Of a stretch of 64,000 bases of DNA, positions 1 through 64,000 are shown piece after piece. A program made the translations under genes and the position numbers. The notes beneath the pieces are model-generated. The model saw only the letters and a program-made list of their open reading frames with translations. It was not told the origin of the DNA and did not search any database. The stretch lies in the NCBI GenBank assembly GCA_027008775.1, contig JALVDV010000001.1, positions 73,934 to 137,933 of the forward strand. The letters run 5' to 3'. How positions within the stretch are numbered: position 1 is the stretch's first letter; each line of letters starts with the position of its first letter. The stretch comes from Candidatus Moraniibacteriota bacterium. GTDB lineage: Bacteria > Patescibacteriota > Minisyncoccia > Moranbacterales > DUUL01.

Positions 1-1446
1 TTATTGGCAATCATTCCTTCCACCGCCACCGTCGGATCTTTGTAATGTCCGGCATCTTGTTCAATAATCTTTTTTGATTTGGCATTGTACAACTTTACTC
101 CTCGCTTCCGCATTTTTTCCAACAACTCTTTTTTATTGCTGGGCACCTTGGAGGTCTTCTTTACCCCTTTCCCGGTACCGTGAGCCGCCGAAAAAAACGT
201 ATCTTGATTTTCATCCGTGCCCACCCCGATATAAGCGTCAGTACTCATAGAAGAGGGCATAAACAAGGGCTCACCGGTCTCGGCAAATTTGGTTCCTTTC
301 ATCCTGGTCGGCCCGAAAGCTCTGGTAGTGTTACTGCGACTAACAATAACTTCTTCGCCAAAGTGTTCTTCTTTGTTCATATAAACATGAGACATATCGT
401 AAAGAACCCGCAAAGCCTTTTTCTTGCCCAAAACGCGCTCAATCTCTTTTTCCATATGAAATTGAATCATTGTCCGGTTGGCAAAACCATGGTTACCGGC
501 CGCACGATGGGCTAGATAATATTTTTCACCCAATTCCGACTGACTGTCAATCGGATAAAACTCATCTCGCCTGGCCCAACGAGGCAAATCTTTTTCCAGA
601 GAGCGATGCCAATCAACTTTATCATTCAAAAAAGTGAAGCGAGACAATTCCAAAACCATCTTTTGACTAAAGTGTTCCTTTTGTTTGGGGGTGTAAAAAT
701 AGCTGGCATACTGACCAAACAAACCGGAACCGGTATGCAATAAAAAAACATATTGACCGGGATGCAAAGAAAATTTTTTGGCAATTCGCTCATCCAAGAC
801 TTCCTCAATTTTCATCAAATCCAAAAAATGATTACCGGCCGCCCCCAGAACCCCCAAACGAAGCTGAGCCAAACGAAAAAACAAGCGGGGCAGGGCGGAA
901 AACAAATCCTTGTCAGTCACTTTTTCCTCTCCAAACATATTCCCGCGGAAAAGGAAATTTTCATTCATTTCTTCATCCATTCCCAAATAGCGAGTTAGAG
1001 CTTTATTTCCTTGGCGGGAAATATCCAAGATTACCCGATGAGGTACCCAAGAGCCAACATAAGCTTTGGTCGGCACTGTCTCTACCAAACGCCGAAACAA
1101 TTCATCTATTTTTTTCTCCGATAAATTATCCTCACTAAAAGGAGTAGTCATCAATCGCATCCCGCAGTTAGGCGCCGTATCTAGCAACTGAGGTAGAAAA
1201 TATCTCTTGGTCGCCACCACCGTCCCGGACGGGTTCTTCCGACCCGGTTTGCGATGGATATCACTCAAAGCATTGGTATGGTGAAAAACATGTTCATTGG
1301 AAGCCACCTTGATCAACTTCTCAATCGTCCGTTCATCCGGCATTAACTCCTTGGAGATATGAAAAACCACCGGCACTCTTTGTTTGCCCCGCGGGCGAAT
1401 AATTTGTTTATATTTATTTATTTCTTCTATTTCAAATTTAGTCATT
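1..1446 (-). CDS. rtcB: RNA-splicing ligase RtcB (3' end runs off the window start; N-terminal ~481 aa present)
   Basis: Manual translation of the minus strand from ATG at 1446-1444 (AGGAAAAG RBS upstream) gives a continuous ORF. It contains RtcB-like motifs: GNHF, HTGSG (cf. HSGSRG), EEHFGEE...SRSNTTRAFG (cf. QHFGEE...TRKGA), and AAHGTGKG (cf. SHGAGR). No in-frame stop occurs before position 1, which is why the ORF track omits it. Confidence 0.8.
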
Positions 1447-1496
1447 TTCTTTTCCTAATTTTTAATTTTGCTTCTTCTTTTATTCCTTTCCCCCTT

Positions 1497-2750
1497 CTAC
1501 AACCTCTGGTATATATCGTTATATTCCTCCGCTACCAATTTGATATCAAATTTTTTTTGGGCGAAACGGCGAGCATTGCTGGCCAAACGCTCCCTTTCCG
1601 CTGGATTATCATAGAGATCCTCAACAATCTTAATCAACTCATTTCTGTCACCCGACTTGATTATAACAGCATTGTCATAGTTGGCAAACTCCCGCAACAA
1701 AGGCAAATCGGATAAGATCACCGCTTTCTGACAAGCCATTGATTCCGGAATTACCAATGGAACATCAAACTTTCCGTTCATATTATGAATAGGGTAAATC
1801 ATCAAATCTTGCAGGTTGAAAAGTTCACTCATATCCACTACTTCATAGTCCAGTTCATCTTCAAAAACAACCTTGGTCAACAGGCCTCTGTTTTGCAACT
1901 CGTTTTTAACAATTTCCTTTCGACGCGCATCTTTTTCATTCTTTATTCGTAATGCCAAAAACAAACGCAAAGAGGAAATTTTCTTTTCCAAACGAGCGAA
2001 AGCCTCCAAAACATCTCGCAATCCACCCAAACGAGAATACTCCCCGGCAAACATCATTACAAAATCATTTTTTTTTAATCCGGACTTCCTCAAAAGATTA
2101 GCTGATTTTTTGCGTGGAGAAAATTTTTCCAAATCAATTCCCGGATAGATATGTTGTACATTGGAAAAGCCTAAATCCTTTAATTTATTTCTACTGTAAG
2201 CGGAATAAGTCACCAATAAATCGGCAAACATATTTTTCTTGATTTCCTTGTCTGTCAAAAGATCCTCCCGCAGAGTGGGAATGGTCTGAATGGTCTTGCT
2301 CTGCCTCGGTAAAAGAAACCTTTTAATCAACCAGGTATTTAATTTGGAAGGAGTGAAAAAATATTGAACAATATCAAACTTGTTTTTCGCTTTCCATTGA
2401 AAAAACAAGGAACGCAATTTTTGCGAAAAAGTTATATCGTTTTCCGCCACCGTGTAAATGGGGTGTTGTCTAATATTTTTGGGCAGAGCGGGATTGTATT
2501 CTCGCAAATCACTTTTAGTCAACAAGTGAATTTCCAATTCCGGGTTAATTTGCGCCACATTAATAGCCAAGTTGTAAGCAAAATTTTTACTGGCCTCATC
2601 CCAAGGCGGAGAGAGAGGGCGGGTAACAAATAAAATTTTCTTTCGCACCGCCAATTCCTTGTCAATTTCCGTCGGATAAAAATCATCCAAAACTGTTGCT
2701 TCGGAAACCGCTTCTGAAGTTGATTGTAGAATCTCTTTTTTCTCAGACAT
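1497..2750 (-). CDS. Glycosyltransferase family 4 (GT-B, group 1)
   Basis: 417-aa ORF. The C-terminal half has the GT4 EX7E-like region (PESMACQKAVILSDLPLLREF...IIKSGD), with typical length and architecture. Confidence 0.7.
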   Translation of the reverse strand: MSEKKEILQSTSEAVSEATVLDDFYPTEIDKELAVRKKILFVTRPLSPPWDEASKNFAYNLAINVAQINPELEIHLLTKSDLREYNPALPKNIRQHPIYTVAENDITFSQKLRSLFFQWKAKNKFDIVQYFFTPSKLNTWLIKRFLLPRQSKTIQTIPTLREDLLTDKEIKKNMFADLLVTYSAYSRNKLKDLGFSNVQHIYPGIDLEKFSPRKKSANLLRKSGLKKNDFVMMFAGEYSRLGGLRDVLEAFARLEKKISSLRLFLALRIKNEKDARRKEIVKNELQNRGLLTKVVFEDELDYEVVDMSELFNLQDLMIYPIHNMNGKFDVPLVIPESMACQKAVILSDLPLLREFANYDNAVIIKSGDRNELIKIVEDLYDNPAERERLASNARRFAQKKFDIKLVAEEYNDIYQRL

Positions 2751-2836
2751 ATCTTCTATTTAACCATTAGACTTGACTTTTAATATTATACAGGTAAAAT
2801 TATTTTTTCCAAAAACAAAAAGAGAGGAGGAAAAAA

Positions 2837-3070
2837 ATGGAAAACTGGAGAAAGGTGGAAATTTCCGCCGAGCAGTTATCGCTCCTGCGAAAAATTTCCA
2901 CCAAACCCAATTCTTTCCTCTGGCAGAAATTGTCAGAGGAAGAAAAAATTGTGGCCAAAAAACTGATGAAGAAGGGACTGGCCATCGGTATAAATGGCCA
3001 TCCCACGCCCCAGTATCTGAGAATTTCAGATCTGGGGTGGAAAATTCTCGGGAGATTCAAAATCTCCTGA
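2837..3070 (+). CDS. Small hypothetical protein (77 aa)
   Basis: ORF preceded by a strong RBS (AGAGGAGGAAAAAAATGG); no recognisable domain. Confidence 0.4.
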   Translation: MENWRKVEISAEQLSLLRKISTKPNSFLWQKLSEEEKIVAKKLMKKGLAIGINGHPTPQYLRISDLGWKILGRFKIS

Positions 3071-3110
3071 GAAACAAACGGGGTCTCGTCTTAAATAAAC
3101 GGGACCTCTT

Positions 3111-3533
3111 TTATTTTTTCAACCATTTACCCAAGTAAATTTTCTTCTTGTTCGTTTTTAAAAAAACTTTTACCAACAAAATTTTTTCTTTTGTCAAATT
3201 TTCCGCTAATTGGCCGTCCGGCAAATCAACAATTTTTTCCGCGCCGCTGGCTAGATCAATCTCTTTGGCAACCGTTCCCAACTCCTTTCCTTGTCCGCTC
3301 AAAAAGTGCCATTCCAATCGTCCAGATAAGCGCCGTCCGGTATGGTTTCGTACCAGCACCGCCAGGCTATCTTTTTGCCTATTGTCGGACAAACTTTGCC
3401 AAGCCAATGTCAATCCCGTTTTTTCACCGGCTTCTTCAATTTTCCTACTCCCATAAGTAAACAAAACACCACTGAAAACAATCAACAACAAAACAACTAA
3501 TCCGACTCCCAATTTTTCTTTACGGTTTAACAT
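3111..3533 (-). CDS. Hypothetical membrane-anchored protein
   Basis: 140-aa ORF with an N-terminal hydrophobic helix (LGVGLVVLLLIVFSGVLF) followed by a soluble domain. Confidence 0.45.
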   Translation of the reverse strand: MLNRKEKLGVGLVVLLLIVFSGVLFTYGSRKIEEAGEKTGLTLAWQSLSDNRQKDSLAVLVRNHTGRRLSGRLEWHFLSGQGKELGTVAKEIDLASGAEKIVDLPDGQLAENLTKEKILLVKVFLKTNKKKIYLGKWLKK

Positions 3534-3565
3534 AGCAAAAACTTACAAATTAATGAATACTGGTA

Positions 3566-5593
3566 TCAGCGACTCTTGTAATCAGAATCATTCGCAACTT
3601 TGGGCAAGTCAAATCTTTCCCAAACAACCACGTTTTCACCAACATACACCGGCTGAAACTCCGGTTTTTTGGCAAAATTGACATCCTCATAACCTTTCCG
3701 GACAACAAGATATTTCGTTCCCGTTTTAGCAAAACATTTTTCCGCCTCGGCCGAGAAAGGTCGGGACATCATTTCTCGTGTACAAGTTTCTCGTTGCGAA
3801 TAAGGATCATCATAACGACGATCATAGGTTCGGGAAAGAGGGTACCGGTAGCCTCTCATAAAAAATAGCTTCATCCAAGTATCCCCGGGAAGAAAACGAT
3901 GATCCTTCAAAATAATGTCTTTTGCCGAAGTCCTTTCCGCCAAATAAACAGCCGACAAATAAGTCTGCATTACCGCCGAATTTTCAACTTCCCGATGCTG
4001 ATTGACGTTTATTTCCCGAGCCAAACCAACCACAGATAAAACTCCCAAGAAAAATACCAGCCACCAGGTTATCACCTGCTTGTTCAGTTTACTATACAAC
4101 CAGCCCAAGAAATAAACAAAACCAAAACCGGCCAACAAAGAAACAGGAAAAGTCAAATAGGTGATAATCCTCCGCGAAGGAATATCAACCATCAGCCAAG
4201 CCGGTTTCCAACTCATCAAAAAAATAATTCCCGCCCATAGCCACAACAAAGAAAGCCCCGCCAATGGCCAAATCAATTCTTCTTTCGGCCTCTTTTGTTC
4301 CTGCCGAAAACGGCGCCAATAAAGAATCAATGCCAGGAAGGAAATAAAAACAAAAATCAAAGCAAAGGTGACACGCCAAGCTCCCAAACGATCAACAATG
4401 GTCATCAGAGAAAAGCCCACTCGCGTTAATTTTACCGGCTCGCCTACAGCCGTTTTAACCGCCCCCGGATTTAAGTAAGAGGGAGTTCTAACAATCGTTA
4501 AAAAAACAATTCCCAGTAAAATCAAAAAGAGAGATGTTGGTTGCCAAAACAAAAACAAAGGTTTTTTGATGATCTGCCAAATTCTTTTGAATTTAAGACC
4601 CTGGAAGACAAAAAGCAAAGTTAACCAACCCAGCAGAAGAGCTAATAAAACATAAAGCAAAGCAAAAGTGGAAAGATGGTGGGTATAAAGCAAAACCAAC
4701 AAAGAGATAATAAACAAATTAGCGAAAACAACTCTTTTTTCTTTTAACAACAAAAGTAAAGAATAGATGGCCAACAAAAAGAAAAAATTGCCCATCACAT
4801 TGCCTACCACACCGCCGGAAACAAATTTAATTTGCGGAGGAGTTATGGCGTAAAAAACTGAACTCAGAAAAAAAATCGCCAAAGCGCTGTCCCAAACGGT
4901 AATCCGAGGAAGAGACTGAAAAAGTTTTTTCAACAGCTTGTTAAAAAGCCCGGCCAAATAATAACTGAGAGCAAAAAGCAACAATAAACTCAAAACATTA
5001 AAAAGGGATAACCAGAGAATCGGAAGGGGACTGAGATAAGGAATATGCGTCATGATATTAATGGCCGCCAAGGATAAATGTTCGCCAATAATAAATTTTT
5101 CCGAATAATGTGGTAAAGATCCTTTTATACTGATGTAATTGGCCCAATAAATATGGTGCCCCAAATCGGTCGTCTTGGGAAAAATACCATCCGCCAAATA
5201 TTTCCCTCGGATTAATAAAGCTAAACTGAAAACCAAAATAAATAAAAGAATTTGCCGATAAGAAGGGGCAATATAGTCATTCTTTTCTTTCTCGTCGTTT
5301 TTCTCTTTTTTTTCAATGAAAGTCTGTCGCCATTTTTTTCCCGCCCACAAAAGAAAACAAAGAACTAAAACCGCCAACAATAAATTCTTGCGAGTAATAC
5401 CCAGGTGAAAATAATCCATACCAAGCATCAAAAAATCAATTACCGCCACCCCCAAGCCAAAAACAACAGGAATTATTTCCCAAAAAGAGAATTTTCTCTT
5501 TTCCGACACCAATAACAACCGCCACAACAGATAACCGGGACAAACAAAAAGAAAAAACAGGGCAAAATAATAAAGCAACAATTGGCTAAACAT
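3566..5593 (-). CDS. Large polytopic membrane protein, GT-C-like glycosyltransferase candidate with C-terminal soluble domain
   Basis: 675 aa with more than 12 predicted hydrophobic helices followed by a ~150-aa hydrophilic C-terminal domain. Located in a glycosyltransferase neighbourhood. Confidence 0.5.
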   Translation of the reverse strand: MFSQLLLYYFALFFLFVCPGYLLWRLLLVSEKRKFSFWEIIPVVFGLGVAVIDFLMLGMDYFHLGITRKNLLLAVLVLCFLLWAGKKWRQTFIEKKEKNDEKEKNDYIAPSYRQILLFILVFSLALLIRGKYLADGIFPKTTDLGHHIYWANYISIKGSLPHYSEKFIIGEHLSLAAINIMTHIPYLSPLPILWLSLFNVLSLLLLFALSYYLAGLFNKLLKKLFQSLPRITVWDSALAIFFLSSVFYAITPPQIKFVSGGVVGNVMGNFFFLLAIYSLLLLLKEKRVVFANLFIISLLVLLYTHHLSTFALLYVLLALLLGWLTLLFVFQGLKFKRIWQIIKKPLFLFWQPTSLFLILLGIVFLTIVRTPSYLNPGAVKTAVGEPVKLTRVGFSLMTIVDRLGAWRVTFALIFVFISFLALILYWRRFRQEQKRPKEELIWPLAGLSLLWLWAGIIFLMSWKPAWLMVDIPSRRIITYLTFPVSLLAGFGFVYFLGWLYSKLNKQVITWWLVFFLGVLSVVGLAREINVNQHREVENSAVMQTYLSAVYLAERTSAKDIILKDHRFLPGDTWMKLFFMRGYRYPLSRTYDRRYDDPYSQRETCTREMMSRPFSAEAEKCFAKTGTKYLVVRKGYEDVNFAKKPEFQPVYVGENVVVWERFDLPKVANDSDYKSR

Positions 5594-6010
5594 AAATTCA
5601 TAAACAAATTAAAACCGTTTAAAGTATAACATAGCCCCAAAAATTGACAATCATCTATACCACCTAAGTAAATACCGTCAAAAAACAACTCTTTTTATAA
5701 TTCTACCATATTAACATTGAAAGAATTGGGAGTCTTTCTTAGAGTGTTTTTTCGGATAATTTGGCGCATCCTCTTAATATCCATCTTAGAATAGTGAAAC
5801 ATTCGGAAAAAATTAAAAATTTTCTAATCAGAATCAATTCTGTCAAACCTTTCCCTTTGTCAAACCTTTTCTCTTTGTCAGATTTTTATTCTTTGAAACT
5901 TGAAAACAAAATTACCTCACATTCACAATGAACTACCCCGCAGCAAGCTGACGGGGAATTCTTTTTGATTAAACAAAATCTCAATTCAAACAAAATCTCA
6001 ATTTTTCCTA

Positions 6011-6038
6011 TACTACCATATTACGTAATATGGTAGTA
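6011..6038. promoter_or_regulatory. 28-bp perfect palindrome TACTACCATATTACGTAATATGGTAGTA in divergent intergenic region
   Basis: Read directly from the sequence: the two 14-nt arms are exact reverse complements. A half-site-like copy CTACCATATTAAC occurs at ~5704. It lies between divergently transcribed genes (5593 minus, 6421 plus). Confidence 0.5.
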
Positions 6039-6420
6039 TCAGTATTGAAACCATTTTCATTTTTTCGTAAGTAAGAACGAAGAGTAAAGTGAGAATACAA
6101 TATTTTTTAGTCACTGATAATCCGGATATCCGACCGCAGAAAACGCCGTTATACAACCATACAATTTTGCGCAACGATAGAAATAACGACGGAAAAGATG
6201 TTGTCGGTCTGTCTTTCACCGATTTTTATTTTTACTTTAATGAAAGCGCCTTTACTACAAACCACCGGTTTTAAAACCATATTTTGCAAACAATCAATTG
6301 GCTCTTGTTTAAGGAAAGCAACCCATTTAACAACAATACCACTGCTCCGAACTGTAACACATCATTTAAAGATTTTTTACAGCTGTGTTATTATGGTGAA
6401 ATGAGATTTTTATTAAACCA

Positions 6421-7002
6421 ATGAAAAAGAAAACTGAAAATTTAGTTCTGGCTCTATTCCTGATATTTCTAGGCTATTTTTTTGGCGACATCTCAGTCAA
6501 AATAAAAGAAAGCAAAAAGCCGACTCTTCCTAAAGAGGGAACAGCTACTCAACCAGATAATGCCAAGACACCCTTTCCCGATTTAAAAACTCTTCACCAA
6601 GACCTCAGAAAAGGTCGGGTTAAATATGTTATTGACGGCGACACAATTATCCTGCAAAACAGAGAGAAGGTGCGATACATTGGTATTGACGCTCCTGAAC
6701 GGGGAGGATGTTGGTATGAAACCGCCAAGCGCTATAACCAAAGACTTGTTGCCGGACAAACGATACAACTGGAAAAAGACAAATCTAACCGCGACCGCTA
6801 CCAAAGGCTGCTGCGTTACGTCTATTTGGAGAAGACAAATCCTCCACAGAGAATTTTTGTTAACTTAGAACTGATCAAAGCCGGTTTGGCTCAGGCCAAG
6901 GAATATAAACCGGACACCAAGTATCATCACTTATTTTCCGAAGCAGAAAAAGTCGCCCGCCAAAATAAACTTGGTCTTTGGAGTAATCAATGCGCTCCCT
7001 AA
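6421..7002 (+). CDS. Thermonuclease / staphylococcal-nuclease-like secreted nuclease
   Basis: N-terminal TM/signal sequence. Contains the SNase motifs VIDGDTI, IGIDAPE, DRYQRLL and VNLELIKAGLA. Confidence 0.8.
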   Translation: MKKKTENLVLALFLIFLGYFFGDISVKIKESKKPTLPKEGTATQPDNAKTPFPDLKTLHQDLRKGRVKYVIDGDTIILQNREKVRYIGIDAPERGGCWYETAKRYNQRLVAGQTIQLEKDKSNRDRYQRLLRYVYLEKTNPPQRIFVNLELIKAGLAQAKEYKPDTKYHHLFSEAEKVARQNKLGLWSNQCAP

Positions 7003-7021
7003 AAAGCTGATAAAAATAAAA

Positions 7022-8218
7022 TTACAAATTTTTCAGAACTTCTAAATAACGTCTGCCAATATTTTCCCAACTGAAGTTCTCCAAAGTATAGCGACGCGCC
7101 TGTTTAATAAATTCCTCTTTCTCAAATCCCGGAGATAGCACTTCTTCAATTTTGTTTTTCCAAGCCAAAGAATTCTCCGGTTCCAACAGAAAACCGTTAA
7201 CGCCGTCCTTAATGGCGTCTTTTAAGCCTTGCAAATCGGCTGCCAAAACTATTCTCTTACAAACAACTGCCTCCAAAGCATTGATGCCAAAACCTTCCGC
7301 CGAGCCTTTAATTTCAATGTTGGGGCTAATATACAAATCAGCCGTATTAAAAAGAATATTCATTTCTTTTTGCGGAACATTGGGAAACAGAATCACCCGC
7401 TTCTCCAAAGAATGTTTTTTAATATATTTTTGACAAGTAGTGTAATTTTCTTTGTCTCCGGCTGTTCGTGGATTATAACCGCCGGCGCCCACTAAAACAT
7501 AATCATCCGGCAAAAGAGGCATCACCTTGTCAATAAACCAATGTAATCCTTTGTGCGGAACAAAACGTCCCACTCGCAAAATAATTTTTTTGTCAGCGAA
7601 AAAAGAAATATCTTTCCCGGTTTTTCCCGCCAAAAGTTTCTCCAATTCCAACCGACTATGAGGTTCAAAAACTTTTTCCACATCAACCCCGTTGGGGATA
7701 AAAACACATTTTTCCCTTTCAATACCCAACTTCACCGCTTCCCCAATGGCATAATTGCCAACCATAATCAACTTGTCCAGACTGCGCAAAGCCGGAATAT
7801 TAAAAAATTTATACACCTTTCCCAAAAAGGTGTCTTGATAAACATAAGTCAAATCCAGAGCGTGAATAACGCTGACAAATTTTTGTCGTCTGTAAAAAAA
7901 ACGGAAAAATCTTCCCACCGGCGCTAAAACACCGTCACCAAAAAGAACAACATCATATTTTGGCAAAAGAAAAGGCAACCGTCCCATTAATCTCAATAGA
8001 AAAAAAGGCAGATTTTTTTTACCTTTTTTATTGGCAATTATCCTGGTTGTCGTTAATTTACGTAGAGCTTTCCCTAAGTTATAATTCTGGTCCTCAATCC
8101 CTCCCAGAACGGGCGGATAGGCTCGCGAAATAAATAAAACCCTCAGATCTTTTTTGACAATATCTTTTGACATTCTCCGAAGAATTAACTCATTTTCCGC
8201 CGACGCGCTTTCCGCCAA
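7022..8218 (-). CDS. Glycosyltransferase family 4 (group 1)
   Basis: 398 aa with a C-terminal GT4 signature (EGFGINALEAVVCKRIVLAADLQGLKDAIKDGVNGFLLEPEN). It overlaps the upstream gene by 34 bp, so an internal start (MSKDIVKK, ~8173) is possible. Confidence 0.75.
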   Translation of the reverse strand: MAESASAENELILRRMSKDIVKKDLRVLFISRAYPPVLGGIEDQNYNLGKALRKLTTTRIIANKKGKKNLPFFLLRLMGRLPFLLPKYDVVLFGDGVLAPVGRFFRFFYRRQKFVSVIHALDLTYVYQDTFLGKVYKFFNIPALRSLDKLIMVGNYAIGEAVKLGIEREKCVFIPNGVDVEKVFEPHSRLELEKLLAGKTGKDISFFADKKIILRVGRFVPHKGLHWFIDKVMPLLPDDYVLVGAGGYNPRTAGDKENYTTCQKYIKKHSLEKRVILFPNVPQKEMNILFNTADLYISPNIEIKGSAEGFGINALEAVVCKRIVLAADLQGLKDAIKDGVNGFLLEPENSLAWKNKIEEVLSPGFEKEEFIKQARRYTLENFSWENIGRRYLEVLKNL

Positions 8219-9159
8219 CGACGCAACTTTTCCCGGTAAGCCAAATACTCAATCATTTGCCGATTGGTCTTGGTCATATCGGACAGCAGGGCAAAGACCA
8301 AAAACTGTAAACCGACCAAGAAGAAAGCGATAGCTACCAAAAGATGATTGCGGTAGGGCGTAATTTGCAAGTTGGGTAAATAAAGATAAAGAAAAACAGC
8401 AAAAAACACTCCCGACAGAGATATCAAAACCAAACCGGGCAAACCGAAAAATTTCATCGGTCGCACATCTCTGATGGCCTTAATAATAATTTTAAAACTG
8501 TTATTAACAAAAGACCAAACACTTTTCACAATCCTTGATTGTCGGTCCTCAAAATATCTCACTCTGACCGGGATCCATTTTAGTTTCAATTTTTTTCCGA
8601 TGGCGTCAATAATCGTTTCCTGAGTGTAGGTAAAACCGGTCACCTGATTCAGGCGCAACAAGGCCTCTCGGCTGTGCGCTCGAAAACCGCAAGTCAAATC
8701 ATGAATTTCCACATTCAAAAAAGCTCCCACCACTTTGGCCGCCAATCTGTTCAAAAAACTTTTCAAAAAGGGAATGCCTTCCGCCGTTCCCCGATTAAAT
8801 CTGTCGCCAATGGTAATATCCGCCTCACCACTTAAAATAGGAGCAACCATTTCCGGAATCTGTCGGGAATCAAACTGACCATCGGCATCAATATTAACCA
8901 TTAAATCAGCCCCGTTATCTATAGCGCTTTCCACCGCCGTGTTGAAAACCGCTCCCAAACGACGGTTGGTGGAATGGGAAACAACAATATCGGCGCCGGC
9001 CTCCTTGGCCACTTCAGCCGTACTGTCTCGCGAACCATCATCAACCACCTGCACCAACACCTCGGAAATTCCGGCTATCTCCCGCGGAACACTTTTAACG
9101 GTCTTGGCGATATTCTTCGCTTCATTGTAAGCGGGAATATTTACTATCAATTTTTTCAT
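8185..9159 (-). CDS. GT2 polyprenol-phosphate glycosyltransferase (Dpm1/GtrB-like) with C-terminal TM helices
   Basis: Contains VNIPAYNEAKNI...VVDDGSRDST...NIDADGQ (GT2 DxD). The C-terminal hydrophobic segments are typical of the GtrB/DPM synthase family. Confidence 0.75.
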   Translation of the reverse strand: MKKLIVNIPAYNEAKNIAKTVKSVPREIAGISEVLVQVVDDGSRDSTAEVAKEAGADIVVSHSTNRRLGAVFNTAVESAIDNGADLMVNIDADGQFDSRQIPEMVAPILSGEADITIGDRFNRGTAEGIPFLKSFLNRLAAKVVGAFLNVEIHDLTCGFRAHSREALLRLNQVTGFTYTQETIIDAIGKKLKLKWIPVRVRYFEDRQSRIVKSVWSFVNNSFKIIIKAIRDVRPMKFFGLPGLVLISLSGVFFAVFLYLYLPNLQITPYRNHLLVAIAFFLVGLQFLVFALLSDMTKTNRQMIEYLAYREKLRRWRKARRRKMS

Positions 9160-9284
9160 AAGAATTTGCTTAAAAATAAATTTCTGCCTAAAAAATACCT
9201 CCGGCCAATTCTCAACAATTTACTTTTCAAACTATTTTTCCTTTTCAACAACCATTCTTTGGCAACAGTCTGTCAGCGCCCTCA

Positions 9285-10613
9285 TCAACGGCCAATTCCT
9301 TTATAAACCACTCCCGCCTTTTCAATATCATCCTTGTCCAAAGCGTTAACTCCGTCAACAATAACTTTAACCTTATACTCTTTCAACATTTCACCATCCA
9401 GGTCTTGAAATTCCCGATGATTGGTTACCAAAATAACCGCCTCCGCTTCTCGCAAAAGCTCAGTCAAGGAATTAACATCGGAACGCTTGGGAATATGCGG
9501 ATCAAAAGAAACTATTTCCGCCTTCTTTTTACGTAGCTCCGCCACAATATCATAGTAGGGCGATTCCCGATCGTCATCAACATTCGGTTTGTAGGCAATC
9601 CCCAGCAAACCAACCTTTGTTCCGTTCAAAGGCATTTTTAAATCATTCAATTTTTCTTGCAAAAGACTAACTGTATAAGCCGGCATAGAATTGTTAATCG
9701 CTCGGGATGTTCGTAAAAATTTGTGATCAAAACCGGCTCTCTTCGCGCGCTCAATCAAATAATAAGGATCAACCGGAATACAGTGCCCGCCAATACCGCG
9801 ACTGGGGTAGTGCGCCAAGAAAGCAAAAGGTTTGGTAGCCGCTCCGTCAATTACATCCTTAACATCAATTCCCAAGACATCAAAAGATTTGGCCAATTCA
9901 TTGACAAAAGCAATATTAATATCTCTGAAAGAATTTTCCACCACCTTGCAAGCCTCCGCCTCTCTAATGTGTTTCATCGGCTTAATTGGCGCGTCAATAA
10001 TCGTCTCGTAAAACCGCAACGCTTTCCGTAAACCCTCTTGGGTAAAGGCTCCCACCACTCGCGGAATGTTGGTCACGTTCCACTTGGGATCTCCGGGATT
10101 TATTCTCTCCGGACAATGAGCGATAAAAACATCTTTGCCAACTTCATGTCCCTTCGCCTCAAAAATTGGTTTGACAATTTCTTCACTGACTCCCGGATTA
10201 ACCGTAGATTCCAAAACAACCAAAGCGCCCGGTTTTAAATTCTCGGCCACACTCTCCGAAGCTTGCCGAACCGGACCAATATCCGGATTGTGAAATTCGT
10301 CCACCGGCGTCGGCACACAAATTAAAACAATATCACACTCTTTGATTCTGGCAGTGTCGGTAGTGGCCTCAATGGGGTTTTCTGGCAATTTTTTTTCCAA
10401 ATACTCATCCTCAATAGGGGATTGCCCGGAATTGATAATGTCCGCTTTTTCTTGGGTTCTTTCAAAACCCAGAACCCGAAACCCTTTTTCCCTGGCTCTA
10501 ACAGCCAAAGGCAAGCCGACATAACCCAGGCCGACCACTCCTACCGTTTCTCTTTCAAGTTTTTGACTTCTATCTTTTTCTTTTCTTTTTTCCGTCTTTG
10601 TTTTTTCAGACAT
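9285..10613 (-). CDS. Nucleotide-sugar dehydrogenase (UDP-glucose/GDP-mannose 6-dehydrogenase family)
   Basis: N-terminal Rossmann motif VGVVGLGYVGLPLAV. Contains the catalytic-region motif GGHCIPVDPYYL and a C-terminal UDPG_MGDP_dh domain. Confidence 0.8.
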   Translation of the reverse strand: MSEKTKTEKRKEKDRSQKLERETVGVVGLGYVGLPLAVRAREKGFRVLGFERTQEKADIINSGQSPIEDEYLEKKLPENPIEATTDTARIKECDIVLICVPTPVDEFHNPDIGPVRQASESVAENLKPGALVVLESTVNPGVSEEIVKPIFEAKGHEVGKDVFIAHCPERINPGDPKWNVTNIPRVVGAFTQEGLRKALRFYETIIDAPIKPMKHIREAEACKVVENSFRDINIAFVNELAKSFDVLGIDVKDVIDGAATKPFAFLAHYPSRGIGGHCIPVDPYYLIERAKRAGFDHKFLRTSRAINNSMPAYTVSLLQEKLNDLKMPLNGTKVGLLGIAYKPNVDDDRESPYYDIVAELRKKKAEIVSFDPHIPKRSDVNSLTELLREAEAVILVTNHREFQDLDGEMLKEYKVKVIVDGVNALDKDDIEKAGVVYKGIGR

Positions 10614-10864
10614 AAATTTTCCTTACATTTTACTCCTTCAATGGTAACACAACTATTTTTCCCAATCAACCTGAAACAAGATCCGGCAAAAATCCGTCCA
10701 AGGAAAGACTTGTTAAAAAAGAAGAAAAATTATACAATGCCAAAAAACAAACAACGAAAAAATTTCCGGAACTGAACCAAAAAAGATTCCGATAAACACG
10801 CGCATCATAAATGACAAACTGCAAATGTAATTAACAACAAATTTTAAACATTAAAACAAAAACC

Positions 10865-12028
10865 ATGTCCCAAATTTTGCAATTCGTTCAAAATAAATTG
10901 ATATTCCTTATCTTAGTTGTTATTCTCGCCGGCCTCTTCAATGTTCATTTTTTTGGTGGTTGGCATTTCACTCCGCTCATTTGTCTCTTAGCCGCCCTGG
11001 TAATGATTTATCCGTCTCTGGTGCCACTTTCTTTTAGCGGATTAAAAGAGCTAAAAACACACCGTTCGTTACTTTTTCTTTCCGCTCTCTTGAATTTTCT
11101 GGTTGCTCCCCTGATTGCCTATTTCGTCTCCGGATTTCTTTTGGCCGACCAACCCGCCTTACGCCTGGGCTTCATCGTCTTGGCTCTTTTGCCGGGCGGG
11201 GGAATGGTAACCACCTGGGCATTAAAATCCAAAGCCGATATGCCTTTGACCGTCGGGATTATCGTCCTCAATCTTCTTTTAGCCATCGGTCTTACTCCCT
11301 TCGGTATTTCTTATGCCACCAAACTGCTAATCAAAGAACAGGCCCCCCAAATTAAACAAACGACTCCGGCAAAAAAATATCAAACCAGCAAAAAATCCTT
11401 CTCTTTGCCCGAAAAAAATTCCGCTTACCACCAATCACTGGTTAATAATGAAAAACCGGACAACGCCAACGAAGAATGCCTTATTGAAAAAACCACTGCC
11501 GGACAAGCTTCCTGCGGTCTATCCGGTTCAACCATCACTCCCTTTAAAATCGCCATTCCCATTTTATTCATTGTCGTTTTTCCTCTCGGCTTAGCCTGGC
11601 TCACCCAACGCTTGATTATCAAATTCAAAGGTCAAGAATATTTTCAAACAGTCAAAAAAGAATTCGGGCAGTTTAGCAACCTGGGACTTTTGATAGTGCT
11701 TTTTGTTTTAATGAGTTTGCAAAACAATGCCACCATTTTTGAACAAAAATATTTACTCGGTGAAACTTTTCTCACTCTCTTGCTTTTTTACGGCTTAATC
11801 TTCTCAGTGCCTTACTTTATCTACAAAAAATTCTATCCCAACGCCAAGGGGGTGGCTCTTTTCTGGGGCAGTTATTTACGTTACATCACCCTGGCGCTCG
11901 GTTTGGGCATTTCTCTGGTCTTTCAAAACGACCGCCTTTCTCCGCTTATCCTGGTCATTGTTCTTTCCTACTTCATCCAAATTCCTTCTTCCTATTATTT
12001 ATCCAAAATAATAAAGGCTGAAAACTAA
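10865..12028 (+). CDS. Polytopic permease, bile acid:sodium symporter / ACR3-like family
   Basis: 387 aa with ~10 TM helices and an ALLPGGGMVTTWALKS segment resembling BASS/ACR3 family signatures. Assignment is tentative. Confidence 0.45.
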   Translation: MSQILQFVQNKLIFLILVVILAGLFNVHFFGGWHFTPLICLLAALVMIYPSLVPLSFSGLKELKTHRSLLFLSALLNFLVAPLIAYFVSGFLLADQPALRLGFIVLALLPGGGMVTTWALKSKADMPLTVGIIVLNLLLAIGLTPFGISYATKLLIKEQAPQIKQTTPAKKYQTSKKSFSLPEKNSAYHQSLVNNEKPDNANEECLIEKTTAGQASCGLSGSTITPFKIAIPILFIVVFPLGLAWLTQRLIIKFKGQEYFQTVKKEFGQFSNLGLLIVLFVLMSLQNNATIFEQKYLLGETFLTLLLFYGLIFSVPYFIYKKFYPNAKGVALFWGSYLRYITLALGLGISLVFQNDRLSPLILVIVLSYFIQIPSSYYLSKIIKAEN

Positions 12029-12049
12029 ACAAACCCTAACGAACAATCC

Positions 12050-13420
12050 ATGGTCCACCGCAGTAAACAGCGAAAACAAAAAACGGTTGAACTTCTGGCT
12101 CCCGCCGGCAATTTGGATAAATTGAAAACCGCTTTCTTTTACGGCGCCGATGCAGTTTATTTCGGTCTGCCTGACTTTTCTCTGCGCGCTCGCTCCAACC
12201 AGTTTAAACCGGAAGACTTTCTCATCGCCCAAAAAATCTGCCGGAACCTGAATAAAAAATTCTACATTACTATGAACATTTATGCCCATAATGTTCATCT
12301 GCAAAAAGTGGAAAAACAATTGCTCTGGTTGAAAAAAAACAAGATTCATCCCCAGGGATTGATCGTTTCCGACCCCGGCATTATCCGACTTGTCAAAAAA
12401 CATTTACCGAACGTTGACCTGCATCTTTCCACTCAGGCCAATACTACCAATAAAGAAGCGGTCAGGTTTTGGTGGGAACAGGGCATCAAACGCATTATTT
12501 TAGCCCGTGAACTGACCTTGCCGGAAATAAAAGAAATACACCAAGCTGTCCCGCAAATGGAGTTGGAGGTTTTTGTCCACGGCGCTATGTGTATGTCTTA
12601 CAGCGGACGTTGCTTGCTTTCCAAGTGGATGACCAATCGTAGCGCCAACCTGGGTGATTGCGCCCAGCCCTGTCGTTGGCGTTGGCAAGAAACAAAAAAT
12701 GAAAGCGGACGACCCAATCTGGAGAATCTCCAAAAAAAAGAATTTATAGACGACCAACAACGTTTTCAAATGAAAGTGGAAGAGGACCGCCACGGCAGTT
12801 ATATTTTCAACAGCTACGACATTTGCCTGTTAGAACACCTGAAAGAATTAAGTCAAGCCGGCATTACCTCCTTCAAAATAGAAGGGCGCGCCAAAAGCGT
12901 CTACTACTTGGCCATTGTCACTCGCGCTTACCATTTGGTGCTGGAATCTCTGCAAAAACTGAAGGAAAATAAAATCAACTCATCAGAGTTTCAAAAGATT
13001 GTGGCGGAACAAATGAAAGAATTGTCCACAATATCCCACCGCGGTTACTGGACCGGTTTCCTCTTTGGCAACGAACCACCTCACCTCTTTGATCAATCCT
13101 ACTTGCCAACCGACTGGGAATTTGTCGGTATTTCCCGGAAAATATTGGACGCGCAACCTTCAGACTTTCGTCAAATAAATTCCAAAACCAGACAAAGAAC
13201 TCACCCTGTTTTTGTCCACAATAAATTGAGTTTGACCGATCAAATCCAAGCCATCTATCCCAAAAACAACGAAAAAGTGTATCTGGAGAAAATCATTGAC
13301 CCCGAGAAGGGCGTTGTTCAATCGGCTCACGGCGGTTTGGGAAAAATTTTTCCAGTCACTTTTCGGGAACCCATCCCCAAAATATTCCTTCTGCGCAAAC
13401 AAATAAAATCTCAAAAATAA
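12050..13420 (+). CDS. Peptidase U32 family protein (YegQ/RlhA-like)
   Basis: Contains ELLAPAGNLDKLKTAFFYGADAVYFG, LHLSTQANTTN, and the Cys cluster MCMSYSGRCLLS...GDCAQPCRW, all characteristic of the U32 family. Confidence 0.8.
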   Translation: MVHRSKQRKQKTVELLAPAGNLDKLKTAFFYGADAVYFGLPDFSLRARSNQFKPEDFLIAQKICRNLNKKFYITMNIYAHNVHLQKVEKQLLWLKKNKIHPQGLIVSDPGIIRLVKKHLPNVDLHLSTQANTTNKEAVRFWWEQGIKRIILARELTLPEIKEIHQAVPQMELEVFVHGAMCMSYSGRCLLSKWMTNRSANLGDCAQPCRWRWQETKNESGRPNLENLQKKEFIDDQQRFQMKVEEDRHGSYIFNSYDICLLEHLKELSQAGITSFKIEGRAKSVYYLAIVTRAYHLVLESLQKLKENKINSSEFQKIVAEQMKELSTISHRGYWTGFLFGNEPPHLFDQSYLPTDWEFVGISRKILDAQPSDFRQINSKTRQRTHPVFVHNKLSLTDQIQAIYPKNNEKVYLEKIIDPEKGVVQSAHGGLGKIFPVTFREPIPKIFLLRKQIKSQK

Positions 13421-13441
13421 ACAAATAAAAATCAGGCTCAG

Positions 13442-14167
13442 ATGACCTTGCACTCTTTCAAAAAAGAACAAATTATTCTTCAACTAAATTCTCTCTTGTT
13501 GTTTCTTTTTATTATTTTCACTCCCAGTATTATCAAAACCGGCTTTTGGGGGGTTCCGGAACCGGCCGTAGAAGGCATATTTTTGTTTCTGGAACTGATA
13601 ATTCTCAGTAAACTTTTTCAAAAATACAATCAACACAACCTTAAAAACGTCACTAAAGTTAATAAATTATCAGCCAAACTGCGTCAACAAGAAAATTTGT
13701 TGATTGACTCTTTGGAATATCTCGGCAAAATCAACATCCAAATGTCCATTGTTAAAAAAGTCATCAGTCAAGTCAAAATTCCTCGTAACGAAAATCGTCT
13801 GGATTATTTAATCCAAGAAATACTGCAATCAATCAGTCAACTGAGCAAAAGCAAAAAGGTCACTCTCAAGTTGATTGATTTGAAAAACGAACATACTCTC
13901 AAAAAAATATCCCTGGGCAAGAATCAAACTTGCAAATTGGCAAACAAAATTTCCAATAAAAAACTCTTGCGTCAGGATTTTTCCAACAAGAAAACGGAAA
14001 TCCTTACTTCTTCTTACGACAACTTTTCCATCAAAAGTTTCTTGTTTTTGGAAAAAGACAAAAACCGACAATTAAACTCCGACCAAAAAACCCTGATTAA
14101 AGGCTTAGTCAATCAATGTGAAATCCTTTTCCTTCTGTTTAACTCCAAATATTACAGACATCGCTAA
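13442..14167 (+). CDS. Hypothetical membrane-anchored protein
   Basis: 241-aa ORF with two N-terminal hydrophobic helices and a Lys/Asn-rich remainder; no domain recognised. Confidence 0.45.
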   Translation: MTLHSFKKEQIILQLNSLLLFLFIIFTPSIIKTGFWGVPEPAVEGIFLFLELIILSKLFQKYNQHNLKNVTKVNKLSAKLRQQENLLIDSLEYLGKINIQMSIVKKVISQVKIPRNENRLDYLIQEILQSISQLSKSKKVTLKLIDLKNEHTLKKISLGKNQTCKLANKISNKKLLRQDFSNKKTEILTSSYDNFSIKSFLFLEKDKNRQLNSDQKTLIKGLVNQCEILFLLFNSKYYRHR

Positions 14168-14292
14168 ATTTTAAAAACGCCAAATCCACTCCTCTGGAAT
14201 ATAATCAAAATTTGACGTATAATGAAGAAGTCTTAAAACCAAAAAAATTTCAAGTAAAAATTTTACTTAAAACGGTTACTTACTCCAAAACA

Positions 14293-15159
14293 ATGAAAAT
14301 CAAAAAAGCCATTATTCCCGTAGCCGGTTTTGGCACCAGATTCCTGCCGGCCACCAAAGCTCAACCCAAAGAAATGTTGCCGGTGGTGGACAAGCCGGTT
14401 ATCCAATACTTAGTGGAGGAAGCGGTCGCTTCCGGAATTGAGGAAATTATTTTCGTCACCGGCCGGGGCAAACGCGCCATTGAAGATCACTTTGACACTT
14501 CTTACGAACTGGAGCAAACACTGGTGGAAAAAGAGAAAAGAGATTTACTGGAAGCGGTTAAGAACATTCCCAAACTGGCCAGATTTTCTTATGTTCGCCA
14601 AGCCAAACCTCTGGGAGACGGTCACGCCATTATGTGTGCCCAGCATCTCGTCTTCCCCGGCGAAACGGTCGCCATTCTCTTCGGCGATGATTTGGTTGAC
14701 AACAAGGTTCCCGCTTTGCAACAACTGATAGATGTTTATCAAAAAGAAAAAGCGCCGGTCATCGCTCTGGCCAGGGTTCCTCACGAAGAAGTTTCCAAAT
14801 TTGGAGTTATTAAAGCCGAAAAAAGCGACGGGCGTTTACACCAAATAAGCCAATTTGTGGAAAAACCGCCCGTGGAAGAAGCGCCCTCGGACCTGATTGT
14901 TATCGGAAAATACATTATTACTCCGACGGTTTTTGAATATTTGGAAGCCTCCCGCAACGACCAAGGAGAAATCCGTCTGGCTAACGCTTTTATTAAAATG
15001 ACCAAAAACCAGGAAAAAATTTACGGCTATGAAGTTGAAGGGAAACGCTATGACTGTGGCGACAAATTCGGTTTTATTCAAGCTACCATTGAAATGGGTT
15101 TAAAGCATCCAAACACCAAAGAAAAATTGCGAAATTTTCTTAAAAATCTGGAAATTTAA
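14293..15159 (+). CDS. galU: UTP--glucose-1-phosphate uridylyltransferase
   Basis: MKIKKAIIPVAGFGTRFLPATKAQPKEMLPVVDKPVIQYLVEEA is a near-canonical GalU N-terminus. Start placed at the internal ATG 14293 rather than the track's 14212. Confidence 0.9.
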   Translation: MKIKKAIIPVAGFGTRFLPATKAQPKEMLPVVDKPVIQYLVEEAVASGIEEIIFVTGRGKRAIEDHFDTSYELEQTLVEKEKRDLLEAVKNIPKLARFSYVRQAKPLGDGHAIMCAQHLVFPGETVAILFGDDLVDNKVPALQQLIDVYQKEKAPVIALARVPHEEVSKFGVIKAEKSDGRLHQISQFVEKPPVEEAPSDLIVIGKYIITPTVFEYLEASRNDQGEIRLANAFIKMTKNQEKIYGYEVEGKRYDCGDKFGFIQATIEMGLKHPNTKEKLRNFLKNLEI

Positions 15160-15177
15160 AAAAATAATTTTAAAGCT

Positions 15178-15294
15178 ATGCTCAAAAGAACAAAAAGGAA
15201 GGTAAGAATTGTTTGGATTATCATTTCGCTTTTGGGAATAATCGGTATGTTGGCCTTCACTCTAATCCCGCTTCTGCAAAGCCTGCGTTATTAA
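15178..15294 (+). CDS. Possible small membrane protein (38 aa; below the ORF-track cutoff)
   Basis: ATG...TAA ORF MLKRTKRKVRIVWIISLLGIIGMLAFTLIPLLQSLRY: a basic N-terminus plus one TM helix, positioned between galU and the ftsB-like gene. Confidence 0.3.
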   Translation: MLKRTKRKVRIVWIIISLLGIIGMLAFTLIPLLQSLRY

Positions 15295-15319
15295 AAGAAC
15301 ACCATTACTTAAAACAACT

Positions 15320-15730
15320 ATGCCCACCCGAAAAAAGAGCAAAAATGGTTTGCTGTTTATTCTGCAGTTTGTTTTCGTGATTATCTTGCTAATCATGATA
15401 TTTGCCATGCTGAAAAAAATTTATTACAGTGTTCAAAAAGAAAAAAAGATTAAGCAAGAAATAGAAACACTACAGAGAGAAAATGAAAAATACAATCGGG
15501 AGAATGATAATCTGAACAAGTTGATAAAGTATCTCCACAGTGAAACTTTTAAAGAAAAAGCTATCAAGGAAAAATTAAATATGGTCAAACAGGGTGAACA
15601 AGTGGTGGTGATTCAAGGCGCCGATAAAACAAACCTAAATCCAACAAACACAGAAAAGGAGAAAGCTCAGGTTGAGATTGAATTTCCCAACTACTACCTT
15701 TGGTGGCAATATTTTTTCGGCAAGCGCTGA
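15320..15730 (+). CDS. Septum formation initiator (FtsB/DivIC-like)
   Basis: Single N-terminal TM followed by a coiled coil (QEIETLQRENEKYNRENDNLNKLIKYL...EKAIKEKLNMVKQGE), typical of FtsB/DivIC. Confidence 0.55.
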   Translation: MPTRKKSKNGLLFILQFVFVIILLIMIFAMLKKIYYSVQKEKKIKQEIETLQRENEKYNRENDNLNKLIKYLHSETFKEKAIKEKLNMVKQGEQVVVIQGADKTNLNPTNTEKEKAQVEIEFPNYYLWWQYFFGKR

Positions 15731-15893
15731 CGCTGATAAACAACAATTGACGCCGGGCGCGCAATCGGCAACAATCAATAAATGTAAAGAATAAATCGGG
15801 GCGCTAAAATTTAAGTTATAAATTCCGAGACAAACAAACCGCAAACCGCAAAACAAACCGCAAACAAATCCAATTAAAAATTTAAGAAAGCAA

Positions 15894-17132
15894 ATGAAAT
15901 CCTTAAAACAACAAGACCAAGAAGTTTACCAAGCCGTCAAAGGAGAAGAAAAACGACAAAAAGAGGGAATGGAACTGATTGCTTCTGAAAATTATGTTTC
16001 CCGAGCCGTTTTGGAAGCTCTCGGTTCCGTTTTCACCAATAAATATTCCGAGGGTTATCCCGGCAAAAGATACTACGGCGGTCAAGATTTTACCGATCAA
16101 GTGGAAAGCTTGGCCATTGAGCGAGCCAAGAAACTTTTTCGCGCCCAACACGTCAATGTTCAACCCCATTCCGGAGCGCCGGCCAATATGATAGTTTACA
16201 GCGCCGTTCTCCAACCGGGTGATAAAGTTTTGGGAATGGACCTCTCTCACGGCGGACACCTCACCCACGGTCACCCCGTTACTCTTTCCGCCCAAATTTA
16301 CAATTTCACGGGCTACAAAACCAATTCTCGCGGAGAAATAGATTACGACGCTTTGGAAAAAATGGCCCGGCGCGAAAAGCCAAAATTGATGCTGGCCGGA
16401 TTCTCCGCTTACAGTCGCAAAATCAACTATCGTCGCTTTACCCAAATTGCCAAAAAAGTCGGCGCCATTTCTATGATGGACATGGCTCACATTGCCGGCC
16501 TGATTGCCGGCAAAGTCTTAACCAATCCCGTCCCTTATTTTGACATTGTCACCACCACCACCCACAAAACACTACGCGGTCCCCGCGGGGGAATGATTCT
16601 TTGCAAGAAAAAATTCGCCAAAGTTATTGACCAAGCCTCATTTCCCGGTTTTCAAGGCGGTCCTCATATGAACAACATCGCCGCCAAAGCGGTGGCTTTC
16701 GGCGAGGCTCTACAACCGTCTTTTCAAAAATACGCTCGCCAAGTTCTAAAAAACGCCAAAGTTTTGGAGCAAGAACTGAAAAAATACGGTTTTAAAATCG
16801 TTTTCGGCAAAACGGAAAATCATTTGATTTTGTTAGACGTTTTTAATAGCAAGGGAATTTCCGGCAAGCAGTTGGAAGAAGCTCTGGATAAAATCAATAT
16901 TACCGTCAACAAAAACGTTATCCCTGACGATCCTCGTTCTCCTTTGGATCCCAGCGGAATTCGTTTGGGAGTACCGGCTGTCACCACCCGCGGTATGAAA
17001 GAAAAAGAAATGAAACAAATCGCCGCCTGGATTCAACAGGCAACTGAAAACATCAATTCCGACCAAGCGTTGAAAAAGATTCGGCAAGAAGTTGTCAGAT
17101 TTTGCAAAAAATTTCCTTTACACAAAGAATAA
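15894..17132 (+). CDS. glyA: Serine hydroxymethyltransferase
   Basis: Canonical SHMT motifs: ELIASENYVS, YSEGYPGKRYYGG, and THKTLRGPRGG (PLP-lysine region). Confidence 0.95.
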   Translation: MKSLKQQDQEVYQAVKGEEKRQKEGMELIASENYVSRAVLEALGSVFTNKYSEGYPGKRYYGGQDFTDQVESLAIERAKKLFRAQHVNVQPHSGAPANMIVYSAVLQPGDKVLGMDLSHGGHLTHGHPVTLSAQIYNFTGYKTNSRGEIDYDALEKMARREKPKLMLAGFSAYSRKINYRRFTQIAKKVGAISMMDMAHIAGLIAGKVLTNPVPYFDIVTTTTHKTLRGPRGGMILCKKKFAKVIDQASFPGFQGGPHMNNIAAKAVAFGEALQPSFQKYARQVLKNAKVLEQELKKYGFKIVFGKTENHLILLDVFNSKGISGKQLEEALDKINITVNKNVIPDDPRSPLDPSGIRLGVPAVTTRGMKEKEMKQIAAWIQQATENINSDQALKKIRQEVVRFCKKFPLHKE

Positions 17133-17186
17133 GCAAACATAATCAACACCGCAGAGCAAATCTTTAACCGATTAGATTCAAAAATT

Positions 17187-18041
17187 ATGCAAATCATTGA
17201 CGGACAACAACTGGCCACGGAAATAAATCAACGCACCGCCCGAGAAATATTCAACCAATCCCCGGAACAACGACCGGGCTTGGCCATTATTTTGGCCGGC
17301 CAACGACCGGATTCCGAACTATATGTCAAATTAAAAGAACAAAAAGCCAAAGAAGTTGGCATTGATACCCATCTTTACAAAATCAAAAACAAAGAAACAA
17401 CTGACGATATTTTGGAACTTATCAAATTCCTTAATCAAGATCCGGAAATAAACGGCATTCTTATCCAACTGCCTCTGCCGGACAAATACGATACCGACAA
17501 AATTATTTCCGCCATCGCCCCCCAAAAAGATGTTGATTGTTTTCATCCGACCAACGTTCAAAAACTGCGAACTTACCAACCGGAAAAAGAAATGATTTTA
17601 CCACCGGTTTATGGTGCCGTTCTTTTAATTTTGGAAAAAATTTATTTCATCCCTACGGGACAACAAGCTCTAGTCTTAGCCAATTCAGACCTTTTCGGAC
17701 AAGGTTTGAAAGATATTTTGGAAACAAAAGAAATCAAAGTCAGCGTAGCCAAACCTTCAGACAAAGATTTGAAAAATAAAATTAAACAAGCTGATTTGCT
17801 AATCACCGCTTTGGGAAAAAAGCATTTTATCAAAGGAGATATGATTAAACCCAATGCCGTCGTTATTGACATTGGCATTGTCCGGGAAGGAGGCAAAGTT
17901 TACGGCGATGTTGATTTTGCCGAAGCTAAAGAAATGAGTTCGGCTATCACTCCGGTACCGGGAGGAATTGGGCCCCTAACCATTGCCAAAGTACTGGAAA
18001 ACACCTGGCGTCTCACCAAACAGCAACGGGGGCTGAAATAA
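17187..18041 (+). CDS. folD: Bifunctional methylenetetrahydrofolate dehydrogenase/cyclohydrolase
   Basis: IIDGQQLA...AIILAGQRPDSELYVKLKEQ...GILIQLPLP...PVPGGIGPLTIA, the FolD signature. Confidence 0.95.
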   Translation: MQIIDGQQLATEINQRTAREIFNQSPEQRPGLAIILAGQRPDSELYVKLKEQKAKEVGIDTHLYKIKNKETTDDILELIKFLNQDPEINGILIQLPLPDKYDTDKIISAIAPQKDVDCFHPTNVQKLRTYQPEKEMILPPVYGAVLLILEKIYFIPTGQQALVLANSDLFGQGLKDILETKEIKVSVAKPSDKDLKNKIKQADLLITALGKKHFIKGDMIKPNAVVIDIGIVREGGKVYGDVDFAEAKEMSSAITPVPGGIGPLTIAKVLENTWRLTKQQRGLK

Positions 18042-18128
18042 GATTGCCTTTCTTGCCTAAAAATGTTAAACTTCCGAAGCGTAGCAACAAAACAACAAAA
18101 TATCAATAAGTTTTAATCAGCAAAAATT

Positions 18129-18578
18129 ATGTTCAAATTTTTCCGAAAAAAGAAAAAGCAAATGTCAGCCAACGACAGCCAAGTAACCGATAACAGCGCC
18201 GTCAAAAATAACGACAATAATTCCACCGAAAATTCCAATCAAGAATCCAACAAACAACAATCTGTTAAAAAGGAGCAGGGCAGTCAAGCGGATATGATGC
18301 AAGCTGTTATGAGTGGGGCTCTCGGCGGCGCCGATATCAACACTCTCCTGGACAATATAGACACCTCCCAACTGTCTCTCAAAGAAAAAATGGGACTAAA
18401 AATGCTGAAAAAACTCCCCCGTCATAAACAAGAAGAAATCATCCGCCAAGCCCTCAACCCGCAAGAATTATACAAACACAAAGACAAAGTTTTGCAACAA
18501 ATTGATGAAATGGTTAAAGCCGGACAAATAGACAAATCGCAAGCCGAAGCCATCAAATCACAAATGGGATTAAGATAA
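18129..18578 (+). CDS. Hypothetical protein with low-complexity N/S/Q-rich N-terminus
   Basis: 149-aa ORF followed by a strong terminator; no domain recognised. Confidence 0.5.
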   Translation: MFKFFRKKKKQMSANDSQVTDNSAVKNNDNNSTENSNQESNKQQSVKKEQGSQADMMQAVMSGALGGADINTLLDNIDTSQLSLKEKMGLKMLKKLPRHKQEEIIRQALNPQELYKHKDKVLQQIDEMVKAGQIDKSQAEAIKSQMGLR

Positions 18579-18629
18579 TTTTTTCCTTTAATCTCAAAAT
18601 TTAATCCCAAAACAAAACTGAACAACCTC

Positions 18630-18670
18630 AGGCGCCGGGAGAAAAACCTCCGGCGCCTGTTTTATTTTTA
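18630..18670 (+). terminator. Rho-independent terminator
   Basis: Perfect 9-bp GC-rich stem AGGCGCCGG/CCGGCGCCT with an 11-nt loop, followed by TTTTATTTTTAA. Confidence 0.75.
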
Positions 18671-18902
18671 ATACTTGGTTTTTAATATCTGTAGAGATCT
18701 TAGCCTCCCCAAAGGTTTTTTACTAAATTTTTTTACTAAATTTCCCGAAAACGGGGCATTAAATTCTTGAACTGGTATTTTTACCAGCTTTTCAGCTAAA
18801 AATAAGTGTTTTTAAAAGAGAATATTACGACCCCACTGTCAAAACAAAAAGGTATTTTCTGGAGAAAAAAGCAACTACTACTCCATTTAACCCCAAAAGT
18901 AG

Positions 18903-18929
18903 CCACACCCCCTTGACAAAAAACAAAAA
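18903..18929 (+). promoter_or_regulatory. Promoter-like module P1 (TTGACA-15-TAGAAT)
   Basis: CCCCTTGACAAAAAAC...GCTAGAATGACGCGTCAAGG. Shares a ~20-nt upstream and ~10-nt downstream context with P2. Confidence 0.4.
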
Positions 18930-19028
18930 AAGCTAGAATGACGCGTCAAGGTGGAGGTTGAAACTGAAGCAAAAAAGAATAAATAAATTCCATAAACCAT
19001 TTCAGACCACCAACCCCTTGACAAAAAA

Positions 19029-19058
19029 TCAATAGTATGCTATAATACCGCGTCAGGC
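19029..19058 (+). promoter_or_regulatory. Consensus sigma70 promoter P2 (TTGACA-18-TATAAT)
   Basis: CCCCTTGACAAAAAATCAATAGTATGCTATAATACCGCGTCAGG. Both hexamers are exact consensus. Lies in a ~1.5 kb ORF-poor region. Confidence 0.55.
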
Positions 19059-19322
19059 TGAGAAAAGGTGAACAGACAGTTAAACAATTTAAAACAGAGA
19101 GAGCAAGAAAAGAAGCTGAGTGGGCAAAGTAAAAAAGAGCAAAATAGCAGAACCTTAGACAACTAAATAGAAGCGATGCTGGAGAGAGACGTCGCTGGTA
19201 AACACCAACAAGCAGACTATTTTCCGTTTGTTAAACTATTAAATCAAAAGCCGAAAAAGGAATAAAGTCTTCACTTGTTTGGTCGCAAATCCTGAAATCA
19301 AAGGTAACAAATTTTACAGTTT

Positions 19323-19393
19323 TTCTCCGGCCACCAGTCAAAAGACTGTAAAATTTGTTACCTTTTTTGTTTGTCCAGCAACCGCTTGCCAAA
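19323..19393 (+). terminator. Long perfect hairpin (18-bp stem, 24-nt loop) followed by T-tract; terminator or structured RNA element
   Basis: GGTAACAAATTTTACAGT ... ACTGTAAAATTTGTTACC are exact reverse complements, followed by TTTTTTGTTTG. Lies ~270-320 nt downstream of the P2 -10 element. Confidence 0.55.
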
Positions 19394-19838
19394 AAAAATT
19401 GCGGGAGAAAATAGCGGAGGAGAGAGATAAAGTTTGGGACAGAAGTAATTTTAATAATTGGTCCCAAAACTCATCTTCGCTATTTTCTTCCGACAAGGAG
19501 GAAAATAGTTTTTTGATATTGTAAAAATATCACAAAATAAAATTGTCGTTTTGAATAACTTAGAGCCAAATTTTGGAGAGAGATGTTATTCAAGACCGAC
19601 AATTATCTTAGATGGAATAAAACTTCTCCGACAAACAACGCTTTGCCGAGAAGACATTGCCCTAACGGTAATGTTGTCAACCGAATATTTTTTAGACCCG
19701 AAGCGGAGTAAAAAATATTCCTACGACACTTCCATCACCCGTTCTCGCAAGGAGATCGGCCGAGCGTGAGGACTAACCACCCTGGCGCTCGGGAATTTCC
19801 TTGCGAAAGGAAAAAGTTGTTCTTTGAAATACCGCTAA

Positions 19839-19880
19839 CGCGGTCGCAGAAAGTCGCAGACTAAACGCAGACTAACGCGG
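19839..19880. repeat. Direct-repeat block CGCGGTCGCAGAAAGTCGCAGACTAAACGCAGACTAACGCGG (left copy)
   Basis: Shares CGGTCGCAGAAA and reiterated CGCAGAC/ACGCAGA units with a block at 21676-21737. The two blocks bracket the GC-rich ORF. Confidence 0.5.
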
Positions 19881-20155
19881 AAGAATTATGTAATAGTTCT
19901 TTGAAAAAATCCCATTTTCTTTGTCTCCATTTCATCTCCTTAATGGCCAACCTCCCCAACCCAACCTTTTTCGAGTGGTTTTTGGGACAGCAATTTCAAA
20001 AAAATTGCCACCCCAAAAACCGCTCGGAAGAGTGGGAAAAATAGGGAAAAGGGATTGTGAACATGCTCCACAATTCCTGATTCAGCAGGATGGTCCTGTT
20101 GGACAAAAAAATTACCGCGCTACCGACGGTCAAAATATCGGAGAAGGAGAAAAAA

Positions 20156-21450
20156 TGAGAAGACATCAGATCAACATTACAAGCATTACCGGACTGAATA
20201 CTAGGGGCCTCTCCTCTGAGGAGGTGAGAGAGGTTGTGGAATGGAAGGAGATAGTCAACGCTGGGCAAATTCCCATAGATTGGAAGCCCAGCTGGGACAG
20301 AGCCGGGCTTGAGGAACTCGTAGACTCCGCAAAGGAGTATTACGAGGAAAGAACGGGATTAATCCTACCACATAACCTCGCGGTTCACGGCCCCTGGGTC
20401 GGTCATCCTAATGGTTACAAATTATATGAGGGTGACCGGTTCGACTCTGCTCCGGCAGAAGAAATGGTCAGCATTGCTGCTCGCTTTGCGAGCTGGCTAA
20501 AAATTATTGCTGACCAGAAATTGGTTGGTCTCCAGCGGTTGCTGGAGAAAAATTTAAGTTCAAGGGGGATGAACTCCCCACGAACAAAAATCGATCCGTA
20601 CCGTTTGCTACGTGTTTGGAGTTCTCCGCACACTGCGGAGAAAATGTTCTGGAAGTCCTATAAAAGGGCGTGGCAGATTCTCAAGCCCTTTGGGCTTGCT
20701 CCAAGCTGGAAAGCTGTTGGGCAGGTTATGACCAATTGGCATTCCTATCGTGTTGGCAAGATGGCATTTATCATTGCTGCTCGGACAGTGAACCAAATTT
20801 TGTCTCTTAAAGTGAACCGGGAATTTACCGGTAAGTCAATCAAAATTTTGGAGAAATCCAGAGGAATCGGTCAATTTGTCAATGATGGTGATTATGCGAT
20901 CTTGGCATGGGCGGTGGATCGAATTGAGACTGGAGAATTTTCTTGTATTCGCGAGGCAATTGCGAATGCAGGTCGGCTGGAATGGGATAAAACAGATGGT
21001 GTCGGTTTATGGATCGACCCGAGCTTAACGAAAGAAATCCACCGTGTAGAAGTTATACACGGATGGGATAGACAAGGATGGTTTTATTTCCTTCTCCGCC
21101 AGAAAGGAACCGGGCGGAGTTACCACTTCAGGCCATGGAAACATACAGCTCGTGAAGCTGTAAAATTCGCCATCGGTGAATGGCACAAACAGGTCAGAGC
21201 GGAGCGCAAAAAACGTAACATCCTTAAGGTTCTTCAGCCGAAGAATGCATCCGTTCTGGTTTGGATCCAGGATTCTCTGGATTCTGGGAATTGTTATATT
21301 GGAACGAGAGCTTGGTCTGAACGCAACGGTTTCAACGGGGCTATGTTTGCCCCTGCGGAGAAACTCCTAAAGTTCGCAGATGATTTGCGTGTCTTCCGGG
21401 TTCTCCAGACGGTGGCCGAAAAGGTTGCTGAGTTGAAACTTAAATATTGA
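20156..21450 (+). CDS. Hypothetical protein, ORFan of visibly higher GC than surrounding genes (431 aa from internal ATG with GGAGAAGGAG RBS)
   Basis: Long ORF; the track start at 19921 has no RBS and lies in non-coding-looking sequence. The ATG at 20156 is preceded by GGAGAAGGAGAAAAA. No RT (YxDD), TnpB or HUH motifs were found. GC-rich codon usage is atypical for this window. Confidence 0.55.
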
Positions 21451-21455
21451 ATCTC

Positions 21456-21502
21456 TCACCCGCCACGCCGGGTGATACAAAAATTTTTTTAGTTCTTTTT
21501 TT
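21456..21502 (+). terminator. Probable terminator after the ORFan
   Basis: TCACCCG-CCACGC-CGGGTGA hairpin followed by TACAAAAATTTTTTTAGTTCTTTTTTT. Confidence 0.45.
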
Positions 21503-21675
21503 AGAAATTTCTAATTTCCTCCGGGGCGTGGACTGTGGGAATAGGTTTCCGGGAGCAAGTTGTGTGGTTTACAACCTCTGCTCCCACCATTTCTTGAAAT
21601 CGGAAAATGATAAAACATTTTGCGGTTTCAAATAGATGGTTTCTTTTTCTACTAGCACGGTCGCAGAAAAATGCC

Positions 21676-21737
21676 GACCTTACACAGACTGACGCAGAAA
21701 GACACAGACACACACGGAACCAATAAAATAAACAAAC
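21676..21737. repeat. Direct-repeat block CACGGTCGCAGAAAAATGCCGACC...GACGCAGAAAGACACAGACACACACGG (right copy)
   Basis: See 19839-19880; same CGGTCGCAGAAA core and CGCAGA/CACAGAC reiterations. Confidence 0.5.
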
Positions 21738-21884
21738 TAAAAAATTAACAAATCAAATCGCTACAAGCTCGCAGGGCAGAAAAGGTGGTGAGCAAATTCT
21801 TTATCTCTCTCCAAGAATAATTCACTTATGCCTTTTGCTTATTACCCTGCGAACTTGTGGCGATTTCTTAATCCAGCGAGAATT

Positions 21885-21904
21885 CCCCGCCTGTAAGGGC
21901 GGGG
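21885..21904. repeat. Solo GC-rich hairpin CCCCGCC-TGTAAG-GGCGGGG (REP-like, or tnpA-less derivative of the IS200-like element at 53.5 kb)
   Basis: Exact reverse complement of the hairpins at 53533-53552 and 54028-54047. Its flanks (ATAGATAC on one side, ARTTCTCGCTG on the other, after reverse-complementing) match the outer flanks of the left and right hairpins of that element. Confidence 0.7.
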
Positions 21905-21996
21905 GTATCTATTTCAACCAGACAAATCCCTTTTGTGAAAATGATGCCCAACACCAAAAACTTTTTCTCTCGCCAAGACAAAACCGGCGCAACTCT

Positions 21997-22032
21997 TGAC
22001 AAATTTTCTATTTTCCTTAATATAAAAACCTG
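21997..22032 (+). promoter_or_regulatory. Promoter upstream of RND adaptor gene (TTGACA-N17-TAATAT)
   Basis: CTCTTGACAAATTTTCTATTTTCCTTAATATAAAAACC. Confidence 0.45.
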
Positions 22033-22122
22033 TTGCTTACGGGAAAAACAAGCTTAATTAGAGAAAAATTAAACCAACAAAATCCCTCTGACAGATCAAA
22101 AAAATTAATTTTTTACAATAAA

Positions 22123-23316
22123 ATGAATAATAAAAAAAGAAATTTTTTAATCATTATCGGTATCCTATTTATCATTGGCGGAGCAACTTGGGCTCATCGC
22201 CATAATTTATCCCAAACGGAAAAAGCGGCAGACAATAATCCGCGCAAAGTTAAAGTGGTTTCCGTTAGCTCTCAATACAAGGGCTTTGTTCCTTTGGAAG
22301 GAATCATCAAAGGAAAAAATGAAATTTATTTGGCCCCCAAGGCTCAAGGCCGAATTGTAAAAATATACAAAGAAATGGGAGAAAGGGTTTGGCGTGGACA
22401 ACTCCTGGCTCTAATAGACGGTCGGGAAACTTGGGCGCAAACACAAATTGCTCAAGCCGGCTACAACCTGGCTAAACGTTCCAGCAAAAAAACCAGAAAA
22501 TATTTTGACAAACAAGTCTCTCAAGCCAAAAAAGCCAAAGAATTAGCCAAAGAATCTTACGAAAATGCCAAAGCTAGCGGTGATCCGGAAAAAATCGCCC
22601 AAGCCAAGTATAACTACGAAATGGCTCGCAAACAGTTGGAGGTGGCCGAAAAAGGGCGCGATTTGCAAAAAACTATTGCCAAAGGCAAAAAGGAAGTGGC
22701 CAATCAACAACTTATAGCCAGCCAAATCGTAGCCGAGAGCAATAGAGTGCGAGCGCCTTTCAGCGGTATCATCGCTCAAGTAAAAGTGGAGAAGGGTGAT
22801 TTGGTTTCACCGGAACGACCTCTTTTTCTCCTGGTGGATGATTCCGCTTGGGAAATAAAAATATCGGTCCCGACGGAAATCATTTCTCAAATCAAGGTTG
22901 GCCAAAAGTTGAAAATAATCGGCTCTGACGGTCAAGAAACCTTCGGTCTGATTAAAGCCATCAGCCCCATGGTGGATACCTACAGTCGTAAATCGTTAAT
23001 CAAAATCAGTCTAAAGCCGAGCGATGGTTTCCGCTTAGGAGAATACGTCAAAGTTCTGGTACCAACCGCCAGTCAAGAAAACCTATTGATTATTCCTCGT
23101 CAAGCTCTATTGCAGGAATATCTTGATAATTTCATTTTCACTGTTGAAAACGGCCTAGCCAAAAAAATTCCGGTGGAAGTGGTACAAGACTTTGGCAAGC
23201 AAATCGGAGTCAAGATCAAAGATGAAGAAAACAACATCGACCTTTCCAATGTAGTTGTTAACGGACAATGGGAAATCGGCGACGGAGAGAAAGTGGAAAT
23301 CATAAAGGATAAATAA
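22123..23316 (+). CDS. Efflux RND transporter periplasmic adaptor subunit (membrane fusion protein, HlyD-like)
   Basis: N-terminal TM, lipoyl/barrel motif RVRAPFSGIIAQVKVEKGDLVS, coiled-coil region, and position immediately upstream of an RND permease. Start at internal ATG 22123 (MNNKKRNFLIIIGILF). Confidence 0.8.
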   Translation: MNNKKRNFLIIIGILFIIGGATWAHRHNLSQTEKAADNNPRKVKVVSVSSQYKGFVPLEGIIKGKNEIYLAPKAQGRIVKIYKEMGERVWRGQLLALIDGRETWAQTQIAQAGYNLAKRSSKKTRKYFDKQVSQAKKAKELAKESYENAKASGDPEKIAQAKYNYEMARKQLEVAEKGRDLQKTIAKGKKEVANQQLIASQIVAESNRVRAPFSGIIAQVKVEKGDLVSPERPLFLLVDDSAWEIKISVPTEIISQIKVGQKLKIIGSDGQETFGLIKAISPMVDTYSRKSLIKISLKPSDGFRLGEYVKVLVPTASQENLLIIPRQALLQEYLDNFIFTVENGLAKKIPVEVVQDFGKQIGVKIKDEENNIDLSNVVVNGQWEIGDGEKVEIIKDK

Positions 23317-23320
23317 AACT

Positions 23321-26300
23321 ATGTCAGAAGAAAAGAAAACGAACAAGCAGAATTTCTTTGCGCAAATAGCCACCCTGTTTATCCGTCACAAGGAGCTCGG
23401 CTTTTTAACTTTCATAGGTATCTTCCTTTGGGGATTGTTTTCTTTTGTTATTATGCCCAAACAATATAACCCCGACATCACCGCGCCCGCTTTCCAAATA
23501 GTAACCGAGTTTCCCGGCGCTACCAGTGAGGAAGTTTATCGCCTCATTACCAAGAGAATGGAAGATCGTCTCAAAGAAATCCCCACGGTGGACAAAGTTA
23601 TGTCCCAGTCTTTTGACGGTGGAGCCAGTGTGGTCATCGTTCAATTTTACATTGGTGAAGATTTGGAAAAAGCCAAAATCACTCTCATTGACAAACTGCG
23701 CAGTAATATGAGTGACAAACCTTTCGGCGCCAAAGACCCTCAAATCAAAGCCATTGATCCCGACGATGTTCCCATCATCACTTTAGCTCTGACCAGTCCA
23801 ACCTTATCGCCGGCTTCATTGCGGACTCTGGCCGACGACCTGGTTGATGAATTTAAAAAGGTTAAGGGTACTTCAGTTCTTTCTGTTATCGGCGGCAAGA
23901 AAAAAGAACTGCGAGTTAATCTGCATCCGACCCAATTGGCGCAAAATAATCTAACTGTCCAAAGAATAATTGACACCATCAGAGGAAACAATATGTATGT
24001 CTTGGCCGGCAACCTCACCGACAAAGATAACAATTTCAAGGTCATAATTGACGGACTCTTAAAAACCAAAACCGACCTGGAAAACATTGTTATCAAGCAA
24101 GAAGGGGACAGTGTTATTTACCTGAAAGATTTAGCCGACATCAAGTTGGCCGACGAAGATACCAAGTCAGCCACTTATTTTTGGCAAAAAGGTCAGAAAG
24201 AGGAACCGGCCGTCTATCTGGCTATTTCCAAACTTAAAGGAACCAATGCCACCAAGATCAGCCAGGCCGTCAAAAAGAAAATTAAAGAATTGCAAAGACG
24301 TCAAATTATCCCCGCCGATGTCCAAATTAAAACCGTCAGAGATGAAGGGCAGGTGGCTCAGGAAGCTACCATGACCTTAACCTACAATCTCTTTAGCGCC
24401 ATTGTCATAGTGGCCGCGATTCTGCTAATGTTCCTTGGCTGGAAAAGCGCCCTGATTGTCCTCATTTCCATCCCCCTTACCCTGGCCATGGTTTTTGGTA
24501 TCGGCAACTTGGCTCACCAAAATATCAATCGTATTACGCTTTTTGCCCTTATTCTCTCCCTGGGAATGCTGGTTGACGCCGCTATCGTGGTGGTGGAAAA
24601 TATTTTCCGGCTTTTCCGTGAAAATCCGGGAAAGAATCGTGTTCGCCTGATTGCCAGCGCCGTCAGTGAAGTCGGTCCCGGCCTGGTTCTCAGTACCACC
24701 ACCGTTACCTTGGCTTTCATTCCGATGGCCTTTGTCACCGGCATGATGGGACCTTATATGCGTCCCATTCCTTTCTTTGTTCCTTTGACATTGATTTCCT
24801 CCTTGCTTATCGCCTTGTTTATAATTCCTTACCTTCTCTACAATCTCTCGGGTAAAAAAGGAAACAACTCCAACCAATCATCTGAAGTCAAAACAACCAA
24901 AGATAATCGCTTTTTAGCTTTCGTTTCCAAATTAAAAAATTCTTATGCCCGTTTTCTACATTATCTTCTCAATCATCGTCCGGCCCGTCGCGCGCTAATG
25001 TTCACAGTCGTCATTTTATTGTTTGTTTCTCTCTCCTTACCCTTGCTGAAAATAGTAAAATTTCGTATGCTACCCAAGGCTGACAAAGAACAATTCTTTA
25101 TTTACCTTGACTTCCCCCAATACACCACCTTGGAAAAAACAGAAAAAGCCGTCCGGTTAGCGGAAAATTTTCTCCAAGAAAACCCTCAAGTGGTTAGTGT
25201 ACAAAGCTATATCGGCACACCACCGGTGGTTGACTTCAACGGTCTTTTCAAAGGTTCCGACGGTCGTCGCCAAGAAAATCAAGCCACTTTAAAAGTCAAC
25301 CTGGTCCACCACAAGAAAAGAAATATCACTTCCGAAGAAATCGTCAGTCAAATCAGAAAACCTCTTCTGGAAAAATTGTCAATCTTTCCCGACCTGAAAG
25401 TTAAATTGATAGAGGATCCTCCGGGCCCACCCGTTCTTTCAACTTACCTCTTAAAAATCAGCGCCAAAGATGAGAAAGTTTTAAACTCCGCCACCAACCG
25501 ATTAAAAAAATTCACCAAAAATATTGATGGCTTGGTGGACACCGACACCACCCAAAACGAAATCACTGCCAACTACATTCTAAAAGTTAAAAAAGAAGAA
25601 GCTTCCCGTTCCGGATTGAGCGTTTACCAGATAGCTACCACTCTACGCACCCTCCTACACGGAGAAAAAGTGGCTATGTATCACCAAACGGAAAAATCAG
25701 TCTGGCCAAAAGCCGAGCAGGAATTTATTGTCGTCCATTCTGACAAAAAAAATCGCGACGATAAATACGATCTGGACAATATTTATCTCACCAATCTTTT
25801 CGGGCAATCCATTCCTTTGTCCAGTGTGGTGGAGTACACTCAAGAAAAAATGATTCCCGTCATTTATTCCGATGACAGGGAACGAACCGAATATATTTAC
25901 GGAGAAATGGACAAGAAGAGCGTTATCTACGCTATGCTTGACACTCTCAAATATCTCCTTAAGGACTACCGTCCTTTCGGCGCCGACACCAAAATCGCCC
26001 ATTGGAATCCTCTAAAAGTCGTTTACGAAAATCAAAAGACCCATCAACAAGTCAGCGTTCGTTTGGGCGGAGAATGGAAATTGACCCTAGAGGTTTTCCG
26101 AGATTTGGGTATTGCCATGGCCGTCGCTTTGGTAATGATTTATTTTGTCCTGGTGGCGCGTTTTCGCTCCCTAAGAATTCCCTTGCTTATTATGGGCACT
26201 ATTCCTTTTTCCTTTATCGGAGTTATGCCCGGCTTCGCTCTCTTGGGTTGGACCAAAGGAGTTTACTTTAATGCCACCAGTATGATTGGCGTTATCGCTC

Positions 26301-26611
26301 TCTCCGGCATCGTGGTAAACAACGCCATTATGCTCTTGGAATATCTTAACCAATTAAAATCAGAAGGCTTAGGCTTGCAAGAAGCAATCATTAAAGCCGG
26401 TCGCACCAGACTACTGCCAATTATGCTCACTTCCCTGACAACCATTTTCGGTTCTCTGACAATCATTTCCGATCCCGTTTGGGAAGGACTGGCTTGGTCA
26501 ATTGTCTTCGGACTTTCTCTGGCCGCCTTTTTGACACTGATTCTTTTCCCTATAATGTACAACCATTTTGAAAAGAAAAAGTGGCCGGCAGAAAATGAAA
26601 ACGTTGCCTAA
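23321..26611 (+). CDS. Efflux RND transporter permease (AcrB/HAE1-like)
   Basis: 1096 aa with 12-TM architecture, two large periplasmic loops, and the conserved motifs GMLVDAAIVVVEN and SGIVVNNAIMLLEY. Confidence 0.9.
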   Translation: MSEEKKTNKQNFFAQIATLFIRHKELGFLTFIGIFLWGLFSFVIMPKQYNPDITAPAFQIVTEFPGATSEEVYRLITKRMEDRLKEIPTVDKVMSQSFDGGASVVIVQFYIGEDLEKAKITLIDKLRSNMSDKPFGAKDPQIKAIDPDDVPIITLALTSPTLSPASLRTLADDLVDEFKKVKGTSVLSVIGGKKKELRVNLHPTQLAQNNLTVQRIIDTIRGNNMYVLAGNLTDKDNNFKVIIDGLLKTKTDLENIVIKQEGDSVIYLKDLADIKLADEDTKSATYFWQKGQKEEPAVYLAISKLKGTNATKISQAVKKKIKELQRRQIIPADVQIKTVRDEGQVAQEATMTLTYNLFSAIVIVAAILLMFLGWKSALIVLISIPLTLAMVFGIGNLAHQNINRITLFALILSLGMLVDAAIVVVENIFRLFRENPGKNRVRLIASAVSEVGPGLVLSTTTVTLAFIPMAFVTGMMGPYMRPIPFFVPLTLISSLLIALFIIPYLLYNLSGKKGNNSNQSSEVKTTKDNRFLAFVSKLKNSYARFLHYLLNHRPARRALMFTVVILLFVSLSLPLLKIVKFRMLPKADKEQFFIYLDFPQYTTLEKTEKAVRLAENFLQENPQVVSVQSYIGTPPVVDFNGLFKGSDGRRQENQATLKVNLVHHKKRNITSEEIVSQIRKPLLEKLSIFPDLKVKLIEDPPGPPVLSTYLLKISAKDEKVLNSATNRLKKFTKNIDGLVDTDTTQNEITANYILKVKKEEASRSGLSVYQIATTLRTLLHGEKVAMYHQTEKSVWPKAEQEFIVVHSDKKNRDDKYDLDNIYLTNLFGQSIPLSSVVEYTQEKMIPVIYSDDRERTEYIYGEMDKKSVIYAMLDTLKYLLKDYRPFGADTKIAHWNPLKVVYENQKTHQQVSVRLGGEWKLTLEVFRDLGIAMAVALVMIYFVLVARFRSLRIPLLIMGTIPFSFIGVMPGFALLGWTKGVYFNATSMIGVIALSGIVVNNAIMLLEYLNQLKSEGLGLQEAIIKAGRTRLLPIMLTSLTTIFGSLTIISDPVWEGLAWSIVFGLSLAAFLTLILFPIMYNHFEKKKWPAENENVA

Positions 26612-26673
26612 ATTTGCTTTGGAAAAATTTTTGTTATAAAATAAGCAACGTAACAAATTATTTTTAAACACCA

Positions 26674-27000
26674 ATGTTTGAAATTTATCAAGACAAGAAG
26701 GGGGAATTTCGCTTTAGATTGTTGGCTGCCAACGGCGAAACTATTCTCTCCTCGGAGGGATACAAAACAAAGGCGGCCTGCAAAAACGGCATTGCCTCTG
26801 TTATTAAAAACAGTCAAGACAAAGAATTGTTTGAAGTTAGAGAGGCTAAAAACGGAAAAAGTCATTTCGTTTTAAAAGCCAGAAACAATCAAGTCATCGG
26901 CCAAAGTCAAATGTACGCCAGCAAAAGGGGGGCTAGCTGTGGCATCCGTTCCGTAATGAACAACGCCAAGAAAAAAGAAATAAAAGATTTGACAAAATAA
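26674..27000 (+). CDS. DUF1508 / YegP-family protein (tandem UPF0339 repeats)
   Basis: Two repeats of the FE.Y.DKKGE.RFRL.A.NGE.I..SEGY..K..C.NGI.SV motif (MFEIYQDKKGEFRFRLLAANGETILSSEGYKTKAACKNGIASV and HFVLKARNNQVIGQSQMYASKRGASCGIRSV). Confidence 0.7.
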   Translation: MFEIYQDKKGEFRFRLLAANGETILSSEGYKTKAACKNGIASVIKNSQDKELFEVREAKNGKSHFVLKARNNQVIGQSQMYASKRGASCGIRSVMNNAKKKEIKDLTK

Positions 27001-27053
27001 ATCACCCCTGGCGATCGCAATTTTCCGTTAACTTGAACCAAATTAAATTGAAA

Positions 27054-27090
27054 AGACCGCCGGCTGACCAGCCGGCGGTCTTTCTGTATT
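27054..27090. terminator. Bidirectional terminator between convergent genes
   Basis: Perfect 13-bp stem AGACCGCCGGCTG/CAGCCGGCGGTCT with a 2-nt loop, flanked by T-runs on both strands. Confidence 0.7.
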
Positions 27091-27119
27091 CGCCCAAAAA
27101 GTAACAACCATTGTAAAAC

Positions 27120-27650
27120 CTACTTAGTCTCCGGAAATACTCTCAAAGCGTCATTAAAGCGATTGATAAAATTAAACAAACCAACCACTGCCGTAATCTC
27201 CACTAATTGTTGATCACTAAAATTTTCTTTCATTTTTAATATCAATTCATCATCAATTTTGTAAGCCTCATCGTTGACCGCCTTGGCATACTCTATAGCC
27301 AATAATTCTTTTTCATCGGAAACAGCATCCAGTTTATCCAAATCATCACCTGTCAATCCCAAAGCTTTTAGTTGCATTTTGGAAACACTGACGCAATACT
27401 CACACTTGTTCAAATCGGAAACCACCAAAGCGATTTTCCATTTTAAAATTTTATCCGTTGGCGCATCATCCATCAGCGATTTAAAAAGACTGAAAAAGCC
27501 AACCAGAGTATCTTCGCAATTGGCCATTACCCGCATCCACTTGGGAACTTTCCCGGTTTTAGTCTTCATCATCTCAAAAATTTCCCTGGCTTTTCCGGAA
27601 ACTTCATCTTCGCCAACGACCTTCACCACCGGCGCTTTTAATTCTTCCAT
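27120..27650 (-). CDS. Carboxymuconolactone decarboxylase family protein (AhpD-like)
   Basis: CEYCVSVS (CxxC of the AhpD/CMD fold) and typical length; tandem CMD-like halves. Confidence 0.7.
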   Translation of the reverse strand: MEELKAPVVKVVGEDEVSGKAREIFEMMKTKTGKVPKWMRVMANCEDTLVGFFSLFKSLMDDAPTDKILKWKIALVVSDLNKCEYCVSVSKMQLKALGLTGDDLDKLDAVSDEKELLAIEYAKAVNDEAYKIDDELILKMKENFSDQQLVEITAVVGLFNFINRFNDALRVFPETK

Positions 27651-27727
27651 TTGATTTTTGTTTACTTATTAAACTCTGCAACTCATTTAGGACTACTCTC
27701 TTAAATCCTTTGTCCGCCAAGCTTTCT

Positions 27728-27806
27728 GGATGTTATTTTCGAACGCATGTTTGGTTCCTTTTTTAAAATTAACAAAGCGTCAGACATCAGGTGGAAAATA
27801 ACATCC
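27728..27806 (-). promoter_or_regulatory. 13-bp inverted repeat (GGATGTTATTTTC ... GAAAATAACATCC) in the 5' leader of the CMD-family gene
   Basis: Exact reverse-complement arms separated by 53 nt, 80-160 nt upstream of the minus-strand start at 27650. Confidence 0.35.
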
Positions 27807-28148
27807 GGAAAACTTGACTAAACATTGAAAGGAGAAAACCCTAGATGAGTTCCTACTTTTTTATTATAACACAACAAAGAATAAATTTCCAAAAAACAAA
27901 ACATTTTATTAATCACCAAATTACCGGTGTCGATTGCAAATAAAAATGTCATACTTCATTACCAAATTAAAATGTCATACCCGGAGAAAAAGTTAAAAAA
28001 CCAAAAATAAAACATGTTCCACACAATAGATACGCGCCACACGCCAAAATAAAAAACAAACCTCTTAAGCCGACAACCGCCTCATTAACCAACGAGCCCG
28101 GACAAACAAAATCCCATTCTCAAAAAACCTCTCACAACACTAAAACGT

Positions 28149-28176
28149 ATTATGATATTATCAATAATATCATAAT
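28149..28176. repeat. 28-bp palindromic repeat ATTATGATATTAT-CA-ATAATATCATAAT, copy 1
   Basis: 13-nt arms are exact reverse complements around a 2-nt centre. One of 4 exact copies in the window. Confidence 0.85.
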
Positions 28177-28204
28177 AAAAGCTTCAACAACAGCAGGATT
28201 GGGT

Positions 28205-28232
28205 ATTATGATATTATTGATAATATCATAAT
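28205..28232. repeat. 28-bp palindromic repeat, copy 2 (opposite orientation, centre TG)
   Basis: ATTATGATATTATTGATAATATCATAAT, 28 bp after copy 1, ~210 bp upstream of ruvA. Confidence 0.85.
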
Positions 28233-28444
28233 GGGAGCATAACAGAAGATGATAGCGGAGAAATAAAAAGGATTGAAAAATTACAAAAAAGTTTGGATCC
28301 TCAATTGCTTGCTCACAATAAAATTTACAATAGAAAGTTGAGAAATAGTGACAATCATTTACTAAACAAAATACAACAAAGATTGAGTTAGCTAACAATT
28401 TATGCTATCATCCTAACATCAAGAAATTAATTCCGACAACTACA

Positions 28445-29023
28445 ATGATTGGAAAATTAACCGGAAAAATTGACGAATTATCAAACACTTCAGTAATTTT
28501 AGACGTCAACGGCGTCGGTTACCAGGTTCTTCTAAACGAAAACACCCTCAATAAACTTTCCGCTACAGGGGAGGGAGGAACAATCAGTCTGTTTATTCAC
28601 ACCGATGTTCGCGAAGACCACATTCAACTCTTCGGTTTTTTGGACCCCGCCGAATTAAAAATTTTTAAACTCTTACTAACCGTTTCCGGCATCGGTCCCA
28701 AAGCCGCCCTTGGCATCCTCAATGTCGCCTCCGCCGGCACCATCAAAAATGCCATCTTTCAACAAGACCACAACCTTCTCACTCAAGTACCAGGCATCGG
28801 CAAAAAAACCGCCGAACGGGTTTGCTTGGAACTGAACAACAAAATAGACAATCTGGAAATCAAAGATGAACCGGCCACCCAAACAAACCGCGAAGTGGTT
28901 GATGCTTTGGTGGCCATGGGCTATTCCGTCAGAGAAGCTCATCAAGCCTTAAAACTCCTTCCTCCGGAGATAACTGATGAAGCGGAAATGATAAAACTGG
29001 CTCTGAAAAATATGAATAAATAA
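28445..29023 (+). CDS. ruvA: Holliday junction DNA helicase RuvA
   Basis: MIGKLTGKI...VILDVNGVGYQV...LLTVSGIGPKAALGIL...QVPGIGKKTAERV, the canonical RuvA domains. Confidence 0.9.
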   Translation: MIGKLTGKIDELSNTSVILDVNGVGYQVLLNENTLNKLSATGEGGTISLFIHTDVREDHIQLFGFLDPAELKIFKLLLTVSGIGPKAALGILNVASAGTIKNAIFQQDHNLLTQVPGIGKKTAERVCLELNNKIDNLEIKDEPATQTNREVVDALVAMGYSVREAHQALKLLPPEITDEAEMIKLALKNMNK

Positions 29024-29031
29024 CTTACCAC

Positions 29032-30078
29032 TTGATATCAATGATAGCAAAAGACGGCGGTTTTCTACAATCAAAATGTTGGGATTGTTTTCAGCAAGCA
29101 CTGGGACGTAAAACAATCTACGTTGTAAAAGATGGCTTCAAATTTTTAGCTATCAAGCAAAATCTACCTTTAAAGCTGAACTATTTTCTAATCCCTCGCG
29201 GTCCGATTTTTAAAAAAAATCCAACTAACACAACCACTGCTCTCTCTTTCTTAGAATCTATTTTCAAAGTAGCTCAAAAAGAAAAAATTCCTTGGATAAA
29301 ATTTGAACCGCAAAAATCTTCCGACCTAAAAACAATCAAAAAAGCTCTCCAACTCTACAATCAACAACAAGGAACCGACTACTTTATCAAAAAATCCACT
29401 AAAGAACACCAACCGCGACAAACCGTTTTCGTTAACCTTCAACAAAAAAATCTGCTTTCAACCTTCAAATCAAAAACTCGTTACAATATTCGCCTTAGCC
29501 AACGCAAAGGCGTGCAAGTTTTTCAGGCTCGGCAACAAAAAGACATTAAGCAATTTTTGCAATTACTGCAAGAAACCGCTCATCGCAATCAAATTAAAAA
29601 TCATCCTTCCGTCTATTACCGCGCAATGATTGAAACGGGAACAAAAGGTTGCCGTGACAAAAAGGGTGGGAAAGCTTGCCAAAACAAAATTCGTCTTTAT
29701 CTGGCGCGACAGCAAAATGATATCCTGGCCGGAGCCATCGTTTCCTTTTCCAGCCAAGTAGCCACCTATCTACACGGCGCCTCCTCTAATCAGAAAAGAA
29801 ATCTAATGGCTCCCTTTGCCCTACACTGGCATATAATCCGGGAGGCTCAAGAAAAAGGTTATCGCTATTATGACTTGGGTGGAGTCAAAGCTTTTTATTC
29901 TCGGAACAAGCTGCAACCGGAACAAGGAGGTTGGTTTGGTCTAACCAGATTTAAACTGGGCTTCTGCCCGCAGGGACCGCTGATTGAGTTTCCCGGCGGT
30001 TACAATTTGGTTTTAAACAAAACGAAATACAATTTCTATCGCCTCGCGCAAAGCTTAAAAAATAAATTTCCTTTCTAA
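29032..30078 (+). CDS. FemAB-family peptidyl/aminoacyl transferase (peptidoglycan interpeptide bridge formation)
   Basis: 348 aa with FemABX-like features (KCWDCFQQALG...FLIPRGPIF...LYLARQQNDILAGAIVSF...YYDLGGV). Adjacent to a Mur ligase. Confidence 0.6.
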   Translation: MISMIAKDGGFLQSKCWDCFQQALGRKTIYVVKDGFKFLAIKQNLPLKLNYFLIPRGPIFKKNPTNTTTALSFLESIFKVAQKEKIPWIKFEPQKSSDLKTIKKALQLYNQQQGTDYFIKKSTKEHQPRQTVFVNLQQKNLLSTFKSKTRYNIRLSQRKGVQVFQARQQKDIKQFLQLLQETAHRNQIKNHPSVYYRAMIETGTKGCRDKKGGKACQNKIRLYLARQQNDILAGAIVSFSSQVATYLHGASSNQKRNLMAPFALHWHIIREAQEKGYRYYDLGGVKAFYSRNKLQPEQGGWFGLTRFKLGFCPQGPLIEFPGGYNLVLNKTKYNFYRLAQSLKNKFPF

Positions 30079-30079
30079 A

Positions 30080-31465
30080 ATGTCAAGACTGATTTTTTCA
30101 CTCAAAAAAATAATTCCTGAGAAAATCTTAAACAAATTGCGACCAAGTTACCACCTTCTTTGGAATTTTTTCTCCGCTCTGCGCTACAATTTCCCCGCTC
30201 AAAAACTGTTGGTCATTGGTGTCACCGGCACTACCGGCAAAACCACCACAATTTTAATGTTGGCTAAAATCTTCCAAACAGCCGGCTTCAAAGTCGGTTA
30301 CACTTCCACCACTTTGTTTAGCGACGGCGACCGGGAATGGCTCAATGATAAAAAAATGACCATGTTGGGACGATCATTAACTCAAAAAATGCTGGCGAAA
30401 ATGCTTACCAACGGTTGCCAAGTCGCCATCGTGGAAACAACCTCCGAAGGCATTACGCAAAATCGTCACCGTTTTATAAACTACGATATTTGCTTGCTAA
30501 CCGACCTCTATCCGGAACATATTGAATCCCACGGCAGTTTTGCCAATTACAAGCAAGCCAAACTGGAACTCTTTCAACATCTGACCAAATCTAAAAGAAA
30601 AAAATTAAAACTAAACAAACTTCTTTCCGGTAGAATTCCCAAAACAATTATAGTCAATTTGGATAACAAACATGCTCCCGAATTTCTACAATTTCAAGTT
30701 GAACAAAAATTTGCTTTCAAAAAAGAAAGCTCCTCCTCCGCAACAAAAATGACTAATATCCCAACTGGCACCAAAATAATCACTTATCGTCTTTTGGAAA
30801 ACAACGAAAAGGGGAGCGCCTTTTTGGTTAACGCACAAGAAAAATTTCATTTGAACATTTTGGGCGAACACAACGTTATCAACGCCGTTGCCGCTTTAAC
30901 AGTTGCCAAATCTCTACAAATCTCCTCCGCCAAAATTCGCTCAGCCTTAGCCGCAATCAAAAACCTCCCGGGACGTTTGGAAAAAATAGAAGGGGGCCAA
31001 AATTTTACCGTCATCGTTGACTACGCTTTTGAACCGAAAGCTTTGCGAAAGTTGTATCAAAGCGTATCACACTTAAAACCGCAAAAAATAATTCACGTTC
31101 TCGGTTCGGCTGGGGGAGGGCGCGACACCGCTCGCCGACCAAAATTGGGAAAAATAGCCGGCGCTCTGGCCGATTATGTCATTGTCACCAATGAAGATCC
31201 CTACGACGACAATCCGCAAGAAATAATCAAACAGGTTGCCGGTGGCGCCTCGGCCAAGAATAAAATCCTCAACCGAAATCTTTTTCTGATTGAAGATCGT
31301 CGTCAAGCCATCAAAAAAGCTCTCTCTTTGGCGCAAAAAGGAGACTTGATCCTAATCACTGGTAAAGGAGCCGAGCAAGCCATCGCCGGACCAAAGGGCG
31401 AATTAATCCCCTGGGACGATCGTCAAATAGTCAAAGAGCTTTTGCAAAATACCATTAAAAAATAA
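30080..31465 (+). CDS. Mur ligase family protein, MurE-like (UDP-N-acetylmuramoyl-tripeptide synthetase)
   Basis: P-loop VIGVTGTTGKTTT, middle-domain motifs (NRHRFINYDICLLTDLYPEHIESHG), and a C-terminal Mur ligase domain. Confidence 0.75.
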   Translation: MSRLIFSLKKIIPEKILNKLRPSYHLLWNFFSALRYNFPAQKLLVIGVTGTTGKTTTILMLAKIFQTAGFKVGYTSTTLFSDGDREWLNDKKMTMLGRSLTQKMLAKMLTNGCQVAIVETTSEGITQNRHRFINYDICLLTDLYPEHIESHGSFANYKQAKLELFQHLTKSKRKKLKLNKLLSGRIPKTIIVNLDNKHAPEFLQFQVEQKFAFKKESSSSATKMTNIPTGTKIITYRLLENNEKGSAFLVNAQEKFHLNILGEHNVINAVAALTVAKSLQISSAKIRSALAAIKNLPGRLEKIEGGQNFTVIVDYAFEPKALRKLYQSVSHLKPQKIIHVLGSAGGGRDTARRPKLGKIAGALADYVIVTNEDPYDDNPQEIIKQVAGGASAKNKILNRNLFLIEDRRQAIKKALSLAQKGDLILITGKGAEQAIAGPKGELIPWDDRQIVKELLQNTIKK

Positions 31466-31497
31466 ATTCTAGACAAAAACGCTTGGTTAACTTCATA

Positions 31498-31533
31498 ACA
31501 CCAAAAGCAAAAAGACCCTTTTAACAGGGTCTT
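31498..31533 (-). terminator. Rho-independent terminator of rpmA
   Basis: AAGACCCT-TTTAAC-AGGGTCTT hairpin, followed on the minus strand by TTTTTGCTTTTGG. Confidence 0.65.
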
Positions 31534-31612
31534 CTTTAACTTAAAAATCCGGCACAGTTTCACTTGGGAAGCACTTGGAAAAGTCTTTCTGAATTTAAAA
31601 CAAAAACCAATC

Positions 31613-31897
31613 CTACTTCCCTTGAGCAACAACCTCCACAAAAGTCTTCTTTTTCAACTTGCCGGTAAATCCACTGATTTTTCGGGTGATAAAACTAACC
31701 GTACCGGTCGTCAAGGCTATCAGGGAATCATCAGCCGTTCTTTTAACGTTTTTACCCGGTTTAAACTTTGTTCCCCTTTGTCGCACCAAAATCTCGCCGG
31801 CTCGCACCTTTTGACCGCTAAAACGTTTCACTCCCAGATATTTTGGCCTGGAATCTCTTCCATTATCAGTTGAGCCTCCGGCTTTTCTATGAGCCAT
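31613..31897 (-). CDS. rpmA: 50S ribosomal protein L27 (with C-terminal extension)
   Basis: [51 protein letters not shown] is the canonical L27 N-terminus. Confidence 0.9.
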
Positions 31898-32022
31898 CTT
31901 TTTATCAATTAATTCTTAGAAAACGCGCTTTACTTTTTCTTTGCAATATGCTAGTTTCTCTAGAGAATTTAGCGCACACTGTATCCATTCAACTCTTCCC
32001 AGTATACCTAAAAATCAACTTT

Positions 32023-32451
32023 ATGTCAACAAAGAAAAATTGGTGGAAAAGGGAGGGACACGCTAAAACAATAATATTTTTTCTCAATATAATTTTAGCC
32101 GGTCTGGTTGGCTTTCAATTAGGAAAAGTGCAAGCCGGCCAAAATATTCCTATCAAAATTAATCTCCATAATCAAGGCGCTCAAAATCCCGCCAAAAAAG
32201 AATTAGAAATCGTCTCTCAATCACTAGAACGACAAGGCGTCATCAAAAAAGAAACTCTTATTAAAAACAACCAACAAAAATGTCTTTTTGTCGCTTCTCG
32301 TCGTTGCAAAAAATATCACCGTTCTGATTGTCGTTATGCTAAAAATATCAAAGAAAGCAACAAAGTTTGTTTTGCCAGTACTCAAGAAGCCGAAGCTAAA
32401 GGATACGGTCCCGCTCAAGGCTGCTTGGGTAAAAATAAGAATAAAAAATAA
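32023..32451 (+). CDS. Membrane-anchored protein with C-terminal Ada-like zinc-binding domain
   Basis: Start at internal ATG 32023 (MSTKKNWW...); one TM helix. The C-terminal CKKYHRSDCRYAKNIKESNKVCFASTQEAEAKGYGPAQGC resembles the Ada N-terminal Zn-binding motif (FHRPGCRY...N.V.F.S.EEA.AAGFRPCKRC). The 202-aa track ORF overlaps rpmA and its promoter. Confidence 0.45.
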   Translation: MSTKKNWWKREGHAKTIIFFLNIILAGLVGFQLGKVQAGQNIPIKINLHNQGAQNPAKKELEIVSQSLERQGVIKKETLIKNNQQKCLFVASRRCKKYHRSDCRYAKNIKESNKVCFASTQEAEAKGYGPAQGCLGKNKNKK

Positions 32452-32466
32452 AAATCAAATAAAATA

Positions 32467-33219
32467 ATGGGGAAAAGAAAAGGGGAAGGGGATAATAATC
32501 AAATTCCCGTCATCATTTCTCTAGGCGGTTCCCTCATCGCTCCCGTCGCCGGTCTTAATGTAAACTTTATCAGAGAGTTTAAAAAGCTTATTCTGCAAGA
32601 AATAGAGAAGGGCAGACGTTTCGTGATTATCACCGGTGGCGGACAGCTCAGTCGCAACTACGTCAAAGCCCTTAATCAAATCACTCCCAGCGATGAAGAA
32701 GAGCAAGATTGGCTAGGCATCCACGCCACCAGAATGAATGCTCATTTTATTAAAGCGGTCTTCAAAAAATATGCTCACCCTCGCATCAACAAAAACCCTC
32801 GCACCAAAGAAAATTTGCAAAAACATTTCGCTCAGGGAGAAAAAATTATGGTTGCCGCCGGTTGGCGTCCCGGTTGGTCCACCGACTACGTCGCTACCAT
32901 TCTGGCAGAAAGATTTAAAGCTAAAAAACTGATCAACCTTTCCAACGTTGAATATATTTTTGACCGCGATCCCAAAAAGCATCCCCAAGCCCAAAAAATC
33001 GAAGAAATCAGTTGGACTGATTTCCGCAAAATCGTCGGCAACAAATGGAGTCCCGGTCTAAATTCTCCCTTTGATCCCATCGCCGCCCGATTGGCGGAAA
33101 AAAATGACCTGGAAGTAGCCATTATTGCCGGCAAAAACCTGAGCAGTCTGTCTCGCTATCTCAACAATCAACCCTTCACCGGAAGTCTAATAAAAGGCTC
33201 AACCAACAACAAGGCTTAA
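32467..33219 (+). CDS. Amino-acid kinase family protein, probable archaeal-type UMP kinase
   Basis: VIISLGGSLIAP...FVIITGGGQLSRNY...MVAAGWRPGWSTDYVA: AAK-fold signatures with a length (250 aa) matching archaeal-type PyrH. Confidence 0.55.
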   Translation: MGKRKGEGDNNQIPVIISLGGSLIAPVAGLNVNFIREFKKLILQEIEKGRRFVIITGGGQLSRNYVKALNQITPSDEEEQDWLGIHATRMNAHFIKAVFKKYAHPRINKNPRTKENLQKHFAQGEKIMVAAGWRPGWSTDYVATILAERFKAKKLINLSNVEYIFDRDPKKHPQAQKIEEISWTDFRKIVGNKWSPGLNSPFDPIAARLAEKNDLEVAIIAGKNLSSLSRYLNNQPFTGSLIKGSTNNKA

Positions 33220-33471
33220 ACAACCCTCACCTCTTGACAATTTGCTTTTTTCTTTATACAATCACCAGATTGATAAAAGGCAAGAATACTTAAGTAAATT
33301 TCACTAAATTGACAAAACAAACAAAGGGGTTTATCATTTGAGTGTTCAACAACACAAAATACAAACGAACTACCTGTAAGTGTAGAAGCAGGTTGTTTTT
33401 ATTGTTGTTTCGATAAAACATATCTTAAATAACACCCCATCTAAATTTAGTTAAATCTATTTCAAATAATC

Positions 33472-34965
33472 ATGCCCCCGATTTTTGTTCAAGGAGAATC
33501 ATCTAAAAATTTCTGCCATCAAAAAAGCAACCCTCTCAATAATGGATTAGTTTTTAAGGGTAATAAATTCATTACCCATACTAATCTACATCCTAAATAC
33601 TCTGCTCTGGAAACTATACAAAATCACCAGAAATTGGTAATCATTGGTCTTTTGACTATTCTGTTACTTGGAATTATTGTAAATTGGCACCAAACAGTAC
33701 TAATAACTATTTCCGTTTTAACAATTCTATACTTTGCTGATTTATTATTCAATCTCTTTCTAACCGTTAAAACTCTTAGAAAAACACCTGAAATTGTTGT
33801 CAACAAACAAGAGATTTCGCTTCTCCAAGATAAAGATTTACCGATTTATACCATTTTCTGCCCCTTGTATAAAGAGTGGCAAGTATTACCCGACTTTATT
33901 AAATCCATTAGTAAAATAAATTGGCCAAAAAACAAATTAGATGTCCAGCTACTTCTGGAAGAAGACGATAAAAAAACAATTGCTGAAATAAAAAAAATGC
34001 GATTACCGAACCATTTTCGAGTTATCATCGTTCCACATAGTGAACCAAAAACCAAACCAAAGGCTTGTAATTACGGGCTACACCATGCGCAAGGCGAATA
34101 TGCCGTAATTTATGATGCTGAAGACAATCCTGATCCTAACCAGCTTAAAAAAGCTTTTATTGCTTTTCAAAAGACAAGAAAAAATAATGTGGTTTGCGTA
34201 CAAGCAAAATTAAATTTTTATAATTCACATCAAAATATTCTTACCAGATTTTTTACCATGGAATATTCTCTTTGGTTTGATTTAATTCTTCCTGGTCTGC
34301 AATCTATTAAAGCGCCCATTCCCCTGGGTGGAACATCTAATCACTTTCGCACCAAAGATCTAAAATATCTGCAAGGATGGGATCCTTTCAATGTTACTGA
34401 GGATTGTGATTTGGGAATAAGAATAGCTAAACTCGGTTTGCACACCGCCATTATAAACTCTACCACCCTGGAAGAAGCAAATAGTAAACTCGGCAACTGG
34501 TTCAGGCAACGCTCTCGTTGGATTAAAGGTTATATGCAAACCTATCTGGTACACATGCGACGACCCCACGAATTTATAACCGATTTTAAAAATCCAAACA
34601 TTTTATTCTTCCAGCTAACAGTTGGTGGTAAAATCTTGTCTCTTTTCATAAACCCCCTAATGTGGATAATGACTATATCATACTTTCTATTCAAAGATTC
34701 TCTGGGGCCAATCATTGAATCTTTCTATTTAACTCCTGTTTTCTACATGGCCATCTTTTCATTAATAATTGGTAACTTTTTTTATATCTACAATTATATG
34801 ATTGGATGCGCAAAGAGAGAACAATGGGATATAATAAAATATGCCTTCCTGGTACCATTCTATTGGTTGGCAATCAGTCTAGCCGCCTGGAAAGCTTTAT
34901 TTCAACTTGTAACCAAACCTCACTACTGGGAAAAAACAGTGCATGGATTACATCTAAAAAAATAG
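33472..34965 (+). CDS. Membrane GT2 processive beta-glycosyltransferase (cellulose/chitin/PNAG synthase-like, QxxRW)
   Basis: N- and C-terminal TM helices. GT2 core with DAEDNPD (DxD), and QRSRWIKG (QxxRW), the processive-synthase hallmark. Confidence 0.75.
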   Translation: MPPIFVQGESSKNFCHQKSNPLNNGLVFKGNKFITHTNLHPKYSALETIQNHQKLVIIGLLTILLLGIIVNWHQTVLITISVLTILYFADLLFNLFLTVKTLRKTPEIVVNKQEISLLQDKDLPIYTIFCPLYKEWQVLPDFIKSISKINWPKNKLDVQLLLEEDDKKTIAEIKKMRLPNHFRVIIVPHSEPKTKPKACNYGLHHAQGEYAVIYDAEDNPDPNQLKKAFIAFQKTRKNNVVCVQAKLNFYNSHQNILTRFFTMEYSLWFDLILPGLQSIKAPIPLGGTSNHFRTKDLKYLQGWDPFNVTEDCDLGIRIAKLGLHTAIINSTTLEEANSKLGNWFRQRSRWIKGYMQTYLVHMRRPHEFITDFKNPNILFFQLTVGGKILSLFINPLMWIMTISYFLFKDSLGPIIESFYLTPVFYMAIFSLIIGNFFYIYNYMIGCAKREQWDIIKYAFLVPFYWLAISLAAWKALFQLVTKPHYWEKTVHGLHLKK

Positions 34966-34971
34966 AATTTT

Positions 34972-36513
34972 ATGTCTGAGCAAAAAACAAAGATTTCATT
35001 ATCAAAAAGACAGATTGTTATTTTAGCTCTATTTTTTACTTTTTACCTCTCTATAGCCTATTACCTTGTCTTTGACTTACAGCTTGTTTTTAGAGATGCA
35101 GTTTCAAGGACGGAAAAAGCATTCTTGGTTTTCTTTGACAATTCAGCAAAAATTTCATCTATTGGGTTTATTTGGACACCTCTCCCAAGTATATTGCAAC
35201 TACCACTCGTTATATTTAAACCACTGGCTAAATATGGATTTAGCGGAAATATTATATCAGCACTGTTCGGCGCTTTAAGTTGTTTGTATATTTACAAATT
35301 CCTCAATAAATCACACTTAAATTTCTTTTCAAAAATAATTTTTTTGCTATTGTTTGGGCTAAATCCAATGATTATTCTGTACTCAGCAAATGGTATGTCT
35401 GAAATAATTTTTGTCTTTTTTATAATACTGGCCAGTTGGCACTTAATAAAGTGGAACAAAACAAAGAGAATGACCGAACTCATTTTACTAGGAATAATCT
35501 TATCCTTAGCTTTTTTCACCAGGTACGAAACGATTCCACTTGCCATCACAATCGGCTTCCTTGTAATCTTTTTGAACTACGGAAAAATTAAGACAAGATT
35601 TAATGAAATTCAAGGAAGTATTGTCCTATACTTTCTGCCAATATTATTTTCTGTTTTTTTATGGATAGTCGCCAACTGGTTAATCATGGGAGACCCCTTC
35701 TACTTTCTGCGTGGAGAATATTCTAATATTGAACAATCAAATTTTATAGGAGGGGAGCTGAAAAAATTAAAAGGCAATCTTGTCGATGCAATTTATTATG
35801 CAACAAAAATGATTGCCCATCTTTACCCGGTTTTCTTCGCAACACTAATATATGCTATTTACAAACAGTTTTCAAAAATATCATTAATAACTATTTCCAT
35901 AATATTCTTATCTTTAAGCATAATCCTATTTCATATATTAATGTTACTTAAAGGCGTTTCCTACGGCTGGTTAAGATTCTACATATACATAATTCCATTT
36001 TCGTTCATACTATTTAGTATCACAATAGAAAATGTAAGAAAAAAAATGCTGGTAGCAACACTCTTCATCACACTTTTTTTTATTTCAAACATATACTCAC
36101 TCAAATCTATTTCAGATAAAAATTATGGCAAAGAAGAATGCCATGTCATAGAAGCCATCAAAGGACACTTTGACGAAAATTATTCATACATCAAAGATAT
36201 GGAGGTTGTTGACTACATTAACAAAAACAATCTAACCAATAAAAAAATTATTGTCGATGACTTTACCGGCTTTGGAATTATTCTAAACTCATTGAACCCT
36301 AAAATATTTATTAACAATTCTGACAAGGAATTTAAGAATAGTTTAGAGAATCCAAGGCAATATGCTGATTACATTTTGGTAAGACGCCCCACAGGAATTG
36401 GAATTATTGATGCAATAAATAAAAAGTATCCGGATATGTTTACTAAAGGAGCCAGCTATCTTAGACTAAAAAAAGATTTTGGCATTTGGAGATTGTATGA
36501 AATTATCAAATAG
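34972..36513 (+). CDS. GT-C-fold membrane glycosyltransferase candidate (PMT/ArnT-like), paralog A
   Basis: 513 aa, ~11 TM helices. N-terminal region FDNSAKISSIGFIWTPLPSILQLPLV parallels DIGKRVVDGLQPGLAQLGSVWLPLPHILMTITIW in the next gene. Confidence 0.55.
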   Translation: MSEQKTKISLSKRQIVILALFFTFYLSIAYYLVFDLQLVFRDAVSRTEKAFLVFFDNSAKISSIGFIWTPLPSILQLPLVIFKPLAKYGFSGNIISALFGALSCLYIYKFLNKSHLNFFSKIIFLLLFGLNPMIILYSANGMSEIIFVFFIILASWHLIKWNKTKRMTELILLGIILSLAFFTRYETIPLAITIGFLVIFLNYGKIKTRFNEIQGSIVLYFLPILFSVFLWIVANWLIMGDPFYFLRGEYSNIEQSNFIGGELKKLKGNLVDAIYYATKMIAHLYPVFFATLIYAIYKQFSKISLITISIIFLSLSIILFHILMLLKGVSYGWLRFYIYIIPFSFILFSITIENVRKKMLVATLFITLFFISNIYSLKSISDKNYGKEECHVIEAIKGHFDENYSYIKDMEVVDYINKNNLTNKKIIVDDFTGFGIILNSLNPKIFINNSDKEFKNSLENPRQYADYILVRRPTGIGIIDAINKKYPDMFTKGASYLRLKKDFGIWRLYEIIK

Positions 36514-36659
36514 AATCCCAAAACTGTTCAAAATTACAAAAGCGATTAACAAAAATTTATTTTCATTCTAAGGCAAATACAAGATTTAAGACATTATCAT
36601 TGGTGCCTTAAATCCAAGTAAAATATTTTTCATATCCTGAAATCAGAAATAAACAAAAA

Positions 36660-38273
36660 ATGAATAACACCCCAAAAACTATAAAAAAAGAAAAAAATAT
36701 CGGCAAAAAATTTAACACCATGTTGCTTATTCTCTCCTGTGTTTTGTCTCTTGTTTTTTCTTTCTTCTATTATCAAAACAAGTTAAATATTTCTTACAAC
36801 GACGCTCGTTCGCATTTAGATATCGGCAAAAGGGTGGTTGACGGATTGCAGCCAGGACTTGCCCAGTTGGGAAGCGTTTGGCTACCACTACCACACATCT
36901 TGATGACTATCACCATTTGGAATGATTTTATGTGGCACAGTGGTCTAGCCGGAACAATATTTAGCATGCTTTCTTACGTCGGTATTGTTTTTTTTATTCT
37001 AAAATTTTTAAATCAACTAGATGTTGATATCTGGGGCAAAATGGCAGCCTTTGGTATTTTCGCTTTTAATCCCAACATTCTTTACCTACAATCAACTCCA
37101 ATGACCGAGTTATTACTGTTGCTTACCATGTTGGCCGGCGTTTACTATTTCCTCCTTTGGCTCAAAAACAACAGTAACATTCTCCTAATTAAGTCAGCTC
37201 TTTGGATTATGCTTTCCACTTTAATTAGATATGATGGTTGGTTTTTATTTATCTGGGCCACTCTAATCTTGACTGTTTACAGTTTTAGAAACAGGAATTG
37301 GAAAATAACTGAAGGAAGGATATTCCTATTTACCTCTGTTGCTGGATTCGGAATCCTGCTATGGTTCATTTGGAACTATATTATTTTTAATAATGCTTTA
37401 TACTTTATGTTTGGACCATACTCTGCTCATAGTCAACAAGAAACATTTGCCCAAGAAGGCCTTTTAAGCACCAAAGGAAACTTATTGCTCTCAATCAAAA
37501 CCTACCTTTATGCCGTCATTCTAAATTCTGGAAAATATGTATCTTTCCTGGGAATATTGGGGGCATTGCTTCTGGCTGTCAATGCCAGAAAAAAACCAAT
37601 CTCTCTCTACGTTTTTTTATTACTCTTAACACCAGTCATTTTTAATATTCTAGCTCTTTACCTTGGTCACTCCATATTATTTATCCCGGGTTTTAATGGT
37701 ATGAAAGACTGGTTCAACATTCGTTATGGAGTTATGGCCATACCCTCGTTAGCTATATTTGGCGGATTTTTATTGGGAAAAATAAATGAAAATTGGCTAA
37801 AATTAATTCTATTACTTTTACTTTTTTTCAACTTAACAGTTAATTTAACAAAGGAGCCGGTAACAGTTGCTGATGCCAAATTTGGCAAAAGCCAAAAAAA
37901 CATCGATGCTGTTGCTAAATGGTTGCATGAAAACACCAAAAACAATGATGGTTTGATTTTAATCTCCGCCGCTTCGCACGACTCAATTATATTTTCCTCC
38001 AATTTGCCAATGAGAAAGTTTATCCATGAAGGTGTCAATTTAATTTGGCCAAAAGCCACAAATAATCCGGAGAAGTGGGCTCGTTGGATAGTTTTAATGC
38101 CTGAAAAAGCGAGAAAATCCGACTTTCTCTGGCAAGCCATTAACAAAAAAGACAAGCTACGTCACTATCATCCGGTTGCTACTTTCCCCTCAATCACTAT
38201 TTTTCAATTAGACGACAGTTTTTTTAAAAAAATTAAGGATAAAACTAATCAAATATATCATGATAAGGAATAA
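36660..38273 (+). CDS. GT-C-fold membrane glycosyltransferase candidate, paralog B
   Basis: 537 aa, polytopic. The DARSHLDIGKRV (DxD-like loop 1) followed by the WLPLPH segment aligns with paralog A. Confidence 0.55.
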   Translation: MNNTPKTIKKEKNIGKKFNTMLLILSCVLSLVFSFFYYQNKLNISYNDARSHLDIGKRVVDGLQPGLAQLGSVWLPLPHILMTITIWNDFMWHSGLAGTIFSMLSYVGIVFFILKFLNQLDVDIWGKMAAFGIFAFNPNILYLQSTPMTELLLLLTMLAGVYYFLLWLKNNSNILLIKSALWIMLSTLIRYDGWFLFIWATLILTVYSFRNRNWKITEGRIFLFTSVAGFGILLWFIWNYIIFNNALYFMFGPYSAHSQQETFAQEGLLSTKGNLLLSIKTYLYAVILNSGKYVSFLGILGALLLAVNARKKPISLYVFLLLLTPVIFNILALYLGHSILFIPGFNGMKDWFNIRYGVMAIPSLAIFGGFLLGKINENWLKLILLLLLFFNLTVNLTKEPVTVADAKFGKSQKNIDAVAKWLHENTKNNDGLILISAASHDSIIFSSNLPMRKFIHEGVNLIWPKATNNPEKWARWIVLMPEKARKSDFLWQAINKKDKLRHYHPVATFPSITIFQLDDSFFKKIKDKTNQIYHDKE

Positions 38274-39585
38274 AGTTATTATTTTTTCCATTCTCCTGAG
38301 CACAGGCTTGCTTTCTATTTACAAATTTCACTTCCAATCTGCCAATAAATCCGGAAATATTAACAAACAGTCAGCAAAAAATATAACTTGCCCCGCGCCA
38401 AGTCAACAGACATTTTGGAAAATACAATCAATTGATACTATGAAACAGTCCCGAGATTTGGCCCGAGCAAAAAAAAATGACAAGAGCTTTGAAAGAGAAA
38501 TTGACCAACAGGTATCCGCTATCTCTTCAACAGGCGCTACGCACATTACTATTGATACTCCGTATGATCCAGAATTTATCCCTTTTTTAAAGAAGTGGAT
38601 CGCCAGCGCCAGAAAATATAATCTAAAAATCTGGTTCAAAGGAAATTGGTCTGGCTGGGAAGGGTGGTTTAATTACCCCAAAAATCTCAGCCGTCGCCAA
38701 CATCAGCAAAAAACAATTGCCTTCATTCTCCAATACCCGGAGTTTTTTGAAGACGGAGACATTTTTTCTCCTTGTCCCGAGTGTGAAAATGGAGGACCGG
38801 GAGATCCGCGTCAAAATAAAAATGCTGTAAGCCATCAACAATTTATTATTAAAGAATTTGAGGCCTGTAATAAATCTTTCAAAAAAATTAACAAAAAAGT
38901 TTTGGTTCTTTTTCCGATGAATAACGATGTCGCCAAAATGATAATGGATAAAAAAACGACTGCGGCACTGGGAGGATATGTCACCACTGATCACTATAGT
39001 AAGAGCCACCAGCAACTAATTGAAGACCTAAGACAATTGGCCATAAATTCTGGTGGAAAAATAGTGCTGGGAGAGTTCGGTTTACCCATTCCCGACATCC
39101 ACGGCCAAATCTCTCCGAAAAAACAAGCTGAATGGATCAAGGCTTTACTGAAAGACCTGTCCATTCATAAGAAAATAATTGGGGTTAATTACTGGGTTAA
39201 CAAGGGGGGAAGTACAGCCATTTGGCAAAACAATAATGAAGCAAAACCGGCAGTAAACATATTAAGAAAAGCCTTTAAACCCCAAGTTTTTTACGGACGA
39301 ATAGTTGATGAATTTAATCAAAGCATTAAGAGTGCCGAGATCAAAAGTCAGAATTACTCAACCGGTACAAACCAGCAGGGTTGTTTTTTCTTGTTGGTAT
39401 GGCCTCAAGAAAAATCATTGTTCACCATCAAAGCTGATAATTTCAACGATAAAAATATTACTTTAAACAATCAGTCAAAGTCATATCAAAAAATAGTCCT
39501 TTCCCAAAAGGACGTCAACAAATACTATCACATCAAACTGGAACTGTATAAAAAATTTGGTTTAAATTTACAAAAACACAAATAA
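38260..39585 (+). CDS. Secreted hypothetical protein, possible glycoside-hydrolase-like (TIM barrel) enzyme
   Basis: N-terminal signal/TM and a W/Y-rich region (WFKGNWSGWEGWFNYPK, GVNYWVNKGG). The assignment is only tentative. Confidence 0.4.
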   Translation: MIRNKVIIFSILLSTGLLSIYKFHFQSANKSGNINKQSAKNITCPAPSQQTFWKIQSIDTMKQSRDLARAKKNDKSFEREIDQQVSAISSTGATHITIDTPYDPEFIPFLKKWIASARKYNLKIWFKGNWSGWEGWFNYPKNLSRRQHQQKTIAFILQYPEFFEDGDIFSPCPECENGGPGDPRQNKNAVSHQQFIIKEFEACNKSFKKINKKVLVLFPMNNDVAKMIMDKKTTAALGGYVTTDHYSKSHQQLIEDLRQLAINSGGKIVLGEFGLPIPDIHGQISPKKQAEWIKALLKDLSIHKKIIGVNYWVNKGGSTAIWQNNNEAKPAVNILRKAFKPQVFYGRIVDEFNQSIKSAEIKSQNYSTGTNQQGCFFLLVWPQEKSLFTIKADNFNDKNITLNNQSKSYQKIVLSQKDVNKYYHIKLELYKKFGLNLQKHK

Positions 39586-39738
39586 AATCCCCGTAACAAC
39601 AAAACAAAGAGATATGAAATAAACAGAGGCTTGACACATAATTAAAAGAGTTATACAATGGCCGGACGGCAAATGAATAAAATAAGATAACCAGATGCAA
39701 ACTAACTAGATGCGGTTTTTGTAAACAGAGAAAGAAGT

Positions 39739-41109
39739 ATGAAAGAGACTCTACACAATATCAACAAGAAGATAACTGAGAGAGCTGTTATTTATTTTAT
39801 AACAATGTCCGTTTTCATTATTTTAATTGGTAAAGCTTTCTTTGTAAAACCTGATTATTTCACTTTATATATTTACGGAGTTTTAGTAACACTCGTTCTT
39901 TTAATTAACTTTTACTACGCCATATTTAAATACGAGGACCCGGCCATAACAGCTAAAAAAATTATTCGCCAAAAACCAACTTCTCAGAAAAAACCACTGG
40001 TTAGTTGTATGGTAGCGGTTTATAATGAGGAGAAGATTATTGAAGACTGTATTCTTTCCTTGGCAAATCAGACATATCAAAACAAAGAAATTATTTTTGT
40101 TAATGATGGTAGCACGGATAAGACCGCCGAAATCCTTGATTATTATGCAAATAAAGGTCTCATTAAAGTCATTCACCAAAAAAACGCCGGCAAAAAAAGA
40201 GCTTTGGGACGAGCAATGAGAGAAGCCAAAGGAGAAATTTTCGCTTTCTCCGACAGTGATTCGGTTTGGGCACCGGACGCCATTGAAAAAATCGTTCCTA
40301 TCTTCATGGCATTTCCTGATATTGGAGGAGTAAGTGGTCATTTTCGCCTAAAAAATTCAGCAACCAACATTCTCACTCGCGCTCAGGATGCCTGGGCGGA
40401 AGGGCAGTTTTCTATTAGAAAAGCATTTGAGAGTTATTTTGGAGCAGTCACTTGCGTTTCCGGACCTTTGGCTGTTTTCCGTAAATCAGCCATTTACAAC
40501 TACATACCCGCCTGGGAACAAGATACTTTTTTAGGTCAAGAATTTAAATTTGCCACCGATCGAACATTGACCGGCTTTTTGCTTGGCAACAAATACATCG
40601 GCGAAAAATTAAAACAAAAATATCACAATGATGATTGTGTAAAAAAAATAGACTATCCCATCAAAGATTGGAAGGTTGTTTATTCAAAATCAGCCAAAGC
40701 TTGGACGGTCCTACCGGATAACTTTAAATCTTTGCTAAAACAACACATTCGCTGGAAAAAATCTTTTATACGCAATACTTTCTTCACCGGTTCTTTTTAT
40801 TGGCATAAGCCATTTTTGGCCGCTCTTGCTTATTATCTTCACGTAGTATTTGTTTTAGTGGGACCTTTTATTGCTTTCAGGCATATAATCTATCTACCAA
40901 TAAGAGGGGACATATGGGGGGCAATTTTGTATATTTTGGGAATTATTTTTATAGGATTTATGTTTGGCTTGGCGTATAAAATTGAAAACAAGGAAGACCA
41001 CATTTGGATTTACAGACCAATTATGAGTATCCTAAGTACTTTAATCCTTTCTTGGTTAATTTTCTACTCTGCTTTAACGATTAAAAAGATGGTATGGCAC
41101 AGAAACTGA
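39739..41109 (+). CDS. Membrane GT2 processive N-acetylglucosaminyl/hexosyl transferase (NodC/IcaA/HasA-like, QxxRW)
   Basis: MVAVYNEE...VNDGSTDKT...SDSDS (DxD)...QHIRWKKS (QxxRW), with N- and C-terminal TM helices. Confidence 0.75.
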   Translation: MKETLHNINKKITERAVIYFITMSVFIILIGKAFFVKPDYFTLYIYGVLVTLVLLINFYYAIFKYEDPAITAKKIIRQKPTSQKKPLVSCMVAVYNEEKIIEDCILSLANQTYQNKEIIFVNDGSTDKTAEILDYYANKGLIKVIHQKNAGKKRALGRAMREAKGEIFAFSDSDSVWAPDAIEKIVPIFMAFPDIGGVSGHFRLKNSATNILTRAQDAWAEGQFSIRKAFESYFGAVTCVSGPLAVFRKSAIYNYIPAWEQDTFLGQEFKFATDRTLTGFLLGNKYIGEKLKQKYHNDDCVKKIDYPIKDWKVVYSKSAKAWTVLPDNFKSLLKQHIRWKKSFIRNTFFTGSFYWHKPFLAALAYYLHVVFVLVGPFIAFRHIIYLPIRGDIWGAILYILGIIFIGFMFGLAYKIENKEDHIWIYRPIMSILSTLILSWLIFYSALTIKKMVWHRN

Positions 41110-42761
41110 CAAAAAAATTCAGACAAACATTTTTGGAATACCTTATTCTAACTACTATAGTGATAATTTTTATTGTTTTGTTTGACAAATATATATTATC
41201 AACCCTGCAACAAAATCAAAATGAAAAACACCAGCACATTAAGACAATTGGTAATGAAATCACAACAATAAAACATTCTCCTCTTAACTTTAGCCAAAGA
41301 GCCCACCACAATAAAAATGAGAAAAACCTTCAAAAAAAATACTATGCTAAACTGCAGAAAAACGGTGAAAAGTGGAGCTTAGTCGGTGCCCCTAAGACAT
41401 TTCATCTCAGCTTTTCCTCTGACAACAAATTACAAATAAAAGGATACGCTCCATTTATTGTTAAGATTAAAGATTTTACTCAAGAATATTATTCTATTGA
41501 TAAAACAGTTACATTGGATATCCCGAAAGATGCAAGTTCATTTATGGTTTACGAGCAAGAAGATGCATTACCAATCTTTGGTTATCATTATGTTGTCAGT
41601 GATAAAGACCAAATCAACAAACCCTCTTTAGAAATCCATCTGTCTGAATTTGACAAACAAATTAATTATCTAACCAACAAACTCGGCTGTCGATGGTTTA
41701 CTTTCGCTGATATCATGGAAAATTATGTCATAAAAAATAAAAAAATACCACAAAGAGCATGTGTTCTGAATTTTGATGATGGCAGAAAAGATAGTTATTT
41801 CTATATATTTCCAATACTAAAAAAATATAAAGCTGTAGGCACATTCTATATAATTACTCACTTGCTAGGTAAGCCAGCCTATATGACTTGGGAACAAGTT
41901 GATCAACTTTATTTAGATGGCAATGAGATAGGATCACACACACTTTTTGGTGGAAGTTTAGTACACCATCAACACTGGTTTGAGGAAAAATTAGGAAAAA
42001 AATTTACACACAACGAATTGGAAAAACAAATTATCGGTCCCAAAGAAGAATTAGAAAGTAGAGGATATTCTGTTAAAACATTCGCCTACCCACTAGGAGA
42101 GTGGAATCAAGAAATAGAAAACATAGTAAAGAAAAACTACATAGCTGCCAGAGATATTGAACGCCCTAGCAAAACTCTCTGCCCAAAAACTCCAACACTT
42201 TCTTTTGATGATTCTTTTATTTGGCATATGCACTACCATCACATTGAAAATGAAAATTTTACAACAATTAAACAAGGAATGGCCTATAATCATTGGTGGC
42301 AATTTGAGGATGGCTACAAAATTATATCGAGTAATCAAAACAGTGTTAGACAACTGAATAGTTTATACGATTTAACCAGTACAACTTATCATATTGTTGA
42401 TTTACGCGCCAAAAATGACCAGATTATAAACAAATTTATAATACCTAGAAAAGGTTCTTACCAAATTGAAATATTTGGTTCAACTGGAGAGCTGGGAAAA
42501 TCCAAATACTATTTCCTCAAGAATATCAAAATATTCATAGACAACAAACAAATGCGTATTTTCGCCGGAAATAGTAAACAATGCAAAAAAAATCACAACA
42601 CTTATTATTGCAGTTATTTTATAAAGAATGTAGAATTGGAACCGGGAGTTCATACTATCAGCGTAAAAAATATTGGCAAAAAGTTTCTTCGCTTGGACAA
42701 ATTTAGGATATTTAGGAAATTTAAAACAAAAAAAAGTTATGAAATTGAAATTATTAGCTAG
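41094..42761 (+). CDS. Polysaccharide deacetylase (CE4/NodB homology domain) with N-terminal TM and extra C-terminal domain
   Basis: CVLNFDDGRKDSY...GTFYIITHLLG...MTWEQVDQLYLDGNEIGSHT carries the NodB motifs 1-3 (TFDDG, H...H, Rpp). Confidence 0.7.
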   Translation: MAQKLTKKFRQTFLEYLILTTIVIIFIVLFDKYILSTLQQNQNEKHQHIKTIGNEITTIKHSPLNFSQRAHHNKNEKNLQKKYYAKLQKNGEKWSLVGAPKTFHLSFSSDNKLQIKGYAPFIVKIKDFTQEYYSIDKTVTLDIPKDASSFMVYEQEDALPIFGYHYVVSDKDQINKPSLEIHLSEFDKQINYLTNKLGCRWFTFADIMENYVIKNKKIPQRACVLNFDDGRKDSYFYIFPILKKYKAVGTFYIITHLLGKPAYMTWEQVDQLYLDGNEIGSHTLFGGSLVHHQHWFEEKLGKKFTHNELEKQIIGPKEELESRGYSVKTFAYPLGEWNQEIENIVKKNYIAARDIERPSKTLCPKTPTLSFDDSFIWHMHYHHIENENFTTIKQGMAYNHWWQFEDGYKIISSNQNSVRQLNSLYDLTSTTYHIVDLRAKNDQIINKFIIPRKGSYQIEIFGSTGELGKSKYYFLKNIKIFIDNKQMRIFAGNSKQCKKNHNTYYCSYFIKNVELEPGVHTISVKNIGKKFLRLDKFRIFRKFKTKKSYEIEIIS

Positions 42762-43674
42762 TTTAGTAATTATTTTCATCGCTCTAATGTTGACCAAAGA
42801 TAATCTGAAATCTTGTTTCAGAAGTAAATTTTCCAAACAAATAGGACAGGGAACAACAAAAATAACACTCCTCGAGAAACCCAAAAACAACGATCGGCAA
42901 CAAAACAATACTCACCAAAAAACAAAAGGAGCAGGAAGTTTTGTTGAGACTTTTTCAAAAGATTTTATTTTGGAGGAAACCGGCTCTATACTCGAAAGTC
43001 AAAATGACAATTGGTGGGTTAATTCGGGAGCTTTTCTGTATTCCGAGCATGGTATCGGTCGGACAATATTCGGCGCGTTGGATAAAAATAATAAATGGCG
43101 TCTTGATTATAAAAATTATAATGCTGATGAGACAGACAATGGATACCACCCTCAAAATATTTTTCGACTAATCACCAAAAGCAAATGGAAAAATTTCACT
43201 CAGTCAGCTTATTTTAGAATGAAAAAATATCATCTCAGTTCCAGCAAACATCGCTTTGAATCAAATGGAATTCTGTTGTTCAATCGATATCTGGACGGTA
43301 ATAACCTTTACTATACCGGACTGAGAGTAGATGGAGCAGCTGTTATCAAAAAAAAGTACAAAGGGAAATATTATTTAATGGGCTATAAAAAAATATTAAA
43401 GGGAAAATACGACAGACAAAAAAATCCCAATCTAATCCCGACAAATCAATGGATTGGTATTAAAAGCAAGGTAGCAACAATTTCCAATAATAAGACTGAA
43501 ATAAAATTAGCTATTGACATCAAAGGAAACGGAAATTGGCAAGAAATTTTAAGAGTTATTGATGACGGTAAAAAATTTGGCGGTCCAACTATTTCTCAGA
43601 ATGGCCATGCCGGCATCAGGACTGATTTTATGGATGTTCAGTTTGACAATTATAAAATAGAAGAAAGGAGGTGA
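42739..43674 (+). CDS. Secreted LamG/DUF1080-like (concanavalin-type jelly-roll) protein
   Basis: Signal peptide MKLKLLASLVIIFIALM. The C-terminal GHAGIRTDFMDVQFDNYKI resembles the DUF1080 terminal strand motif. Start at internal ATG 42739. Confidence 0.4.
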   Translation: MKLKLLASLVIIFIALMLTKDNLKSCFRSKFSKQIGQGTTKITLLEKPKNNDRQQNNTHQKTKGAGSFVETFSKDFILEETGSILESQNDNWWVNSGAFLYSEHGIGRTIFGALDKNNKWRLDYKNYNADETDNGYHPQNIFRLITKSKWKNFTQSAYFRMKKYHLSSSKHRFESNGILLFNRYLDGNNLYYTGLRVDGAAVIKKKYKGKYYLMGYKKILKGKYDRQKNPNLIPTNQWIGIKSKVATISNNKTEIKLAIDIKGNGNWQEILRVIDDGKKFGGPTISQNGHAGIRTDFMDVQFDNYKIEERR

Positions 43675-43737
43675 AACAAGTATAATAAACAAGAGTTCTT
43701 TTGGGGTTTTTAAAAAAAATTTAAAGGAGGGAGAGCA

Positions 43738-43959
43738 GTGAAAGTTAACGTAGAAAGAAACGGTAGTCAACTGGTTAAAAAGATTTCAGACTGTGAGTTG
43801 GGAGATGTGGTTAATTATTCGGCAGAGAATTGCATTATTATCGAGAAACGTAAAAATATTACGCAATTGGTCTCTGCGGATTTCTCCAGAAAATTCGTAG
43901 TAGCTAACCACATCGCCTTGCCGGTCGCCCAAAAAGCCCAGATGACTATTCAATTCTAA
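43738..43959 (+). CDS. Small hypothetical protein (73 aa, GTG start)
   Basis: RBS AAAGGAGGGAGAGCAGTG; followed by a strong terminator. Confidence 0.35.
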   Translation: MKVNVERNGSQLVKKISDCELGDVVNYSAENCIIIEKRKNITQLVSADFSRKFVVANHIALPVAQKAQMTIQF

Positions 43960-43996
43960 TTAATCTAAATTTCAATCTAAGTTTCAATTTTAACTC

Positions 43997-44033
43997 AAAC
44001 ATGCTGATAAAATTTATCAGCATGTTTTTTGTG
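43997..44033 (+). terminator. Rho-independent terminator ending the glycan operon
   Basis: AACATGCTGA-TAAAATTTA-TCAGCATGTT hairpin followed by TTTTTTG. Confidence 0.7.
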
Positions 44034-44402
44034 TAAACTTATAATAGGATGAGCGATGAATAAAAAACTAAAGTTTCAATCCGGCATCTAATATGTCAGT
44101 CCGAATATTAATAAATTGGTAAAACTTAAGAAATCAGGAAAGTAAGATATGAAATGGTATGGTAGGGAAGCAGGGTAAAGATATAAAAAATCACAATAAA
44201 ATCAACTGCAAAAAGAATTATCGGTTTATTACTAATAAATTTATTTGATCAATCATTTATACAAATACAGACAACGGATTTAGACATCTATTCTTACCGG
44301 TGATTGAAACTTGATAATTCAGACAAAAGAGAGGAAAAGAGGGGAATGGTTAAGATTCAAACTTAAAAATCAAAATCGCAAAATATTACAAGATAAAAAT
44401 AT

Positions 44403-44434
44403 GGAAATAAAAATAAAAATAAAAATAAAAAATT
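44403..44434. repeat. (AAAAAT)n microsatellite
   Basis: AAATAAAAATAAAAATAAAAATAAAAAATT read directly from the sequence. Confidence 0.8.
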
Positions 44435-45084
44435 AAAACAAAACTAAAATTGAAATAGATACAACGTCGCACAATATATCTTTTGCGACATTATATATTG
44501 CCACTTGATAATTAGCAACAAATGCTAAAGCCTGAAACAACAAAACATAATGAACGAACTTGAAGAACAAAGCAAGATAAGCAATTCTCTCTGTTTATAG
44601 CCATAAATTAAACAATTAATTTGATTTCAAATTCAAAAAATTTACAAACTCTTGCTATTCATAATATTATATTTATTTTCATTCAGAATATCATCCATAA
44701 ATTCATTCTTATTTAGCTTTTCAGGTATTTTCCGGCCAAAAGGTACCCTTCCTAACGAAAGCAAATTTTTTTATTCAATTTACAAGATAAGCCCCGGTAC
44801 CTACCTACCTTTAACTTTTTTCAATTCGCTTCTAAAAAGCGAGAATTCATCAAACCTCCACCAAACAAGAGAAATTTAGCCAAATTTTGTCAAAAATTTC
44901 TAACACAAACAAAATTTTTAGCCGGTCCCACTTATTAACAATTTCAAACAATCTAATTTGTCATTCCAAATTTTCTGAAAAATTTTTTCAATTCAAGTGT
45001 CCTATTAATGAACATTTTGCCAAGTGACTTAAAAACAGAAGCATTCACAAAGACGATAAATAAAATAAAAAATCCGAGAAAACT

Positions 45085-45135
45085 TCTTAAAAAAATAAAA
45101 ACAAAAAAATTAGCAGTCAACTACCTCAACTGCTA
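45085..45135 (-). terminator. Rho-independent terminator of the peptidase gene
   Basis: TTAGCAG-N13-CTGCTAA hairpin, followed on the minus strand by TTTTTTTGTTTTTATTTTTTTAAG. Confidence 0.55.
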
Positions 45136-45204
45136 ATTTAAAAACGAATAGGGCGACAATTTCAAAAACAACCTAAAAAGCAAGACGAAGACAAATAAAA
45201 CAAA

Positions 45205-46563
45205 TTATTCGTAAACTATCATTTGATCTATTACCACCCCGCTTTTGTATATAGCGCTAATCAACTTTTTACTGGTGTCCAAAAATATATTGGGACCAAA
45301 CAAAGGATCATGCACAACATATTTACCTTTCTTGTCCTTGTGATGAATAACGACATAATGCCCTGCCCCGCTACGCGACCTGATGAAAACAATGACCGGG
45401 TGTTTCTTTTTAAGCTGAGAGTTAATCTTACTCCAACTGATATTTCCGTGACTACGACCATATTTCAAAGACAAATCACCCCATTTTGATGGCCAAACTA
45501 TCAAGTCTTGATAAAAAAGCGGCTTTTTGGCTAATTTACCAGGATTTATCTTTTCTCCCTCCTTAGTAAAGACCATTGCCAAGGAAGTTACCGCGCAACC
45601 ATAGTCTTTCATTAAAGTTCCGGAGAAACCAATCGTCTTCTTTCCCCAGCGAGGATCATCCTGCGCGTAATACCAGGAAGTGCTGGCCAGACCGCTTTTA
45701 GGTTTCTTAGCCTTTCTTTTAATTTCCGCCACCGTAGCCTTGACCGCGCTGGAAAACGAAGACATATTCATAATCAATTTTTTTTGAGCTTCAATTCTGG
45801 CCAACATAGCTTTATATTTGGCCTCATCCCCCGCCGTACGAGCCAAGAAATCATTCTTAATCCTCCGTTGTTCTTCCAAAACCTCTTTTTCCCTTTTGAG
45901 CTTTTTCTTTCCTTTTTCAATTTCCTCAATTTTCTCTTTTATCTTGGCCCGCTTTTCCAAAATCTCCCTTTTGTCGTCTTTCAAGCGTTTTAATTTTTCG
46001 TTAATTTTTTCAGATAGTTTATTTAGATAATTCGCCCTATCCATCCAAACCGTCAAATTGCTTTCGCTGTTTAAAAGATTAATTTCAAACTCCCGCCGAT
46101 TCTTTTCGTATAAAACTATATTGGATTTCAGTTGTTCTTTTAATTCTTGCATCTCCTTATTTTTCATTTCCAGTTCAGTCTCCAACCTCTTCAACTCATT
46201 CTGATTACGCTCAATCTCTGCCTCAATATTTCTTAAATTATTCTCTGCCCTACTGACACGCAAATTGTATAATTTGACTTGATTGGCCAAAATATTTTTT
46301 TGCTGAGTGGTTGTTTCAACCTTGGCGCTTAAAACACGTTTACACTTCTCTAGCTTTTCCAGGTCTTGGGTGTTTTCTTTGATAATACGTTTACATTTTT
46401 CTATTCTTTCTGAAGTGGGAATAATAGCTTGAACATAAGCAAAAGCAAGCGCCCAAAGAATAAAAGCGCTCAGCCACCTAATAACAAAAATACTCATTTT
46501 TCCTATTCCTCTCGTAGTCATAAAAAAATTTATCTCACCCCCAATTCTACCATTTATTAACAA
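45205..46563 (-). CDS. Coiled-coil protein with C-terminal papain-like (C39-like/CHAP-type) cysteine peptidase domain; putative cell-wall hydrolase
   Basis: N-terminal TM followed by ~230 aa of heptad-rich coiled coil. C-terminal YYAQDDPRWG...GCAVTSLAMV (Cys)...GHYVVIHH (His)...VHDP is consistent with C39-like peptidases. Confidence 0.55.
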   Translation of the reverse strand: MLINGRIGGEINFFMTTRGIGKMSIFVIRWLSAFILWALAFAYVQAIIPTSERIEKCKRIIKENTQDLEKLEKCKRVLSAKVETTTQQKNILANQVKLYNLRVSRAENNLRNIEAEIERNQNELKRLETELEMKNKEMQELKEQLKSNIVLYEKNRREFEINLLNSESNLTVWMDRANYLNKLSEKINEKLKRLKDDKREILEKRAKIKEKIEEIEKGKKKLKREKEVLEEQRRIKNDFLARTAGDEAKYKAMLARIEAQKKLIMNMSSFSSAVKATVAEIKRKAKKPKSGLASTSWYYAQDDPRWGKKTIGFSGTLMKDYGCAVTSLAMVFTKEGEKINPGKLAKKPLFYQDLIVWPSKWGDLSLKYGRSHGNISWSKINSQLKKKHPVIVFIRSRSGAGHYVVIHHKDKKGKYVVHDPLFGPNIFLDTSKKLISAIYKSGVVIDQMIVYE

Positions 46564-46640
46564 TTTTGTCTAAAGACAATTATATGTTATGATGGAAACC
46601 GCTTTGACGTTTTTTATAAAAAATAAAACAAAAAATAACT

Positions 46641-46994
46641 ATGAAGGATCTGCAAGAAATTTTTGATGAACTCCAAACTCTAAAAAAAGAAAACAAAGAA
46701 ATAAGAAAGGATTACAAAAATATCCTTCTTCAAGATGGAGAGTACGAAAAAATTACCGATAAAATCGCTGAGTTAAGAGAAAAGAAAAAGGAAAGAGAAA
46801 TTAGCGCTCAAAACGAATTGGGTTCCGCCTGGAACAAATTGGAAGAAAACAAACAGAAAATCAAAGATTTGGAACAAATCCTGACCGACGTCGCTATGAC
46901 CAATCTAATGGATGGCAAGACCGTTGAAGTTAGAGACGAATGGGACACTCTCTACGAACCGGTCTATAGAATCACTTTTAAAAAAGTGAAATAA
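46641..46994 (+). CDS. Hypothetical coiled-coil protein
   Basis: 117-aa K/E-rich ORF; no domain recognised. Confidence 0.4.
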   Translation: MKDLQEIFDELQTLKKENKEIRKDYKNILLQDGEYEKITDKIAELREKKKEREISAQNELGSAWNKLEENKQKIKDLEQILTDVAMTNLMDGKTVEVRDEWDTLYEPVYRITFKKVK

Positions 46995-47186
46995 AAAACT
47001 CCATTGCATTCAACATTTTTGTATATCTGAAGTAATGCCCGGAAAATTTTGCGAAATAAAAATTTAGCAAAATATCAGAAGAGAAAAACTTCACCCGATA
47101 AGCTCAGACTGCAAGTTAGCCGATCGAAGACATCGAGCATCCATTGTGGCCAGGAATTAACACATTATAACAATTGGAAGCCGACA

Positions 47187-48707
47187 TTATAATTCAGATA
47201 TTGCTTTTTCAATTCTTTTCAAACTTTCTTCTTTACCCAAGACCCAGGCCACCTCAAAGGGTGAAGGTGATTTTTTCTGTCCCGTTAAAACCCAGCGCAG
47301 AGGAAACAAATAATCACCTCTTTTTTCTCCAGCCAGCCCTAGCAATTGTTCTTGAATATATTCTTCTGTCCATCTTTCTCCTGGTATATCCTCCAAAACT
47401 TTCTTCACCTCAATTAACGCTTTTTTCGTATCCTCAGCAGTATTGTTTTTCCAATGAATATCTTTTAGAGAAAAATTTAGTTCTTCCGCCGTTTTAAAAA
47501 AGAACTGATTCTCAACACCAATCTCGGTAAACTTATTCAGTCTCTCCTGCTCCACCCGTAAAACTTTTTTAACATAATCTTTTATTTCCTCAACGCTTAA
47601 ATCAGTCCTTTTCAGAAATCTTTGATAAAAACCGTGCTTCCCTAAAAATCCAATACCTCTATTATATAAATCATCAATGGACATTCTTTTAATATGCTGA
47701 TTACTAATCCAATTCAAACGATCCAAATCAAACACTCCCCCGGCCTTATTCATTTTCTTGAGATCAAACTGCTCAACCAATTCTTCCATAGTAAAAATTT
47801 CCTGCTCTGTCTTGGGGTTCCAACCCAACAAAACAATAAAATTTATCAAGGCCTCCGCCGGATAACCTTGGTTTCTAAAATCTTCCACACTCACGCTTCC
47901 CTCCCTTTTGGAAAGTTTCTTTTTATCCTTATTCAAAATGTTAGCCATATGAACAAAATAGGGCATTTCTTTTTCCCAACCCAAAGCCCTATACAACAGA
48001 ACGTGCTTGGGCGTACTAGGTAGCCACTCCGCTCCTCTGATAACGTGAGAGATTTTCATTAAATAATCATCCACTACTGAAGCCAGATGGTAGGTGGGAA
48101 AACCATCCGACTTTAGGATAATTGGATCATCCAAGGTTTCGTTTTTAATTTTAACCTCACCAAAAACCGCATCCTGAAAAACTGTCTCTCCTTTCGGAAT
48201 TTTAAAACGCACAACATAGGACTCACCAGCTTCAACTTTCTTTTGCGCTTCTTCCGCTGACAAATTCAAACAGTGCCTGTCATATTTCGGAGCCTGTTTA
48301 TTTTTTTGCTGCTCCTGACGCAATTTTGCCAATCTTTCCGGAGAGCAGAAACAGCGATAAGCCTTGCCCTCTTCCAACAATTTCTCCGCATATTTCCTAT
48401 AAATATCCAGTCTTTTAGATTGAACATAAGGGCCGTATTCACCTTCTTCAACCAATTTTCCGGTCTCACCAATTTTCACCCCCTCGTCTATCTCCAGCCC
48501 GGCCCATTTTAAAGATTTTACAATCCGCTCCATTGAGCCCTCAACTAACCTTTTCTGATCCGTGTCTTCAATTCGCAAGATAAAATCGCCACCATTTTGC
48601 TTAGCCAATAGATAATCAAATAAAGCGGTCTTTAAGCCGCCAATATGCAACTCTCCCGTCGGCGACGGTGCAAATCTGGTTCTAATCCTTTTGTGATTTT
48701 TATTCAT
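47187..48707 (-). CDS. gltX: Glutamate--tRNA ligase
   Basis: IRTRFAPSPTGELHIGGLKTALFDYLLAK...ILRIEDTD carries the HIGH region; KMSKS-region equivalent KLSKR. Confidence 0.95.
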   Translation of the reverse strand: MNKNHKRIRTRFAPSPTGELHIGGLKTALFDYLLAKQNGGDFILRIEDTDQKRLVEGSMERIVKSLKWAGLEIDEGVKIGETGKLVEEGEYGPYVQSKRLDIYRKYAEKLLEEGKAYRCFCSPERLAKLRQEQQKNKQAPKYDRHCLNLSAEEAQKKVEAGESYVVRFKIPKGETVFQDAVFGEVKIKNETLDDPIILKSDGFPTYHLASVVDDYLMKISHVIRGAEWLPSTPKHVLLYRALGWEKEMPYFVHMANILNKDKKKLSKREGSVSVEDFRNQGYPAEALINFIVLLGWNPKTEQEIFTMEELVEQFDLKKMNKAGGVFDLDRLNWISNQHIKRMSIDDLYNRGIGFLGKHGFYQRFLKRTDLSVEEIKDYVKKVLRVEQERLNKFTEIGVENQFFFKTAEELNFSLKDIHWKNNTAEDTKKALIEVKKVLEDIPGERWTEEYIQEQLLGLAGEKRGDYLFPLRWVLTGQKKSPSPFEVAWVLGKEESLKRIEKAISEL

Positions 48708-48741
48708 AAAATCATTCTCTAATTATATCTTTAAAAATTTT

Positions 48742-49329
48742 TCAGAGTTTTAAAACATTAACACCCAGCTTCTTCAAACCCAAATACAATTTTGTCAAAG
48801 GCAATCCGATTATCGAGAAAAAATCCCCCTCCACCGCCTCAGTCAAAATCGCCCCTTTATTCAACAAACCAAAACCGCCGGCAAAAGTCAAAATATTCTT
48901 TTCACTGCTAACATAATCCGCTATTTCTTTTACAGTTAACTTTCGGAATTTAACCCAGCCAATCCCGTAATCACTAATCGCTTTTCCAGTCTTTGCATTA
49001 ATAAGCGCCAATCCAGAAACAAGACCAACTCGCTTCCCGGAAAATTTTGTCAAAACATTTATCGCTTCGTTCTCATCTTTGGGCTTACCGATTACTTCAT
49101 TCGCCAAGAAAACCATTGTGTCGCCGGCGACAACAATTCCTTCACTATAATGACTAGCCACCTCCTTAGCTTTTCCCATCGCTAAAAATTGAGCCAACTC
49201 TACCGGCTTTTTATCCAGAGTCATATCTTCCTGATAATCACTTTCCCTGACAATAAAATCAGTTAAACCAATCTGTTTTAACAATTGTTGACGACGCTCT
49301 GATTTTGAAGCCAAAATTATTTTTTTCAT
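48742..49329 (-). CDS. maf: Maf-like nucleoside triphosphate pyrophosphatase
   Basis: KIILASKSERRQQLLKQIGL...VVAGDTMV...FAGGFGL carries the Maf/Ham1 signature. Confidence 0.85.
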   Translation of the reverse strand: MKKIILASKSERRQQLLKQIGLTDFIVRESDYQEDMTLDKKPVELAQFLAMGKAKEVASHYSEGIVVAGDTMVFLANEVIGKPKDENEAINVLTKFSGKRVGLVSGLALINAKTGKAISDYGIGWVKFRKLTVKEIADYVSSEKNILTFAGGFGLLNKGAILTEAVEGDFFSIIGLPLTKLYLGLKKLGVNVLKL

Positions 49330-49952
49330 TTCTCTCCCGTCTTTTTAATATTTTCCACAATCTCCGGGAAATCATCCGTGATAAAATGCCCCTTGTCCTG
49401 GAAAACAAAAAACTTTGCTCCCGGCAAAAGTTTTTTATACTTCTCCATATCGGTAAAAGGAACAATCGGATCATCAAGTGAGTGATAAAAAAACAACCTC
49501 CCCGCCAATTTTCTTCCCACATTGTTCTTTAATTTTTCTGAATCTAAAACAAATCCATCCAAATAATCATGGTTGCCATTTTTATCTCCAAACGGGGGCG
49601 CAATTAAGTGCACCTGCCCTATTCCCACCGGAAACTCATTCTCGTTAAGATATTTTAACCAAAAAATTCCCCCTAAAGAGTGACCAATTAAAACAACATC
49701 ATCCGTCAGATAAGGAAAATATTTCTCTATCCAAATCTTCCACTCCAAGTATTTGGCATTCCTCGGACAAGGCATCCGAGATAAAATCACTTGATAGCCA
49801 TCTCCCAAATCTTCTTGTAAAAGATCCTTCCAACGTTTTTCTCTTTTTTGACTAGCGGAAAAATCCAATTCATAGCCCCTCAGATAATCCAAATATTCAT
49901 CGTAGGTTTTAAAAGTCTCTCCTCCGTGAACGACCAAAACTTGCTTTTTCAT
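49326..49952 (-). CDS. Alpha/beta hydrolase, YdeN/RBBP9-like serine hydrolase
   Basis: MKKQVLVVHGG...VVLIGHSLGGIFWLKYL (GxSxG nucleophile elbow). Start taken at the internal ATG (49952) because the longer track ORF would overlap tRNA-Val. Confidence 0.7.
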   Translation of the reverse strand: MKKQVLVVHGGETFKTYDEYLDYLRGYELDFSASQKREKRWKDLLQEDLGDGYQVILSRMPCPRNAKYLEWKIWIEKYFPYLTDDVVLIGHSLGGIFWLKYLNENEFPVGIGQVHLIAPPFGDKNGNHDYLDGFVLDSEKLKNNVGRKLAGRLFFYHSLDDPIVPFTDMEKYKKLLPGAKFFVFQDKGHFITDDFPEIVENIKKTGEK

Positions 49953-50015
49953 AACAATCTTACTTACTACAAAATCCAAATAGCATAACTCGAACGTATC
50001 CTTCGGAAATTTACG

Positions 50016-50089
50016 TGGACAATACAGGATTTGAACCTGTGACCTCTCGCACGTCAAGCGAGCGCTCTAACCAACTGAGCTAATTGTCC
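50016..50089 (-). tRNA. tRNA-Val (anticodon GAC)
   Basis: The reverse complement GGACAATTAGCTCAGTTGGTTAGAGCGCTCGCTTGACGTGCGAGAGGTCACAGGTTCAAATCCTGTATTGTCCA folds as a cloverleaf: 7-bp acceptor stem, D-loop AGTTGGTTA, anticodon loop TTGACGT, T-loop TTCAAAT. CCA is not encoded. Confidence 0.8.
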
Positions 50090-50111
50090 ATACAACATTA
50101 ATCTTACCTAT

Positions 50112-50150
50112 AGCTTCTCGCCCGTCAAGAGAGCGCTCCTCGCCCAAACA
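50112..50150 (-). other. Partial tRNA-Val-like duplicate (anticodon-region fragment)
   Basis: TTCTCGCCCGTCAAGAGAGCGCTCCTCGCCC resembles the D/anticodon segment of the adjacent tRNA (CTCTCGCACGTCAAGCGAGCGCTCTAACC) but cannot complete a cloverleaf. Confidence 0.3.
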
Positions 50151-50308
50151 TACCGTTCGGTACGGACGGGTAACCTACCGAACTAAACTAACTTCCCAAA
50201 ATAAATCAAACAATTTTCCGCCTATCATTTATCAATTAAAAATCCCAACAGCCCACCAAAAATCAACGTGGAAACAAGCATTGGAATTATACTACTGACA
50301 TCACCCCT

Positions 50309-50560
50309 TCAAACTGGAAAAGTGATTGGTAACAACGTCAAAACAACCAGCACAACTCCTTTGTAGATGCCTCTAATTTTCATGTCTGTCGTGGCCACCA
50401 AAAACCCAACGACTAACCAATGGAAAAAAGCAGAGAAATCAGCTTCCCACTCCAGTTTCATTAAAATCATCGATACAACATCCAGTGGATCAACCACCGC
50501 TCCCAAAAAAAGAGCTTTTTGATTTTTTCCATAAAGTAGCAATAAATAATTTTCAAACAA
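50309..50560 (-). CDS. Possible small membrane protein (83 aa)
   Basis: ORF with two hydrophobic segments; weak evidence. Confidence 0.25.
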   Translation of the reverse strand: MFENYLLLLYGKNQKALFLGAVVDPLDVVSMILMKLEWEADFSAFFHWLVVGFLVATTDMKIRGIYKGVVLVVLTLLPITFPV

Positions 50561-50914
50561 CTACTTAAGTCAACTATTCTCTGACTCGTTTATTCTATAT
50601 TTTTTTCCATTTTTTTGCAACCAGATCCCCACAATTTATCCCATTTTATTTGCCAAGCTTGTTTAACAATCAACTTCTAAATGAAGCAACATATCTTCAT
50701 GCAAATCCCGCAAATAATCAGTGAGCAAAATCCAACACAATCAACAAGAGTAACACTCAATCAATTTAATCGGTCAATCTGCATTTCCGAATCACCAAAC
50801 AACCAACATTTACCACCAAGTACCGTGATTAAATATAACTGAAAAACCTAAAAACAAAAGATATCACATATTCTCCAGTCACTTCCTCTTCCGCTATTAT
50901 AATTACCACCTTCC

Positions 50915-50942
50915 ATTATGATATTATCAATAATATCATAAT
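50915..50942. repeat. 28-bp palindromic repeat, copy 3
   Basis: ATTATGATATTATCAATAATATCATAAT, exact. Confidence 0.85.
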
Positions 50943-51012
50943 GGTTACGCTTACAGACAAACTCTTTTCCTCTTCCTCATTCGATCATAACTGTCATCAC
51001 CACTTCCACTAT

Positions 51013-51519
51013 CTATTTTTCAGTATCATAAAACAATACTTCACAAGCATATTTATCGCAAAATCTCAAAAAATCATCCTTTTTTATTTTCAAAGAAGCC
51101 GTATTCCGAAAAGGATGGAAATGAATATAGTCGGAAACCAAAATATCCTTGTCTATTATCAAAGGAATATTTTTAGCTCCGGGATAAATCAGTGCCAACG
51201 GTGTCACTGAGCCGGGACTAAGACCCAAATATTTCGCCAATCTTTCCTCAGAAGCAAAGCCCATTTTCCGATGTTCACCTAAAAACTCAGCCAAATGGGG
51301 TATATCCAAACGCTTATCGGCTCTCAGCACCAATAAATAATGCCTGCGACCTCTTTTATCACGCAAAAACATATTTTTACAATCAATTCCCATTTCATTT
51401 TTCTGGTAAAAATCTCCCGAGGCCTCACAAGTAGCAAAAGCGGGATGTTCAAATTTTTGATATTTTATATTCAAATCATCTAAAATTTTATACAATTTTT
51501 TTTCATATTCCTCATTCAT
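51013..51519 (-). CDS. YbaK/ProX-type aminoacyl-tRNA editing deacylase
   Basis: YbaK-domain features: CKNMFLRDKRGRRHYLLVL...YLGLSPGSVTPLAL. Confidence 0.7.
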   Translation of the reverse strand: MNEEYEKKLYKILDDLNIKYQKFEHPAFATCEASGDFYQKNEMGIDCKNMFLRDKRGRRHYLLVLRADKRLDIPHLAEFLGEHRKMGFASEERLAKYLGLSPGSVTPLALIYPGAKNIPLIIDKDILVSDYIHFHPFRNTASLKIKKDDFLRFCDKYACEVLFYDTEK

Positions 51520-51581
51520 TTTTTTGAATTTATCACTTAAAATTTTTAAATTAAATTTCAGAAGAAAAACCTTTGAAAAGT

Positions 51582-52322
51582 CTAGTTTGTCGAAACATAT
51601 TTTAAAAGAACAATGCCAGCAAAGCGACCGGTTTGATTGTTTTCGGCGCGACGATAAGAAAAGTAATTTTGGTCACAGTGATTGCAAGTTTTGCTGACAA
51701 ATATATTTTCCTTTTTAACGCCGACTTTTAACAATTGGTCTTGGTTTAATAAAGGTAAATCAAGATTAGTTTCGTTATAAATATATTTTTTACTCCACCG
51801 TTTTTCAAATCGCTGGATAGTATTTTGATCTATTCTATAACAATCCTTTTGAATAGATGGTCCTAAAAACACCTGAATATCTTGAGTATTGGAATTGTAT
51901 TCCTTTTGTAACTTTAAAATCATTTTTCCGGCAATATTTAAAAAACTACCCTCTCGTCCGGCGTGAGCAACGGCAATTACTTTTTGCCTTGGATCATAAA
52001 ACAAAATCGGAATACAATCAGCTACCAGAACCATCAAAGCCAGTCCCGGTTGAACGGTAATTAAGCCATCGGTTCCCAAAGACTCTCCGCTTTGAGCAAC
52101 GCTTGCAATTTTATCAGAATGCACCTGATTCATCCAAACGAAATTTTCCTGATCAACTCCCAGTTCTTTCGCCAACAACCTTCTATTTTCCAAAACATCT
52201 TCTCTTTTATCTCCAACATGTAATGCCAGGTTCAAAGTATCGTAAGGTGATTCACTCACCCCGCCCCACCGATTTGTAAATCCCGCCACCACTGTCTTCG
52301 TTTCCAAAACTTTTTGAAACAT
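51582..52322 (-). CDS. pgeF: Purine nucleoside phosphorylase / laccase-domain protein PgeF (YfiH family)
   Basis: Cu-oxidase_4/YfiH signature: NRWGGVSESPYDTLNLALHVGD...VLVADCIPILFYDP...AVAHAGREG. Confidence 0.85.
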   Translation of the reverse strand: MFQKVLETKTVVAGFTNRWGGVSESPYDTLNLALHVGDKREDVLENRRLLAKELGVDQENFVWMNQVHSDKIASVAQSGESLGTDGLITVQPGLALMVLVADCIPILFYDPRQKVIAVAHAGREGSFLNIAGKMILKLQKEYNSNTQDIQVFLGPSIQKDCYRIDQNTIQRFEKRWSKKYIYNETNLDLPLLNQDQLLKVGVKKENIFVSKTCNHCDQNYFSYRRAENNQTGRFAGIVLLKYVSTN

Positions 52323-52369
52323 AAATCAATCTTTTAAAGTCTTTTAATTTAATATCTATTTTTAATTAT

Positions 52370-52560
52370 CCATCTTTTAGCTATCTGTCTCTCAGTTGCC
52401 AGACATCTTTTAATTATTCGTCTATTGGTTGTCTGTCTCTTAGTTGTCTATTTGTTAATCGTCTGTCTCCTAGTTGTTTGTCTCCTAGTTATTTGTCTTT
52501 TAATTGTTTATCTTTTAGTTACCTATCTCCTGACTATCCATCTTTTAACAACTTTTACTC
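52370..52560. repeat. Degenerate tandem array (~9 units of ~15-17 bp, consensus TTGTCTRTCTCYTAG)
   Basis: Read directly: ...TTGTCTGTCTCTTAG TTGTCTATTTGTTAATCG TCTGTCTCCTAG TTGTTTGTCTCCTAG TTATTTGTCTTTTAA TTGTTTATCTTTTAG TTACCTATCTCCTGAC... The spurious 65-aa ORF here reflects the repeat periodicity. Confidence 0.7.
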
Positions 52561-52577
52561 AACACTCTTTAACCTCT

Positions 52578-52613
52578 TACTATCATATAAGGTTGTGTAG
52601 TTGTATGATAGTA
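52578..52613. repeat. 36-bp hairpin repeat TACTATCATA-TAAGGTTGTGTAGTTG-TATGATAGTA, copy 1
   Basis: 10-bp exact inverted arms with a 16-nt loop. One of 4 identical copies (also at 56697, 58280, 59044). Confidence 0.85.
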
Positions 52614-52702
52614 TTTCGATAGTATTTTGGTTGGATTTATTATTTTTTAGCCTATTTTACCAAATGCTTGTCATAGCCTTATTTTATTAATTCCTCCCTT
52701 AC

Positions 52703-53060
52703 TTACTCAACAGCTTGCGAAACATCTTGCGGAACATCTTGCGGAATTTGAAAGCCCTTCTGCGGATAAATTTTTATTCTTTGTAAATCACCGACCATAA
52801 TGTTAACCACTCTGTCAAAAACATTGAAACCGTTTTCTTCCGGATAATCGGCAAAGGATATTTGCGAAGAAGTAACCGTTATTTCCACTCCCCGCTCCGA
52901 CCAAAAACAACTTCGCTCCTCGCTCCGCCACTCGAGTATCATGACTGCCCAATACCAAAATCAAATCCGCTTTTTTTAATTTGTGATTTAGATGATAATA
53001 ATCCCAAATTCTCCGCGCCAGTTTTTTTATTTTCTTTTTATCTTTAATGGTATTATTCAT
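52703..53060 (-). pseudogene. Frameshifted DUF218 (YdcF/SanA-like) gene
   Basis: Two overlapping minus-strand ORFs in different frames (52815-53060 with ADLILVLGSHDTRVAERGAKLF; 52703-52942 with the C-terminal part) together span one DUF218-like protein, indicating a frameshift near 52900-52940. Confidence 0.45.
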
Positions 53061-53379
53061 ATCGTTTTTTTATTTTTTTAATTTTATTTTCCAAGGCCGT
53101 TTTTATATCAACGGCCGACACCTCAGCCAACAACAAAGTGGTGATTATAACATCCGCCAATTCATTCGGTAAATTGTTTTTCACTTTCATTTTTGACAAT
53201 TTTTCTTTTCGCTGGTCATTATCCAAAGCTAAAATTTCCGCGCACAACTCGCCAACCTCCTCATTAAGTTTGACCGTTCGCGGTAAAACAATCTCCCGTG
53301 AGGATGATCCTTGACCGTGTTTTTTCACCAATCGCTCACTTTCCGATTTAATAAATTGCAACAATTCTTGAAAGCTCAT
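53053..53379 (-). CDS. MazG-like nucleotide pyrophosphohydrolase (all-alpha NTP-PPase)
   Basis: EEVGELCAEI...ELADVIITTLLLAEV are the MazG core helices with metal-binding EExxE/D. Confidence 0.65.
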   Translation of the reverse strand: MSFQELLQFIKSESERLVKKHGQGSSSREIVLPRTVKLNEEVGELCAEILALDNDQRKEKLSKMKVKNNLPNELADVIITTLLLAEVSAVDIKTALENKIKKIKKRYE

Positions 53380-53524
53380 ATAGTTTTAAAATTTATAAAG
53401 TTATCCATTTTTACCCCAAAATTCACTCTTTGCTTTTCTATAATTTTGATACGGCTTACCTTGATGCTCTTTTTTTAACAAATTGAAATCTTGTCTGGCA
53501 CATTCGTCTTTCTTTAAAATCTCC

Positions 53525-54058
53525 ATAGATACCCCCGCCCTTACAGGCGGGGTTCTTTTTATATTACAAGCTGCGCTTGTCCCGCATCTTCCTCGCCTTG
53601 TTTACGGACATATTCTTGAATTATTTTTTCATTGATACCGACAGTGGATACAAAATATCCTTTTGACCATATTCCTTTGTTGTCCCAATACACTTTTTTG
53701 AGAAACTTGAATTTGTTTTTTAAGCTTCTGCCAGTGTTGGATTTTATTGTTTCCACAACTTTACTTATGGCATATTTGGGGGGAATTATCATATGTAGAT
53801 GAATATGGTCTTTGTCGATTCCCATTTCAATATAAATCCGGTCCGGATAATATTTATTCACTTCTTGGAGTTTTATACGGAGACAGGAATCAACTCCTTT
53901 GACCAGTATTTTCCTTCTGTATCTGGTTGGCCACACTATGTGATATTGGGTTCCGTATACACTATGGTTTGCTTTGTATAGTTTCATATCCTCCATTATA
54001 CAGGAAGATGCGGGATTTGGCTCTCATCCCCGCCCTTACAGGCGGGGAGTTCTCGCTG
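53525..54058 (-). mobile_element. IS200-like element (tnpA only) bounded by direct-repeat GC hairpins and internal inverted repeats
   Basis: CCCCGCC-CTTACA-GGCGGGG occurs at 53533-53552 and 54028-54047 in the same orientation. Subterminal inverted repeats TCCCGCATCTTCC (53581-93) and GGAAGATGCGGGA (54003-15). The GC-rich ends contrast with the AT-rich host sequence. Confidence 0.8.
53559..53996 (-). CDS. tnpA: IS200/IS605-family Y1 (HUH) transposase TnpA
   Basis: YHIVWPTRYRRKIL, HUH motif HIHLHMI, and catalytic-Tyr region GYFVSTVG; 145 aa, typical of IS200 TnpA. Confidence 0.9.
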   Translation of the reverse strand: MEDMKLYKANHSVYGTQYHIVWPTRYRRKILVKGVDSCLRIKLQEVNKYYPDRIYIEMGIDKDHIHLHMIIPPKYAISKVVETIKSNTGRSLKNKFKFLKKVYWDNKGIWSKGYFVSTVGINEKIIQEYVRKQGEEDAGQAQLVI

Positions 54059-54413
54059 AATTAAATATATGAAACTCATCAAAACGAGAATCTTTAATAA
54101 CCAGCATGATATCAACAGATTCTAAATCAGGTGGAATATTTTTTTCTTTGAATATCGCCAACCCCTCATTCTTACCAACAACCCAGACGTCCTCATGTTC
54201 GGCAACAAATACTTCTTTAAACTTTTCTATCGCTGATTGGAAATCACTTCCTCGCACTCGCACGGTTATATCCAAATCTTTTTTGGTTAACATTCCGGAA
54301 ACCGCCGAACTACCCACATGTTCAACTTCCGCCTCCGGTACCAATTCTAAGATTTTGTTTTTTATTTTTGCATATTCCGCCTCAATCACTTCTTTGCATA
54401 AGATGAGATACAT
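54036..54413 (-). CDS. GrpB-family protein (UPF0157, nucleotidyltransferase-like)
   Basis: VEHVGSSAVSGMLTKKDLDITV matches the GrpB motif HVGSTAVPGL.AKPIIDI. Start at internal ATG (MYLILCKE). Confidence 0.6.
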   Translation of the reverse strand: MYLILCKEVIEAEYAKIKNKILELVPEAEVEHVGSSAVSGMLTKKDLDITVRVRGSDFQSAIEKFKEVFVAEHEDVWVVGKNEGLAIFKEKNIPPDLESVDIMLVIKDSRFDEFHIFNSARTPRL

Positions 54414-54461
54414 CTTGGACACCCCTAAAAAAGATATTATGCTAAAAAAGGTTAACCAATA

Positions 54462-55532
54462 ATGTATCTCAAAAAAATGAAAACCAAACAAGTGGGATAT
54501 TATCTGATTCCCAATATTAAAATATCCAAAACAAAATACATTCGTTGGAAAAAGATAGCTAAAACATTAAATCTATCCCAGAAAGCCAGACAAAGATTGG
54601 ATTGGATAATATACTATTACACCAAAGCCAATCAGAACGCCTCTCTAACTTGCAAGCACTTTGGTATTAGCAGATCCAAATGGTATTTCTGGATAAATAA
54701 GTTTGCTGAAACCAACTTGAGAACTCTAGAAAATAATCCCACAGTTCCTTTTAAAAAAAGAGAAAAAGAATACACTGATTTACAATATGAAAGAGTGGTA
54801 AAATTAAGAAGACAATTTATCAAATACGGAAAGGTAAAACTGCTTAAAAAATATCAATCATTATACCCGGAGGATAAAAACATCAGCCAATGGAAGATTC
54901 AATGTATTATTCAAGTATCAGGAATCTATTATCACCCTAAAAAAGCCTTTAAAACGGCTAATAAACGAAGAAAAGCCATTCAGAAGAAAAAGATAACCGA
55001 ATTGAAAAAGAAACCTAAGAGTGGTTATCTAATAGCTTTGGATACAATTGTTAGAATAATCAACGGTCAAAGAAGATATATCATCACCGCCATAGACACT
55101 TATTCCAAAATAGCTTATGCCAGAATGTATAGTTCTCACAGTTCAATACAAGCTGAAGATTTTTTAATGAGATTAAATTATCTCCTAAATGGCAAGATGG
55201 AAAACATTCTAACCGATAATGGCTCAGAGTTTCAAAAACATTTTGAAAAAGCTTGTCAAAGATTAAACTTAAAGAGATACTACAGCCGAGTGAGACAACC
55301 TAAGGATAATCCCGTTTGTGAAAGATTTAACAGAACTTTAAATGAAGAATTCATCCAATTGGGCAATTTAACAACAGATGTAAAAACTTTTAACAGTAAT
55401 TTAACTGATTGGTTGATTGAATACAACTTTCACAGACCTCATCAAGCTTTGGATTATATGACTCCTATAGAATTTACTCAAAAATATGCCAAAGTGTCCA
55501 AGAGGTGGTCATCTAATACATTCTTTGATTGA
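54462..55532 (+). CDS. DDE-type integrase/transposase (rve core; IS481/IS3-like) with N-terminal HTH
   Basis: rve-core features: ALDTIVRIINGQRRYIITAIDTYSK...LTDNGSEF (second D)...NPVCERFNRTLNEE (E)...HRPHQAL. Confidence 0.85.
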   Translation: MYLKKMKTKQVGYYLIPNIKISKTKYIRWKKIAKTLNLSQKARQRLDWIIYYYTKANQNASLTCKHFGISRSKWYFWINKFAETNLRTLENNPTVPFKKREKEYTDLQYERVVKLRRQFIKYGKVKLLKKYQSLYPEDKNISQWKIQCIIQVSGIYYHPKKAFKTANKRRKAIQKKKITELKKKPKSGYLIALDTIVRIINGQRRYIITAIDTYSKIAYARMYSSHSSIQAEDFLMRLNYLLNGKMENILTDNGSEFQKHFEKACQRLNLKRYYSRVRQPKDNPVCERFNRTLNEEFIQLGNLTTDVKTFNSNLTDWLIEYNFHRPHQALDYMTPIEFTQKYAKVSKRWSSNTFFD

Positions 55533-55611
55533 TTCCTGCGGAACAAAATTACATATTCTTTCTCGCATAGTTTTAAGAACTTATAAAATCTCCAACAAAT
55601 TATTTTCACCT

Positions 55612-55639
55612 ATTATGATATTATCAATAATATCATAAT
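55612..55639. repeat. 28-bp palindromic repeat, copy 4
   Basis: ATTATGATATTATCAATAATATCATAAT, exact. Lies 80 bp after the transposase stop, between convergent genes. Confidence 0.85.
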
Positions 55640-55667
55640 ACTCAAATATTTTTCAAATTTGCAATTA

Positions 55668-56558
55668 TCAAATTTTAATCATCTCCAACAACAATTTCTT
55701 CTTTTCCTCCAAATCTCCTTTGATATATTCTACCTGATGAAACAAAATATCCCAACCCAACAAACCGATGGCTCTATTTGCCAAAACCAATTTAACCTCC
55801 TCTCGGTTTTCGTTAGGTAAATATTTGTTCAACCAGTCAGAAATTTTATTATAAAATTCCTGAGTATTTTTTGTTTTTAAGAAAGCAAAATCAATCGCTC
55901 GCAAAAAATCATAATAGCCCCGCCCGACTCGTGGAACAATATTTAAATCCAACAAATATAATTCTTCACCGGAAACAATAATATGATCGCCAATAATATT
56001 ACCGTGCGCCCAACCGAAAAACTCTTCTTCTTTTTCATTAATCACGGTTTGCATTTTATCGGCAATATTTTTAATGTCATCATACCGCAACAAACCAGCT
56101 TCCACAATCGGTCCGCCCCAAGTCAAAATAGAACCCATCGTCCACCTTTCACCGTCTTTTCGCAAATCACCCACCCTTTCCGCTTGCAATAATCTATCAA
56201 TAACCTTTTGATAATCATCGGCTATTCTTTTGCTTTGTTCAATGACCCAATCCGGATTTCCATCAATAAACTCATTCAGACTATCTCCGGCAATTTCTTC
56301 CATTAAAATCATTTCTTTGTCCGCTTTAATGATTGTCGGAACCTTAAAACTCAATTCCCTTTCCATTTCTTTGGCGATTTCAAAAAGTTTTGTTTGTTGC
56401 GGTTCAATTCTTTCCGTTTTTAAAATATATTTTTTACCGGTCTTGTCTTCAACCCGAGCAACACCGGATTTATTCCGGAAAAACCCCTTTTCCACAACTC
56501 GCAAATCATTTTCTCGCGCAATTTGCTCAACTGTTTTTTTCTTGGTTTTTGATGACAT
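55668..56558 (-). CDS. Phosphotransferase enzyme family protein (APH/choline-kinase-like kinase fold)
   Basis: Kinase-fold catalytic loop WAHGNIIGDHIIV (cf. APH HGDLHPGN) and LLDLN (DFG-equivalent D); size 296 aa. Confidence 0.6.
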   Translation of the reverse strand: MSSKTKKKTVEQIARENDLRVVEKGFFRNKSGVARVEDKTGKKYILKTERIEPQQTKLFEIAKEMERELSFKVPTIIKADKEMILMEEIAGDSLNEFIDGNPDWVIEQSKRIADDYQKVIDRLLQAERVGDLRKDGERWTMGSILTWGGPIVEAGLLRYDDIKNIADKMQTVINEKEEEFFGWAHGNIIGDHIIVSGEELYLLDLNIVPRVGRGYYDFLRAIDFAFLKTKNTQEFYNKISDWLNKYLPNENREEVKLVLANRAIGLLGWDILFHQVEYIKGDLEEKKKLLLEMIKI

Positions 56559-56696
56559 AATTTTAAGACTTAATAATTAACTATCTAATAATTAACCATT
56601 GTAGGTCATAAACAATTAGCGTAAACATATTTTACCCCGCAACACTCTCCAACCCTATATCACCACCCCATAACACCACACGACCACACAATCCAA

Positions 56697-56732
56697 TACT
56701 ATCATATAAGGTTGTGTAGTTGTATGATAGTA
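56697..56732. repeat. 36-bp hairpin repeat, copy 2
   Basis: Identical to 52578-52613. Confidence 0.85.
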
Positions 56733-57147
56733 TTTTGTTTTTTAATTATATTTTTCCAGTGATTTCTTGCTCCAATTTGTTTGAAAATTTCCCGTAAAAA
56801 ATTTAATCGTTCTTCACCTCTCTTTTGTCCTTGCTGGACATACAATTCATCCGAATTTATCCGATAAAAATTTTAACTTTATTTCAAACTCTATTTGTAA
56901 ATTATATTTTGCTTTATCTTAGATTTTACCGTTAATTTTTTCTCCCAAATTTTATCTGACGTGTTTCCCAACATCAATCTTCTTACAAATTCTTGCACTA
57001 TTTCTTCTCGTTAAAACAAAACCAATAGCCATACCTATCACTCCGAGAGCGTCCAGTTTGTCCACGTCAAACAAAGTTTACGCTTTTTTTGCTTTTTGGC
57101 TTGTTGCCCGTTCTATATCTGTGCGCGACAATAAGCATTTATACATC

Positions 57148-57531
57148 TTATCTTTCTACCACTTCTACTAAATTTCCACTGCAATCTTTTAAAAAAATAT
57201 ATTTTAATATTTTTCCTTCGGTAATGTCTTTATAGATCTCTATTTTTTTCTTTTTTAATTTATTTTTAAATTTCTCTAAATCAGAAACAGAAAAAGCAAA
57301 ATGATTTATGCCAATAGTTTTTATATCTTTTTCCAAATCTTTCTTGTATTTAGGTAAATCATTAAATTTTCTAAACCAAAAGATTTCCAAGATAATATTA
57401 CCCTTCAATAAATAAATTTCCATTTCATCATCTTTGTACTGCTTAAAGATTTGCAAACCAAAAATATCTTGATAAAATTTCAAGTCCTTTTTTATATTTT
57501 TACTTGTAATTGAGATATGATGAATTTCCAT
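57148..57531 (-). CDS. VOC family protein (glyoxalase/bleomycin resistance/dioxygenase fold)
   Basis: HHISITSKNIKKDLKFYQDIFGL...GINHFAFSV are the VOC beta-alpha-beta-beta-beta module motifs. Confidence 0.6.
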   Translation of the reverse strand: MEIHHISITSKNIKKDLKFYQDIFGLQIFKQYKDDEMEIYLLKGNIILEIFWFRKFNDLPKYKKDLEKDIKTIGINHFAFSVSDLEKFKNKLKKKKIEIYKDITEGKILKYIFLKDCSGNLVEVVER

Positions 57532-57545
57532 ATCCTATACGTTTT

Positions 57546-57962
57546 TTATTTAACGGTTTTCAAAAACTCCTCTATTGTTCTGTATCTCTCTTGAAAAATC
57601 AAATATAAAGTTTCCGGCTTTTCTGGCTCGCCGATCAAAATCAATGGTTTACCCAATCCGTAAGCAATTCCCGCCTCAATATGAACAGCATTTCCAGCCG
57701 GCAACAGAACAATAACTTTCTCGGCATTTTTTAACGCTCGTAAATCTCTTTTAAATATTTTCCAATAATATTTGTCCTCATAAAAATTTTCCACCGCTTC
57801 AAATTTTTCCATATGTTTTTCCGGATTAATATCCGGATCGTTTTCATCCACCGACAAGTCACAAAAATTATAACAAGATTTCCCTCGTCTCCTCAATCCA
57901 AAAACCAATTTCTCTACATTTTCTTTGTTTCTAAATTTTCCTAAAACAGTATAGTCAGTCAT
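57546..57962 (-). CDS. Nucleoside 2-deoxyribosyltransferase-like protein
   Basis: VLLPAGNAVHIEAGIAYGLGKPLILIG matches the NDT family catalytic Glu region (GTAFELGYA.A.GKPV). Confidence 0.55.
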   Translation of the reverse strand: MTDYTVLGKFRNKENVEKLVFGLRRRGKSCYNFCDLSVDENDPDINPEKHMEKFEAVENFYEDKYYWKIFKRDLRALKNAEKVIVLLPAGNAVHIEAGIAYGLGKPLILIGEPEKPETLYLIFQERYRTIEEFLKTVK

Positions 57963-58279
57963 AGTAATTATTTTTACCTATTCCTACCTTCTGCCATATA
58001 TATATTCTTATTTTATTTTGAATAGATATTCCATTTCTACAGGAAAGAAATGTTCGCCGGTTAAATCTTATCGCATTTTGTTTTTTATTACAAAACATCA
58101 TGCTAATTTTCAAAATCACTCAAAAAATCTAAAACTTTCTTCTTTCAAATTTTTTATATCCCAAACCTCTACATCCTAAGCTCATATTCAAACCTCCATA
58201 TGCTAACCTCACGTTTAAATTCACAATTTACAACCATCCAGCCACAGCTATTCATAACTCACAAAATCATCAAACCACT

Positions 58280-58315
58280 TACTATCATATAAGGTTGTGT
58301 AGTTGTATGATAGTA
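58280..58315. repeat. 36-bp hairpin repeat, copy 3
   Basis: Identical; 53 bp downstream of the TrpR-like gene stop. Confidence 0.85.
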
Positions 58316-58367
58316 AAATTCATTTTTTACTTGTTTAATTTGATCTGTTTGTTTAAATTCGAGCCAA

Positions 58368-58790
58368 CTATAATCCCAGCAATCTTTTTAAAAATCTATG
58401 CTGAGGATACTTATCTAATAATCCCGTATATTCATATTTATCAGCTCTTCCCTCTTTTTTTCTGATCCGCTGATTTTTACGTTTCATCCAATTAGCCAAA
58501 ACTCTCCTGTAGGCATTGTCCCGAGCATTCATCCAGTGCTCAATCCCATTAATTGTATTATAACTTACCTTCATATTTTTTCTTATTTCATCGTAAGTTT
58601 TACCTTCAATCAATTGCTTTGCCACCTGTATCCTACGCGCTAACATTAAAGATTCACTGGGCGTCAATAATCCAATCAAAAAATCAATTGTGTCTGTTTT
58701 TGTTTTTAATCCGTACACAATATCAAAAAGATCCCCCACTAACTCCATTCTTTCCTGTTTAGGTATGGAGCTTACTTTTACTTTCGCCAT
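58368..58790 (-). CDS. TrpR-like / YerC-YecD family DNA-binding protein
   Basis: FLIGLLTPSESLMLARRIQVAKQLIEGKTYDEIRKNMKVSYNTINGI is the TrpR/YerC HTH signature. Confidence 0.65.
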   Translation of the reverse strand: MAKVKVSSIPKQERMELVGDLFDIVYGLKTKTDTIDFLIGLLTPSESLMLARRIQVAKQLIEGKTYDEIRKNMKVSYNTINGIEHWMNARDNAYRRVLANWMKRKNQRIRKKEGRADKYEYTGLLDKYPQHRFLKRLLGL

Positions 58791-59043
58791 ATTATTATTT
58801 CTATTGTTAAATAATTATCAATCTAAATTAAATGGATACAAAGCAATTCAAACAAATACAAACAAAGCAAATACGGATAAATAACAATGATATGATAAAA
58901 ACATAATAAAGATACAATAAAAAATAGTCAAAAATGAAAGTAAAACAAAATAAAGTAAAATTAAAACAAAATAAAGTAAAACAAAGTAAGACAAAAATAA
59001 AAATAAACAAATAGACAACCCCAATATTTTACTATTATAACCT

Positions 59044-59079
59044 TACTATCATATAAGGTTGTGTAGTTGTATGATAGTA
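59044..59079. repeat. 36-bp hairpin repeat, copy 4
   Basis: Identical. Confidence 0.85.
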
Positions 59080-59270
59080 TTGTTACGATTATAATATAAT
59101 GTTTTATCGTGAAAGTCAAAAATTTTGAAATCTGCCTGCTTGCTACTTTTTCCTCTTTATCCATTAACAATCCCTCTCTTATTCGCTTACCAACATCATA
59201 TTCCCACCACTCAATACTTTTTTATTATCCGCCAACAAGCACTCCTTCCCGCTGATGAATGAAAATCTCA

Positions 59271-60080
59271 CTAAACCAACTCCCCTTTCAAAAATTTTTT
59301 CCTCTTTCTCTCATCCATTCTTTCAATGGCGTAACGGAGAGTGGTGCGGGGAATTTTATTGTAATTTTTAATCAAAAATTGTTCCACTTGTTTTTGCGCT
59401 TTTTTACCTTCATCTTTCTTGTTTATAAACCCACCCCGTTGGTTTCCTTTAGATACACGAGCAGATTTCCTGCCACCTTCTCCCAATTTCCAACACTCCC
59501 TCAACATCCACCCCACCGCCTTGTGTATTAAATCCTCTTTATCCGCTAATAATTTCCTTGCTAAACGCAAAGTTAAATCTATTTTTCCATTTTTAATAAA
59601 AGCCCAAGAAGCGATAACGGCAATCCGCCTATCCCACATTGACGAGGAATTAACTAATTCTGTTAAAATACTTCTCGGCTTTAGCCTATCAAAAACCGCT
59701 CGTCCCAAAATATAGTGCGCCGACAAATCAACCAAATCCCAATTATTTACCCACCCTTTATTTCGCAAATAGAGATTAACGATTTTTTTCTGTTTCAGAC
59801 GATTTCCACTTTTAATCACCTTCTCATTTTCCTCAACCAAAACCAGCAACGCCAACAATCGCTCTTCATGTACTTCTGACCGCAAAAGCTTTAGCAAATC
59901 TTTATCTATCAATCCAACAAACCGCTTGGCTATCTTCCGGAGATCCGGTACTCTTACTCCAATAAATTTATCCTTCTTCTCGCCCTCTTCCGTGATAACT
60001 CTAAAGAAACGCTGATAGTTTTTCTTTTGTTTCTGGGAAATATATTTAACTAATTCTTCCCTGATTTTTTTAACCGCCAT
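59271..60080 (-). CDS. DNA alkylation repair enzyme (AlkD-like HEAT-repeat glycosylase family)
   Basis: AlkD/PF08713-like features: VRVPDLRKIAK...LLALLVL...SSSMWDRRIAVIASWAFIKNGK...HKAVGWMLRE. Confidence 0.7.
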   Translation of the reverse strand: MAVKKIREELVKYISQKQKKNYQRFFRVITEEGEKKDKFIGVRVPDLRKIAKRFVGLIDKDLLKLLRSEVHEERLLALLVLVEENEKVIKSGNRLKQKKIVNLYLRNKGWVNNWDLVDLSAHYILGRAVFDRLKPRSILTELVNSSSMWDRRIAVIASWAFIKNGKIDLTLRLARKLLADKEDLIHKAVGWMLRECWKLGEGGRKSARVSKGNQRGGFINKKDEGKKAQKQVEQFLIKNYNKIPRTTLRYAIERMDERKRKKFLKGELV

Positions 60081-60100
60081 TAAGCAAACAACCGCTTAAA

Positions 60101-61426
60101 CTATTTTTTTTGTTTCCCATTTTTCTTAGCCTTTTTACGCTCCTCACCCTTCTTACCTCTCTTCTTGCCTTTACTCCTCCTGTCATCACCCCCTCTGCCA
60201 GTCATCCTATTTTTCGCCATCCATCCTAGTAGGCCGGCAATCACTAAGAGTAAAATGATTATCAACCATTGATAAATGTTTAGTGGATTGCCGCTCTTGC
60301 TTCCGCTATTGTCTGTTTCGGAAGCGTTTACTGAGGAAGTGGTTTGATTGGCTACTTCATTAGTAGAGGTAGCCGGAGTTACATTGGTTTCCGTTTCAGA
60401 ATGATCAACAACTGTTTCTTCCTCAACCGCCCCTCTTTCAGCGGTTAAACCTTTCTCGCCGGCAACAATTTCAAATTTATTTCTATCTGTTTTATAAACT
60501 TCCTCCCCATTCCAGTAGCCTTTCAAATACCACTGGTATTTCCCCGGGGACAACCGCCTGTCACTTGTATAACTCGTGCCATTCAAATCAACTTCCGCAT
60601 CAAAAACTCTATCCCCATTCTCCTTTTTTAATACCAAAACCAATTTACTTAAATCATAGGAGTGATTTCTCTCACTCCAAACAAAAGTCGGCGTTTGGTC
60701 GGTGATTTTTTCACCATCTCCCGGGAAAATCAAATGCAAAACCTCCGTACGCTCAGTCACCCCATCATCGGAATCATCTGTATGACCCATCTCGTCTCCG
60801 CCCCCTTCTCCGATATTATCTCTATACTCCACTGTTAAATAAGAAGGACTACCCCGTCTGCCAATAGCCATCAACCAACCGGTATTGTATCGAAATACTG
60901 ACATTCCTTTATCCGGATCCAAACTACCATCTAACCAACCACGCACCAGAGGAGTAATGTCAACTGTTTTCCAATCTCCGGTACTTAAATCAACATCCGC
61001 CAGAACAGAATGGGCAGTGTCAAAAAGAGATGCCGGCTGCCGGGCCCATGTTACTTCAGTCGCATTCCAGGAGTGAGCAGCCGGACGAATTCTTAATCGT
61101 GCCTCATTGTTTCCCAAGTGAGATATAACTCTAAAATGCCATTCCGCTTTAACCAATTCTTGTCCCGAATGATGCGGAATATTTTCAAACTTTATATAAG
61201 CACCTGCTAAAGTCCGCCGAGAAGTACTTGGATTGGTGTAATCCGCCACCAATAAATATGGTCGCGAATTCAGGTTTGTATGCTGGTAGGCGAAGTCAAT
61301 ATAAATGTCTTCTTTTTTCGGCACCGTATACCGACTGGCGAAACTTGCCCTGGGAAACAGTGTCAACAGAAACACTCCGCCCAAAACAACCACCAACCAG
61401 CGACCTTTTTTGTTTTCTTTTCGCAT
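60101..61426 (-). CDS. Surface protein with DNRLRE-like domain and C-terminal TM anchor plus Lys/Arg-rich tail
   Basis: Signal peptide; NPSTSRRTLAGAYIKFE...WNATEVTWARQP (DNRLRE-like); S/T-rich linker; TM helix IIILLLVIAGLLGW; K/R-rich C-terminus. Confidence 0.45.
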   Translation of the reverse strand: MRKENKKGRWLVVVLGGVFLLTLFPRASFASRYTVPKKEDIYIDFAYQHTNLNSRPYLLVADYTNPSTSRRTLAGAYIKFENIPHHSGQELVKAEWHFRVISHLGNNEARLRIRPAAHSWNATEVTWARQPASLFDTAHSVLADVDLSTGDWKTVDITPLVRGWLDGSLDPDKGMSVFRYNTGWLMAIGRRGSPSYLTVEYRDNIGEGGGDEMGHTDDSDDGVTERTEVLHLIFPGDGEKITDQTPTFVWSERNHSYDLSKLVLVLKKENGDRVFDAEVDLNGTSYTSDRRLSPGKYQWYLKGYWNGEEVYKTDRNKFEIVAGEKGLTAERGAVEEETVVDHSETETNVTPATSTNEVANQTTSSVNASETDNSGSKSGNPLNIYQWLIIILLLVIAGLLGWMAKNRMTGRGGDDRRSKGKKRGKKGEERKKAKKNGKQKK

Positions 61427-61520
61427 ATTTTCCTATTAATTTTTAAAATTATGCTCTACTTATTTCGAAATTACTAATGAGATTTTCATATTATTCCCTC
61501 ACAAATGCATTCCGCTGTTC

Positions 61521-61826
61521 TCAGTTTCCAAATTTTTCAATCGTCTCTTTTGCCTTTTCTACCAGCTCTTTTAAACTTACCCCATTTATTGCTATAGTAT
61601 TTTCTCTTTTCCAACTGGGCAAACCAATATTAAAAACAAAAAGATATTCCCCTTTCTTAATTTTCTCCATAGGGCCAACATATTTTATATTAACCGGATT
61701 ATTATATTTCTGCCTTAAAATCTCCTTGGCCCGCCTGGCAATTTTTTTACACTCCCCCTCTTTCTCTACTAAATATCTCTCAGTATTCCCGTCTTTCCCC
61801 AAATCAATTTTCTCCAAATTTCCCAC
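61521..61826 (-). CDS. Hypothetical protein (101 aa)
   Basis: ORF only. Confidence 0.35.
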   Translation of the reverse strand: MGNLEKIDLGKDGNTERYLVEKEGECKKIARRAKEILRQKYNNPVNIKYVGPMEKIKKGEYLFVFNIGLPSWKRENTIAINGVSLKELVEKAKETIEKFGN

Positions 61827-61923
61827 GTCTTTTTGTTTTTTCTGTTAATTTTTAAATTCAAATTATTTTCTTTCAAAAGCTGTCCTCATTCCTGACATTT
61901 CTAACGAAACCAAAATCAGCCAG

Positions 61924-62310
61924 TCAACCCAGCAACGCCTCCCGCCCTTTGACCACTTGCCAAAAAAGCGCTAACAACAAAACAATCATCGGCACAACAT
62001 AACGCATCAAAATTTTACTGTGACGATAAGAAATATTCACCCCCAACATTCTCAAGTAGGGATACAAAAAAACTGCTTCCTTGTCATTGGGAAAATGCCA
62101 TTTATTTATCAAGCAACCATTCAAAGCAAAAAATTGTAATTCCAACAAAACAACCCCCAGTAAAATCGACTTCCAAAACAGCAACAAAGGCGAAAGAAGA
62201 AAAAGAACCTCCAAAAGCAAATGTAACCAAAAGAAAGGGCCGAATAAAACTGCTCTACTATAACGTCGGTAATTAAACTCTTGATTATTTTTTCGCGAGC
62301 AACTGTTCAT
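61924..62310 (-). CDS. Hypothetical small membrane protein
   Basis: Three or four hydrophobic helices; overlaps the ppa stop by 26 bp. Confidence 0.35.
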   Translation of the reverse strand: MNSCSRKNNQEFNYRRYSRAVLFGPFFWLHLLLEVLFLLSPLLLFWKSILLGVVLLELQFFALNGCLINKWHFPNDKEAVFLYPYLRMLGVNISYRHSKILMRYVVPMIVLLLALFWQVVKGREALLG

Positions 62311-62812
62311 ACTTTTTTATCGCTTTTTTAATTTTCTTCTTGGCTTTTTGAGCAGAAGCAAATCCCCCTATTTCCAGTTTAGTTTCCTCTCCGTCTTTAT
62401 ATCTTTTGGTCCACTCGGCAATCTCCGAAAATATTTCCTGTTTTCTATCGTCAAGCCTTCTCCGCCAAAAATCATCACTGGCAATAACTGCTATTATCTT
62501 ATCATCTTCTTGGCTTTCATCAAGCATTTTCATCAGACCAACAACTTCAACTCTCACCACTTTTCCTCGCGACAGCTTGTCCTGCGTCAACACAATAACA
62601 TCTAAGGGATCGCCATCTGCAGTAATGGTCCGAGGAACAAAACCATAATCAAAAATAAACATTTGCTCGCCAGACAGCTTCTTTTCCAAAACAAAATCAG
62701 CCTTCTGTAAATCATATTCGTACTTATCCCGCGAATTTTTCAAAATTTCTATCACCGCATTAAATGTACCATCGCTATTCTCCGCCTTTACTGTCTGCCA
62801 AAGATTTCTCAT
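62285..62812 (-). CDS. ppa: Inorganic pyrophosphatase (family I)
   Basis: Family I PPase signature: KYEYD...DGDPLDVIVL...VIASDD. Confidence 0.9.
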   Translation of the reverse strand: MRNLWQTVKAENSDGTFNAVIEILKNSRDKYEYDLQKADFVLEKKLSGEQMFIFDYGFVPRTITADGDPLDVIVLTQDKLSRGKVVRVEVVGLMKMLDESQEDDKIIAVIASDDFWRRRLDDRKQEIFSEIAEWTKRYKDGEETKLEIGGFASAQKAKKKIKKAIKKYEQLLAKK

Positions 62813-62819
62813 CGCTTTA

Positions 62820-63596
62820 TTATCTCTTTAAAAAAACCATCAAAGGAAAGATAACCACTGCCCGCCAAACTCGGCGCCAGCGATAACGAGGCTCCAAAAA
62901 CAATCGCCACAACCACTCTAATCCAATTTCACGCATCCACCACGGCGCTCGCCTGATTTTTCCAGTCAAAAAATCAAAACTGCCACCCACGCCCATCGCC
63001 AGTTTTACACCAGTATCTTGTAAATTGTGTAACAATATTTCTTGTTGTGGCGCGCCGAGCGCACAAAACAAAACATCCGATTTATGATTTAAGATATAAG
63101 ACTTGAGAGAACGCGGAACTACATTGTTTCCTGAATCATAAATCATAAATCTTAAATCTTTTTTATTTTTTTCTATGGCAACATTCATTCCTTTAATTTC
63201 TAAATCAGGATATTTTTTTTTCATCACTTCCGCAATCTCTTGCCAGGTAGTCAGTCCTCTTTTATTTGCAATTAAAAAAACTCTCTGTTTCTTTTTGTTG
63301 GCAACCTTCAAAACCTCCTGCATTAAATCCACCCCCGGCCAACGACAACGTAAACTTTTTCCCTGCCACCAAGTGACCAGTTTTACTCCGAAGCCGTCGG
63401 CAATATTCAGAACTCTTTTAGCATTTAAAATTTTTCTGAATTCAACATTTTTTTGCCCCTCCAAGATAATCTCCGGATTAACCGTCACAATTTGATAGAA
63501 TTTTTTATTCTTATTACTCAAAACAAAATCTACTTTTTGTAAAATTTCTTCTCGTGACAAATTATCAATTTTGACACTCAAGCATTTAAAATTCAT
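62820..63596 (-). CDS. WecB/TagA/CpsF-family glycosyltransferase (GT26)
   Basis: GVGGSFDFLTGKIRRAPWWMREIGLEWLWRLFLEPRYRWRR is the TagA/WecG C-terminal signature. Confidence 0.85.
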   Translation of the reverse strand: MNFKCLSVKIDNLSREEILQKVDFVLSNKNKKFYQIVTVNPEIILEGQKNVEFRKILNAKRVLNIADGFGVKLVTWWQGKSLRCRWPGVDLMQEVLKVANKKKQRVFLIANKRGLTTWQEIAEVMKKKYPDLEIKGMNVAIEKNKKDLRFMIYDSGNNVVPRSLKSYILNHKSDVLFCALGAPQQEILLHNLQDTGVKLAMGVGGSFDFLTGKIRRAPWWMREIGLEWLWRLFLEPRYRWRRVWRAVVIFPLMVFLKR

Positions 63597-63685
63597 TTCC
63601 GTCCCAATTATGATTCATTAGACCTGGGATACAATATTTTAAATTTCCAGTCCAAGGCTGGTCAGCCAGCGGAAAAATTTAAAAT

Positions 63686-64000
63686 TTAAAATTTTCCATT
63701 TTTTATCTCGTTCAAAAACTCCTTTATTTTTTCAACACTCTCGTCATCCAAGATACTGAGAGTTCGGATATTCTTGTTATATCTTTTCAACTTCTTCTTT
63801 ATTTTCTCCAAATCCTCCTGACTCACCTCATCAATCCGACTCAATATTATCCATTCCGGTTTTTGTAACAACTTTTCGTTGTATTTACCCAGCTCCCGTC
63901 GTACAATCAAATAATCATTAACCGGATCCAGACTATCCGCCGCTATAAAATGAAATAACATCTTCGTCCTTTCAATATGTTGCAAAAATTTATGTCCCAA
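63686..64000 (-). CDS. GTPase Obg/CgtA-like, C-terminal portion (5' end beyond window)
   Basis: MLFHFIAADSLDPVNDYLIVRRELGKYNEKLLQKPEWIILSRID matches the Obg G4 region (NKIDL-like) and downstream. The ORF runs off the window end; the first codon in the window is TTG, not a true start. Confidence 0.5.
   Translation of the reverse strand: MGHKFLQHIERTKMLFHFIAADSLDPVNDYLIVRRELGKYNEKLLQKPEWIILSRIDEVSQEDLEKIKKKLKRYNKNIRTLSILDDESVEKIKEFLNEIKNGKF

What the first reader, a model, noticed from the sequence alone, without database searches (positions are those of the whole stretch)
33472..43959. Exopolysaccharide/glycoconjugate operon with two QxxRW processive GT2 synthases, a CE4 deacetylase, two paralogous GT-C enzymes, a GH-like protein and a LamG-like protein
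The 39739 GT2 (QHIRW) followed directly by a NodB/CE4 deacetylase reproduces the NodC-NodB / IcaA-IcaB / PgaC-PgaB logic. This predicts a partially de-N-acetylated beta-linked GlcNAc-type polymer. A second QxxRW synthase (33472, QRSRW) plus two GT-C paralogs suggests a further polymer or lipid- or protein-linked glycan. The secreted GH-like and jelly-roll proteins could trim or bind the product. For a small-genome organism this is a large investment in surface glycans and may relate to host attachment.
Basis: partly seen in the sequence, partly recalled or inferred. Interest (0 to 1): 0.55.

Follow-up and report, generated by a model that had tools for sequence, protein, structure and literature searches.

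The report
Two surface-glycan gene modules in a CPR bacterium
The genes are real, but they form two separately conserved surface-sugar gene sets, and the synthase-plus-deacetylase set, found widely in ultra-small bacteria and archaea, looks more like a hyaluronan- or chitin-type system, possibly making an acidic polymer, than like the PNAG system first proposed.

Summary
All seven proteins exist at the stated coordinates, in a Moraniibacteriota-like (CPR) metagenome contig.

The "operon" is two conserved modules, each with its own promoter-like site.

**Module A (33472-39585):**
- a BcsA-type GT2 (TED, QRSRW)
- two paralogous GT-C enzymes
- a membrane-anchored clan GH-A-fold glycosidase

**Module B (39739-43959):**
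- a GT2 synthase with NodC/HAS/chitin-synthase motifs (TDRTLT, QHIRWKKSFIRN)
- a PgaB/IcaB-type CE4 deacetylase that keeps four of five canonical catalytic residues
- a ConA-like jelly-roll protein

**Context in relatives:**
- In 53 of 53 related metagenome loci with enough flank, a CE4 gene or a heparinase-III-like gene directly follows the synthase. The latter was confirmed fused to CE4 in part of the cases.
- In 31 of 53, a UDP-HexNAc-type 6-dehydrogenase precedes it.
- This window has a 53%-identical dehydrogenase 29 kb away.

**Reading:**
- The synthase-deacetylase logic is supported.
- PNAG specifically is not favoured. A HexNAc polymer, possibly containing uronic acid and partly N-deacetylated, is the better reading.
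- The jelly-roll is fused elsewhere to GH5, GH6, GH10, CE4 and PL12-like modules, so it behaves like an undescribed carbohydrate-binding module.

No product chemistry was tested here.

The parts
33234..33337 (+). Two promoter-like sites (TTGACA-17-TACAAT and TTGACA-17-TATCAT) in the 253-bp gap upstream of GT2a.
   Evidence: 11 of 12 matches each. These are consensus matches only, not shown to function.
33472..34965 (+). GT2a: BcsA/cellulose-synthase-like membrane GT2 of 497 aa. It has 2 N-terminal and 3-4 C-terminal TM helices, plus DAED, TED and QRSRW motifs.
   Evidence: Pfam PF13641/PF13632. NCBIfam best hits are CelA 58.6 bits and PgaC 47.7 bits, far below cutoffs. Motifs and TM helices. 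It is 80.6% identical to the L031 orthologue. It is 45% identical to a Geobacillus plasmid GT flanked by BcsB-like and GT39 genes.
34972..36513 (+). GT-Ca: polytopic GT-C-type glycosyltransferase of 513 aa, with a conserved Asp (FRDAVSR) in the first external loop.
   Evidence: PMT_2 31.5 bits against 26.1. LA_3751/3752 family 57 bits. 68% identical orthologue in L031. Alignment.
36660..38273 (+). GT-Cb: divergent paralogue of GT-Ca, 537 aa. It overlaps the next gene by 14 nt.
   Evidence: 25% identity, E = 3e-16 to GT-Ca. LA_3751 family 29 bits. Orthologues sit directly upstream of the GH-A-like gene in L029, L030 and L031. The loop motif YNDARSH is conserved.
38260..39585 (+). Membrane-anchored clan GH-A-fold glycosidase-like protein with a C-terminal CarboxypepD_reg-like domain, 441 aa.
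39631..39659 (+). Promoter-like site (TTGACA-17-TACAAT) in the 153-bp gap before GT2b.
   Evidence: 11 of 12 matches. Consensus match only.
39739..41109 (+). GT2b: NodC/HAS/chitin-synthase-type membrane synthase of 456 aa, with 2 N-terminal and about 4 C-terminal TM helices.
   Evidence: Pfam Glycos_transf_2 121 bits and Chitin_synth_2 54 bits. NCBIfam PgaC_IcaA 142 and NodC 131 bits, both below cutoffs. The best PDB profile hits are hyaluronan synthases, E = 4e-27. Motif alignment and tree. The family is 60-80% identical across CPR and DPANN-labelled proteins.
41094..42761 (+). CE4 polysaccharide deacetylase of PgaB/IcaB type, 555 aa. It has an N-terminal TM anchor, a CE4 core at about 155-400, and a conserved C-terminal domain at about 400-555.
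   Evidence: PF01522 66.9 bits. PDB hits are IcaB 4wcj, 6dq3, and PgaB 4u10/3vus. H164, D228, D229 and H283 align to PgaB H55, D114, D115 and H184 and are invariant. The PgaB H189 position is Gly.
42739..43674 (+). Membrane-anchored ConA-like jelly-roll protein of 311 aa, probably an undescribed carbohydrate-binding module.
43738..43959 (+). Small 73-aa ORF with an AGGAGG-like ribosome-binding site. No homologue was found in any related locus.
   Evidence: It may or may not be a gene.
43997..44027 (+). Terminator-like hairpin (14-bp stem followed by a T run) that ends module B.
9285..10613 (-). Outside the finding: a UDP-HexNAc-type nucleotide-sugar 6-dehydrogenase. It is the likely counterpart of the dehydrogenase that sits directly upstream of GT2b in relatives.
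   Evidence: 53% identical to the L005 GT2b-adjacent enzyme. PDB hits: Cap5O 255 bits, UDP-ManNAcA DH 241, NDP-GalNAcA DH 217, against UDP-Glc DH 118. NCBIfam.
8185..9159 (-). Outside the finding: an AglJ/PpgS-like GT2, a polyprenyl-phosphate-sugar synthase type. It is a candidate supplier of lipid-linked donors for the GT-C enzymes.
   Evidence: NCBIfam AglJ 125.8 bits and PpgS 93.2 bits, below cutoffs. The link to the GT-C enzymes is inference only.

Best explanation
The stretch holds two neighbouring surface-glycan modules of a Moraniibacteriota-like CPR bacterium.

**Module B (39739-43959)**
- It is a synthase-dependent system. GT2b is a membrane-embedded synthase of the NodC / hyaluronan-synthase / chitin-synthase kind.
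- GT2b would polymerise UDP-HexNAc and export the chain through its own C-terminal TM helices. It may also use a UDP-HexNAc-uronic acid made by the dehydrogenase at 9285-10613.
- Outside the membrane, the anchored PgaB/IcaB-type CE4 removes some N-acetyl groups.
- The anchored jelly-roll protein binds the chain.
- In many relatives a heparinase-III-like (PL12-like) lyase domain fused in front of the CE4 would also cut the chain. This genome's window lacks that domain.

**Module A (33472-39585)**
- It pairs a BcsA-type synthase (GT2a) with two GT-C enzymes, which would use polyprenyl-phosphate-sugar donors on the outer face.
- It also has a membrane-anchored clan GH-A-fold glycosidase, tightly coupled to GT-Cb.
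- Together these would make or remodel a second glycan.

**Shown:** gene content, motifs, folds, conservation, neighbourhoods and fusions.

**Inferred:** sugar identities, linkage, the presence of uronic acid, enzyme activity and cellular role.
For: **Module structure**
- GT2a/GT-Ca/GT-Cb/GH-like recur together in L031 at 80/68/48/56% identity, with an extra GtrB/DPMS-like GT2 inserted.
- The GT-Cb + GH-like pair recurs in L029 and L030.
- GT2b-CE4-jelly-roll recur in L003, L004, L023, L025 and L028 without module A.
- Promoter-like sites precede each module, and a terminator follows module B.

**GT2b**
- Invariant residues are D123, D172-S-D174, T273-D274-R275 and Q335..R338-W339.
- It shares an insertion and the DRxLT and RWxKS motifs with NodC and HAS. 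The NJ tree places PgaC outside that group.
- HAS are the best PDB hits.
- NodC is the best annotated plasmid hit after a Paenibacillus GT2 that is flanked by two CE4 genes and a GH18.

**Neighbourhood of 80 metagenome loci**
- The dehydrogenase lies directly upstream in 31 of 53 loci.
- Downstream, a heparinase-like gene follows in 26 of 53 and CE4 alone in 27 of 53; none has neither. CE4 was detected behind the heparinase-like part in 6 of the 14 such loci with enough flank.
- No other gene is conserved around the synthase.
- The closest relatives of this window's GT2b and CE4 (L043 at 79%, L046) have the dehydrogenase upstream.

**Accessory enzymes**
- The dehydrogenase is of the UDP-HexNAc type.
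- The heparinase-like domain keeps residues that align with heparinase III N240, Y294 and H424.
- The CE4 keeps the catalytic His and Asp and two of the three metal ligands, all invariant in 16 orthologues.
- The jelly-roll is fused to CE4 in some relatives and to GH5, GH6, GH10 and PL12-like modules elsewhere.
- The GH-A-like protein, the CE4 and the jelly-roll each have one N-terminal TM anchor.
Against: - No chemistry was tested.
- Profile score is slightly higher for E. coli PgaC (155 bits) than for NodC (134) or HAS (96-99). Tree support for the NodC/HAS grouping is only 64%.
- In this window the dehydrogenase is 29 kb away and sits in another glycosyltransferase cluster. No heparinase-like domain exists in the 64 kb. 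The uronic-acid inference therefore rests on relatives.
- 22 of 53 relatives also lack an adjacent dehydrogenase.
- GH18/CBM5_12 neighbours in L023 and in Paenibacillus fit a neutral chitin-like product.
- The CE4 lacks the second metal-binding His, so it may be atypical or inactive.
- The roles of the heparinase III residues are recalled from memory, not checked in a paper here.
- The promoter and terminator calls are consensus matches only.
Confidence: 0.5

Rival explanations
1. Neutral chitin/chitosan-like system. GT2b makes beta-1,4-GlcNAc chains or oligomers only, the CE4 converts part of them to GlcN, and the jelly-roll binds beta-1,4 chains. The dehydrogenase seen in relatives would serve another step.
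For: - NodC/CHS-type motifs and Pfam Chitin_synth_1/2 hits.
- GH18/CBM5_12 next to the module in L023 and in the Paenibacillus cluster.
- The jelly-roll domain is fused to beta-1,4-glycanases GH5, GH6 and GH10.
- This window has no adjacent dehydrogenase or lyase domain.
Against: - A UDP-HexNAc-type dehydrogenase lies directly upstream on the same strand in 31 of 53 relatives, including the closest ones.
- A PL12-like domain with conserved catalytic positions is present in about half of relatives. Lyases of that family need a uronic acid.
Confidence: 0.28
2. GT2b is a PgaC/IcaA equivalent that makes beta-1,6-GlcNAc, which the CE4 partly de-N-acetylates.
For: - The highest NCBIfam and profile scores go to PgaC_IcaA (142 bits; 155 bits).
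- The CE4 is of the PgaB/IcaB type with the N-terminal catalytic His.
Against: - The score is far below the equivalog cutoff of 422 bits.
- The TED motif is replaced by TDRTLT, with the NodC/HAS insertion.
- The motif after QxxRW is of HAS/NodC type.
- No PgaD/IcaD-like small membrane partner was seen. The only small ORF, 43738-43959, has no TM helix.
- The dehydrogenase and lyase context in relatives has no counterpart in pga or ica operons.
Confidence: 0.12
3. One integrated pathway. All seven proteins build a single glycoconjugate. For example, the GT2b polymer could be decorated or anchored by the GT-C enzymes and trimmed by the GH-A-like protein.
For: - All genes lie on the same strand with short gaps.
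- GT-C genes recur next to GT2b in a few other genomes: L023 has a PMT_2 gene between GT2b and CE4, L048 has GT2a-GT-C-DH-GT2b, and L070 has a GT-C upstream.
Against: - Most relatives carry module B without module A, and module A without module B.
- Separate promoter-like sites precede each module.
Confidence: 0.15

Closest known systems
Class I hyaluronan synthase systems (streptococcal hasABC; Chlorella virus HAS with its UDP-sugar dehydrogenase)
   Same: - A single membrane GT2 synthase with the CxSGP, FLG...DDRxLT and QxxRWxKS motifs.
- HAS are the best hits among solved structures.
- In relatives, a nucleotide-sugar 6-dehydrogenase is encoded directly beside the synthase.
   Different: - Scores are modest (96-99 bits).
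- The catalytic motif is TDR, not DDR, and there is a family-specific insertion of about 25 aa before QxxRW.
- The dehydrogenase is of the UDP-HexNAc (Cap5O/WecC/TviB-like) type, not a UDP-glucose dehydrogenase.
- HAS operons have no deacetylase, lyase domain or jelly-roll partner.
- In this window the dehydrogenase is not adjacent.
NodC-NodB (chitooligosaccharide synthase plus deacetylase)
   Same: - A GT2 with the same motif set, encoded next to a CE4 deacetylase.
- NodC is the best annotated plasmid hit, at 28% identity over 73% of the protein.
   Different: - 131 bits against the 550-bit cutoff.
- The CE4 is of PgaB/IcaB type, not NodB type (NodB 19 bits).
- There is no NodA.
- The CE4 and the jelly-roll are membrane-anchored extracytoplasmic proteins, whereas NodB is cytoplasmic.
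PgaABCD / IcaADBC (PNAG)
   Same: - The synthase-then-deacetylase logic.
- The CE4 has the permuted motif order with the N-terminal His.
- The fusion of a chain-cleaving domain with CE4 in relatives parallels PgaB (CE4 + GH153).
   Different: - The synthase motifs differ.
- No PgaD/IcaD-like or PgaA-like gene was seen.
- The second metal-binding His is missing.
- In relatives the cleaving domain is a PL12-like lyase, not a hydrolase.
Bcs / clostridial Ccs cellulose systems (synthase plus GH8 or GH5 glucanase), compared with module A
   Same: - GT2a has the D, DxD, TED and QxxRW signature.
- A homologue in Geobacillus sits beside a BcsB-like gene.
- A GH-A-fold glycosidase is encoded in the same module.
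   Different: - CelA scores 58.6 bits against the 699-bit cutoff.
- There is no PilZ domain or BcsB in the window.
- Two GT-C enzymes are present, which bcs operons lack.
- The glycosidase is coupled to GT-Cb rather than to the synthase in other genomes.
GtrB/CsbB/PpgS-type polyprenyl-phosphate-sugar synthase plus GT-C transferase pairs (for example CsbB-YfhO, PpgS-Rv3779)
   Same: - GT-C enzymes with a conserved Asp in the first external loop.
- L031 carries a GtrB/DPMS-like GT2 between the two GT-C genes.
- The window has an AglJ/PpgS-like GT2 at 8185-9159.
   Different: - In this window the candidate donor synthase is 25 kb away.
- The acceptor and the sugar are unknown.

Membership tests
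Membrane-embedded processive GT2 synthases (BcsA/CHS/HAS/NodC/PgaC superfamily) | A GT-A domain with a UDP-binding Asp, DxD, a catalytic-base Asp and QxxRW, flanked by TM helices. | tested here: met
   GT2a has EEDD, DAED, TED, QRSRW and 2+3-4 TM helices. GT2b has NDGSTD, DSD, TDR, QHIRW and 2+~4 TM helices.
PgaC/IcaA PNAG synthase (TIGR03937) | Score above the equivalog cutoff (422.3 bits). | tested here: not met
   GT2b scores 142.4 bits and GT2a 47.7 bits.
PgaC/IcaA PNAG synthase (TIGR03937) | A TED catalytic motif, and a small membrane partner (PgaD/IcaD). | tested here: not met
   GT2b has TDRTLT with the NodC/HAS-type insertion. No small TM protein is encoded in the module.
NodC chitooligosaccharide synthase (TIGR04242) | Score above the cutoff (550 bits). 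| tested here: not met
   130.9 bits.
NodC/HAS/chitin-synthase clade | Shared motifs: CxSGP, an insertion with FLG, (E/D)DRxLT, and QxxRWx(K/R)SxxR. | tested here: met
   Alignment. The first acidic residue of the ED/DD pair is Thr in this family. NJ grouping has 64% bootstrap.
Class I hyaluronan synthase | Alternating use of UDP-GlcNAc and UDP-GlcA. | not testable with these tools
   Only context is available. A dehydrogenase is adjacent in 31 of 53 relatives, but it is of the UDP-HexNAc type.
CE4 polysaccharide deacetylase (PF01522) | Domain score above the cutoff. | tested here: met
   66.9 bits against 23.1.
CE4 polysaccharide deacetylase (PF01522) | Catalytic base Asp, catalytic acid His, and the Asp-His-His metal triad. 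| tested here: inconclusive
   H164, D228, D229 and H283 are present and invariant. The position of PgaB H189 is Gly here, and G or S in the 16-member subgroup. H378 is invariant and is a possible substitute, but this was not tested.
PgaB / IcaB (TIGR03938, TIGR03933) | Score above the equivalog cutoffs (321.9 and 248.35 bits). | tested here: not met
   44.3 and 44.7 bits. The motif order and the best PDB hits are nevertheless of this type.
GT-C glycosyltransferases (PMT_2 / GT39-like) | A polytopic membrane protein that matches a GT-C family model and has a conserved acidic residue in the first external loop. | tested here: met
   GT-Ca matches PMT_2 at 31.5 against 26.1 bits. GT-Cb qualifies only through paralogy (E = 3e-16) and the LA_3751 family (29 bits). 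The Asp is conserved in both groups.
Clan GH-A glycoside hydrolases (GH5/GH113-like) | A (beta/alpha)8 barrel with Glu after strand 4 and Glu at the end of strand 7. | tested here: met
Any CAZy GH sequence family | A sequence-level match to a GH family model or structure. | tested here: not met
   There is no Pfam or NCBIfam hit. The catalytic part has no PDB sequence hit. dbCAN was not available.
Laminin-G / ConA-like lectin fold | A jelly-roll beta-sandwich fold. | tested here: met

The most novel reading that the evidence does not exclude
CPR bacteria and DPANN archaea share a small gene cassette that appears to have moved between them: a UDP-HexNAc 6-dehydrogenase, a HAS/NodC-type synthase, a PL12-like lyase fused to a CE4 deacetylase, and a new CBM. 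This cassette would make a glycosaminoglycan-like surface polymer of HexNAc and HexNAc-uronic acid. Partial N-deacetylation would leave it carrying both charges. It would be a prokaryotic analogue of hyaluronan or heparan with its own trimming enzyme, used by these ultra-small episymbionts as a coat or for attachment to hosts.
Probability: 0.3. Interest if true: 0.8.

Novelty: new variant of a known kind. Interest (0 to 1): 0.58.

Why it matters
CPR bacteria and DPANN archaea make up a large share of microbial diversity, and most are thought to live attached to other cells. Their surface chemistry is almost unknown.

Module B is short, highly conserved (60-80% identity for the synthase) and widespread in both groups. 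That makes it a concrete, clonable candidate for a major surface polymer.

If the product is an acidic, partly deacetylated aminosugar polymer, that would extend glycosaminoglycan-like chemistry to these lineages. It would also yield three uncharacterised protein families to test: the jelly-roll module, the GH-A-like glycosidase and the His-deficient CE4.

If the product turns out to be ordinary chitin/chitosan or PNAG, the finding is a routine exopolysaccharide locus.

Tried and rejected
- **Single operon.** Rejected in favour of two modules, on synteny and on the promoter and terminator scan.
- **"GT2b is closest to hyaluronan synthase overall."** Rejected. The same profile scores PgaC at 155 bits and NodC at 134, against 96-99 for HAS. 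Only the motif, indel and tree evidence favours the NodC/HAS side.
- **CE4 as a clearly inactive pseudo-enzyme.** Not adopted, because four catalytic residues are invariant across 16 orthologues.
- **Heparinase-like, GH18 or second CE4 genes in the window.** None found.
- **PDB sequence searches.** They gave nothing for GT-Ca and only the C-terminal domain for the GH-like family.
- **Rfam on the 1.2-kb gap after the module.** Only noise.
- **Literature.** Seven full-text searches found no paper describing this module. One paper on heparosan N-deacetylases was checked and is not relevant.
- **Not done.** One fold search was left unused.

Full report
**Source and gene content**

The window is part of a 152-kb ENA metagenome contig. 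Its closest genome relatives are MAGs labelled Candidatus Moraniibacteriota/Moranbacteria, which are CPR/Patescibacteria.

Between 33472 and 43959 the + strand carries seven large ORFs and one small one. They match the gene calls of the source record.
- **Two GT2 proteins with QxxRW.** GT2a has QRSRW at aa 346-350 and GT2b has QHIRW at aa 335-339.
- **A CE4 protein.** PF01522 scores 66.9 bits.
- **Two polytopic membrane proteins** that are 25% identical, E = 3e-16. The first passes the GT-C model PMT_2.
- **Two proteins without any Pfam or NCBIfam match**.

**The two unannotated proteins**

I built alignments from database homologues and predicted structures for both.

The protein at 38260-39585:
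- It belongs to a family of about 1959 hits, almost all CPR.
- It folds with pLDDT 89.5 into a (beta/alpha)8 barrel followed by a small beta domain.
- The invariant residues are E176 in the loop after strand 4, H245-Y246, E272 at the end of strand 7, and W312. I read these as matching the GH5-type active-site pattern. That reading comes from the secondary-structure string, not from a superposition.
- The catalytic part has no sequence-level match to any PDB chain.

The protein at 42739-43674:
- Its family has more than 1286 hits.
- It folds with pLDDT 87.5 into a membrane-anchored jelly roll.

So "GH-like" and "LamG-like jelly roll" both hold at the level of fold.

**One operon or two modules?**

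Synteny says two.
- In locus L031, GT2a, GT-Ca, GT-Cb and the GH-A-like gene recur in the same order at 80.6, 68, 48 and 56% identity. An extra GtrB/DPMS-type GT2 sits between the GT-C genes, and no GT2b, CE4 or jelly-roll is present.
- In L029 and L030 the GT-Cb + GH-A-like pair recurs behind other glycosyltransferases.
- Conversely, GT2b-CE4-jelly-roll recur without module A in L003, L004, L023, L025 and L028.
- In the window, 11-of-12 promoter-like sites lie before GT2a (33234, 33309) and before GT2b (39631). A 14-bp hairpin with a T run follows the small ORF at 43997-44027. These are consensus matches only.
- The modules are not wholly unrelated. L048 has GT2a-GT-C-dehydrogenase-GT2b, L070 has a GT-C upstream, and L023 has a PMT_2 gene between GT2b and CE4.

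**Module B: the synthase**

GT2b belongs to a very conserved family, 60-80% identical among the best 120 database proteins. Some of these are labelled by NCBI as Woesearchaeota and Nanoarchaeota. A Nitrososphaerales MAG homologue is 38% identical.

All signature residues are invariant: D123, D172-S-D174, T273-D274-R275, Q335, R338 and W339.

Which characterised enzymes is it closest to? The answer depends on the measure.
- NCBIfam gives PgaC_IcaA 142 bits and NodC 131 bits. Both are far below their cutoffs.
- A family profile gives E. coli PgaC 155 bits and R. johnstonii NodC 134 bits. Hyaluronan synthases score 96-99 bits and are the best solved structures. Chitin synthase reaches E = 2e-7, and BcsA is not found at that threshold.
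- The PgaC similarity lies in the N-terminal nucleotide-binding half, and that alignment breaks before the catalytic-base motif.
- In a joint alignment, GT2b, the archaeal homologue, a Paenibacillus GT2, NodC and two HAS share three features. They are a 7-residue insertion containing FLG, the (D/E/T)DRx(L/M)T motif, and RWx(K/R)Sxx(R). PgaC, BcsA and GT2a instead have TED and RWA(Q/R)G or RWxKGY.
- A neighbour-joining tree groups GT2b with NodC+HAS at 64% bootstrap and puts PgaC outside at 79%.

I therefore assign GT2b to the NodC/HAS/chitin-synthase side, with moderate confidence.

**Module B: genomic context across relatives**

A scan of JGI metagenomes returned 80 loci with orthologues at 53-79% identity.
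- Among the 53 loci with at least 1.4 kb upstream, 31 have a nucleotide-sugar dehydrogenase directly upstream on the same strand.
- Among the 53 loci with at least 2.2 kb downstream, 26 have a heparinase II/III-like gene next and 27 have a stand-alone CE4. None has neither.
- A CE4 was detected behind the heparinase-like part in 6 of the 14 such loci that had at least 5.6 kb downstream.
- A jelly-roll gene follows in 13 of the 28 loci with enough flank.
- Clustering all ORFs of 81 loci found no other conserved neighbour.

The dehydrogenase:
- The window's own copy (9285-10613, minus strand) is 53% identical to the GT2b-adjacent one in L005.
- It matches Cap5O (255 bits), an archaeal UDP-ManNAcA dehydrogenase (241) and an NDP-GalNAcA dehydrogenase (217). 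UDP-glucose dehydrogenases score much lower, about 118. NCBIfam agrees.

The heparinase-like domain:
- The L028 domain aligns with Pedobacter heparinase III at E = 3e-19.
- It keeps the residues that align with N240, Y294 and H424 of that enzyme. The catalytic roles of those residues are from my memory of the literature, not from a paper read here.
- Lyases of this kind act by beta-elimination at a 4-linked uronic acid.

The closest relatives of this window's GT2b (L043, 79%) and CE4 (L046 and L043, 53-55%) have the dehydrogenase upstream. Other close ones (L028, L035, L037) have the lyase-CE4 fusion. The window's synthase therefore sits among both context types.

This is why I favour a HexNAc polymer that also contains a uronic acid, probably an N-acetylhexosaminuronic acid.

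The caveat is real. In this window the dehydrogenase is 29 kb away, next to an AglJ/PpgS-like GT2 and a GT4. No heparinase-like sequence exists in the 64 kb.

A neutral chitin-like product remains a serious rival. It is supported by GH18/CBM5_12 genes beside the module in L023 and beside the Paenibacillus homologue.

**Module B: the deacetylase**

The best PDB sequence hits are IcaB (4wcj), a streptococcal deacetylase (6dq3) and PgaB (4u10, 3vus).

Aligned with E. coli PgaB:
- H164 matches H55.
- D228 and D229 match D114 and D115.
- H283 matches H184.
- The PgaB H189 position is Gly here, in the sequence HTLFGG.

In 16 orthologues of this CE4 subgroup the first four residues are invariant, and the fifth position is never His. 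The subgroup has its own invariant W377-H378, Y381 and WWQFE at 400-404. A second CE4 subgroup in relatives (L003, L025) keeps both His residues.

The enzyme is probably active but atypical.

**Module B: the jelly-roll**
- It is encoded right after the CE4, with a 23-nt overlap.
- In L045, L046, L075 and L112 it is fused to the CE4 in one reading frame. In L042, L044 and L108 it lies at the end of heparinase-like proteins.
- A full HMMER scan of 1.84 billion representatives found only 645 family members at E <= 1e-3.
- Long members carry GH5, GH6, GH10+PA14, CE4+PKD, heparinase-like+CE4 or BACON domains.

A domain that is appended to many unrelated carbohydrate-active catalytic modules behaves like a carbohydrate-binding module. 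I therefore prefer binding over catalysis.

**Module A**

GT2a:
- It has two N-terminal and three to four C-terminal TM helices, with DAED, TED and QRSRW motifs.
- It is 43-45% identical to glycosyltransferases of Geobacillus and Frigoribacterium plasmids. In Geobacillus the gene lies between a BcsB-like gene and a GT39 (GT-C) gene.
- GT2a is thus a cellulose-synthase-like enzyme whose pairing with a GT-C also occurs outside the CPR. Its product is unknown.

The GT-C enzymes:
- Both paralogue groups keep an Asp in the first external loop (FRDAVSR and YNDARSH).
- The GtrB/DPMS-like gene in L031 and the AglJ/PpgS-like GT2 in this window fit a polyprenyl-phosphate-sugar donor. This is inference.

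The GH-A-like protein is linked most tightly to GT-Cb. The two genes overlap by 14 nt and are adjacent in three other genomes.

**Topology**

The GH-A-like protein, the CE4 and the jelly-roll each have a single N-terminal hydrophobic segment. This fits extracytoplasmic, membrane-anchored proteins that act on exported glycans.

**Literature and novelty**

Seven full-text searches found no description of this module in CPR or DPANN organisms. The library covers only open-access papers, so an earlier description cannot be excluded.

The logic of a synthase with modifying and cleaving enzymes is well known from PNAG, Pel, alginate, cellulose and hyaluronan systems. The particular combination here appears to be a new variant:
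- a NodC/HAS-type synthase
- a UDP-HexNAc-type dehydrogenase
- a PL12-like-CE4 fusion in relatives
- a new CBM-like domain
- a wide CPR/DPANN distribution

**Verdict**

- About 0.8: two modules exist, and module B is a synthase-deacetylase-binding system for a HexNAc-based exported polymer.
- About 0.45: this organism's polymer contains uronic acid.
- 0.5: the explanation as a whole.

Noticed in passing
window 43960-45204: About 1.2 kb of AT-rich sequence with no ORF longer than 75 aa and no Rfam match above noise. It lies between the module B terminator hairpin and the convergent C39-like gene.
   Followed up: partly
window 45205-46563 (-): A protein with an N-terminal TM segment, a coiled coil of about 250 aa, and a C-terminal Peptidase_C39_2 domain. 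This is an unusual architecture and its role is unknown.
   Followed up: no
window 1497-10613 (-): A second glycan gene cluster: two GT4 genes, an AglJ/PpgS-like polyprenyl-phosphate-sugar synthase (8185-9159) and the UDP-HexNAc-type dehydrogenase (9285-10613). A GalU gene lies at 14212-15159.
   Followed up: partly
window 22033-26611 (+): A HlyD-type membrane-fusion protein and an AcrB-type RND transporter pair, in a CPR genome.
   Followed up: no
proteins P0364, P0391, P0402, P0429, P0491, P0465: In other organisms the jelly-roll domain of 42739-43674 is fused to GH5, GH6, GH10+PA14 or BACON domains. The family is small and sharply bounded, with 645 representatives among 1.84 billion proteins.
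   Followed up: partly
L025/L050 (7001-8344 and neighbours); L006 9935-11356: GT2b orthologues at 62-64% identity occur on contigs whose proteins NCBI labels Woesearchaeota or Nanoarchaeota. There they are flanked by two CE4 genes and the jelly-roll gene. A Nitrososphaerales MAG has a 38% identical homologue without these neighbours. This suggests transfer between bacteria and archaea. The taxonomic labels were not verified here.
   Followed up: partly
L023 12574-15386; L035 563-2842: A second, larger GT2 of about 775 aa with faint chitin-synthase hits, followed by a GH18/CBM5_12 gene, lies beside module B in some CPR genomes.
   Followed up: no
L032 (Paenibacillus cellulositrophicus plasmid, 2553-10183): The best cultured-organism homologue of GT2b (31% identity) sits in a CE4-GT2-CE4-GH18 cluster. 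That cluster could serve as an experimentally tractable model.
   Followed up: no
window 41094-42761, aa 377-404: This CE4 subgroup lacks the second metal-binding His. Its invariant residues are W377-H378, Y381 and WWQFE at 400-404, downstream of the CE4 core.
   Followed up: partly

What the first reader, a model, noticed from the sequence alone, without database searches (positions are those of the whole stretch)
52578..59079. Four 100%-identical copies of a 36-bp hairpin element (TACTATCATA-N16-TATGATAGTA) confined to a 6.5-kb accessory stretch
Copies at 52578, 56697, 58280 and 59044 are all 36/36 identical, with short conserved 5' context (YTTAC). All sit in intergenic regions of a minus-strand gene array, some 50-190 bp downstream of stop codons. 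They are AT-rich and lack a clear U-tract on the coding strand, so they are not classical terminators. Such identity and clustering suggest one of three roles: a protein- or RNA-binding site used repeatedly in the island (for example an operator for the adjacent TrpR/YerC-like regulator), a mobile miniature element, or a recombination site delimiting gene cassettes. Each copy borders a single-gene unit, reminiscent of cassette arrays.
Basis: seen in the sequence. Interest (0 to 1): 0.65.

Follow-up and report, generated by a model that had tools for sequence, protein, structure and literature searches.

The report
Operator sites of a TrpR-like regulator
The four identical 36-bp "hairpins" are most likely the DNA binding sites of the neighbouring TrpR/YerC-like regulator in an uncultured Moranbacteria (CPR) genome. 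Versions of the same element flank that regulator gene in every related genome examined, so this is a probable, still unvalidated regulator-operator pair rather than a mobile element or terminator.

Summary
There are four exact 36-mers at 52578, 56697, 58280 and 59044, with none expected by chance. All are intergenic and lie upstream, in the sense of the genes, of minus-strand genes: the yerC/TrpR-like gene itself, an NDT-like/glyoxalase pair, a 296-aa gene, and pgeF.

In 13 distinct Moranbacteria genomes and one strain variant, the yerC homologue carries a matching element both upstream and downstream (26/26 flanking intergenic regions against 7/188 others).

Copies are identical or nearly so within a genome. 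They differ between genomes, always preserving dyad symmetry.

The elements parse into 3-5 six-bp boxes (TAYYWY/AAYYWY) in an 8-bp register, with the last one or two boxes inverted. They grow or shrink by whole 8-bp units, recalling TrpR half-sites spaced 8 bp apart.

Arm mismatches show no G·U bias and the core flips orientation in 5 instances, which argues against an RNA hairpin.

There is no terminator signature, no TIR/TSD, no linked recombinase and no Rfam hit.

Best reading (about 0.6): these are multi-box operators of an autoregulated TrpR-family repressor controlling a small local gene set.

This is a new variant of a known kind and of moderate interest. Binding and ligand are untested.

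The parts
59039..59079 (-). Element E1 is the 36-mer at 59044-59079 plus a fifth inverted box (AAGGTT in the sense of the genes). It lies 253 bp upstream of the yerC-like start codon and 191 bp after the DNA_alkylation gene. In the sense of the genes it parses as tac TATCAT ac AACTAC ac AACCTT at ATGATA gt AAGGTT.
   Evidence: The position is conserved in L058, L059 and L061, and it forms an invariant block amid diverged flanks.
59091..59119 (-). Sigma-70-like promoter TTGACT-17-TATTAT ending 12 bp upstream of E1. If it is used, E1 would sit at about +5 to +40.
   Evidence: 10/12 match, the joint top-scoring site in the scan of this region. The same motif is conserved in L058, and as TTGATT-17-TACTAT in L061. 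This is a consensus match only; the TSS was not mapped.
58368..58790 (-). yerC/TrpR-like regulator gene (140 aa) with a TrpR-fold core and a conserved C-terminal extension of about 40 aa (LLDKYPQHRFLKRLLGL).
   Evidence: Pfam PF01371 scores 44.7 bits against a cut-off of 27. TIGR02531 scores 41.6 against a cut-off of 42.2. PDB sequence hits are 3frw, 3g1c and 3kor. The AF2 model has pLDDT 87.7, and Foldseek hits to YerC-type and TrpR structures give target-normalised TM 0.73-0.79.
58280..58315 (-). Element E2 lies 52 bp after the yerC stop codon and 317 bp upstream of the NDT-like gene.
   Evidence: A copy directly downstream of yerC is present in all 13 genomes.
57148..57962 (-). Candidate target operon downstream of E2: a 138-aa protein with a weak nucleoside 2-deoxyribosyltransferase-like hit (57546-57962) and a glyoxalase/VOC protein (57148-57531).
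   Evidence: The same 138-aa gene follows yerC and its elements in L071.
56697..56732 (-). Element E3 lies 138 bp upstream of the 296-aa gene.
   Evidence: The position is conserved in L058 with one substitution, C17T.
55668..56558 (-). Candidate target gene downstream of E3: a 296-aa protein of unknown function, with only a weak kinase-like (Bud32) hit.
52578..52627 (-). Element E4 is the 36-mer at 52578-52613 plus a partial duplicate of its left arm (AAATACTATCG, 11-nt period) directly upstream in the sense of the genes. It lies 255 bp upstream of pgeF.
   Evidence: the tandem GATAGTATTTC x1.9 at 52607-52627. The position is conserved in L058.
51013..52322 (-). Candidate target genes downstream of E4: pgeF/YfiH (Cu-oxidase_4; 51582-52322) and a YbaK-like tRNA-editing protein (51013-51519).

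Best explanation
The 36-mers are double-stranded DNA operators for the neighbouring YerC/HisR-like, TrpR-fold regulator (58368-58790).

Each element is an array of 6-bp boxes (TATCAT, AACTAC, AACCTT, then inverted TATCAT) with 2-bp spacers, giving an 8-bp register, and is capped by tac/gta.

Inferred mechanism: several regulator dimers bind in tandem, as TrpR does on half-sites spaced 8 bp apart. They would cover about 30-40 bp at or just downstream of a sigma-70-type promoter and so repress transcription. The targets would be the regulator's own gene (E1) and the adjacent genes (E2-E4), under control of an unknown small-molecule co-repressor.

Shown here:
- exact repetition of the element;
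- its invariant linkage to yerC on both sides across genomes;
- purifying selection on the whole 36 bp;
- the box and 8-bp modular architecture;
- the TrpR fold of the protein.

Inferred, not shown:
- that this protein binds these sites;
- that binding represses transcription;
- that a ligand exists.
For: 1. Linkage. In 13 distinct Moranbacteria genomes (YerC identity 45-100%), both intergenic regions flanking yerC carry the element (26/26), against 7 of about 188 other intergenic regions. Fisher p = 2e-27.
2. Selection. Window and L061 share 35-36/36 positions at E1 and E2, although the regulators are only 83% identical and the flanks have diverged.
3. Architecture. 24 of 26 distinct element types parse into 3-5 boxes in one 8-bp register, with the first box forward and the last inverted. 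L003 and L066 have perfect 4-box palindromes and L062 has a 5-box site. The L074 upstream and downstream copies differ by exactly one 8-bp unit, as do the 28-bp and 36-bp forms.
4. Precedent. The TrpR mechanism uses GNACT half-sites with 8-bp spacing. HisR (the B. subtilis YerC protein) has palindromic operators with cacT...Agtg ends, and about half of hisR genes are autoregulated (PMC9413887). Our sites end in (c/t)ACTA...TAGT(g/a).
5. Protein. It matches PF01371 and has a TrpR/YerC fold. There is no paralogue in the window.
6. Position. In compact relatives the element ends 13-74 bp before the next ATG. E1 directly follows a conserved TTGACT-17-TATTAT motif.
7. Symmetry at the DNA level. Arm mismatches are 9 G·T, 9 A·C and 19 other, so there is no wobble bias. 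The asymmetric core is inverted in 5 instances.
8. Recognition helix. Residues vary in step with the outer box (SYN..: TATCAT; SYQ/A/..: TACCAT/TACTAC). This is a small, phylogenetically confounded sample.
Against: - No binding or expression data exist; the link is by association only.
- The sites are 28-36 bp long, far more than the 20-bp TrpR/HisR operators.
- Copies are exactly identical within a genome, whereas operators of one regulon usually vary.
- The protein falls 0.6 bits short of the YerC/YecD equivalog cut-off and has an uncharacterised C-terminal extension.
- In the window species the sites lie 138-317 bp from the start codons, with other promoter-like matches in between.
- The genes downstream of the sites differ between genomes and share no single clear pathway.
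- The core orientation is biased (21 forward to 5 reverse, p = 0.002), which a purely symmetric operator does not predict.
- The genome-wide copy number in this organism could not be measured.
Confidence: 0.6

Rival explanations
1. The element works as an RNA hairpin in the 5' leaders of the downstream genes, acting as a 5' stabiliser, a processing or attenuation signal, or a protein-binding RNA site.
For: If the TTGACT-17-TATTAT promoter is used, E1 is transcribed from about +5. The sense RNA folds at -7.5 kcal/mol (z = -4.7), and homologues also fold. The arms co-vary between genomes. Orientation is biased towards the sense form, 21:5.
Against: - The stem is A/U-rich with a 16-nt loop and is only marginally stable. 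The antisense strand folds better (-12.3 kcal/mol).
- Non-Watson-Crick arm positions show no G·U preference (9 G·T, 9 A·C, 19 other), and they include A·A.
- The 'loop' is conserved as boxes. In some copies it becomes part of a perfect 34-36-bp palindrome.
- Five instances are inverted relative to the gene.
- Some copies carry extra half-sites beside them.
- There is no Rfam match.
Confidence: 0.12
2. The element is itself a promoter, or a promoter-proximal element read by RNA polymerase or an alternative sigma factor, and is not a repressor site.
For: It lies 13-74 bp upstream of start codons in compact relatives. The right arm reads as an extended -10 in some genomes (TGGTAAAAT in L066, TGGTAATAT in L071, TGATAGTAT in L003 and window E3).
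Against: - It is restricted to the yerC neighbourhood rather than spread over the many other promoters in 64 kb.
- Three of the four window copies lack the -7 T (TAGTAA), and several genomes have no -10-like right end.
- Dyad symmetry and inverted instances are not expected of a promoter.
- No sigma-factor gene is linked to it.
Confidence: 0.1
3. The sites bind the YerC-like protein or another protein for a non-regulatory, structural purpose, such as looping or insulating the yerC locus, or parS/matS-like chromosome organisation.
For: The sites bracket yerC on both sides whatever gene follows. Copies are identical within a genome, as with parS or KorB-type sites (the parS/KorB comparison is from the analyst's own knowledge, not a tool result). 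There are tandem arrays upstream of yerC in L066-L068.
Against: No partition or condensin loading genes are linked. There is no GC-skew switch in the window. The sites sit where operators would sit. The protein family is known only as metabolite-responsive repressors.
Confidence: 0.08
4. The element is a mobile miniature element (MITE/REP-like) or a recombination site bounding gene cassettes.
For: Copies are identical, gene content between copies varies across genomes, and two transposase genes lie inside the stretch.
Against: - Similarity ends within about 43 nt, with no TIR or TSD.
- All four positions are conserved in strain L058, which lacks both transposases.
- The copies flanking yerC are mostly direct, not inverted.
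- No conserved integrase or recombinase is present.
- There is no GTTRRRY core, by inspection of the sequence.
- Only one exact-arm copy occurs in the species-representative genome holding L003.
- There are none in viral contigs.
- No metagenome hit shares the window's loop.
Confidence: 0.03

Closest known systems
HisR (YerC of Bacillus subtilis) and its operators in Firmicutes (PMC9413887)
   Same: Both are small TrpR-fold regulators matching PF01371. The best solved-structure matches are YerC/HisR-type proteins (3g1c, 3frw, 3kor). The sites are palindromic with cacT...Agtg-like ends. Sites occur upstream of the regulator's own gene.
   Different: - HisR operators are single 20-bp palindromes upstream of his biosynthesis and transport genes, with histidine as co-repressor.
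- Here the sites are 28-36 bp multi-box arrays. They flank the regulator on both sides and are identical within a genome.
- No his genes are present in the loci examined.
- The protein is 140 aa with a conserved C-terminal extension, and it scores just under the YerC/YecD equivalog cut-off.
E. coli TrpR and its trp/aroH/trpR operators (PDB 1tro, 1trr)
   Same: The fold is the same (target-normalised TM 0.74-0.79). Half-sites contain ACT and are arranged in an 8-bp register. TrpR is known to bind in tandem (title of 1trr; 'GNACT half-site and eight base-pair spacer'). TrpR is autoregulated.
   Different: Sequence identity is only 17-20%. TrpR operators are about 18-20 bp and built on CTAG. The ligand-binding residues were not examined here, and no tryptophan genes are present in the loci examined. 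The number of boxes (3-5) and the direct-plus-inverted arrangement differ.
REP/REPIN and MITE-type intergenic palindromes
   Same: These are also short intergenic palindromes that are identical within a genome and differ between genomes.
   Different: Those are dispersed in tens to hundreds of copies and are tied to a RAYT or transposase. Here there are a few copies clustered around one regulator gene, at positions conserved across species, with no transposase linkage.

Membership tests
TrpR-family (PF01371) regulator with cognate operator | The regulator has the Trp-repressor domain and fold. | tested here: met
   PF01371 scores 44.7 bits against a cut-off of 27. The AF2 model (pLDDT 87.7) matches 3kor, 3g1c, 3frw, 1trr and 1tro with target-normalised TM 0.73-0.79.
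TrpR-family (PF01371) regulator with cognate operator | The operator has dyad symmetry, with ACT-type half-sites in an 8-bp register. | tested here: met
   The ends are (c/t)ACTA...TAGT(g/a), and 24 of 26 element types parse into 6-bp boxes with 2-bp spacers. The 8-bp spacing of TrpR half-sites is as stated in PMC9413887. The length of 28-36 bp exceeds the canonical 18-20 bp.
TrpR-family (PF01371) regulator with cognate operator | A site lies upstream of the regulator's own gene (autoregulation). | tested here: met
   This holds in 13 of 13 genomes.
TrpR-family (PF01371) regulator with cognate operator | The protein binds the site in a ligand-dependent way and represses transcription. | not testable with these tools
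   This needs EMSA or footprinting and expression data.
YerC/YecD = HisR equivalog (TIGR02531) | The score reaches the curated equivalog cut-off. | tested here: not met
   41.6 bits against a cut-off of 42.2. It is borderline, and the protein has an extra C-terminal region of about 40 aa.
YerC/YecD = HisR equivalog (TIGR02531) | The regulon consists of histidine biosynthesis and uptake genes, with 20-bp cacTTTA-N6-TAAAgtg sites. | tested here: not met
   Genes next to the sites are NDT-like, glyoxalase, pgeF, Ham1, PRA-PH, HD, Ser_hydrolase and others. No his operon appears in any locus. The sites are 28-36 bp.
Intrinsic (Rho-independent) terminator | A G+C-rich stem followed by a U-tract on the transcribed strand. 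| tested here: not met
   None of the 6 terminator-like sites in 51500-59400 overlaps an element. The stem is A/T-rich, and the sequences that follow in the sense of the genes are GTAAG/GTATT.
MITE / REP-like mobile palindrome | Terminal inverted repeats with target-site duplication, many dispersed copies, and presence/absence polymorphism. | tested here: not met
   The repeat is limited to about 43 nt. Positions are conserved in L058, L059 and L061. Copies cluster around yerC. The whole-genome count for this organism was not obtainable.
Integron attC / cassette recombination site | An adjacent tyrosine-recombinase integrase, attC sites with GTTRRRY cores that are variable in sequence but conserved in structure, and sites at cassette 3' ends. 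| tested here: not met
   No integrase is present. The only recombinase genes (rve and Y1 transposases) are absent from strain L058, which keeps all four sites. No GTTRRRY core is present (GTTGTGT and GTTGTAT, read directly from the sequence).
Known structured RNA (Rfam) | A match to a curated covariance model. | tested here: not met
   There is no match at the elements, either at gathering scores or at E<=1.

The most novel reading that the evidence does not exclude
The YerC-like protein and its multi-box sites form a self-contained, lineage-wide module of Moranbacteria that is more than a simple metabolite repressor. Tandem or tetrameric binding, possibly via the conserved C-terminal extension, would bracket the regulator gene on both sides. 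The site would expand by 8-bp units. It would be copied in front of newly recruited nucleotide-housekeeping and detoxification genes (MazG/PRA-PH, Ham1, HD, NDT-like, PgeF). This would give one of the few definable regulons in CPR bacteria, sensing a ligand other than Trp or His.
Probability: 0.15. Interest if true: 0.65.

Novelty: new variant of a known kind. Interest (0 to 1): 0.45.

Why it matters
To my knowledge, transcriptional regulation in CPR/Patescibacteria is almost uncharted, because these organisms are largely uncultured and have few regulators.

This work gives a regulator-site pair that is recognisable from sequence alone and conserved across a class-level lineage. The grammar is clear: 6-bp boxes in an 8-bp register, in 3-5 units. 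That gives a directly testable handle (EMSA with one small protein and a 36-mer) and a way to predict a regulon in metagenome-assembled genomes.

It would also extend the TrpR/HisR family to longer, modular operators and to a regulon with no amino-acid biosynthesis genes in the loci examined.

If the protein does not bind the site, what remains is an ordinary conserved intergenic palindrome of unknown role.

Tried and rejected
- **Public scans for the arms.** Scans allowing a free 14-18-nt loop gave 3 species-representative genomes and 53 metagenome contigs. Almost all were unrelated hairpins with other loops. Only L003 (Moraniibacteriota) was homologous.
- **Viral contigs.** A scan with the core returned 0 hits.
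- **Rfam.** Nothing at the elements, either at gathering scores or at E<=1.
- **PADLOC.** No defence families among 8 proteins of the stretch.
- **Promoter scan.** Promoter-like matches are only 1.5x the shuffle expectation in this AT-rich DNA. Only the conserved TTGACT-17-TATTAT motif next to E1 was used, and cautiously.
- **C-poor leaders after each element.** I first suspected a special feature. It is explained by a genome-wide coding-strand bias: CDS are 10-15% C and leaders 6-9%.
- **oriC/DnaA-box idea.** Rejected. There is no GC-skew switch, and the boxes lack the CCACA core except in one copy.
- **First box pattern (WAYCWY).** It was too narrow and missed the window copies. The relaxed pattern WAYYWY recovered them, together with the D3 family.
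- **Right arm as a universal extended -10.** Rejected. The -7 T is absent in many genomes.
- **A yerC paralogue to explain the D3 palindromes.** None found in the window.
Full report
**1. Observation**

The pattern TACTATCATA-N16-TATGATAGTA occurs exactly four times in the window, even when 3 mismatches are allowed. The copies are at 52578, 56697, 58280 and 59044, all as the same 36-mer. None occurred in 100 shuffles.

Repeat extension gives a 43-nt family, so similarity stops about 7 nt beyond one end. All four copies are intergenic in an array of minus-strand genes.

Read in the sense of those genes the element is TACTATCATACAACTACACAACCTTATATGATAGTA. Its positions are as follows.

| Copy | Next gene downstream | Distance to its start | Distance after preceding stop |
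|---|---|---|---|
| E1 | yerC/TrpR-like gene | 253 bp | 191 bp |
| E2 | 138-aa NDT-like gene + glyoxalase | 317 bp | 52 bp |
| E3 | 296-aa gene | 138 bp | 415 bp |
| E4 | pgeF + ybaK-like | 255 bp | 201 bp |

No copy overlaps a terminator-like site. Clustering of all four within 6.5 kb of 64 kb has p of about 0.004.

**2. Organism and locus**

Homologues of the 140-aa regulator are nearly all from Candidatus Moranbacteria/Moraniibacteriota. The same protein is encoded on contigs of MAG GCA_026992875.1 and on related assemblies.

Strain variant L058 lacks both transposase genes that lie inside the stretch: the rve-type gene at 54462-55532 and the IS200/IS605 Y1 TnpA at 53559-53996. It nevertheless keeps all four elements at the same positions, with two single-base variants.

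The stretch is therefore a conserved neighbourhood (WecG ... DNA_alkylation - yerC - ... - PgeF - YbaK - tRNA-Val - Ser_hydrolase - Maf - GluRS) carrying some variable small genes and two recent IS insertions. It is not a mobile island.

**3. Comparative evidence**

I fetched the DNA around yerC homologues from 12 further genomes, with regulator identity of 45-90%.

In every one, yerC has a palindromic element in both the upstream and the downstream intergenic region. Copies within a genome are identical or nearly so. This gives 26 of 26 yerC-flanking intergenic regions, against 7 of about 188 other intergenic regions in the same loci (Fisher p = 2e-27).

The gene that follows the downstream copy differs from genome to genome: NIF3, Ham1, PRA-PH, HD, Ser_hydrolase, WecG, NDT-like. 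The element is therefore tied to yerC, not to a particular neighbour.

L061 has a regulator 83% identical to the window's. It carries 35/36 and 36/36 identical copies at the E1 and E2 positions while the flanks have diverged. That indicates purifying selection on all 36 positions, including the 'loop'.

**4. Anatomy**

Across genomes the arms change but stay complementary:
- TACTATCAT/ATGATAGTA
- CACTACCA/TGGTAGTG
- ACTACTA/TAGTAGT
- TTTTACCAT/ATGGTAAAA
- GTCC/GGAC

The interior keeps CAACTAYA and/or CAACCTTATA motifs.

Parsing 26 distinct instances shows one grammar. There are 3-5 boxes of 6 bp (TAYYWY or AAYYWY) with 2-bp spacers, giving an 8-bp register. The first box is forward and the last one or two are inverted. 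The array is capped by cac/tac ... gtg/gta.

- The window element reads tac TATCAT ac AACTAC ac AACCTT at ATGATA gt. E1 adds a fifth, inverted AACCTT box.
- L003 (downstream copy) and L066 carry perfect four-box palindromes.
- The L062 upstream copy has five boxes.
- The L074 upstream and downstream copies differ by exactly one 8-bp unit, as do the 28-bp forms (L062, L064, L065) and the 36-bp forms (window, L003).

The supposed loop is thus part of the site, not a spacer.

**5. DNA site or RNA hairpin?**

As RNA, the sense strand folds at only -7.5 kcal/mol with a 16-nt loop. The antisense strand folds better, at -12.3 kcal/mol.

At the 9 outer arm positions of the 26 instances, the non-Watson-Crick pairs are 9 G·T, 9 A·C and 19 others, including A·A. 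There is no wobble bias on either strand.

The asymmetric core is inverted relative to the downstream gene in 5 instances (L064 x3, L065, L070) and fully palindromic in 4. There is still a bias towards one orientation, 21:5 (p = 0.002).

Some copies have extra partial half-sites beside them: E4 and the L061 upstream copy. Rfam gives nothing. Taken together, these points favour recognition of duplex DNA by a symmetric oligomer.

**6. The protein**

The protein matches PF01371 (44.7 bits against a cut-off of 27). It scores just under the YerC/YecD equivalog cut-off (41.6 against 42.2). By sequence it matches the YerC-type structures 3frw, 3g1c and 3kor.

An AlphaFold2 model (pLDDT 87.7) superposes on those structures and on E. 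coli TrpR. The TrpR matches include 1trr, the tandem-binding half-site complex (TM 0.73-0.79 normalised on the target).

Beyond the TrpR core there is a long helix (residues 89-116) and a conserved C-terminal helix, LLDRYPQHRFLKDLLGL in the family consensus. I suggest, without evidence, that this could mediate dimer-dimer contacts on the longer sites.

**7. Comparison with what is known**

YerC of B. subtilis is HisR, a histidine-responsive TrpR-family repressor. It has 20-bp palindromic operators (cacTTTAnnnnnnTAAAgtg), and about half of hisR genes are autoregulated (PMC9413887).

That paper also summarises the TrpR mechanism as binding to GNACT half-sites with an eight-base-pair spacing.

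The Moranbacteria sites share several of these features: the (c/t)ACT...AGT(g/a) ends, the dyad symmetry, the 8-bp register and the autoregulatory position. They differ in four ways:
- they are 28-36 bp long, roughly a 20-bp site plus one or two 8-bp units;
- they flank the regulator on both sides;
- they are identical within a genome;
- they sit next to genes unrelated to histidine or tryptophan.

Many of the neighbouring genes are nucleotide-housekeeping enzymes (NDT-like, MazG/PRA-PH, Ham1, HD, PgeF), but the set is heterogeneous.

**8. Relation to promoters**

In compact relatives the element ends 13-74 bp before the next start codon. It must therefore overlap or abut the core promoter.

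In the window, the joint best sigma-70-like match in the scan of this region (TTGACT-17-TATTAT, 59119-59091, minus strand) ends 12 bp upstream of E1. The motif is conserved in L058 and L061. That would place E1 at about +5 to +40, a typical repressor position.

The right arm looks like an extended -10 in some genomes but not in others, so the element is not simply a promoter. TSS positions are inferred, not mapped.

**9. Rejected readings**

- **Mobile element or cassette site.** There is no TIR or TSD, the positions are conserved, no recombinase is linked, and the IS-free strain keeps all copies. Only one exact-arm copy is present in the representative genome holding L003. There are none in viral contigs.
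- **Terminator.** There is no G+C-rich stem or U-tract.
- **Origin-related site.** There is no GC-skew switch.
- **Defence island.** There are no PADLOC hits.
- **C-poor leaders.** They reflect a genome-wide coding-strand bias.

**10. Verdict**

The best explanation (confidence about 0.6) is a set of multi-box operators of an autoregulated YerC/TrpR-like repressor that also controls a few adjacent genes. Binding, repression and ligand are inferred.

The remaining probability is spread over four rivals: an RNA-level role (0.12), a promoter element (0.10), a structural DNA-protein role (0.08) and mobility (0.03).

This is a new variant of a known kind. It is of moderate interest, mainly because it offers a concrete, testable regulator-site pair in CPR bacteria.

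The main limits are the absence of experimental data, no whole-genome copy count for this organism, and a comparative sample of 13 genomes.

Noticed in passing
window 28148-28177, 28204-28233, 50914-50943, 55611-55640: There is a second palindrome family, TATTATGATATTATCAATAATATCATAATA, with 0 expected by chance. It consists of four TATTAT boxes in the same 8-bp register (forward, forward, inverted, inverted) as the finding, and reads as an extended -10 (TGATATTAT) on both strands. Two copies sit between an AhpD-like gene and ruvA. One sits after ybaK, ahead of a long non-coding stretch and tRNA-Val. One sits upstream of GrpB and is conserved in strain L058. It could be a related operator or a bidirectional promoter. 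No second yerC-like gene is present in the window.
   Followed up: partly
window 53525-55532 (GrpB remnant 54036-54413): Two IS insertions absent from strain L058 truncate the GrpB gene at both ends (125 aa left of 166; 98% identity over the shared 111 aa). One is an rve-type transposase at 54462-55532 (+), which also separates GrpB from its upstream palindrome. The other is an IS200/IS605 Y1 transposase at 53559-53996 (-), flanked by CCCCGCCCTTACAGGCGGGG hairpins at 53533 and 54028. A third copy of that hairpin end lies at 21868-21912.
   Followed up: partly
window 50090-51012: About 920 bp between the ybaK-like gene and tRNA-Val(GAC) has no convincing ORF and no Rfam match even at E<=1. It starts with a D3 palindrome. 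It could hold an unannotated RNA or be spacer DNA.
   Followed up: partly
window 52405-52548 and 58931-59018: The unusually long leaders between the elements and their genes are filled with low-complexity tandem repeats (15/45-nt and 10-21-nt periods). In relatives the same spacers are only 13-74 bp, so the window species has expanded them. In strain L058 the sequence in the E1 leader is interrupted by a short run of N.
   Followed up: partly
L070 8433-8510: The element downstream of yerC in this relative is split by a G+C-rich palindromic insertion of about 50 bp (CTGCCTCGCCGGCTCGCC...GGCGGGCAGGCGGG), apparently a small inserted element inside the site.
   Followed up: no
L066 9665-9932; L067 1174-1395; L068 5014-5235: Closely related strains carry two or three tandem copies of the element, with about 80-240 bp of repeated flank, upstream of yerC. 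The copy number of upstream sites is therefore polymorphic.
   Followed up: no
window 58368-58490 (C-terminal 40 aa of the regulator): All Moranbacteria YerC-like proteins share a C-terminal extension ending in LLDRYPQHRFLKDLLGL. It is absent from HisR/TrpR proteins, which are under 100 aa. It is predicted to be helical but with lower confidence (pLDDT 60-77).
   Followed up: partly
L001 4031-4066, L002 5269-5304 and many metagenome loci (L004-L056): The same 10-bp arms (TACTATCATA/TATGATAGTA) occur with unrelated loops in other phyla, often as longer perfect palindromes. One example lies upstream of a small XRE-type HTH gene in a Pyrinomonadaceae MAG. These may be operators of unrelated regulators; only L001-L003 were inspected individually.
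   Followed up: no

What the first reader, a model, noticed from the sequence alone, without database searches (positions are those of the whole stretch)
53525..54058. IS200-like tnpA cassette flanked by identical direct-repeat GC hairpins; solo hairpin at 21885 carries both outer flanks (tnpA-less derivative or REP-like target)
The 20-bp hairpin CCCCGCCCTTACAGGCGGGG is present on both sides of tnpA in the same orientation. Inverted subterminal repeats (TCCCGCATCTTCC / GGAAGATGCGGGA) lie just inside the hairpins. The solo copy at 21885-21904 (opposite strand), once reverse-complemented, reads ATAGATAC-hairpin-AATTCTCGCTG. This matches the left flank of the left hairpin (ATAGATAC) and the right flank of the right hairpin (AGTTCTCGCTG). 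That is the pattern expected either for a miniature tnpA-less derivative formed by recombination between the two hairpins, or for a REP-like unit that served as the IS200 insertion target. These GC-rich hairpins are foreign-looking in an AT-rich genome.
Basis: seen in the sequence. Interest (0 to 1): 0.6.

Follow-up and report, generated by a model that had tools for sequence, protein, structure and literature searches.

The report
Tiny IS200 transposon and one-hairpin remnant
A very small jumping gene of the well-known IS200 family has landed inside a host gene, and a 41-base unit made only of its two tips and one hairpin sits elsewhere in the genome. This is ordinary transposon biology, with a neat miniature by-product.

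Summary
The 20-mer CCCCGCCCTTACAGGCGGGG occurs three times, where none is expected by chance. It brackets a genuine IS200-type tnpA.

The hairpins are not external flanks or a REP-like target. They are the subterminal transposase-binding hairpins of a 536-bp IS200-group element (window 53525-54060). A relative with an intact grpB gene shows a clean empty site. The element inserted 3' of TTTAA with no target duplication.

The same hairpin and outer termini form the ends of a family found across many phyla. A target base covaries with a guide base, as in IS608. A 14-bp long-range stem also covaries.

The solo copy is a precise 41-bp insertion (21872-21912). It consists of the 13-nt left terminus, one hairpin and the 8-nt right terminus. 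It also sits 3' of a TTTAA-type site that is empty in two related assemblies. Six more such one-hairpin units exist at unrelated metagenomic sites.

The most likely origin is deletion between the two identical hairpins of a full copy. Mobilisation of the unit in trans is not excluded.

There is no RAYT and no high copy number. I rate it a new member of a known kind, of modest interest.

The parts
53525..54060 (-). Complete IS200-group insertion sequence, 536 bp. The tnpA-sense (top) strand is the window minus strand.
   Evidence: Compared with the relative L070, which has an intact grpB. Empty site...CATATATTTAA|GGAAATTTT. Occupied site...CATATATTTAA|TTCAGCG...GTATCTAT|GGAGATTTT. There is no duplication. 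Two further copies, 98-99% identical and with the same ends, lie at other sites (L087, L088).
54061..54065 (-). Target pentanucleotide TTTAA, 5' of the left end. It is flank, not part of the element.
   Evidence: TTTAA or TCTAA directly precedes the left end in every family member with a readable flank. It is retained in the empty site of L070.
54048..54060 (-). Left-end outer segment TTCAGCGAGAACT (13 nt). Its last 4 nt, AACT, are the presumed guide sequence 5' of the hairpin foot.
   Evidence: The consensus NNNAGCGRGARNT is conserved across phyla. The second guide base covaries with the second target base: AA.. with TTTAA, and AG.. with TCTAA.
54028..54047 (-). Left-end subterminal hairpin: 7-bp GC stem and 6-nt loop.
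   Evidence: One stem pair shows a compensatory change in relatives (G-C to A-T in L030).
54002..54015 (-). Left arm of the 14-bp long-range stem (TCCCGCATCTTCCT on the top strand), 12 nt inside the left hairpin and upstream of the tnpA start.
   Evidence: Of 14 pairs, 8 change on both sides across 6 elements, and 94% of cells are paired against about 47% when the partners are slid.
53559..53987 (-). tnpA, a Y1 (HUH) transposase of 142 aa. An upstream in-frame ATG at 53996 would give 145 aa.
   Evidence: Pfam PF01797. NCBIfam NF033573. IS608 TnpA 2a6m at E=3e-23, with the HUH motif (HIHLH) and the catalytic Tyr (IQEYVRKQ) aligned. Most of the 2726 homologues are 142 aa.
53580..53593 (-). Right arm of the long-range stem (AGGAAGATGCGGGA on the top strand), inside the last codons of tnpA.
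53567..53579 (-). Small conserved hairpin CAAGCGCAGCTTG, next to the right arm and within the tnpA 3' end.
   Evidence: Predicted in the ssDNA fold. Conserved in the family; L027 has a shifted variant (ACAGCGAAGCTGT). The support is weak: the 3 inner pairs are invariant and no pair changes on both sides.
53533..53552 (-). Right-end subterminal hairpin, identical to the left one. On the window plus strand it is followed by TTCTTTTT, which looks like a terminator for antisense transcription.
   Evidence: A compensatory variant is seen in L003.
53525..53532 (-). Right-end outer segment GTATCTAT (8 nt). The element ends after CTAT.
   Evidence: Empty-site comparison. Family consensus NNNTYYAY.
21872..21912 (+). 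One-hairpin derivative ('solo'), 41 bp: left terminus TCCAGCGAGAATT, hairpin (21885-21904), right terminus GTATCTAT. Preceded by CTTAA (21867-21871).
   Evidence: Relatives L073 and L075 read ...GGCGATTTTTTAA|TTCAATCAGAC. The window reads ...GGCGATTTCTTAA|[41 bp]|TTCAACCAGAC. The boundary has a 1-nt ambiguity. Six analogous units lie at unrelated loci.
53401..53524 (-). 3' fragment of the interrupted grpB gene (context).
   Evidence: Continuous with 54061-54396 in the relative L070, whose GrpB is 166 aa. The upstream fragment hits Pfam GrpB.
54061..54396 (-). Middle fragment of the interrupted grpB gene (context), between the IS200-type and the IS481-type insertions.

Best explanation
Window 53525-54060 is a 536-bp insertion sequence of the IS200 group of the IS200/IS605 family. 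It sits in a Patescibacteria-like genome.

Structure. The element encodes one Y1/HUH transposase (TnpA). The two identical GC hairpins are its own left-end and right-end subterminal structures. They lie on the same (tnpA-sense) strand and are what a TnpA dimer would bind.

Inferred mechanism, by analogy with IS608. The top strand is cut 13 nt 5' of the left hairpin, directly after a flanking TTTAA. It is also cut 8 nt 3' of the right hairpin, after CTAT. The strand is excised as a single-stranded circle and pasted 3' of another TTTAA without duplication. The four bases 5' of each hairpin foot act as guides that pair with the cleavage or target site. A covarying 14-bp stem just inside the hairpins would bring the two ends together in single-stranded DNA.

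The solo. The copy at 21872-21912 is derived from this IS family: left terminus, one hairpin and right terminus, at a TTTAA-type site. Most probably a full-length copy inserted there. It then lost everything between its two identical 20-bp hairpins by slipped-strand deletion, either at second-strand synthesis or later. That deletion would be favoured because the long-range stem places the two direct repeats side by side. On this reading the solo is a relic, comparable to a solo LTR, and not a REP or an insertion target.

Shown here: the boundaries, the target, the absence of duplication, the family-wide conservation, the covariation, and the empty sites. Inferred: the single-strand chemistry and the deletion route.
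For: - Hairpins exact at three sites, none expected by chance.
- TnpA is an IS200-type Y1 transposase with HUH and Tyr aligned to IS608 TnpA.
- Empty grpB site in relative GCA_027038515.1 fixes the ends. It shows insertion after TTTAA with no duplication.
- Two more full copies with identical ends lie after TTTAA at other loci.
- The 20-mer scan of 185,579 species genomes gave 66 loci. About 45 of the roughly 70 hairpin occurrences in them are left or right ends of the same IS family, in Nitrospirota, Patescibacteria, Actinomycetes, Atribacterota, Kosmotogaceae and others. Many lie at contig ends.
- TTTAA pairs with guide AA.., and TCTAA with AG.., without exception among full-length and two-hairpin copies. 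This mirrors the IS608 guide/cleavage rule (PMC3201880).
- Structure counts for the hairpins and long stem: 96.5% of cells paired, 10 pairs changed on both sides, 0 of 500 shuffles reach this, and slid controls give about 47%.
- The ssDNA fold has z = -6.3 and shows exactly this architecture.
- The solo is a precise 41-bp insertion relative to two related assemblies.
- Six more solos lie at unrelated sites, 5 of 6 after TTTAA, and no two are identical.
- No further hairpin was found in about 82 kb of the source contig or in about 65 kb of relatives.
- Internal-deletion derivatives of other sizes exist in the family (L014, L007/L012/L016).
Against: - The deletion route is not observed directly. 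No site was found that carries a full copy in one strain and a solo in another.
- At the window site the relatives are simply empty, so a one-step insertion of the 41-bp unit is more parsimonious than insertion followed by deletion.
- Seven independent one-hairpin units, all retaining both termini exactly, could also mean that the unit itself is a transposition substrate.
- The solo differs from the resident IS at 2 of 13 left-terminus positions, so the resident copy is not its immediate parent.
- Covariation at the right end (guide against CTAT/TCAT) is less clean than at the left end, and L010 is an exception.
- The structure statistics rest on only 6 elements.
Confidence: 0.65

Rival explanations
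1. The 41-bp one-hairpin unit is itself a minimal non-autonomous transposable element. TnpA supplied in trans by full copies cuts it after TTTAA and after CTAT and pastes it 3' of new TTTAA sites. It would be a proto-REP made of a single IS200 hairpin.
For: - Seven independent units have intact left and right termini, and 6 of the 7 sit at TTTAA-type targets; L081 is preceded by ATTCA.
- The relatives have a clean empty site, so a single event suffices.
- Two-hairpin tnpA-less minis of the same family are clearly mobile: three identical 111-nt copies with different flanks in one Syntrophaceae MAG.
- In some solos (L082, L083) the single guide AATT could pair with both TTTAA and TTCAT by the same rule. 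This is an inference.
- A related Y1 enzyme, TnpA-REP, acts on single REP hairpins (PMC3333891).
Against: - No amplification: one unit in about 82 kb of the source contig, none in relatives, and none among the family hits in 185,579 species genomes.
- No two solos are identical.
- The unit has lost the right-end guide (AGAA), the long-range stem and the small hairpin, all of which the mobile two-hairpin minis keep.
- In the window solo the only guide, AATT, mismatches the C of TCTAT.
- IS608-type TnpA works as a dimer that holds two hairpins (PMC3201880).
Confidence: 0.27
2. The hairpin unit is a native REP-like genomic repeat, and the IS200 element inserted into one such unit.
For: The solo unit carries the sequences that flank the IS hairpins on their outer sides. 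REPs resemble IS200/IS605 hairpins in general (PMC3333891).
Against: - The intact grpB allele has no hairpin at the insertion point.
- IS200/IS605 insertion makes no duplication, so it cannot produce two copies of a 20-bp target.
- The hairpin plus termini travel with tnpA in many phyla.
- The solo site itself is empty in relatives.
- There is no RAYT: the REP_Tyr_transpos model scores 27.6 bits against a cut-off of 80, and no second Y1 gene is present in the window.
- There is no GTAG motif, and the copy number is low.
Confidence: 0.02
3. The three hairpins are unrelated GC-rich intrinsic terminators that happen to be identical.
For: About 20 of the 66 genome hits are isolated hairpins with no family flanks, and some are followed by T-runs. 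The solo, and the right-end hairpin on the plus strand, are flagged as terminator-like.
Against: No matches are expected by chance in the window. The flanks are shared beyond the hairpin. The hairpins appear or vanish as precise insertions together with IS termini.
Confidence: 0.01

Closest known systems
IS608 (Helicobacter pylori), the mechanistic model of the IS200/IS605 family
   Same: - TnpA is homologous (E=3e-23, with HUH and catalytic Tyr aligned).
- Subterminal hairpins lie on one strand at both ends.
- Insertion is 3' of a short specific sequence with no gain or loss of DNA.
- A 4-nt guide 5' of the hairpin foot covaries with the target.
- The geometry is asymmetric: the cleavage site is 5' of the left hairpin and 3' of the right hairpin (PMC3201880).
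   Different: - No tnpB, and 536 bp instead of about 1.8 kb.
- The hairpins are perfect 7-bp GC stems and are identical at both ends. IS608 has imperfect palindromes.
- Distances are 13 and 8 nt instead of 19 and 10.
- The target is the pentanucleotide T(T/C)TAA instead of TTAC.
- There is a covarying 14-bp long-range stem that encloses tnpA.
IS200 of Salmonella / IS1541 (IS200 group)
   Same: A single tnpA of about 140-150 aa that hits the NCBIfam transpos_IS200 equivalog. The element is very small and has GC hairpins near its ends.
   Different: From my own knowledge, IS200 is about 700 bp. It has a left-end terminator hairpin plus an RNA stem that hides the ribosome-binding site. The element here is about 170 bp shorter, has identical hairpins at both ends, and has an end-to-end stem. 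No direct comparison with ISfinder entries could be run.
PATEs (palindrome-associated transposable elements), the MITE-like derivatives of IS200/IS605
   Same: Ends-only, transposase-less derivatives (PMC7290912). Genuine two-hairpin examples of this very family were found: L014, L007/L012/L016, and three identical copies in a Syntrophaceae MAG.
   Different: The window solo keeps only one hairpin, with both cleavage termini attached (41 bp). It has no sign of multiplication.
REP/BIME elements with RAYT (TnpA-REP)
   Same: A single extragenic hairpin of about 40 nt related to IS200/IS605 end structures, together with a Y1-family enzyme in the genome (PMC3333891).
   Different: - No conserved GTAG 5' of the foot.
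- A perfect stem.
- Low copy number.
- The enzyme is IS200-type, not RAYT.
- The unit is bounded by IS cleavage sites and a TTTAA target.
Solo LTRs and Tn10/Tn5 precise excision (deletion between direct repeats brought together by an inverted-repeat stem)
   Same: Proposed origin of the solo: two direct repeats (the 20-bp hairpins) bracket an inverted-repeat stem, a geometry known to promote slipped-strand deletion. This rests on my own knowledge of the classical work on spontaneous deletions and transposon precise excision.
   Different: The process was not shown here. The repeats here are themselves hairpins, and the template may be single-stranded at the time of insertion.

Membership tests
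IS200/IS605 family, IS200 group | Encodes a Y1 (single-tyrosine HUH) transposase, TnpA | tested here: met
   Pfam Y1_Tnp 97 bits against a cut-off of 23. NCBIfam transpos_IS200 114 bits against a cut-off of 55. IS608 TnpA 2a6m at E=3e-23, with HIHLH and the Tyr of IQEYVRKQ aligned to H64/H66 and Y127.
IS200/IS605 family, IS200 group | tnpA only, no tnpB | tested here: met
   The 536-bp element is defined by the empty site and holds a single ORF with family hits.
IS200/IS605 family, IS200 group | Subterminal hairpins at both ends on the same strand, and no terminal inverted repeats | tested here: met
   Hairpins start 13 nt from the left end and finish 8 nt from the right end, in direct orientation. 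The termini TTCAGCG... and ...GTATCTAT are not inverted repeats.
IS200/IS605 family, IS200 group | Inserts 3' of a specific tetra- or pentanucleotide without target-site duplication | tested here: met
   Empty against occupied sites for the IS and for the solo. TTTAA or TCTAA precedes the left end in all readable family members.
IS200/IS605 family, IS200 group | Cleavage and target sites are recognised by pairing with a 4-nt guide 5' of the hairpin foot | tested here: inconclusive
   The left end shows clean covariation: T-T-TAA with A-A-NT, and T-C-TAA with A-G-NT, with no exceptions among full or two-hairpin copies. The right end shows a similar trend (TCTAT with AG.A, TTCAT with GA.A) but has an exception (L010) and unclear registers. 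No biochemistry was done.
IS200/IS605 family, IS200 group | Strand-specific single-strand 'peel and paste' transposition through an ssDNA circle | not testable with these tools
   Inferred from homology to IS608 only. Replication direction could not be read reliably from GC skew.
PATE / MITE-like IS200/IS605 derivative (for the solo at 21872-21912) | Carries IS ends and no transposase gene | tested here: met
   The 41 bp comprise the 13-nt left terminus, the hairpin and the 8-nt right terminus.
PATE / MITE-like IS200/IS605 derivative (for the solo at 21872-21912) | Retains both subterminal palindromes (left and right) | tested here: not met
   Only one hairpin is present. The two-hairpin minis of the same family (L014, L035/L040/L066) show what a typical PATE looks like here.
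PATE / MITE-like IS200/IS605 derivative (for the solo at 21872-21912) | Multiple copies, mobilised in trans | tested here: inconclusive
   Seven independent sites are known overall. No identical copies were seen, and only one unit lies in about 82 kb of this genome.
REP / REPIN with RAYT | High copy number of extragenic palindromes in the genome | tested here: not met
   One solo in about 82 kb of the source contig and none in about 65 kb of two relatives, allowing up to 3 mismatches.
REP / REPIN with RAYT | Imperfect palindrome with a conserved GTAG 5' of its foot (E. coli type; PMC3333891) | tested here: not met
   The stem is a perfect 7 bp, and the bases 5' of the foot are GAAYT.
REP / REPIN with RAYT | Associated REP-associated tyrosine transposase (RAYT) | tested here: not met
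   REP_Tyr_transpos scores 27.6 bits against a cut-off of 80, while transpos_IS200 passes. tblastn finds no second Y1 gene in the window.

The most novel reading that the evidence does not exclude
The 41-bp unit (13-nt left terminus, one 20-nt hairpin, 8-nt right terminus) is itself moved in trans by an ordinary IS200-type TnpA. It would then be the smallest known transposable unit. It would also be a living intermediate between IS200 ends and REP elements. The covarying end-to-end stem would be a previously undescribed cis-acting aid to single-strand synapsis, one that also drives formation of such units.
Probability: 0.22. Interest if true: 0.7.

Novelty: new member of a known kind. Interest (0 to 1): 0.35.

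Why it matters
The practical result is a corrected annotation:
- Public gene calls truncate tnpA to 100 aa.
- grpB in this genome is a pseudogene hit by two different ISs.
- The GC hairpins are transposon ends, not host regulatory repeats.

For transposon biology there are three modest points. First, this is a widespread IS200 lineage of unusually small size (536 bp), with identical perfect hairpins, a T(T/C)TAA target and a guide base that covaries with it. The IS608 targeting rule therefore appears to hold far from Helicobacter. Second, a conserved, compensated stem ties the two ends together and overlaps the tnpA coding sequence, and two-hairpin minis retain it. This suggests a cis role in single-strand transposition. 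Third, recurrent one-hairpin units keep both cleavage termini. If these are mobile, they would give a concrete model for how REP-like elements arise from IS200/IS605 ends.

Tried and rejected
- Exact-sequence look-ups of TnpA (145 and 142 aa) and of the neighbouring rve transposase found nothing. The public gene calls use other starts; tnpA is called as 100 aa. I reached the source contig through neighbouring genes instead.
- The viral contig collection holds no copy of the hairpin.
- Extending the source contig by about 9 kb on each side found no further hairpin, with up to 3 mismatches allowed. Genome-wide copy number could therefore not be measured. The rest of the 152-kb contig and the other contigs of this genome were out of reach.
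The host was placed near Candidatus Moranbacteria only through GltX homologues at 59-65% identity.
- The RAYT idea was rejected.
- The REP-like target idea was rejected by the empty sites.
- I considered aberrant TnpA cleavage at pseudo-sites next to the 'wrong' hairpin as a source of solos. I rejected it because the sequences at the required distances (ATGAGAGC after the left hairpin, CTTGT 13 nt before the right hairpin) do not resemble the cleavage sites.
- Replication-strand orientation of the IS and the solo was not used. GC skew is negative throughout the window while gene orientation flips, so the fork direction is unclear.
- L088 looked like a polymorphic insertion next to window position 55667, but its two flanks map 37 kb apart in the window. 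I did not use it as an empty-site test.
- About 20 of the 66 genome hits are unrelated isolated hairpins and were set aside.
Full report
**1. Observation**

The 20-mer CCCCGCCCTTACAGGCGGGG is present exactly at 53533-53552 and 54028-54047 on the plus strand and at 21885-21904 on the minus strand. None is expected in shuffled sequence, even with three mismatches allowed. A looser stem pattern finds only these three sites.

Between the first two copies lies a minus-strand ORF (53559-53996). It is a Y1 transposase by three measures:
- Pfam Y1_Tnp at E=1e-27;
- NCBIfam transpos_IS200 at 114 bits against a cut-off of 55;
- IS608 TnpA (PDB 2a6m) at E=3e-23, with the HUH motif and the catalytic tyrosine aligned.

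Most of its 2726 homologues are 142 aa, so the second ATG (53987) is the likely start.

The flanks shared by the solo copy are reproducible: 8 of 8 on one side and 15 of 17 on the other.

**2. Source and relatives**

The window is part of ENA contig ERZ27262687:k141_497714 (152 kb). The same sequence is in a Logan assembly. The nearest named GltX homologues are Candidatus Moranbacteria at 59-65% identity, so the host is probably a member of the Patescibacteria.

Two related MAGs, 93-99% identical in the flanking DNA, supplied the decisive comparisons.

**3. Boundaries of the IS**

In GCA_027038515.1 the grpB gene is intact (166 aa) and reads ...CATATATTTAA|GGAAATTTTAAAG. In the window, on the tnpA-sense strand, the same place reads ...CATATATTTAA|TTCAGCGAGAACT-hairpin-...-hairpin-GTATCTAT|GGAGATTTTAAAG.

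The element is therefore 53525-54060 (536 bp). It includes both hairpins, made no target duplication, and lies directly 3' of TTTAA.

Two further copies from other samples (L087, L088) are 98-99% identical. They have exactly the same ends and also follow TTTAA.

**4. The hairpins are family-wide IS ends**

An exact-match scan of one genome per species (185,579 species) found the 20-mer in 66 loci. About 45 of the roughly 70 occurrences are ends of the same IS family:
- Left ends have the form T(T/C)TAA | NNNAGCGRGARNT-hairpin-RTGAGAGC.
- Right ends have the form ...CAAGCGNAGCTTG...-hairpin-NNNTYYAY | flank.

Hosts include Nitrospirota, several Patescibacteria, Actinomycetes, Atribacterota, Kosmotogaceae and others. 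The ends often lie about 50-130 nt from a contig end, as expected for a multicopy IS. The remaining 20 or so occurrences are unrelated isolated hairpins.

In some members the two hairpins differ by compensated changes. Examples are CCCCACCTGGCAGGGTGGGG at the left end of a Nitrospira copy and CCACGCC...GGCGTGG at the right end of L003.

**5. How it most likely works**

The anatomy maps onto IS608. There, TnpA binds a subterminal hairpin at each end. It cuts the top strand 3' of TTAC, 19 nt 5' of the left hairpin, and after TCAA, 10 nt 3' of the right hairpin. Four bases 5' of each hairpin foot act as guides that pair with the cleavage or target site. The element inserts without gain or loss of DNA (PMC3201880 and PMC3597680).

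Here the distances are 13 and 8 nt and the target is a pentanucleotide.

The guide rule is supported by covariation. Every copy preceded by TTTAA has AA as the first two guide bases. Every copy preceded by TCTAA has AG. The TCTAA group comprises Roizmanbacteria, Brennerbacteria, a Parcubacteria MAG and Nitrospira-type copies. No full or two-hairpin copy breaks the rule. At the right end a similar trend exists (TCTAT with AG.A, TTCAT with GA.A), but it is less clean.

The single-strand chemistry itself is inferred, not shown.

**6. A conserved end-to-end stem**

Twelve nucleotides inside the left hairpin, a 14-nt segment pairs with the last codons of tnpA. The position is conserved while the sequence changes on both sides:
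- TCCCGCATCTTCCT in the window;
- TCCTGCATCTTCT in L003;
- GTCCTGCATCGTGCT in L027;
- TCCGTTGTCTTC in L061;
- a 20-bp imperfect version in L030.

On an alignment of six elements, the four helices together have 96.5% of cells paired. Ten pairs change on both sides. None of 500 shuffles reaches the observed values, and slid controls give about 47%. The long stem alone has 8 of its 14 pairs changed on both sides.

The single-stranded DNA fold of the top strand (-72.3 kcal/mol, z = -6.3) shows four features: the left hairpin, the long stem enclosing tnpA, a small hairpin (CAAGCGCAGCTTG) and the right hairpin.

Two-hairpin, tnpA-less minis keep the stem. In L014 its arms are directly juxtaposed, and in L007/L012 both arms are retained.

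I infer a cis role: it brings the two ends together in single-stranded DNA. A role in RNA cannot be excluded. Six sequences are few, so this is supportive rather than conclusive.

**7. The solo copy**

Relatives GCA_026992875.1 and a Logan contig read ...GGCGATTTTTTAA|TTCAATCAGACAAATCCC. The window reads ...GGCGATTTCTTAA|TCCAGCGAGAATT-hairpin-GTATCTAT|TTCAACCAGACAAATCCC.

The solo is thus a precise 41-bp insertion (21872-21912, with a 1-nt ambiguity). It has the IS left terminus, one hairpin and the IS right terminus. It sits at the same type of target and made no duplication.

This refutes the REP-like target reading and supports the derivative reading.

A pattern specific for such units found six more in JGI metagenome contigs. 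All are at unrelated loci, and five of the six directly follow TTTAA. Three are in one metagenome. No two are identical.

None occurs among the family hits in the species-genome scan. No further hairpin occurs in about 82 kb of the source contig or in about 65 kb of the two relatives.

**8. Origin of the solo**

I favour deletion between the two identical 20-bp hairpins of a full copy, for these reasons:
- The repeats are perfect in this subfamily.
- They bracket an inverted-repeat stem that juxtaposes them. This geometry classically promotes slipped-strand deletion, as in precise excision of Tn10 (my own knowledge).
- Other internal-deletion derivatives exist in the family.
- Solos are rare and diverged.
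- The solo has lost the right-end guide, the stem and the small hairpin.

The deletion could even occur during second-strand synthesis across the folded inserted strand. That would make insertion and deletion effectively one event (speculation).

The rival is that the 41-bp unit is itself mobilised in trans. It remains possible, at about one in four:
- there are seven independent sites with intact termini;
- a one-step event is more parsimonious at the window site;
- two-hairpin minis of the family are clearly mobile, with three identical 111-nt copies in one Syntrophaceae MAG.

One oddity is unexplained. All five solos of the GTATCTAT subfamily differ from full copies in the first three bases after the left cleavage site. 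The numbers are small, and the search pattern constrained the other positions.

**9. Comparison with known kinds**

The element meets every testable criterion of the IS200 group of IS200/IS605.

It differs from IS608 and IS200 in several ways: its size (536 bp, which to my knowledge is below the usual 600-750 bp of the group), its perfect and identical hairpins, its target, and its end-to-end stem.

The solo is not a typical PATE, because it has one hairpin rather than two. It is not a REP either. It has no GTAG motif, a perfect stem and a low copy number. The transposase scores 27.6 bits against the RAYT cut-off of 80.

**10. Verdict**

This is a new member of a known kind, with a tidy one-hairpin derivative and a possibly new cis-acting stem. 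Interest is modest.

Noticed in passing
window 54397-55520 (transposase ORF 54462-55532): A second, unrelated IS interrupts the same grpB gene near its 5' end. It is an IS481-family (rve) element of about 1124 bp with a 7-bp duplication, CAAAGAA (54390-54396 and 55521-55527). It is absent from relative L070. The transposase scores below the NCBIfam IS481 cut-off (179 bits against 224).
   Followed up: partly
window 52571-52613, 56690-56732, 58273-58315, 59037-59079; also in L070: An AT-rich palindromic repeat of about 38-43 nt (TACTATCATATAAGGTTGTGTAGTTGTATGATAGTA) occurs four times in 7 kb and also in a related genome. This, not the GC hairpin, is the REP-like repeat of this genome.
   Followed up: no
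window 28149-28177, 28204-28232, 50915-50942, 55612-55639: A 28-nt perfect palindrome (ATTATGATATTATCAATAATATCATAAT) occurs four times, twice in tandem 55 nt apart. It could be an operator-like site or another small repeat family.
   Followed up: no
window 19835-21699: Imperfect 48-nt direct repeats (19835-19882 and 21652-21699, 75% identical) surround a 509-aa ORF that has no Pfam or NCBIfam hit, in a locally GC-rich (46%) stretch. Synteny with relative L073 breaks at about 21546, so this block may be an insertion. The solo lies 173 nt beyond the right repeat.
   Followed up: partly
L088 (ENA ERZ23491132 scaffold_452357), against window 55667-55747 and 18813-18906: A full IS copy has a left flank matching the end of the 296-aa gene at window 55.7 kb and a right flank matching window 18.8 kb. 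This is either an IS-mediated rearrangement in a related strain or a chimeric short-read assembly through the repeat.
   Followed up: partly
L035, L040, L066 (Syntrophaceae MAG L.E.D.62); L014 (Brennerbacteria); L007, L012, L016: These are two-hairpin, tnpA-less miniatures of the same IS family. There are three identical 111-nt copies with different flanks in one MAG, a mini of about 132 bp with the stem arms juxtaposed, and versions with the two hairpins about 160-170 nt apart that keep both stem arms.
   Followed up: partly
L005, L020, L033, L047 (Thermoplasmata and Methanomassiliicoccales MAGs): In these archaea the same 20-mer hairpin is followed by CATGCTGC-like sequence, sometimes as two copies 78-94 nt apart. 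It lacks the bacterial IS termini and may be the end of a different element family.
   Followed up: no
window 53559-53996; L069 4462-4764: Public gene calls for this contig truncate tnpA to 100 aa. They also split grpB into a 125-aa and a 41-aa ORF. Exact-sequence look-ups of the true TnpA therefore fail.
   Followed up: yes
window 53533-53562 (plus strand): On the strand antisense to tnpA, the right-end hairpin is followed by TTCTTTTTAT. It is scored as terminator-like and could block transcription entering the IS from that side.
   Followed up: no
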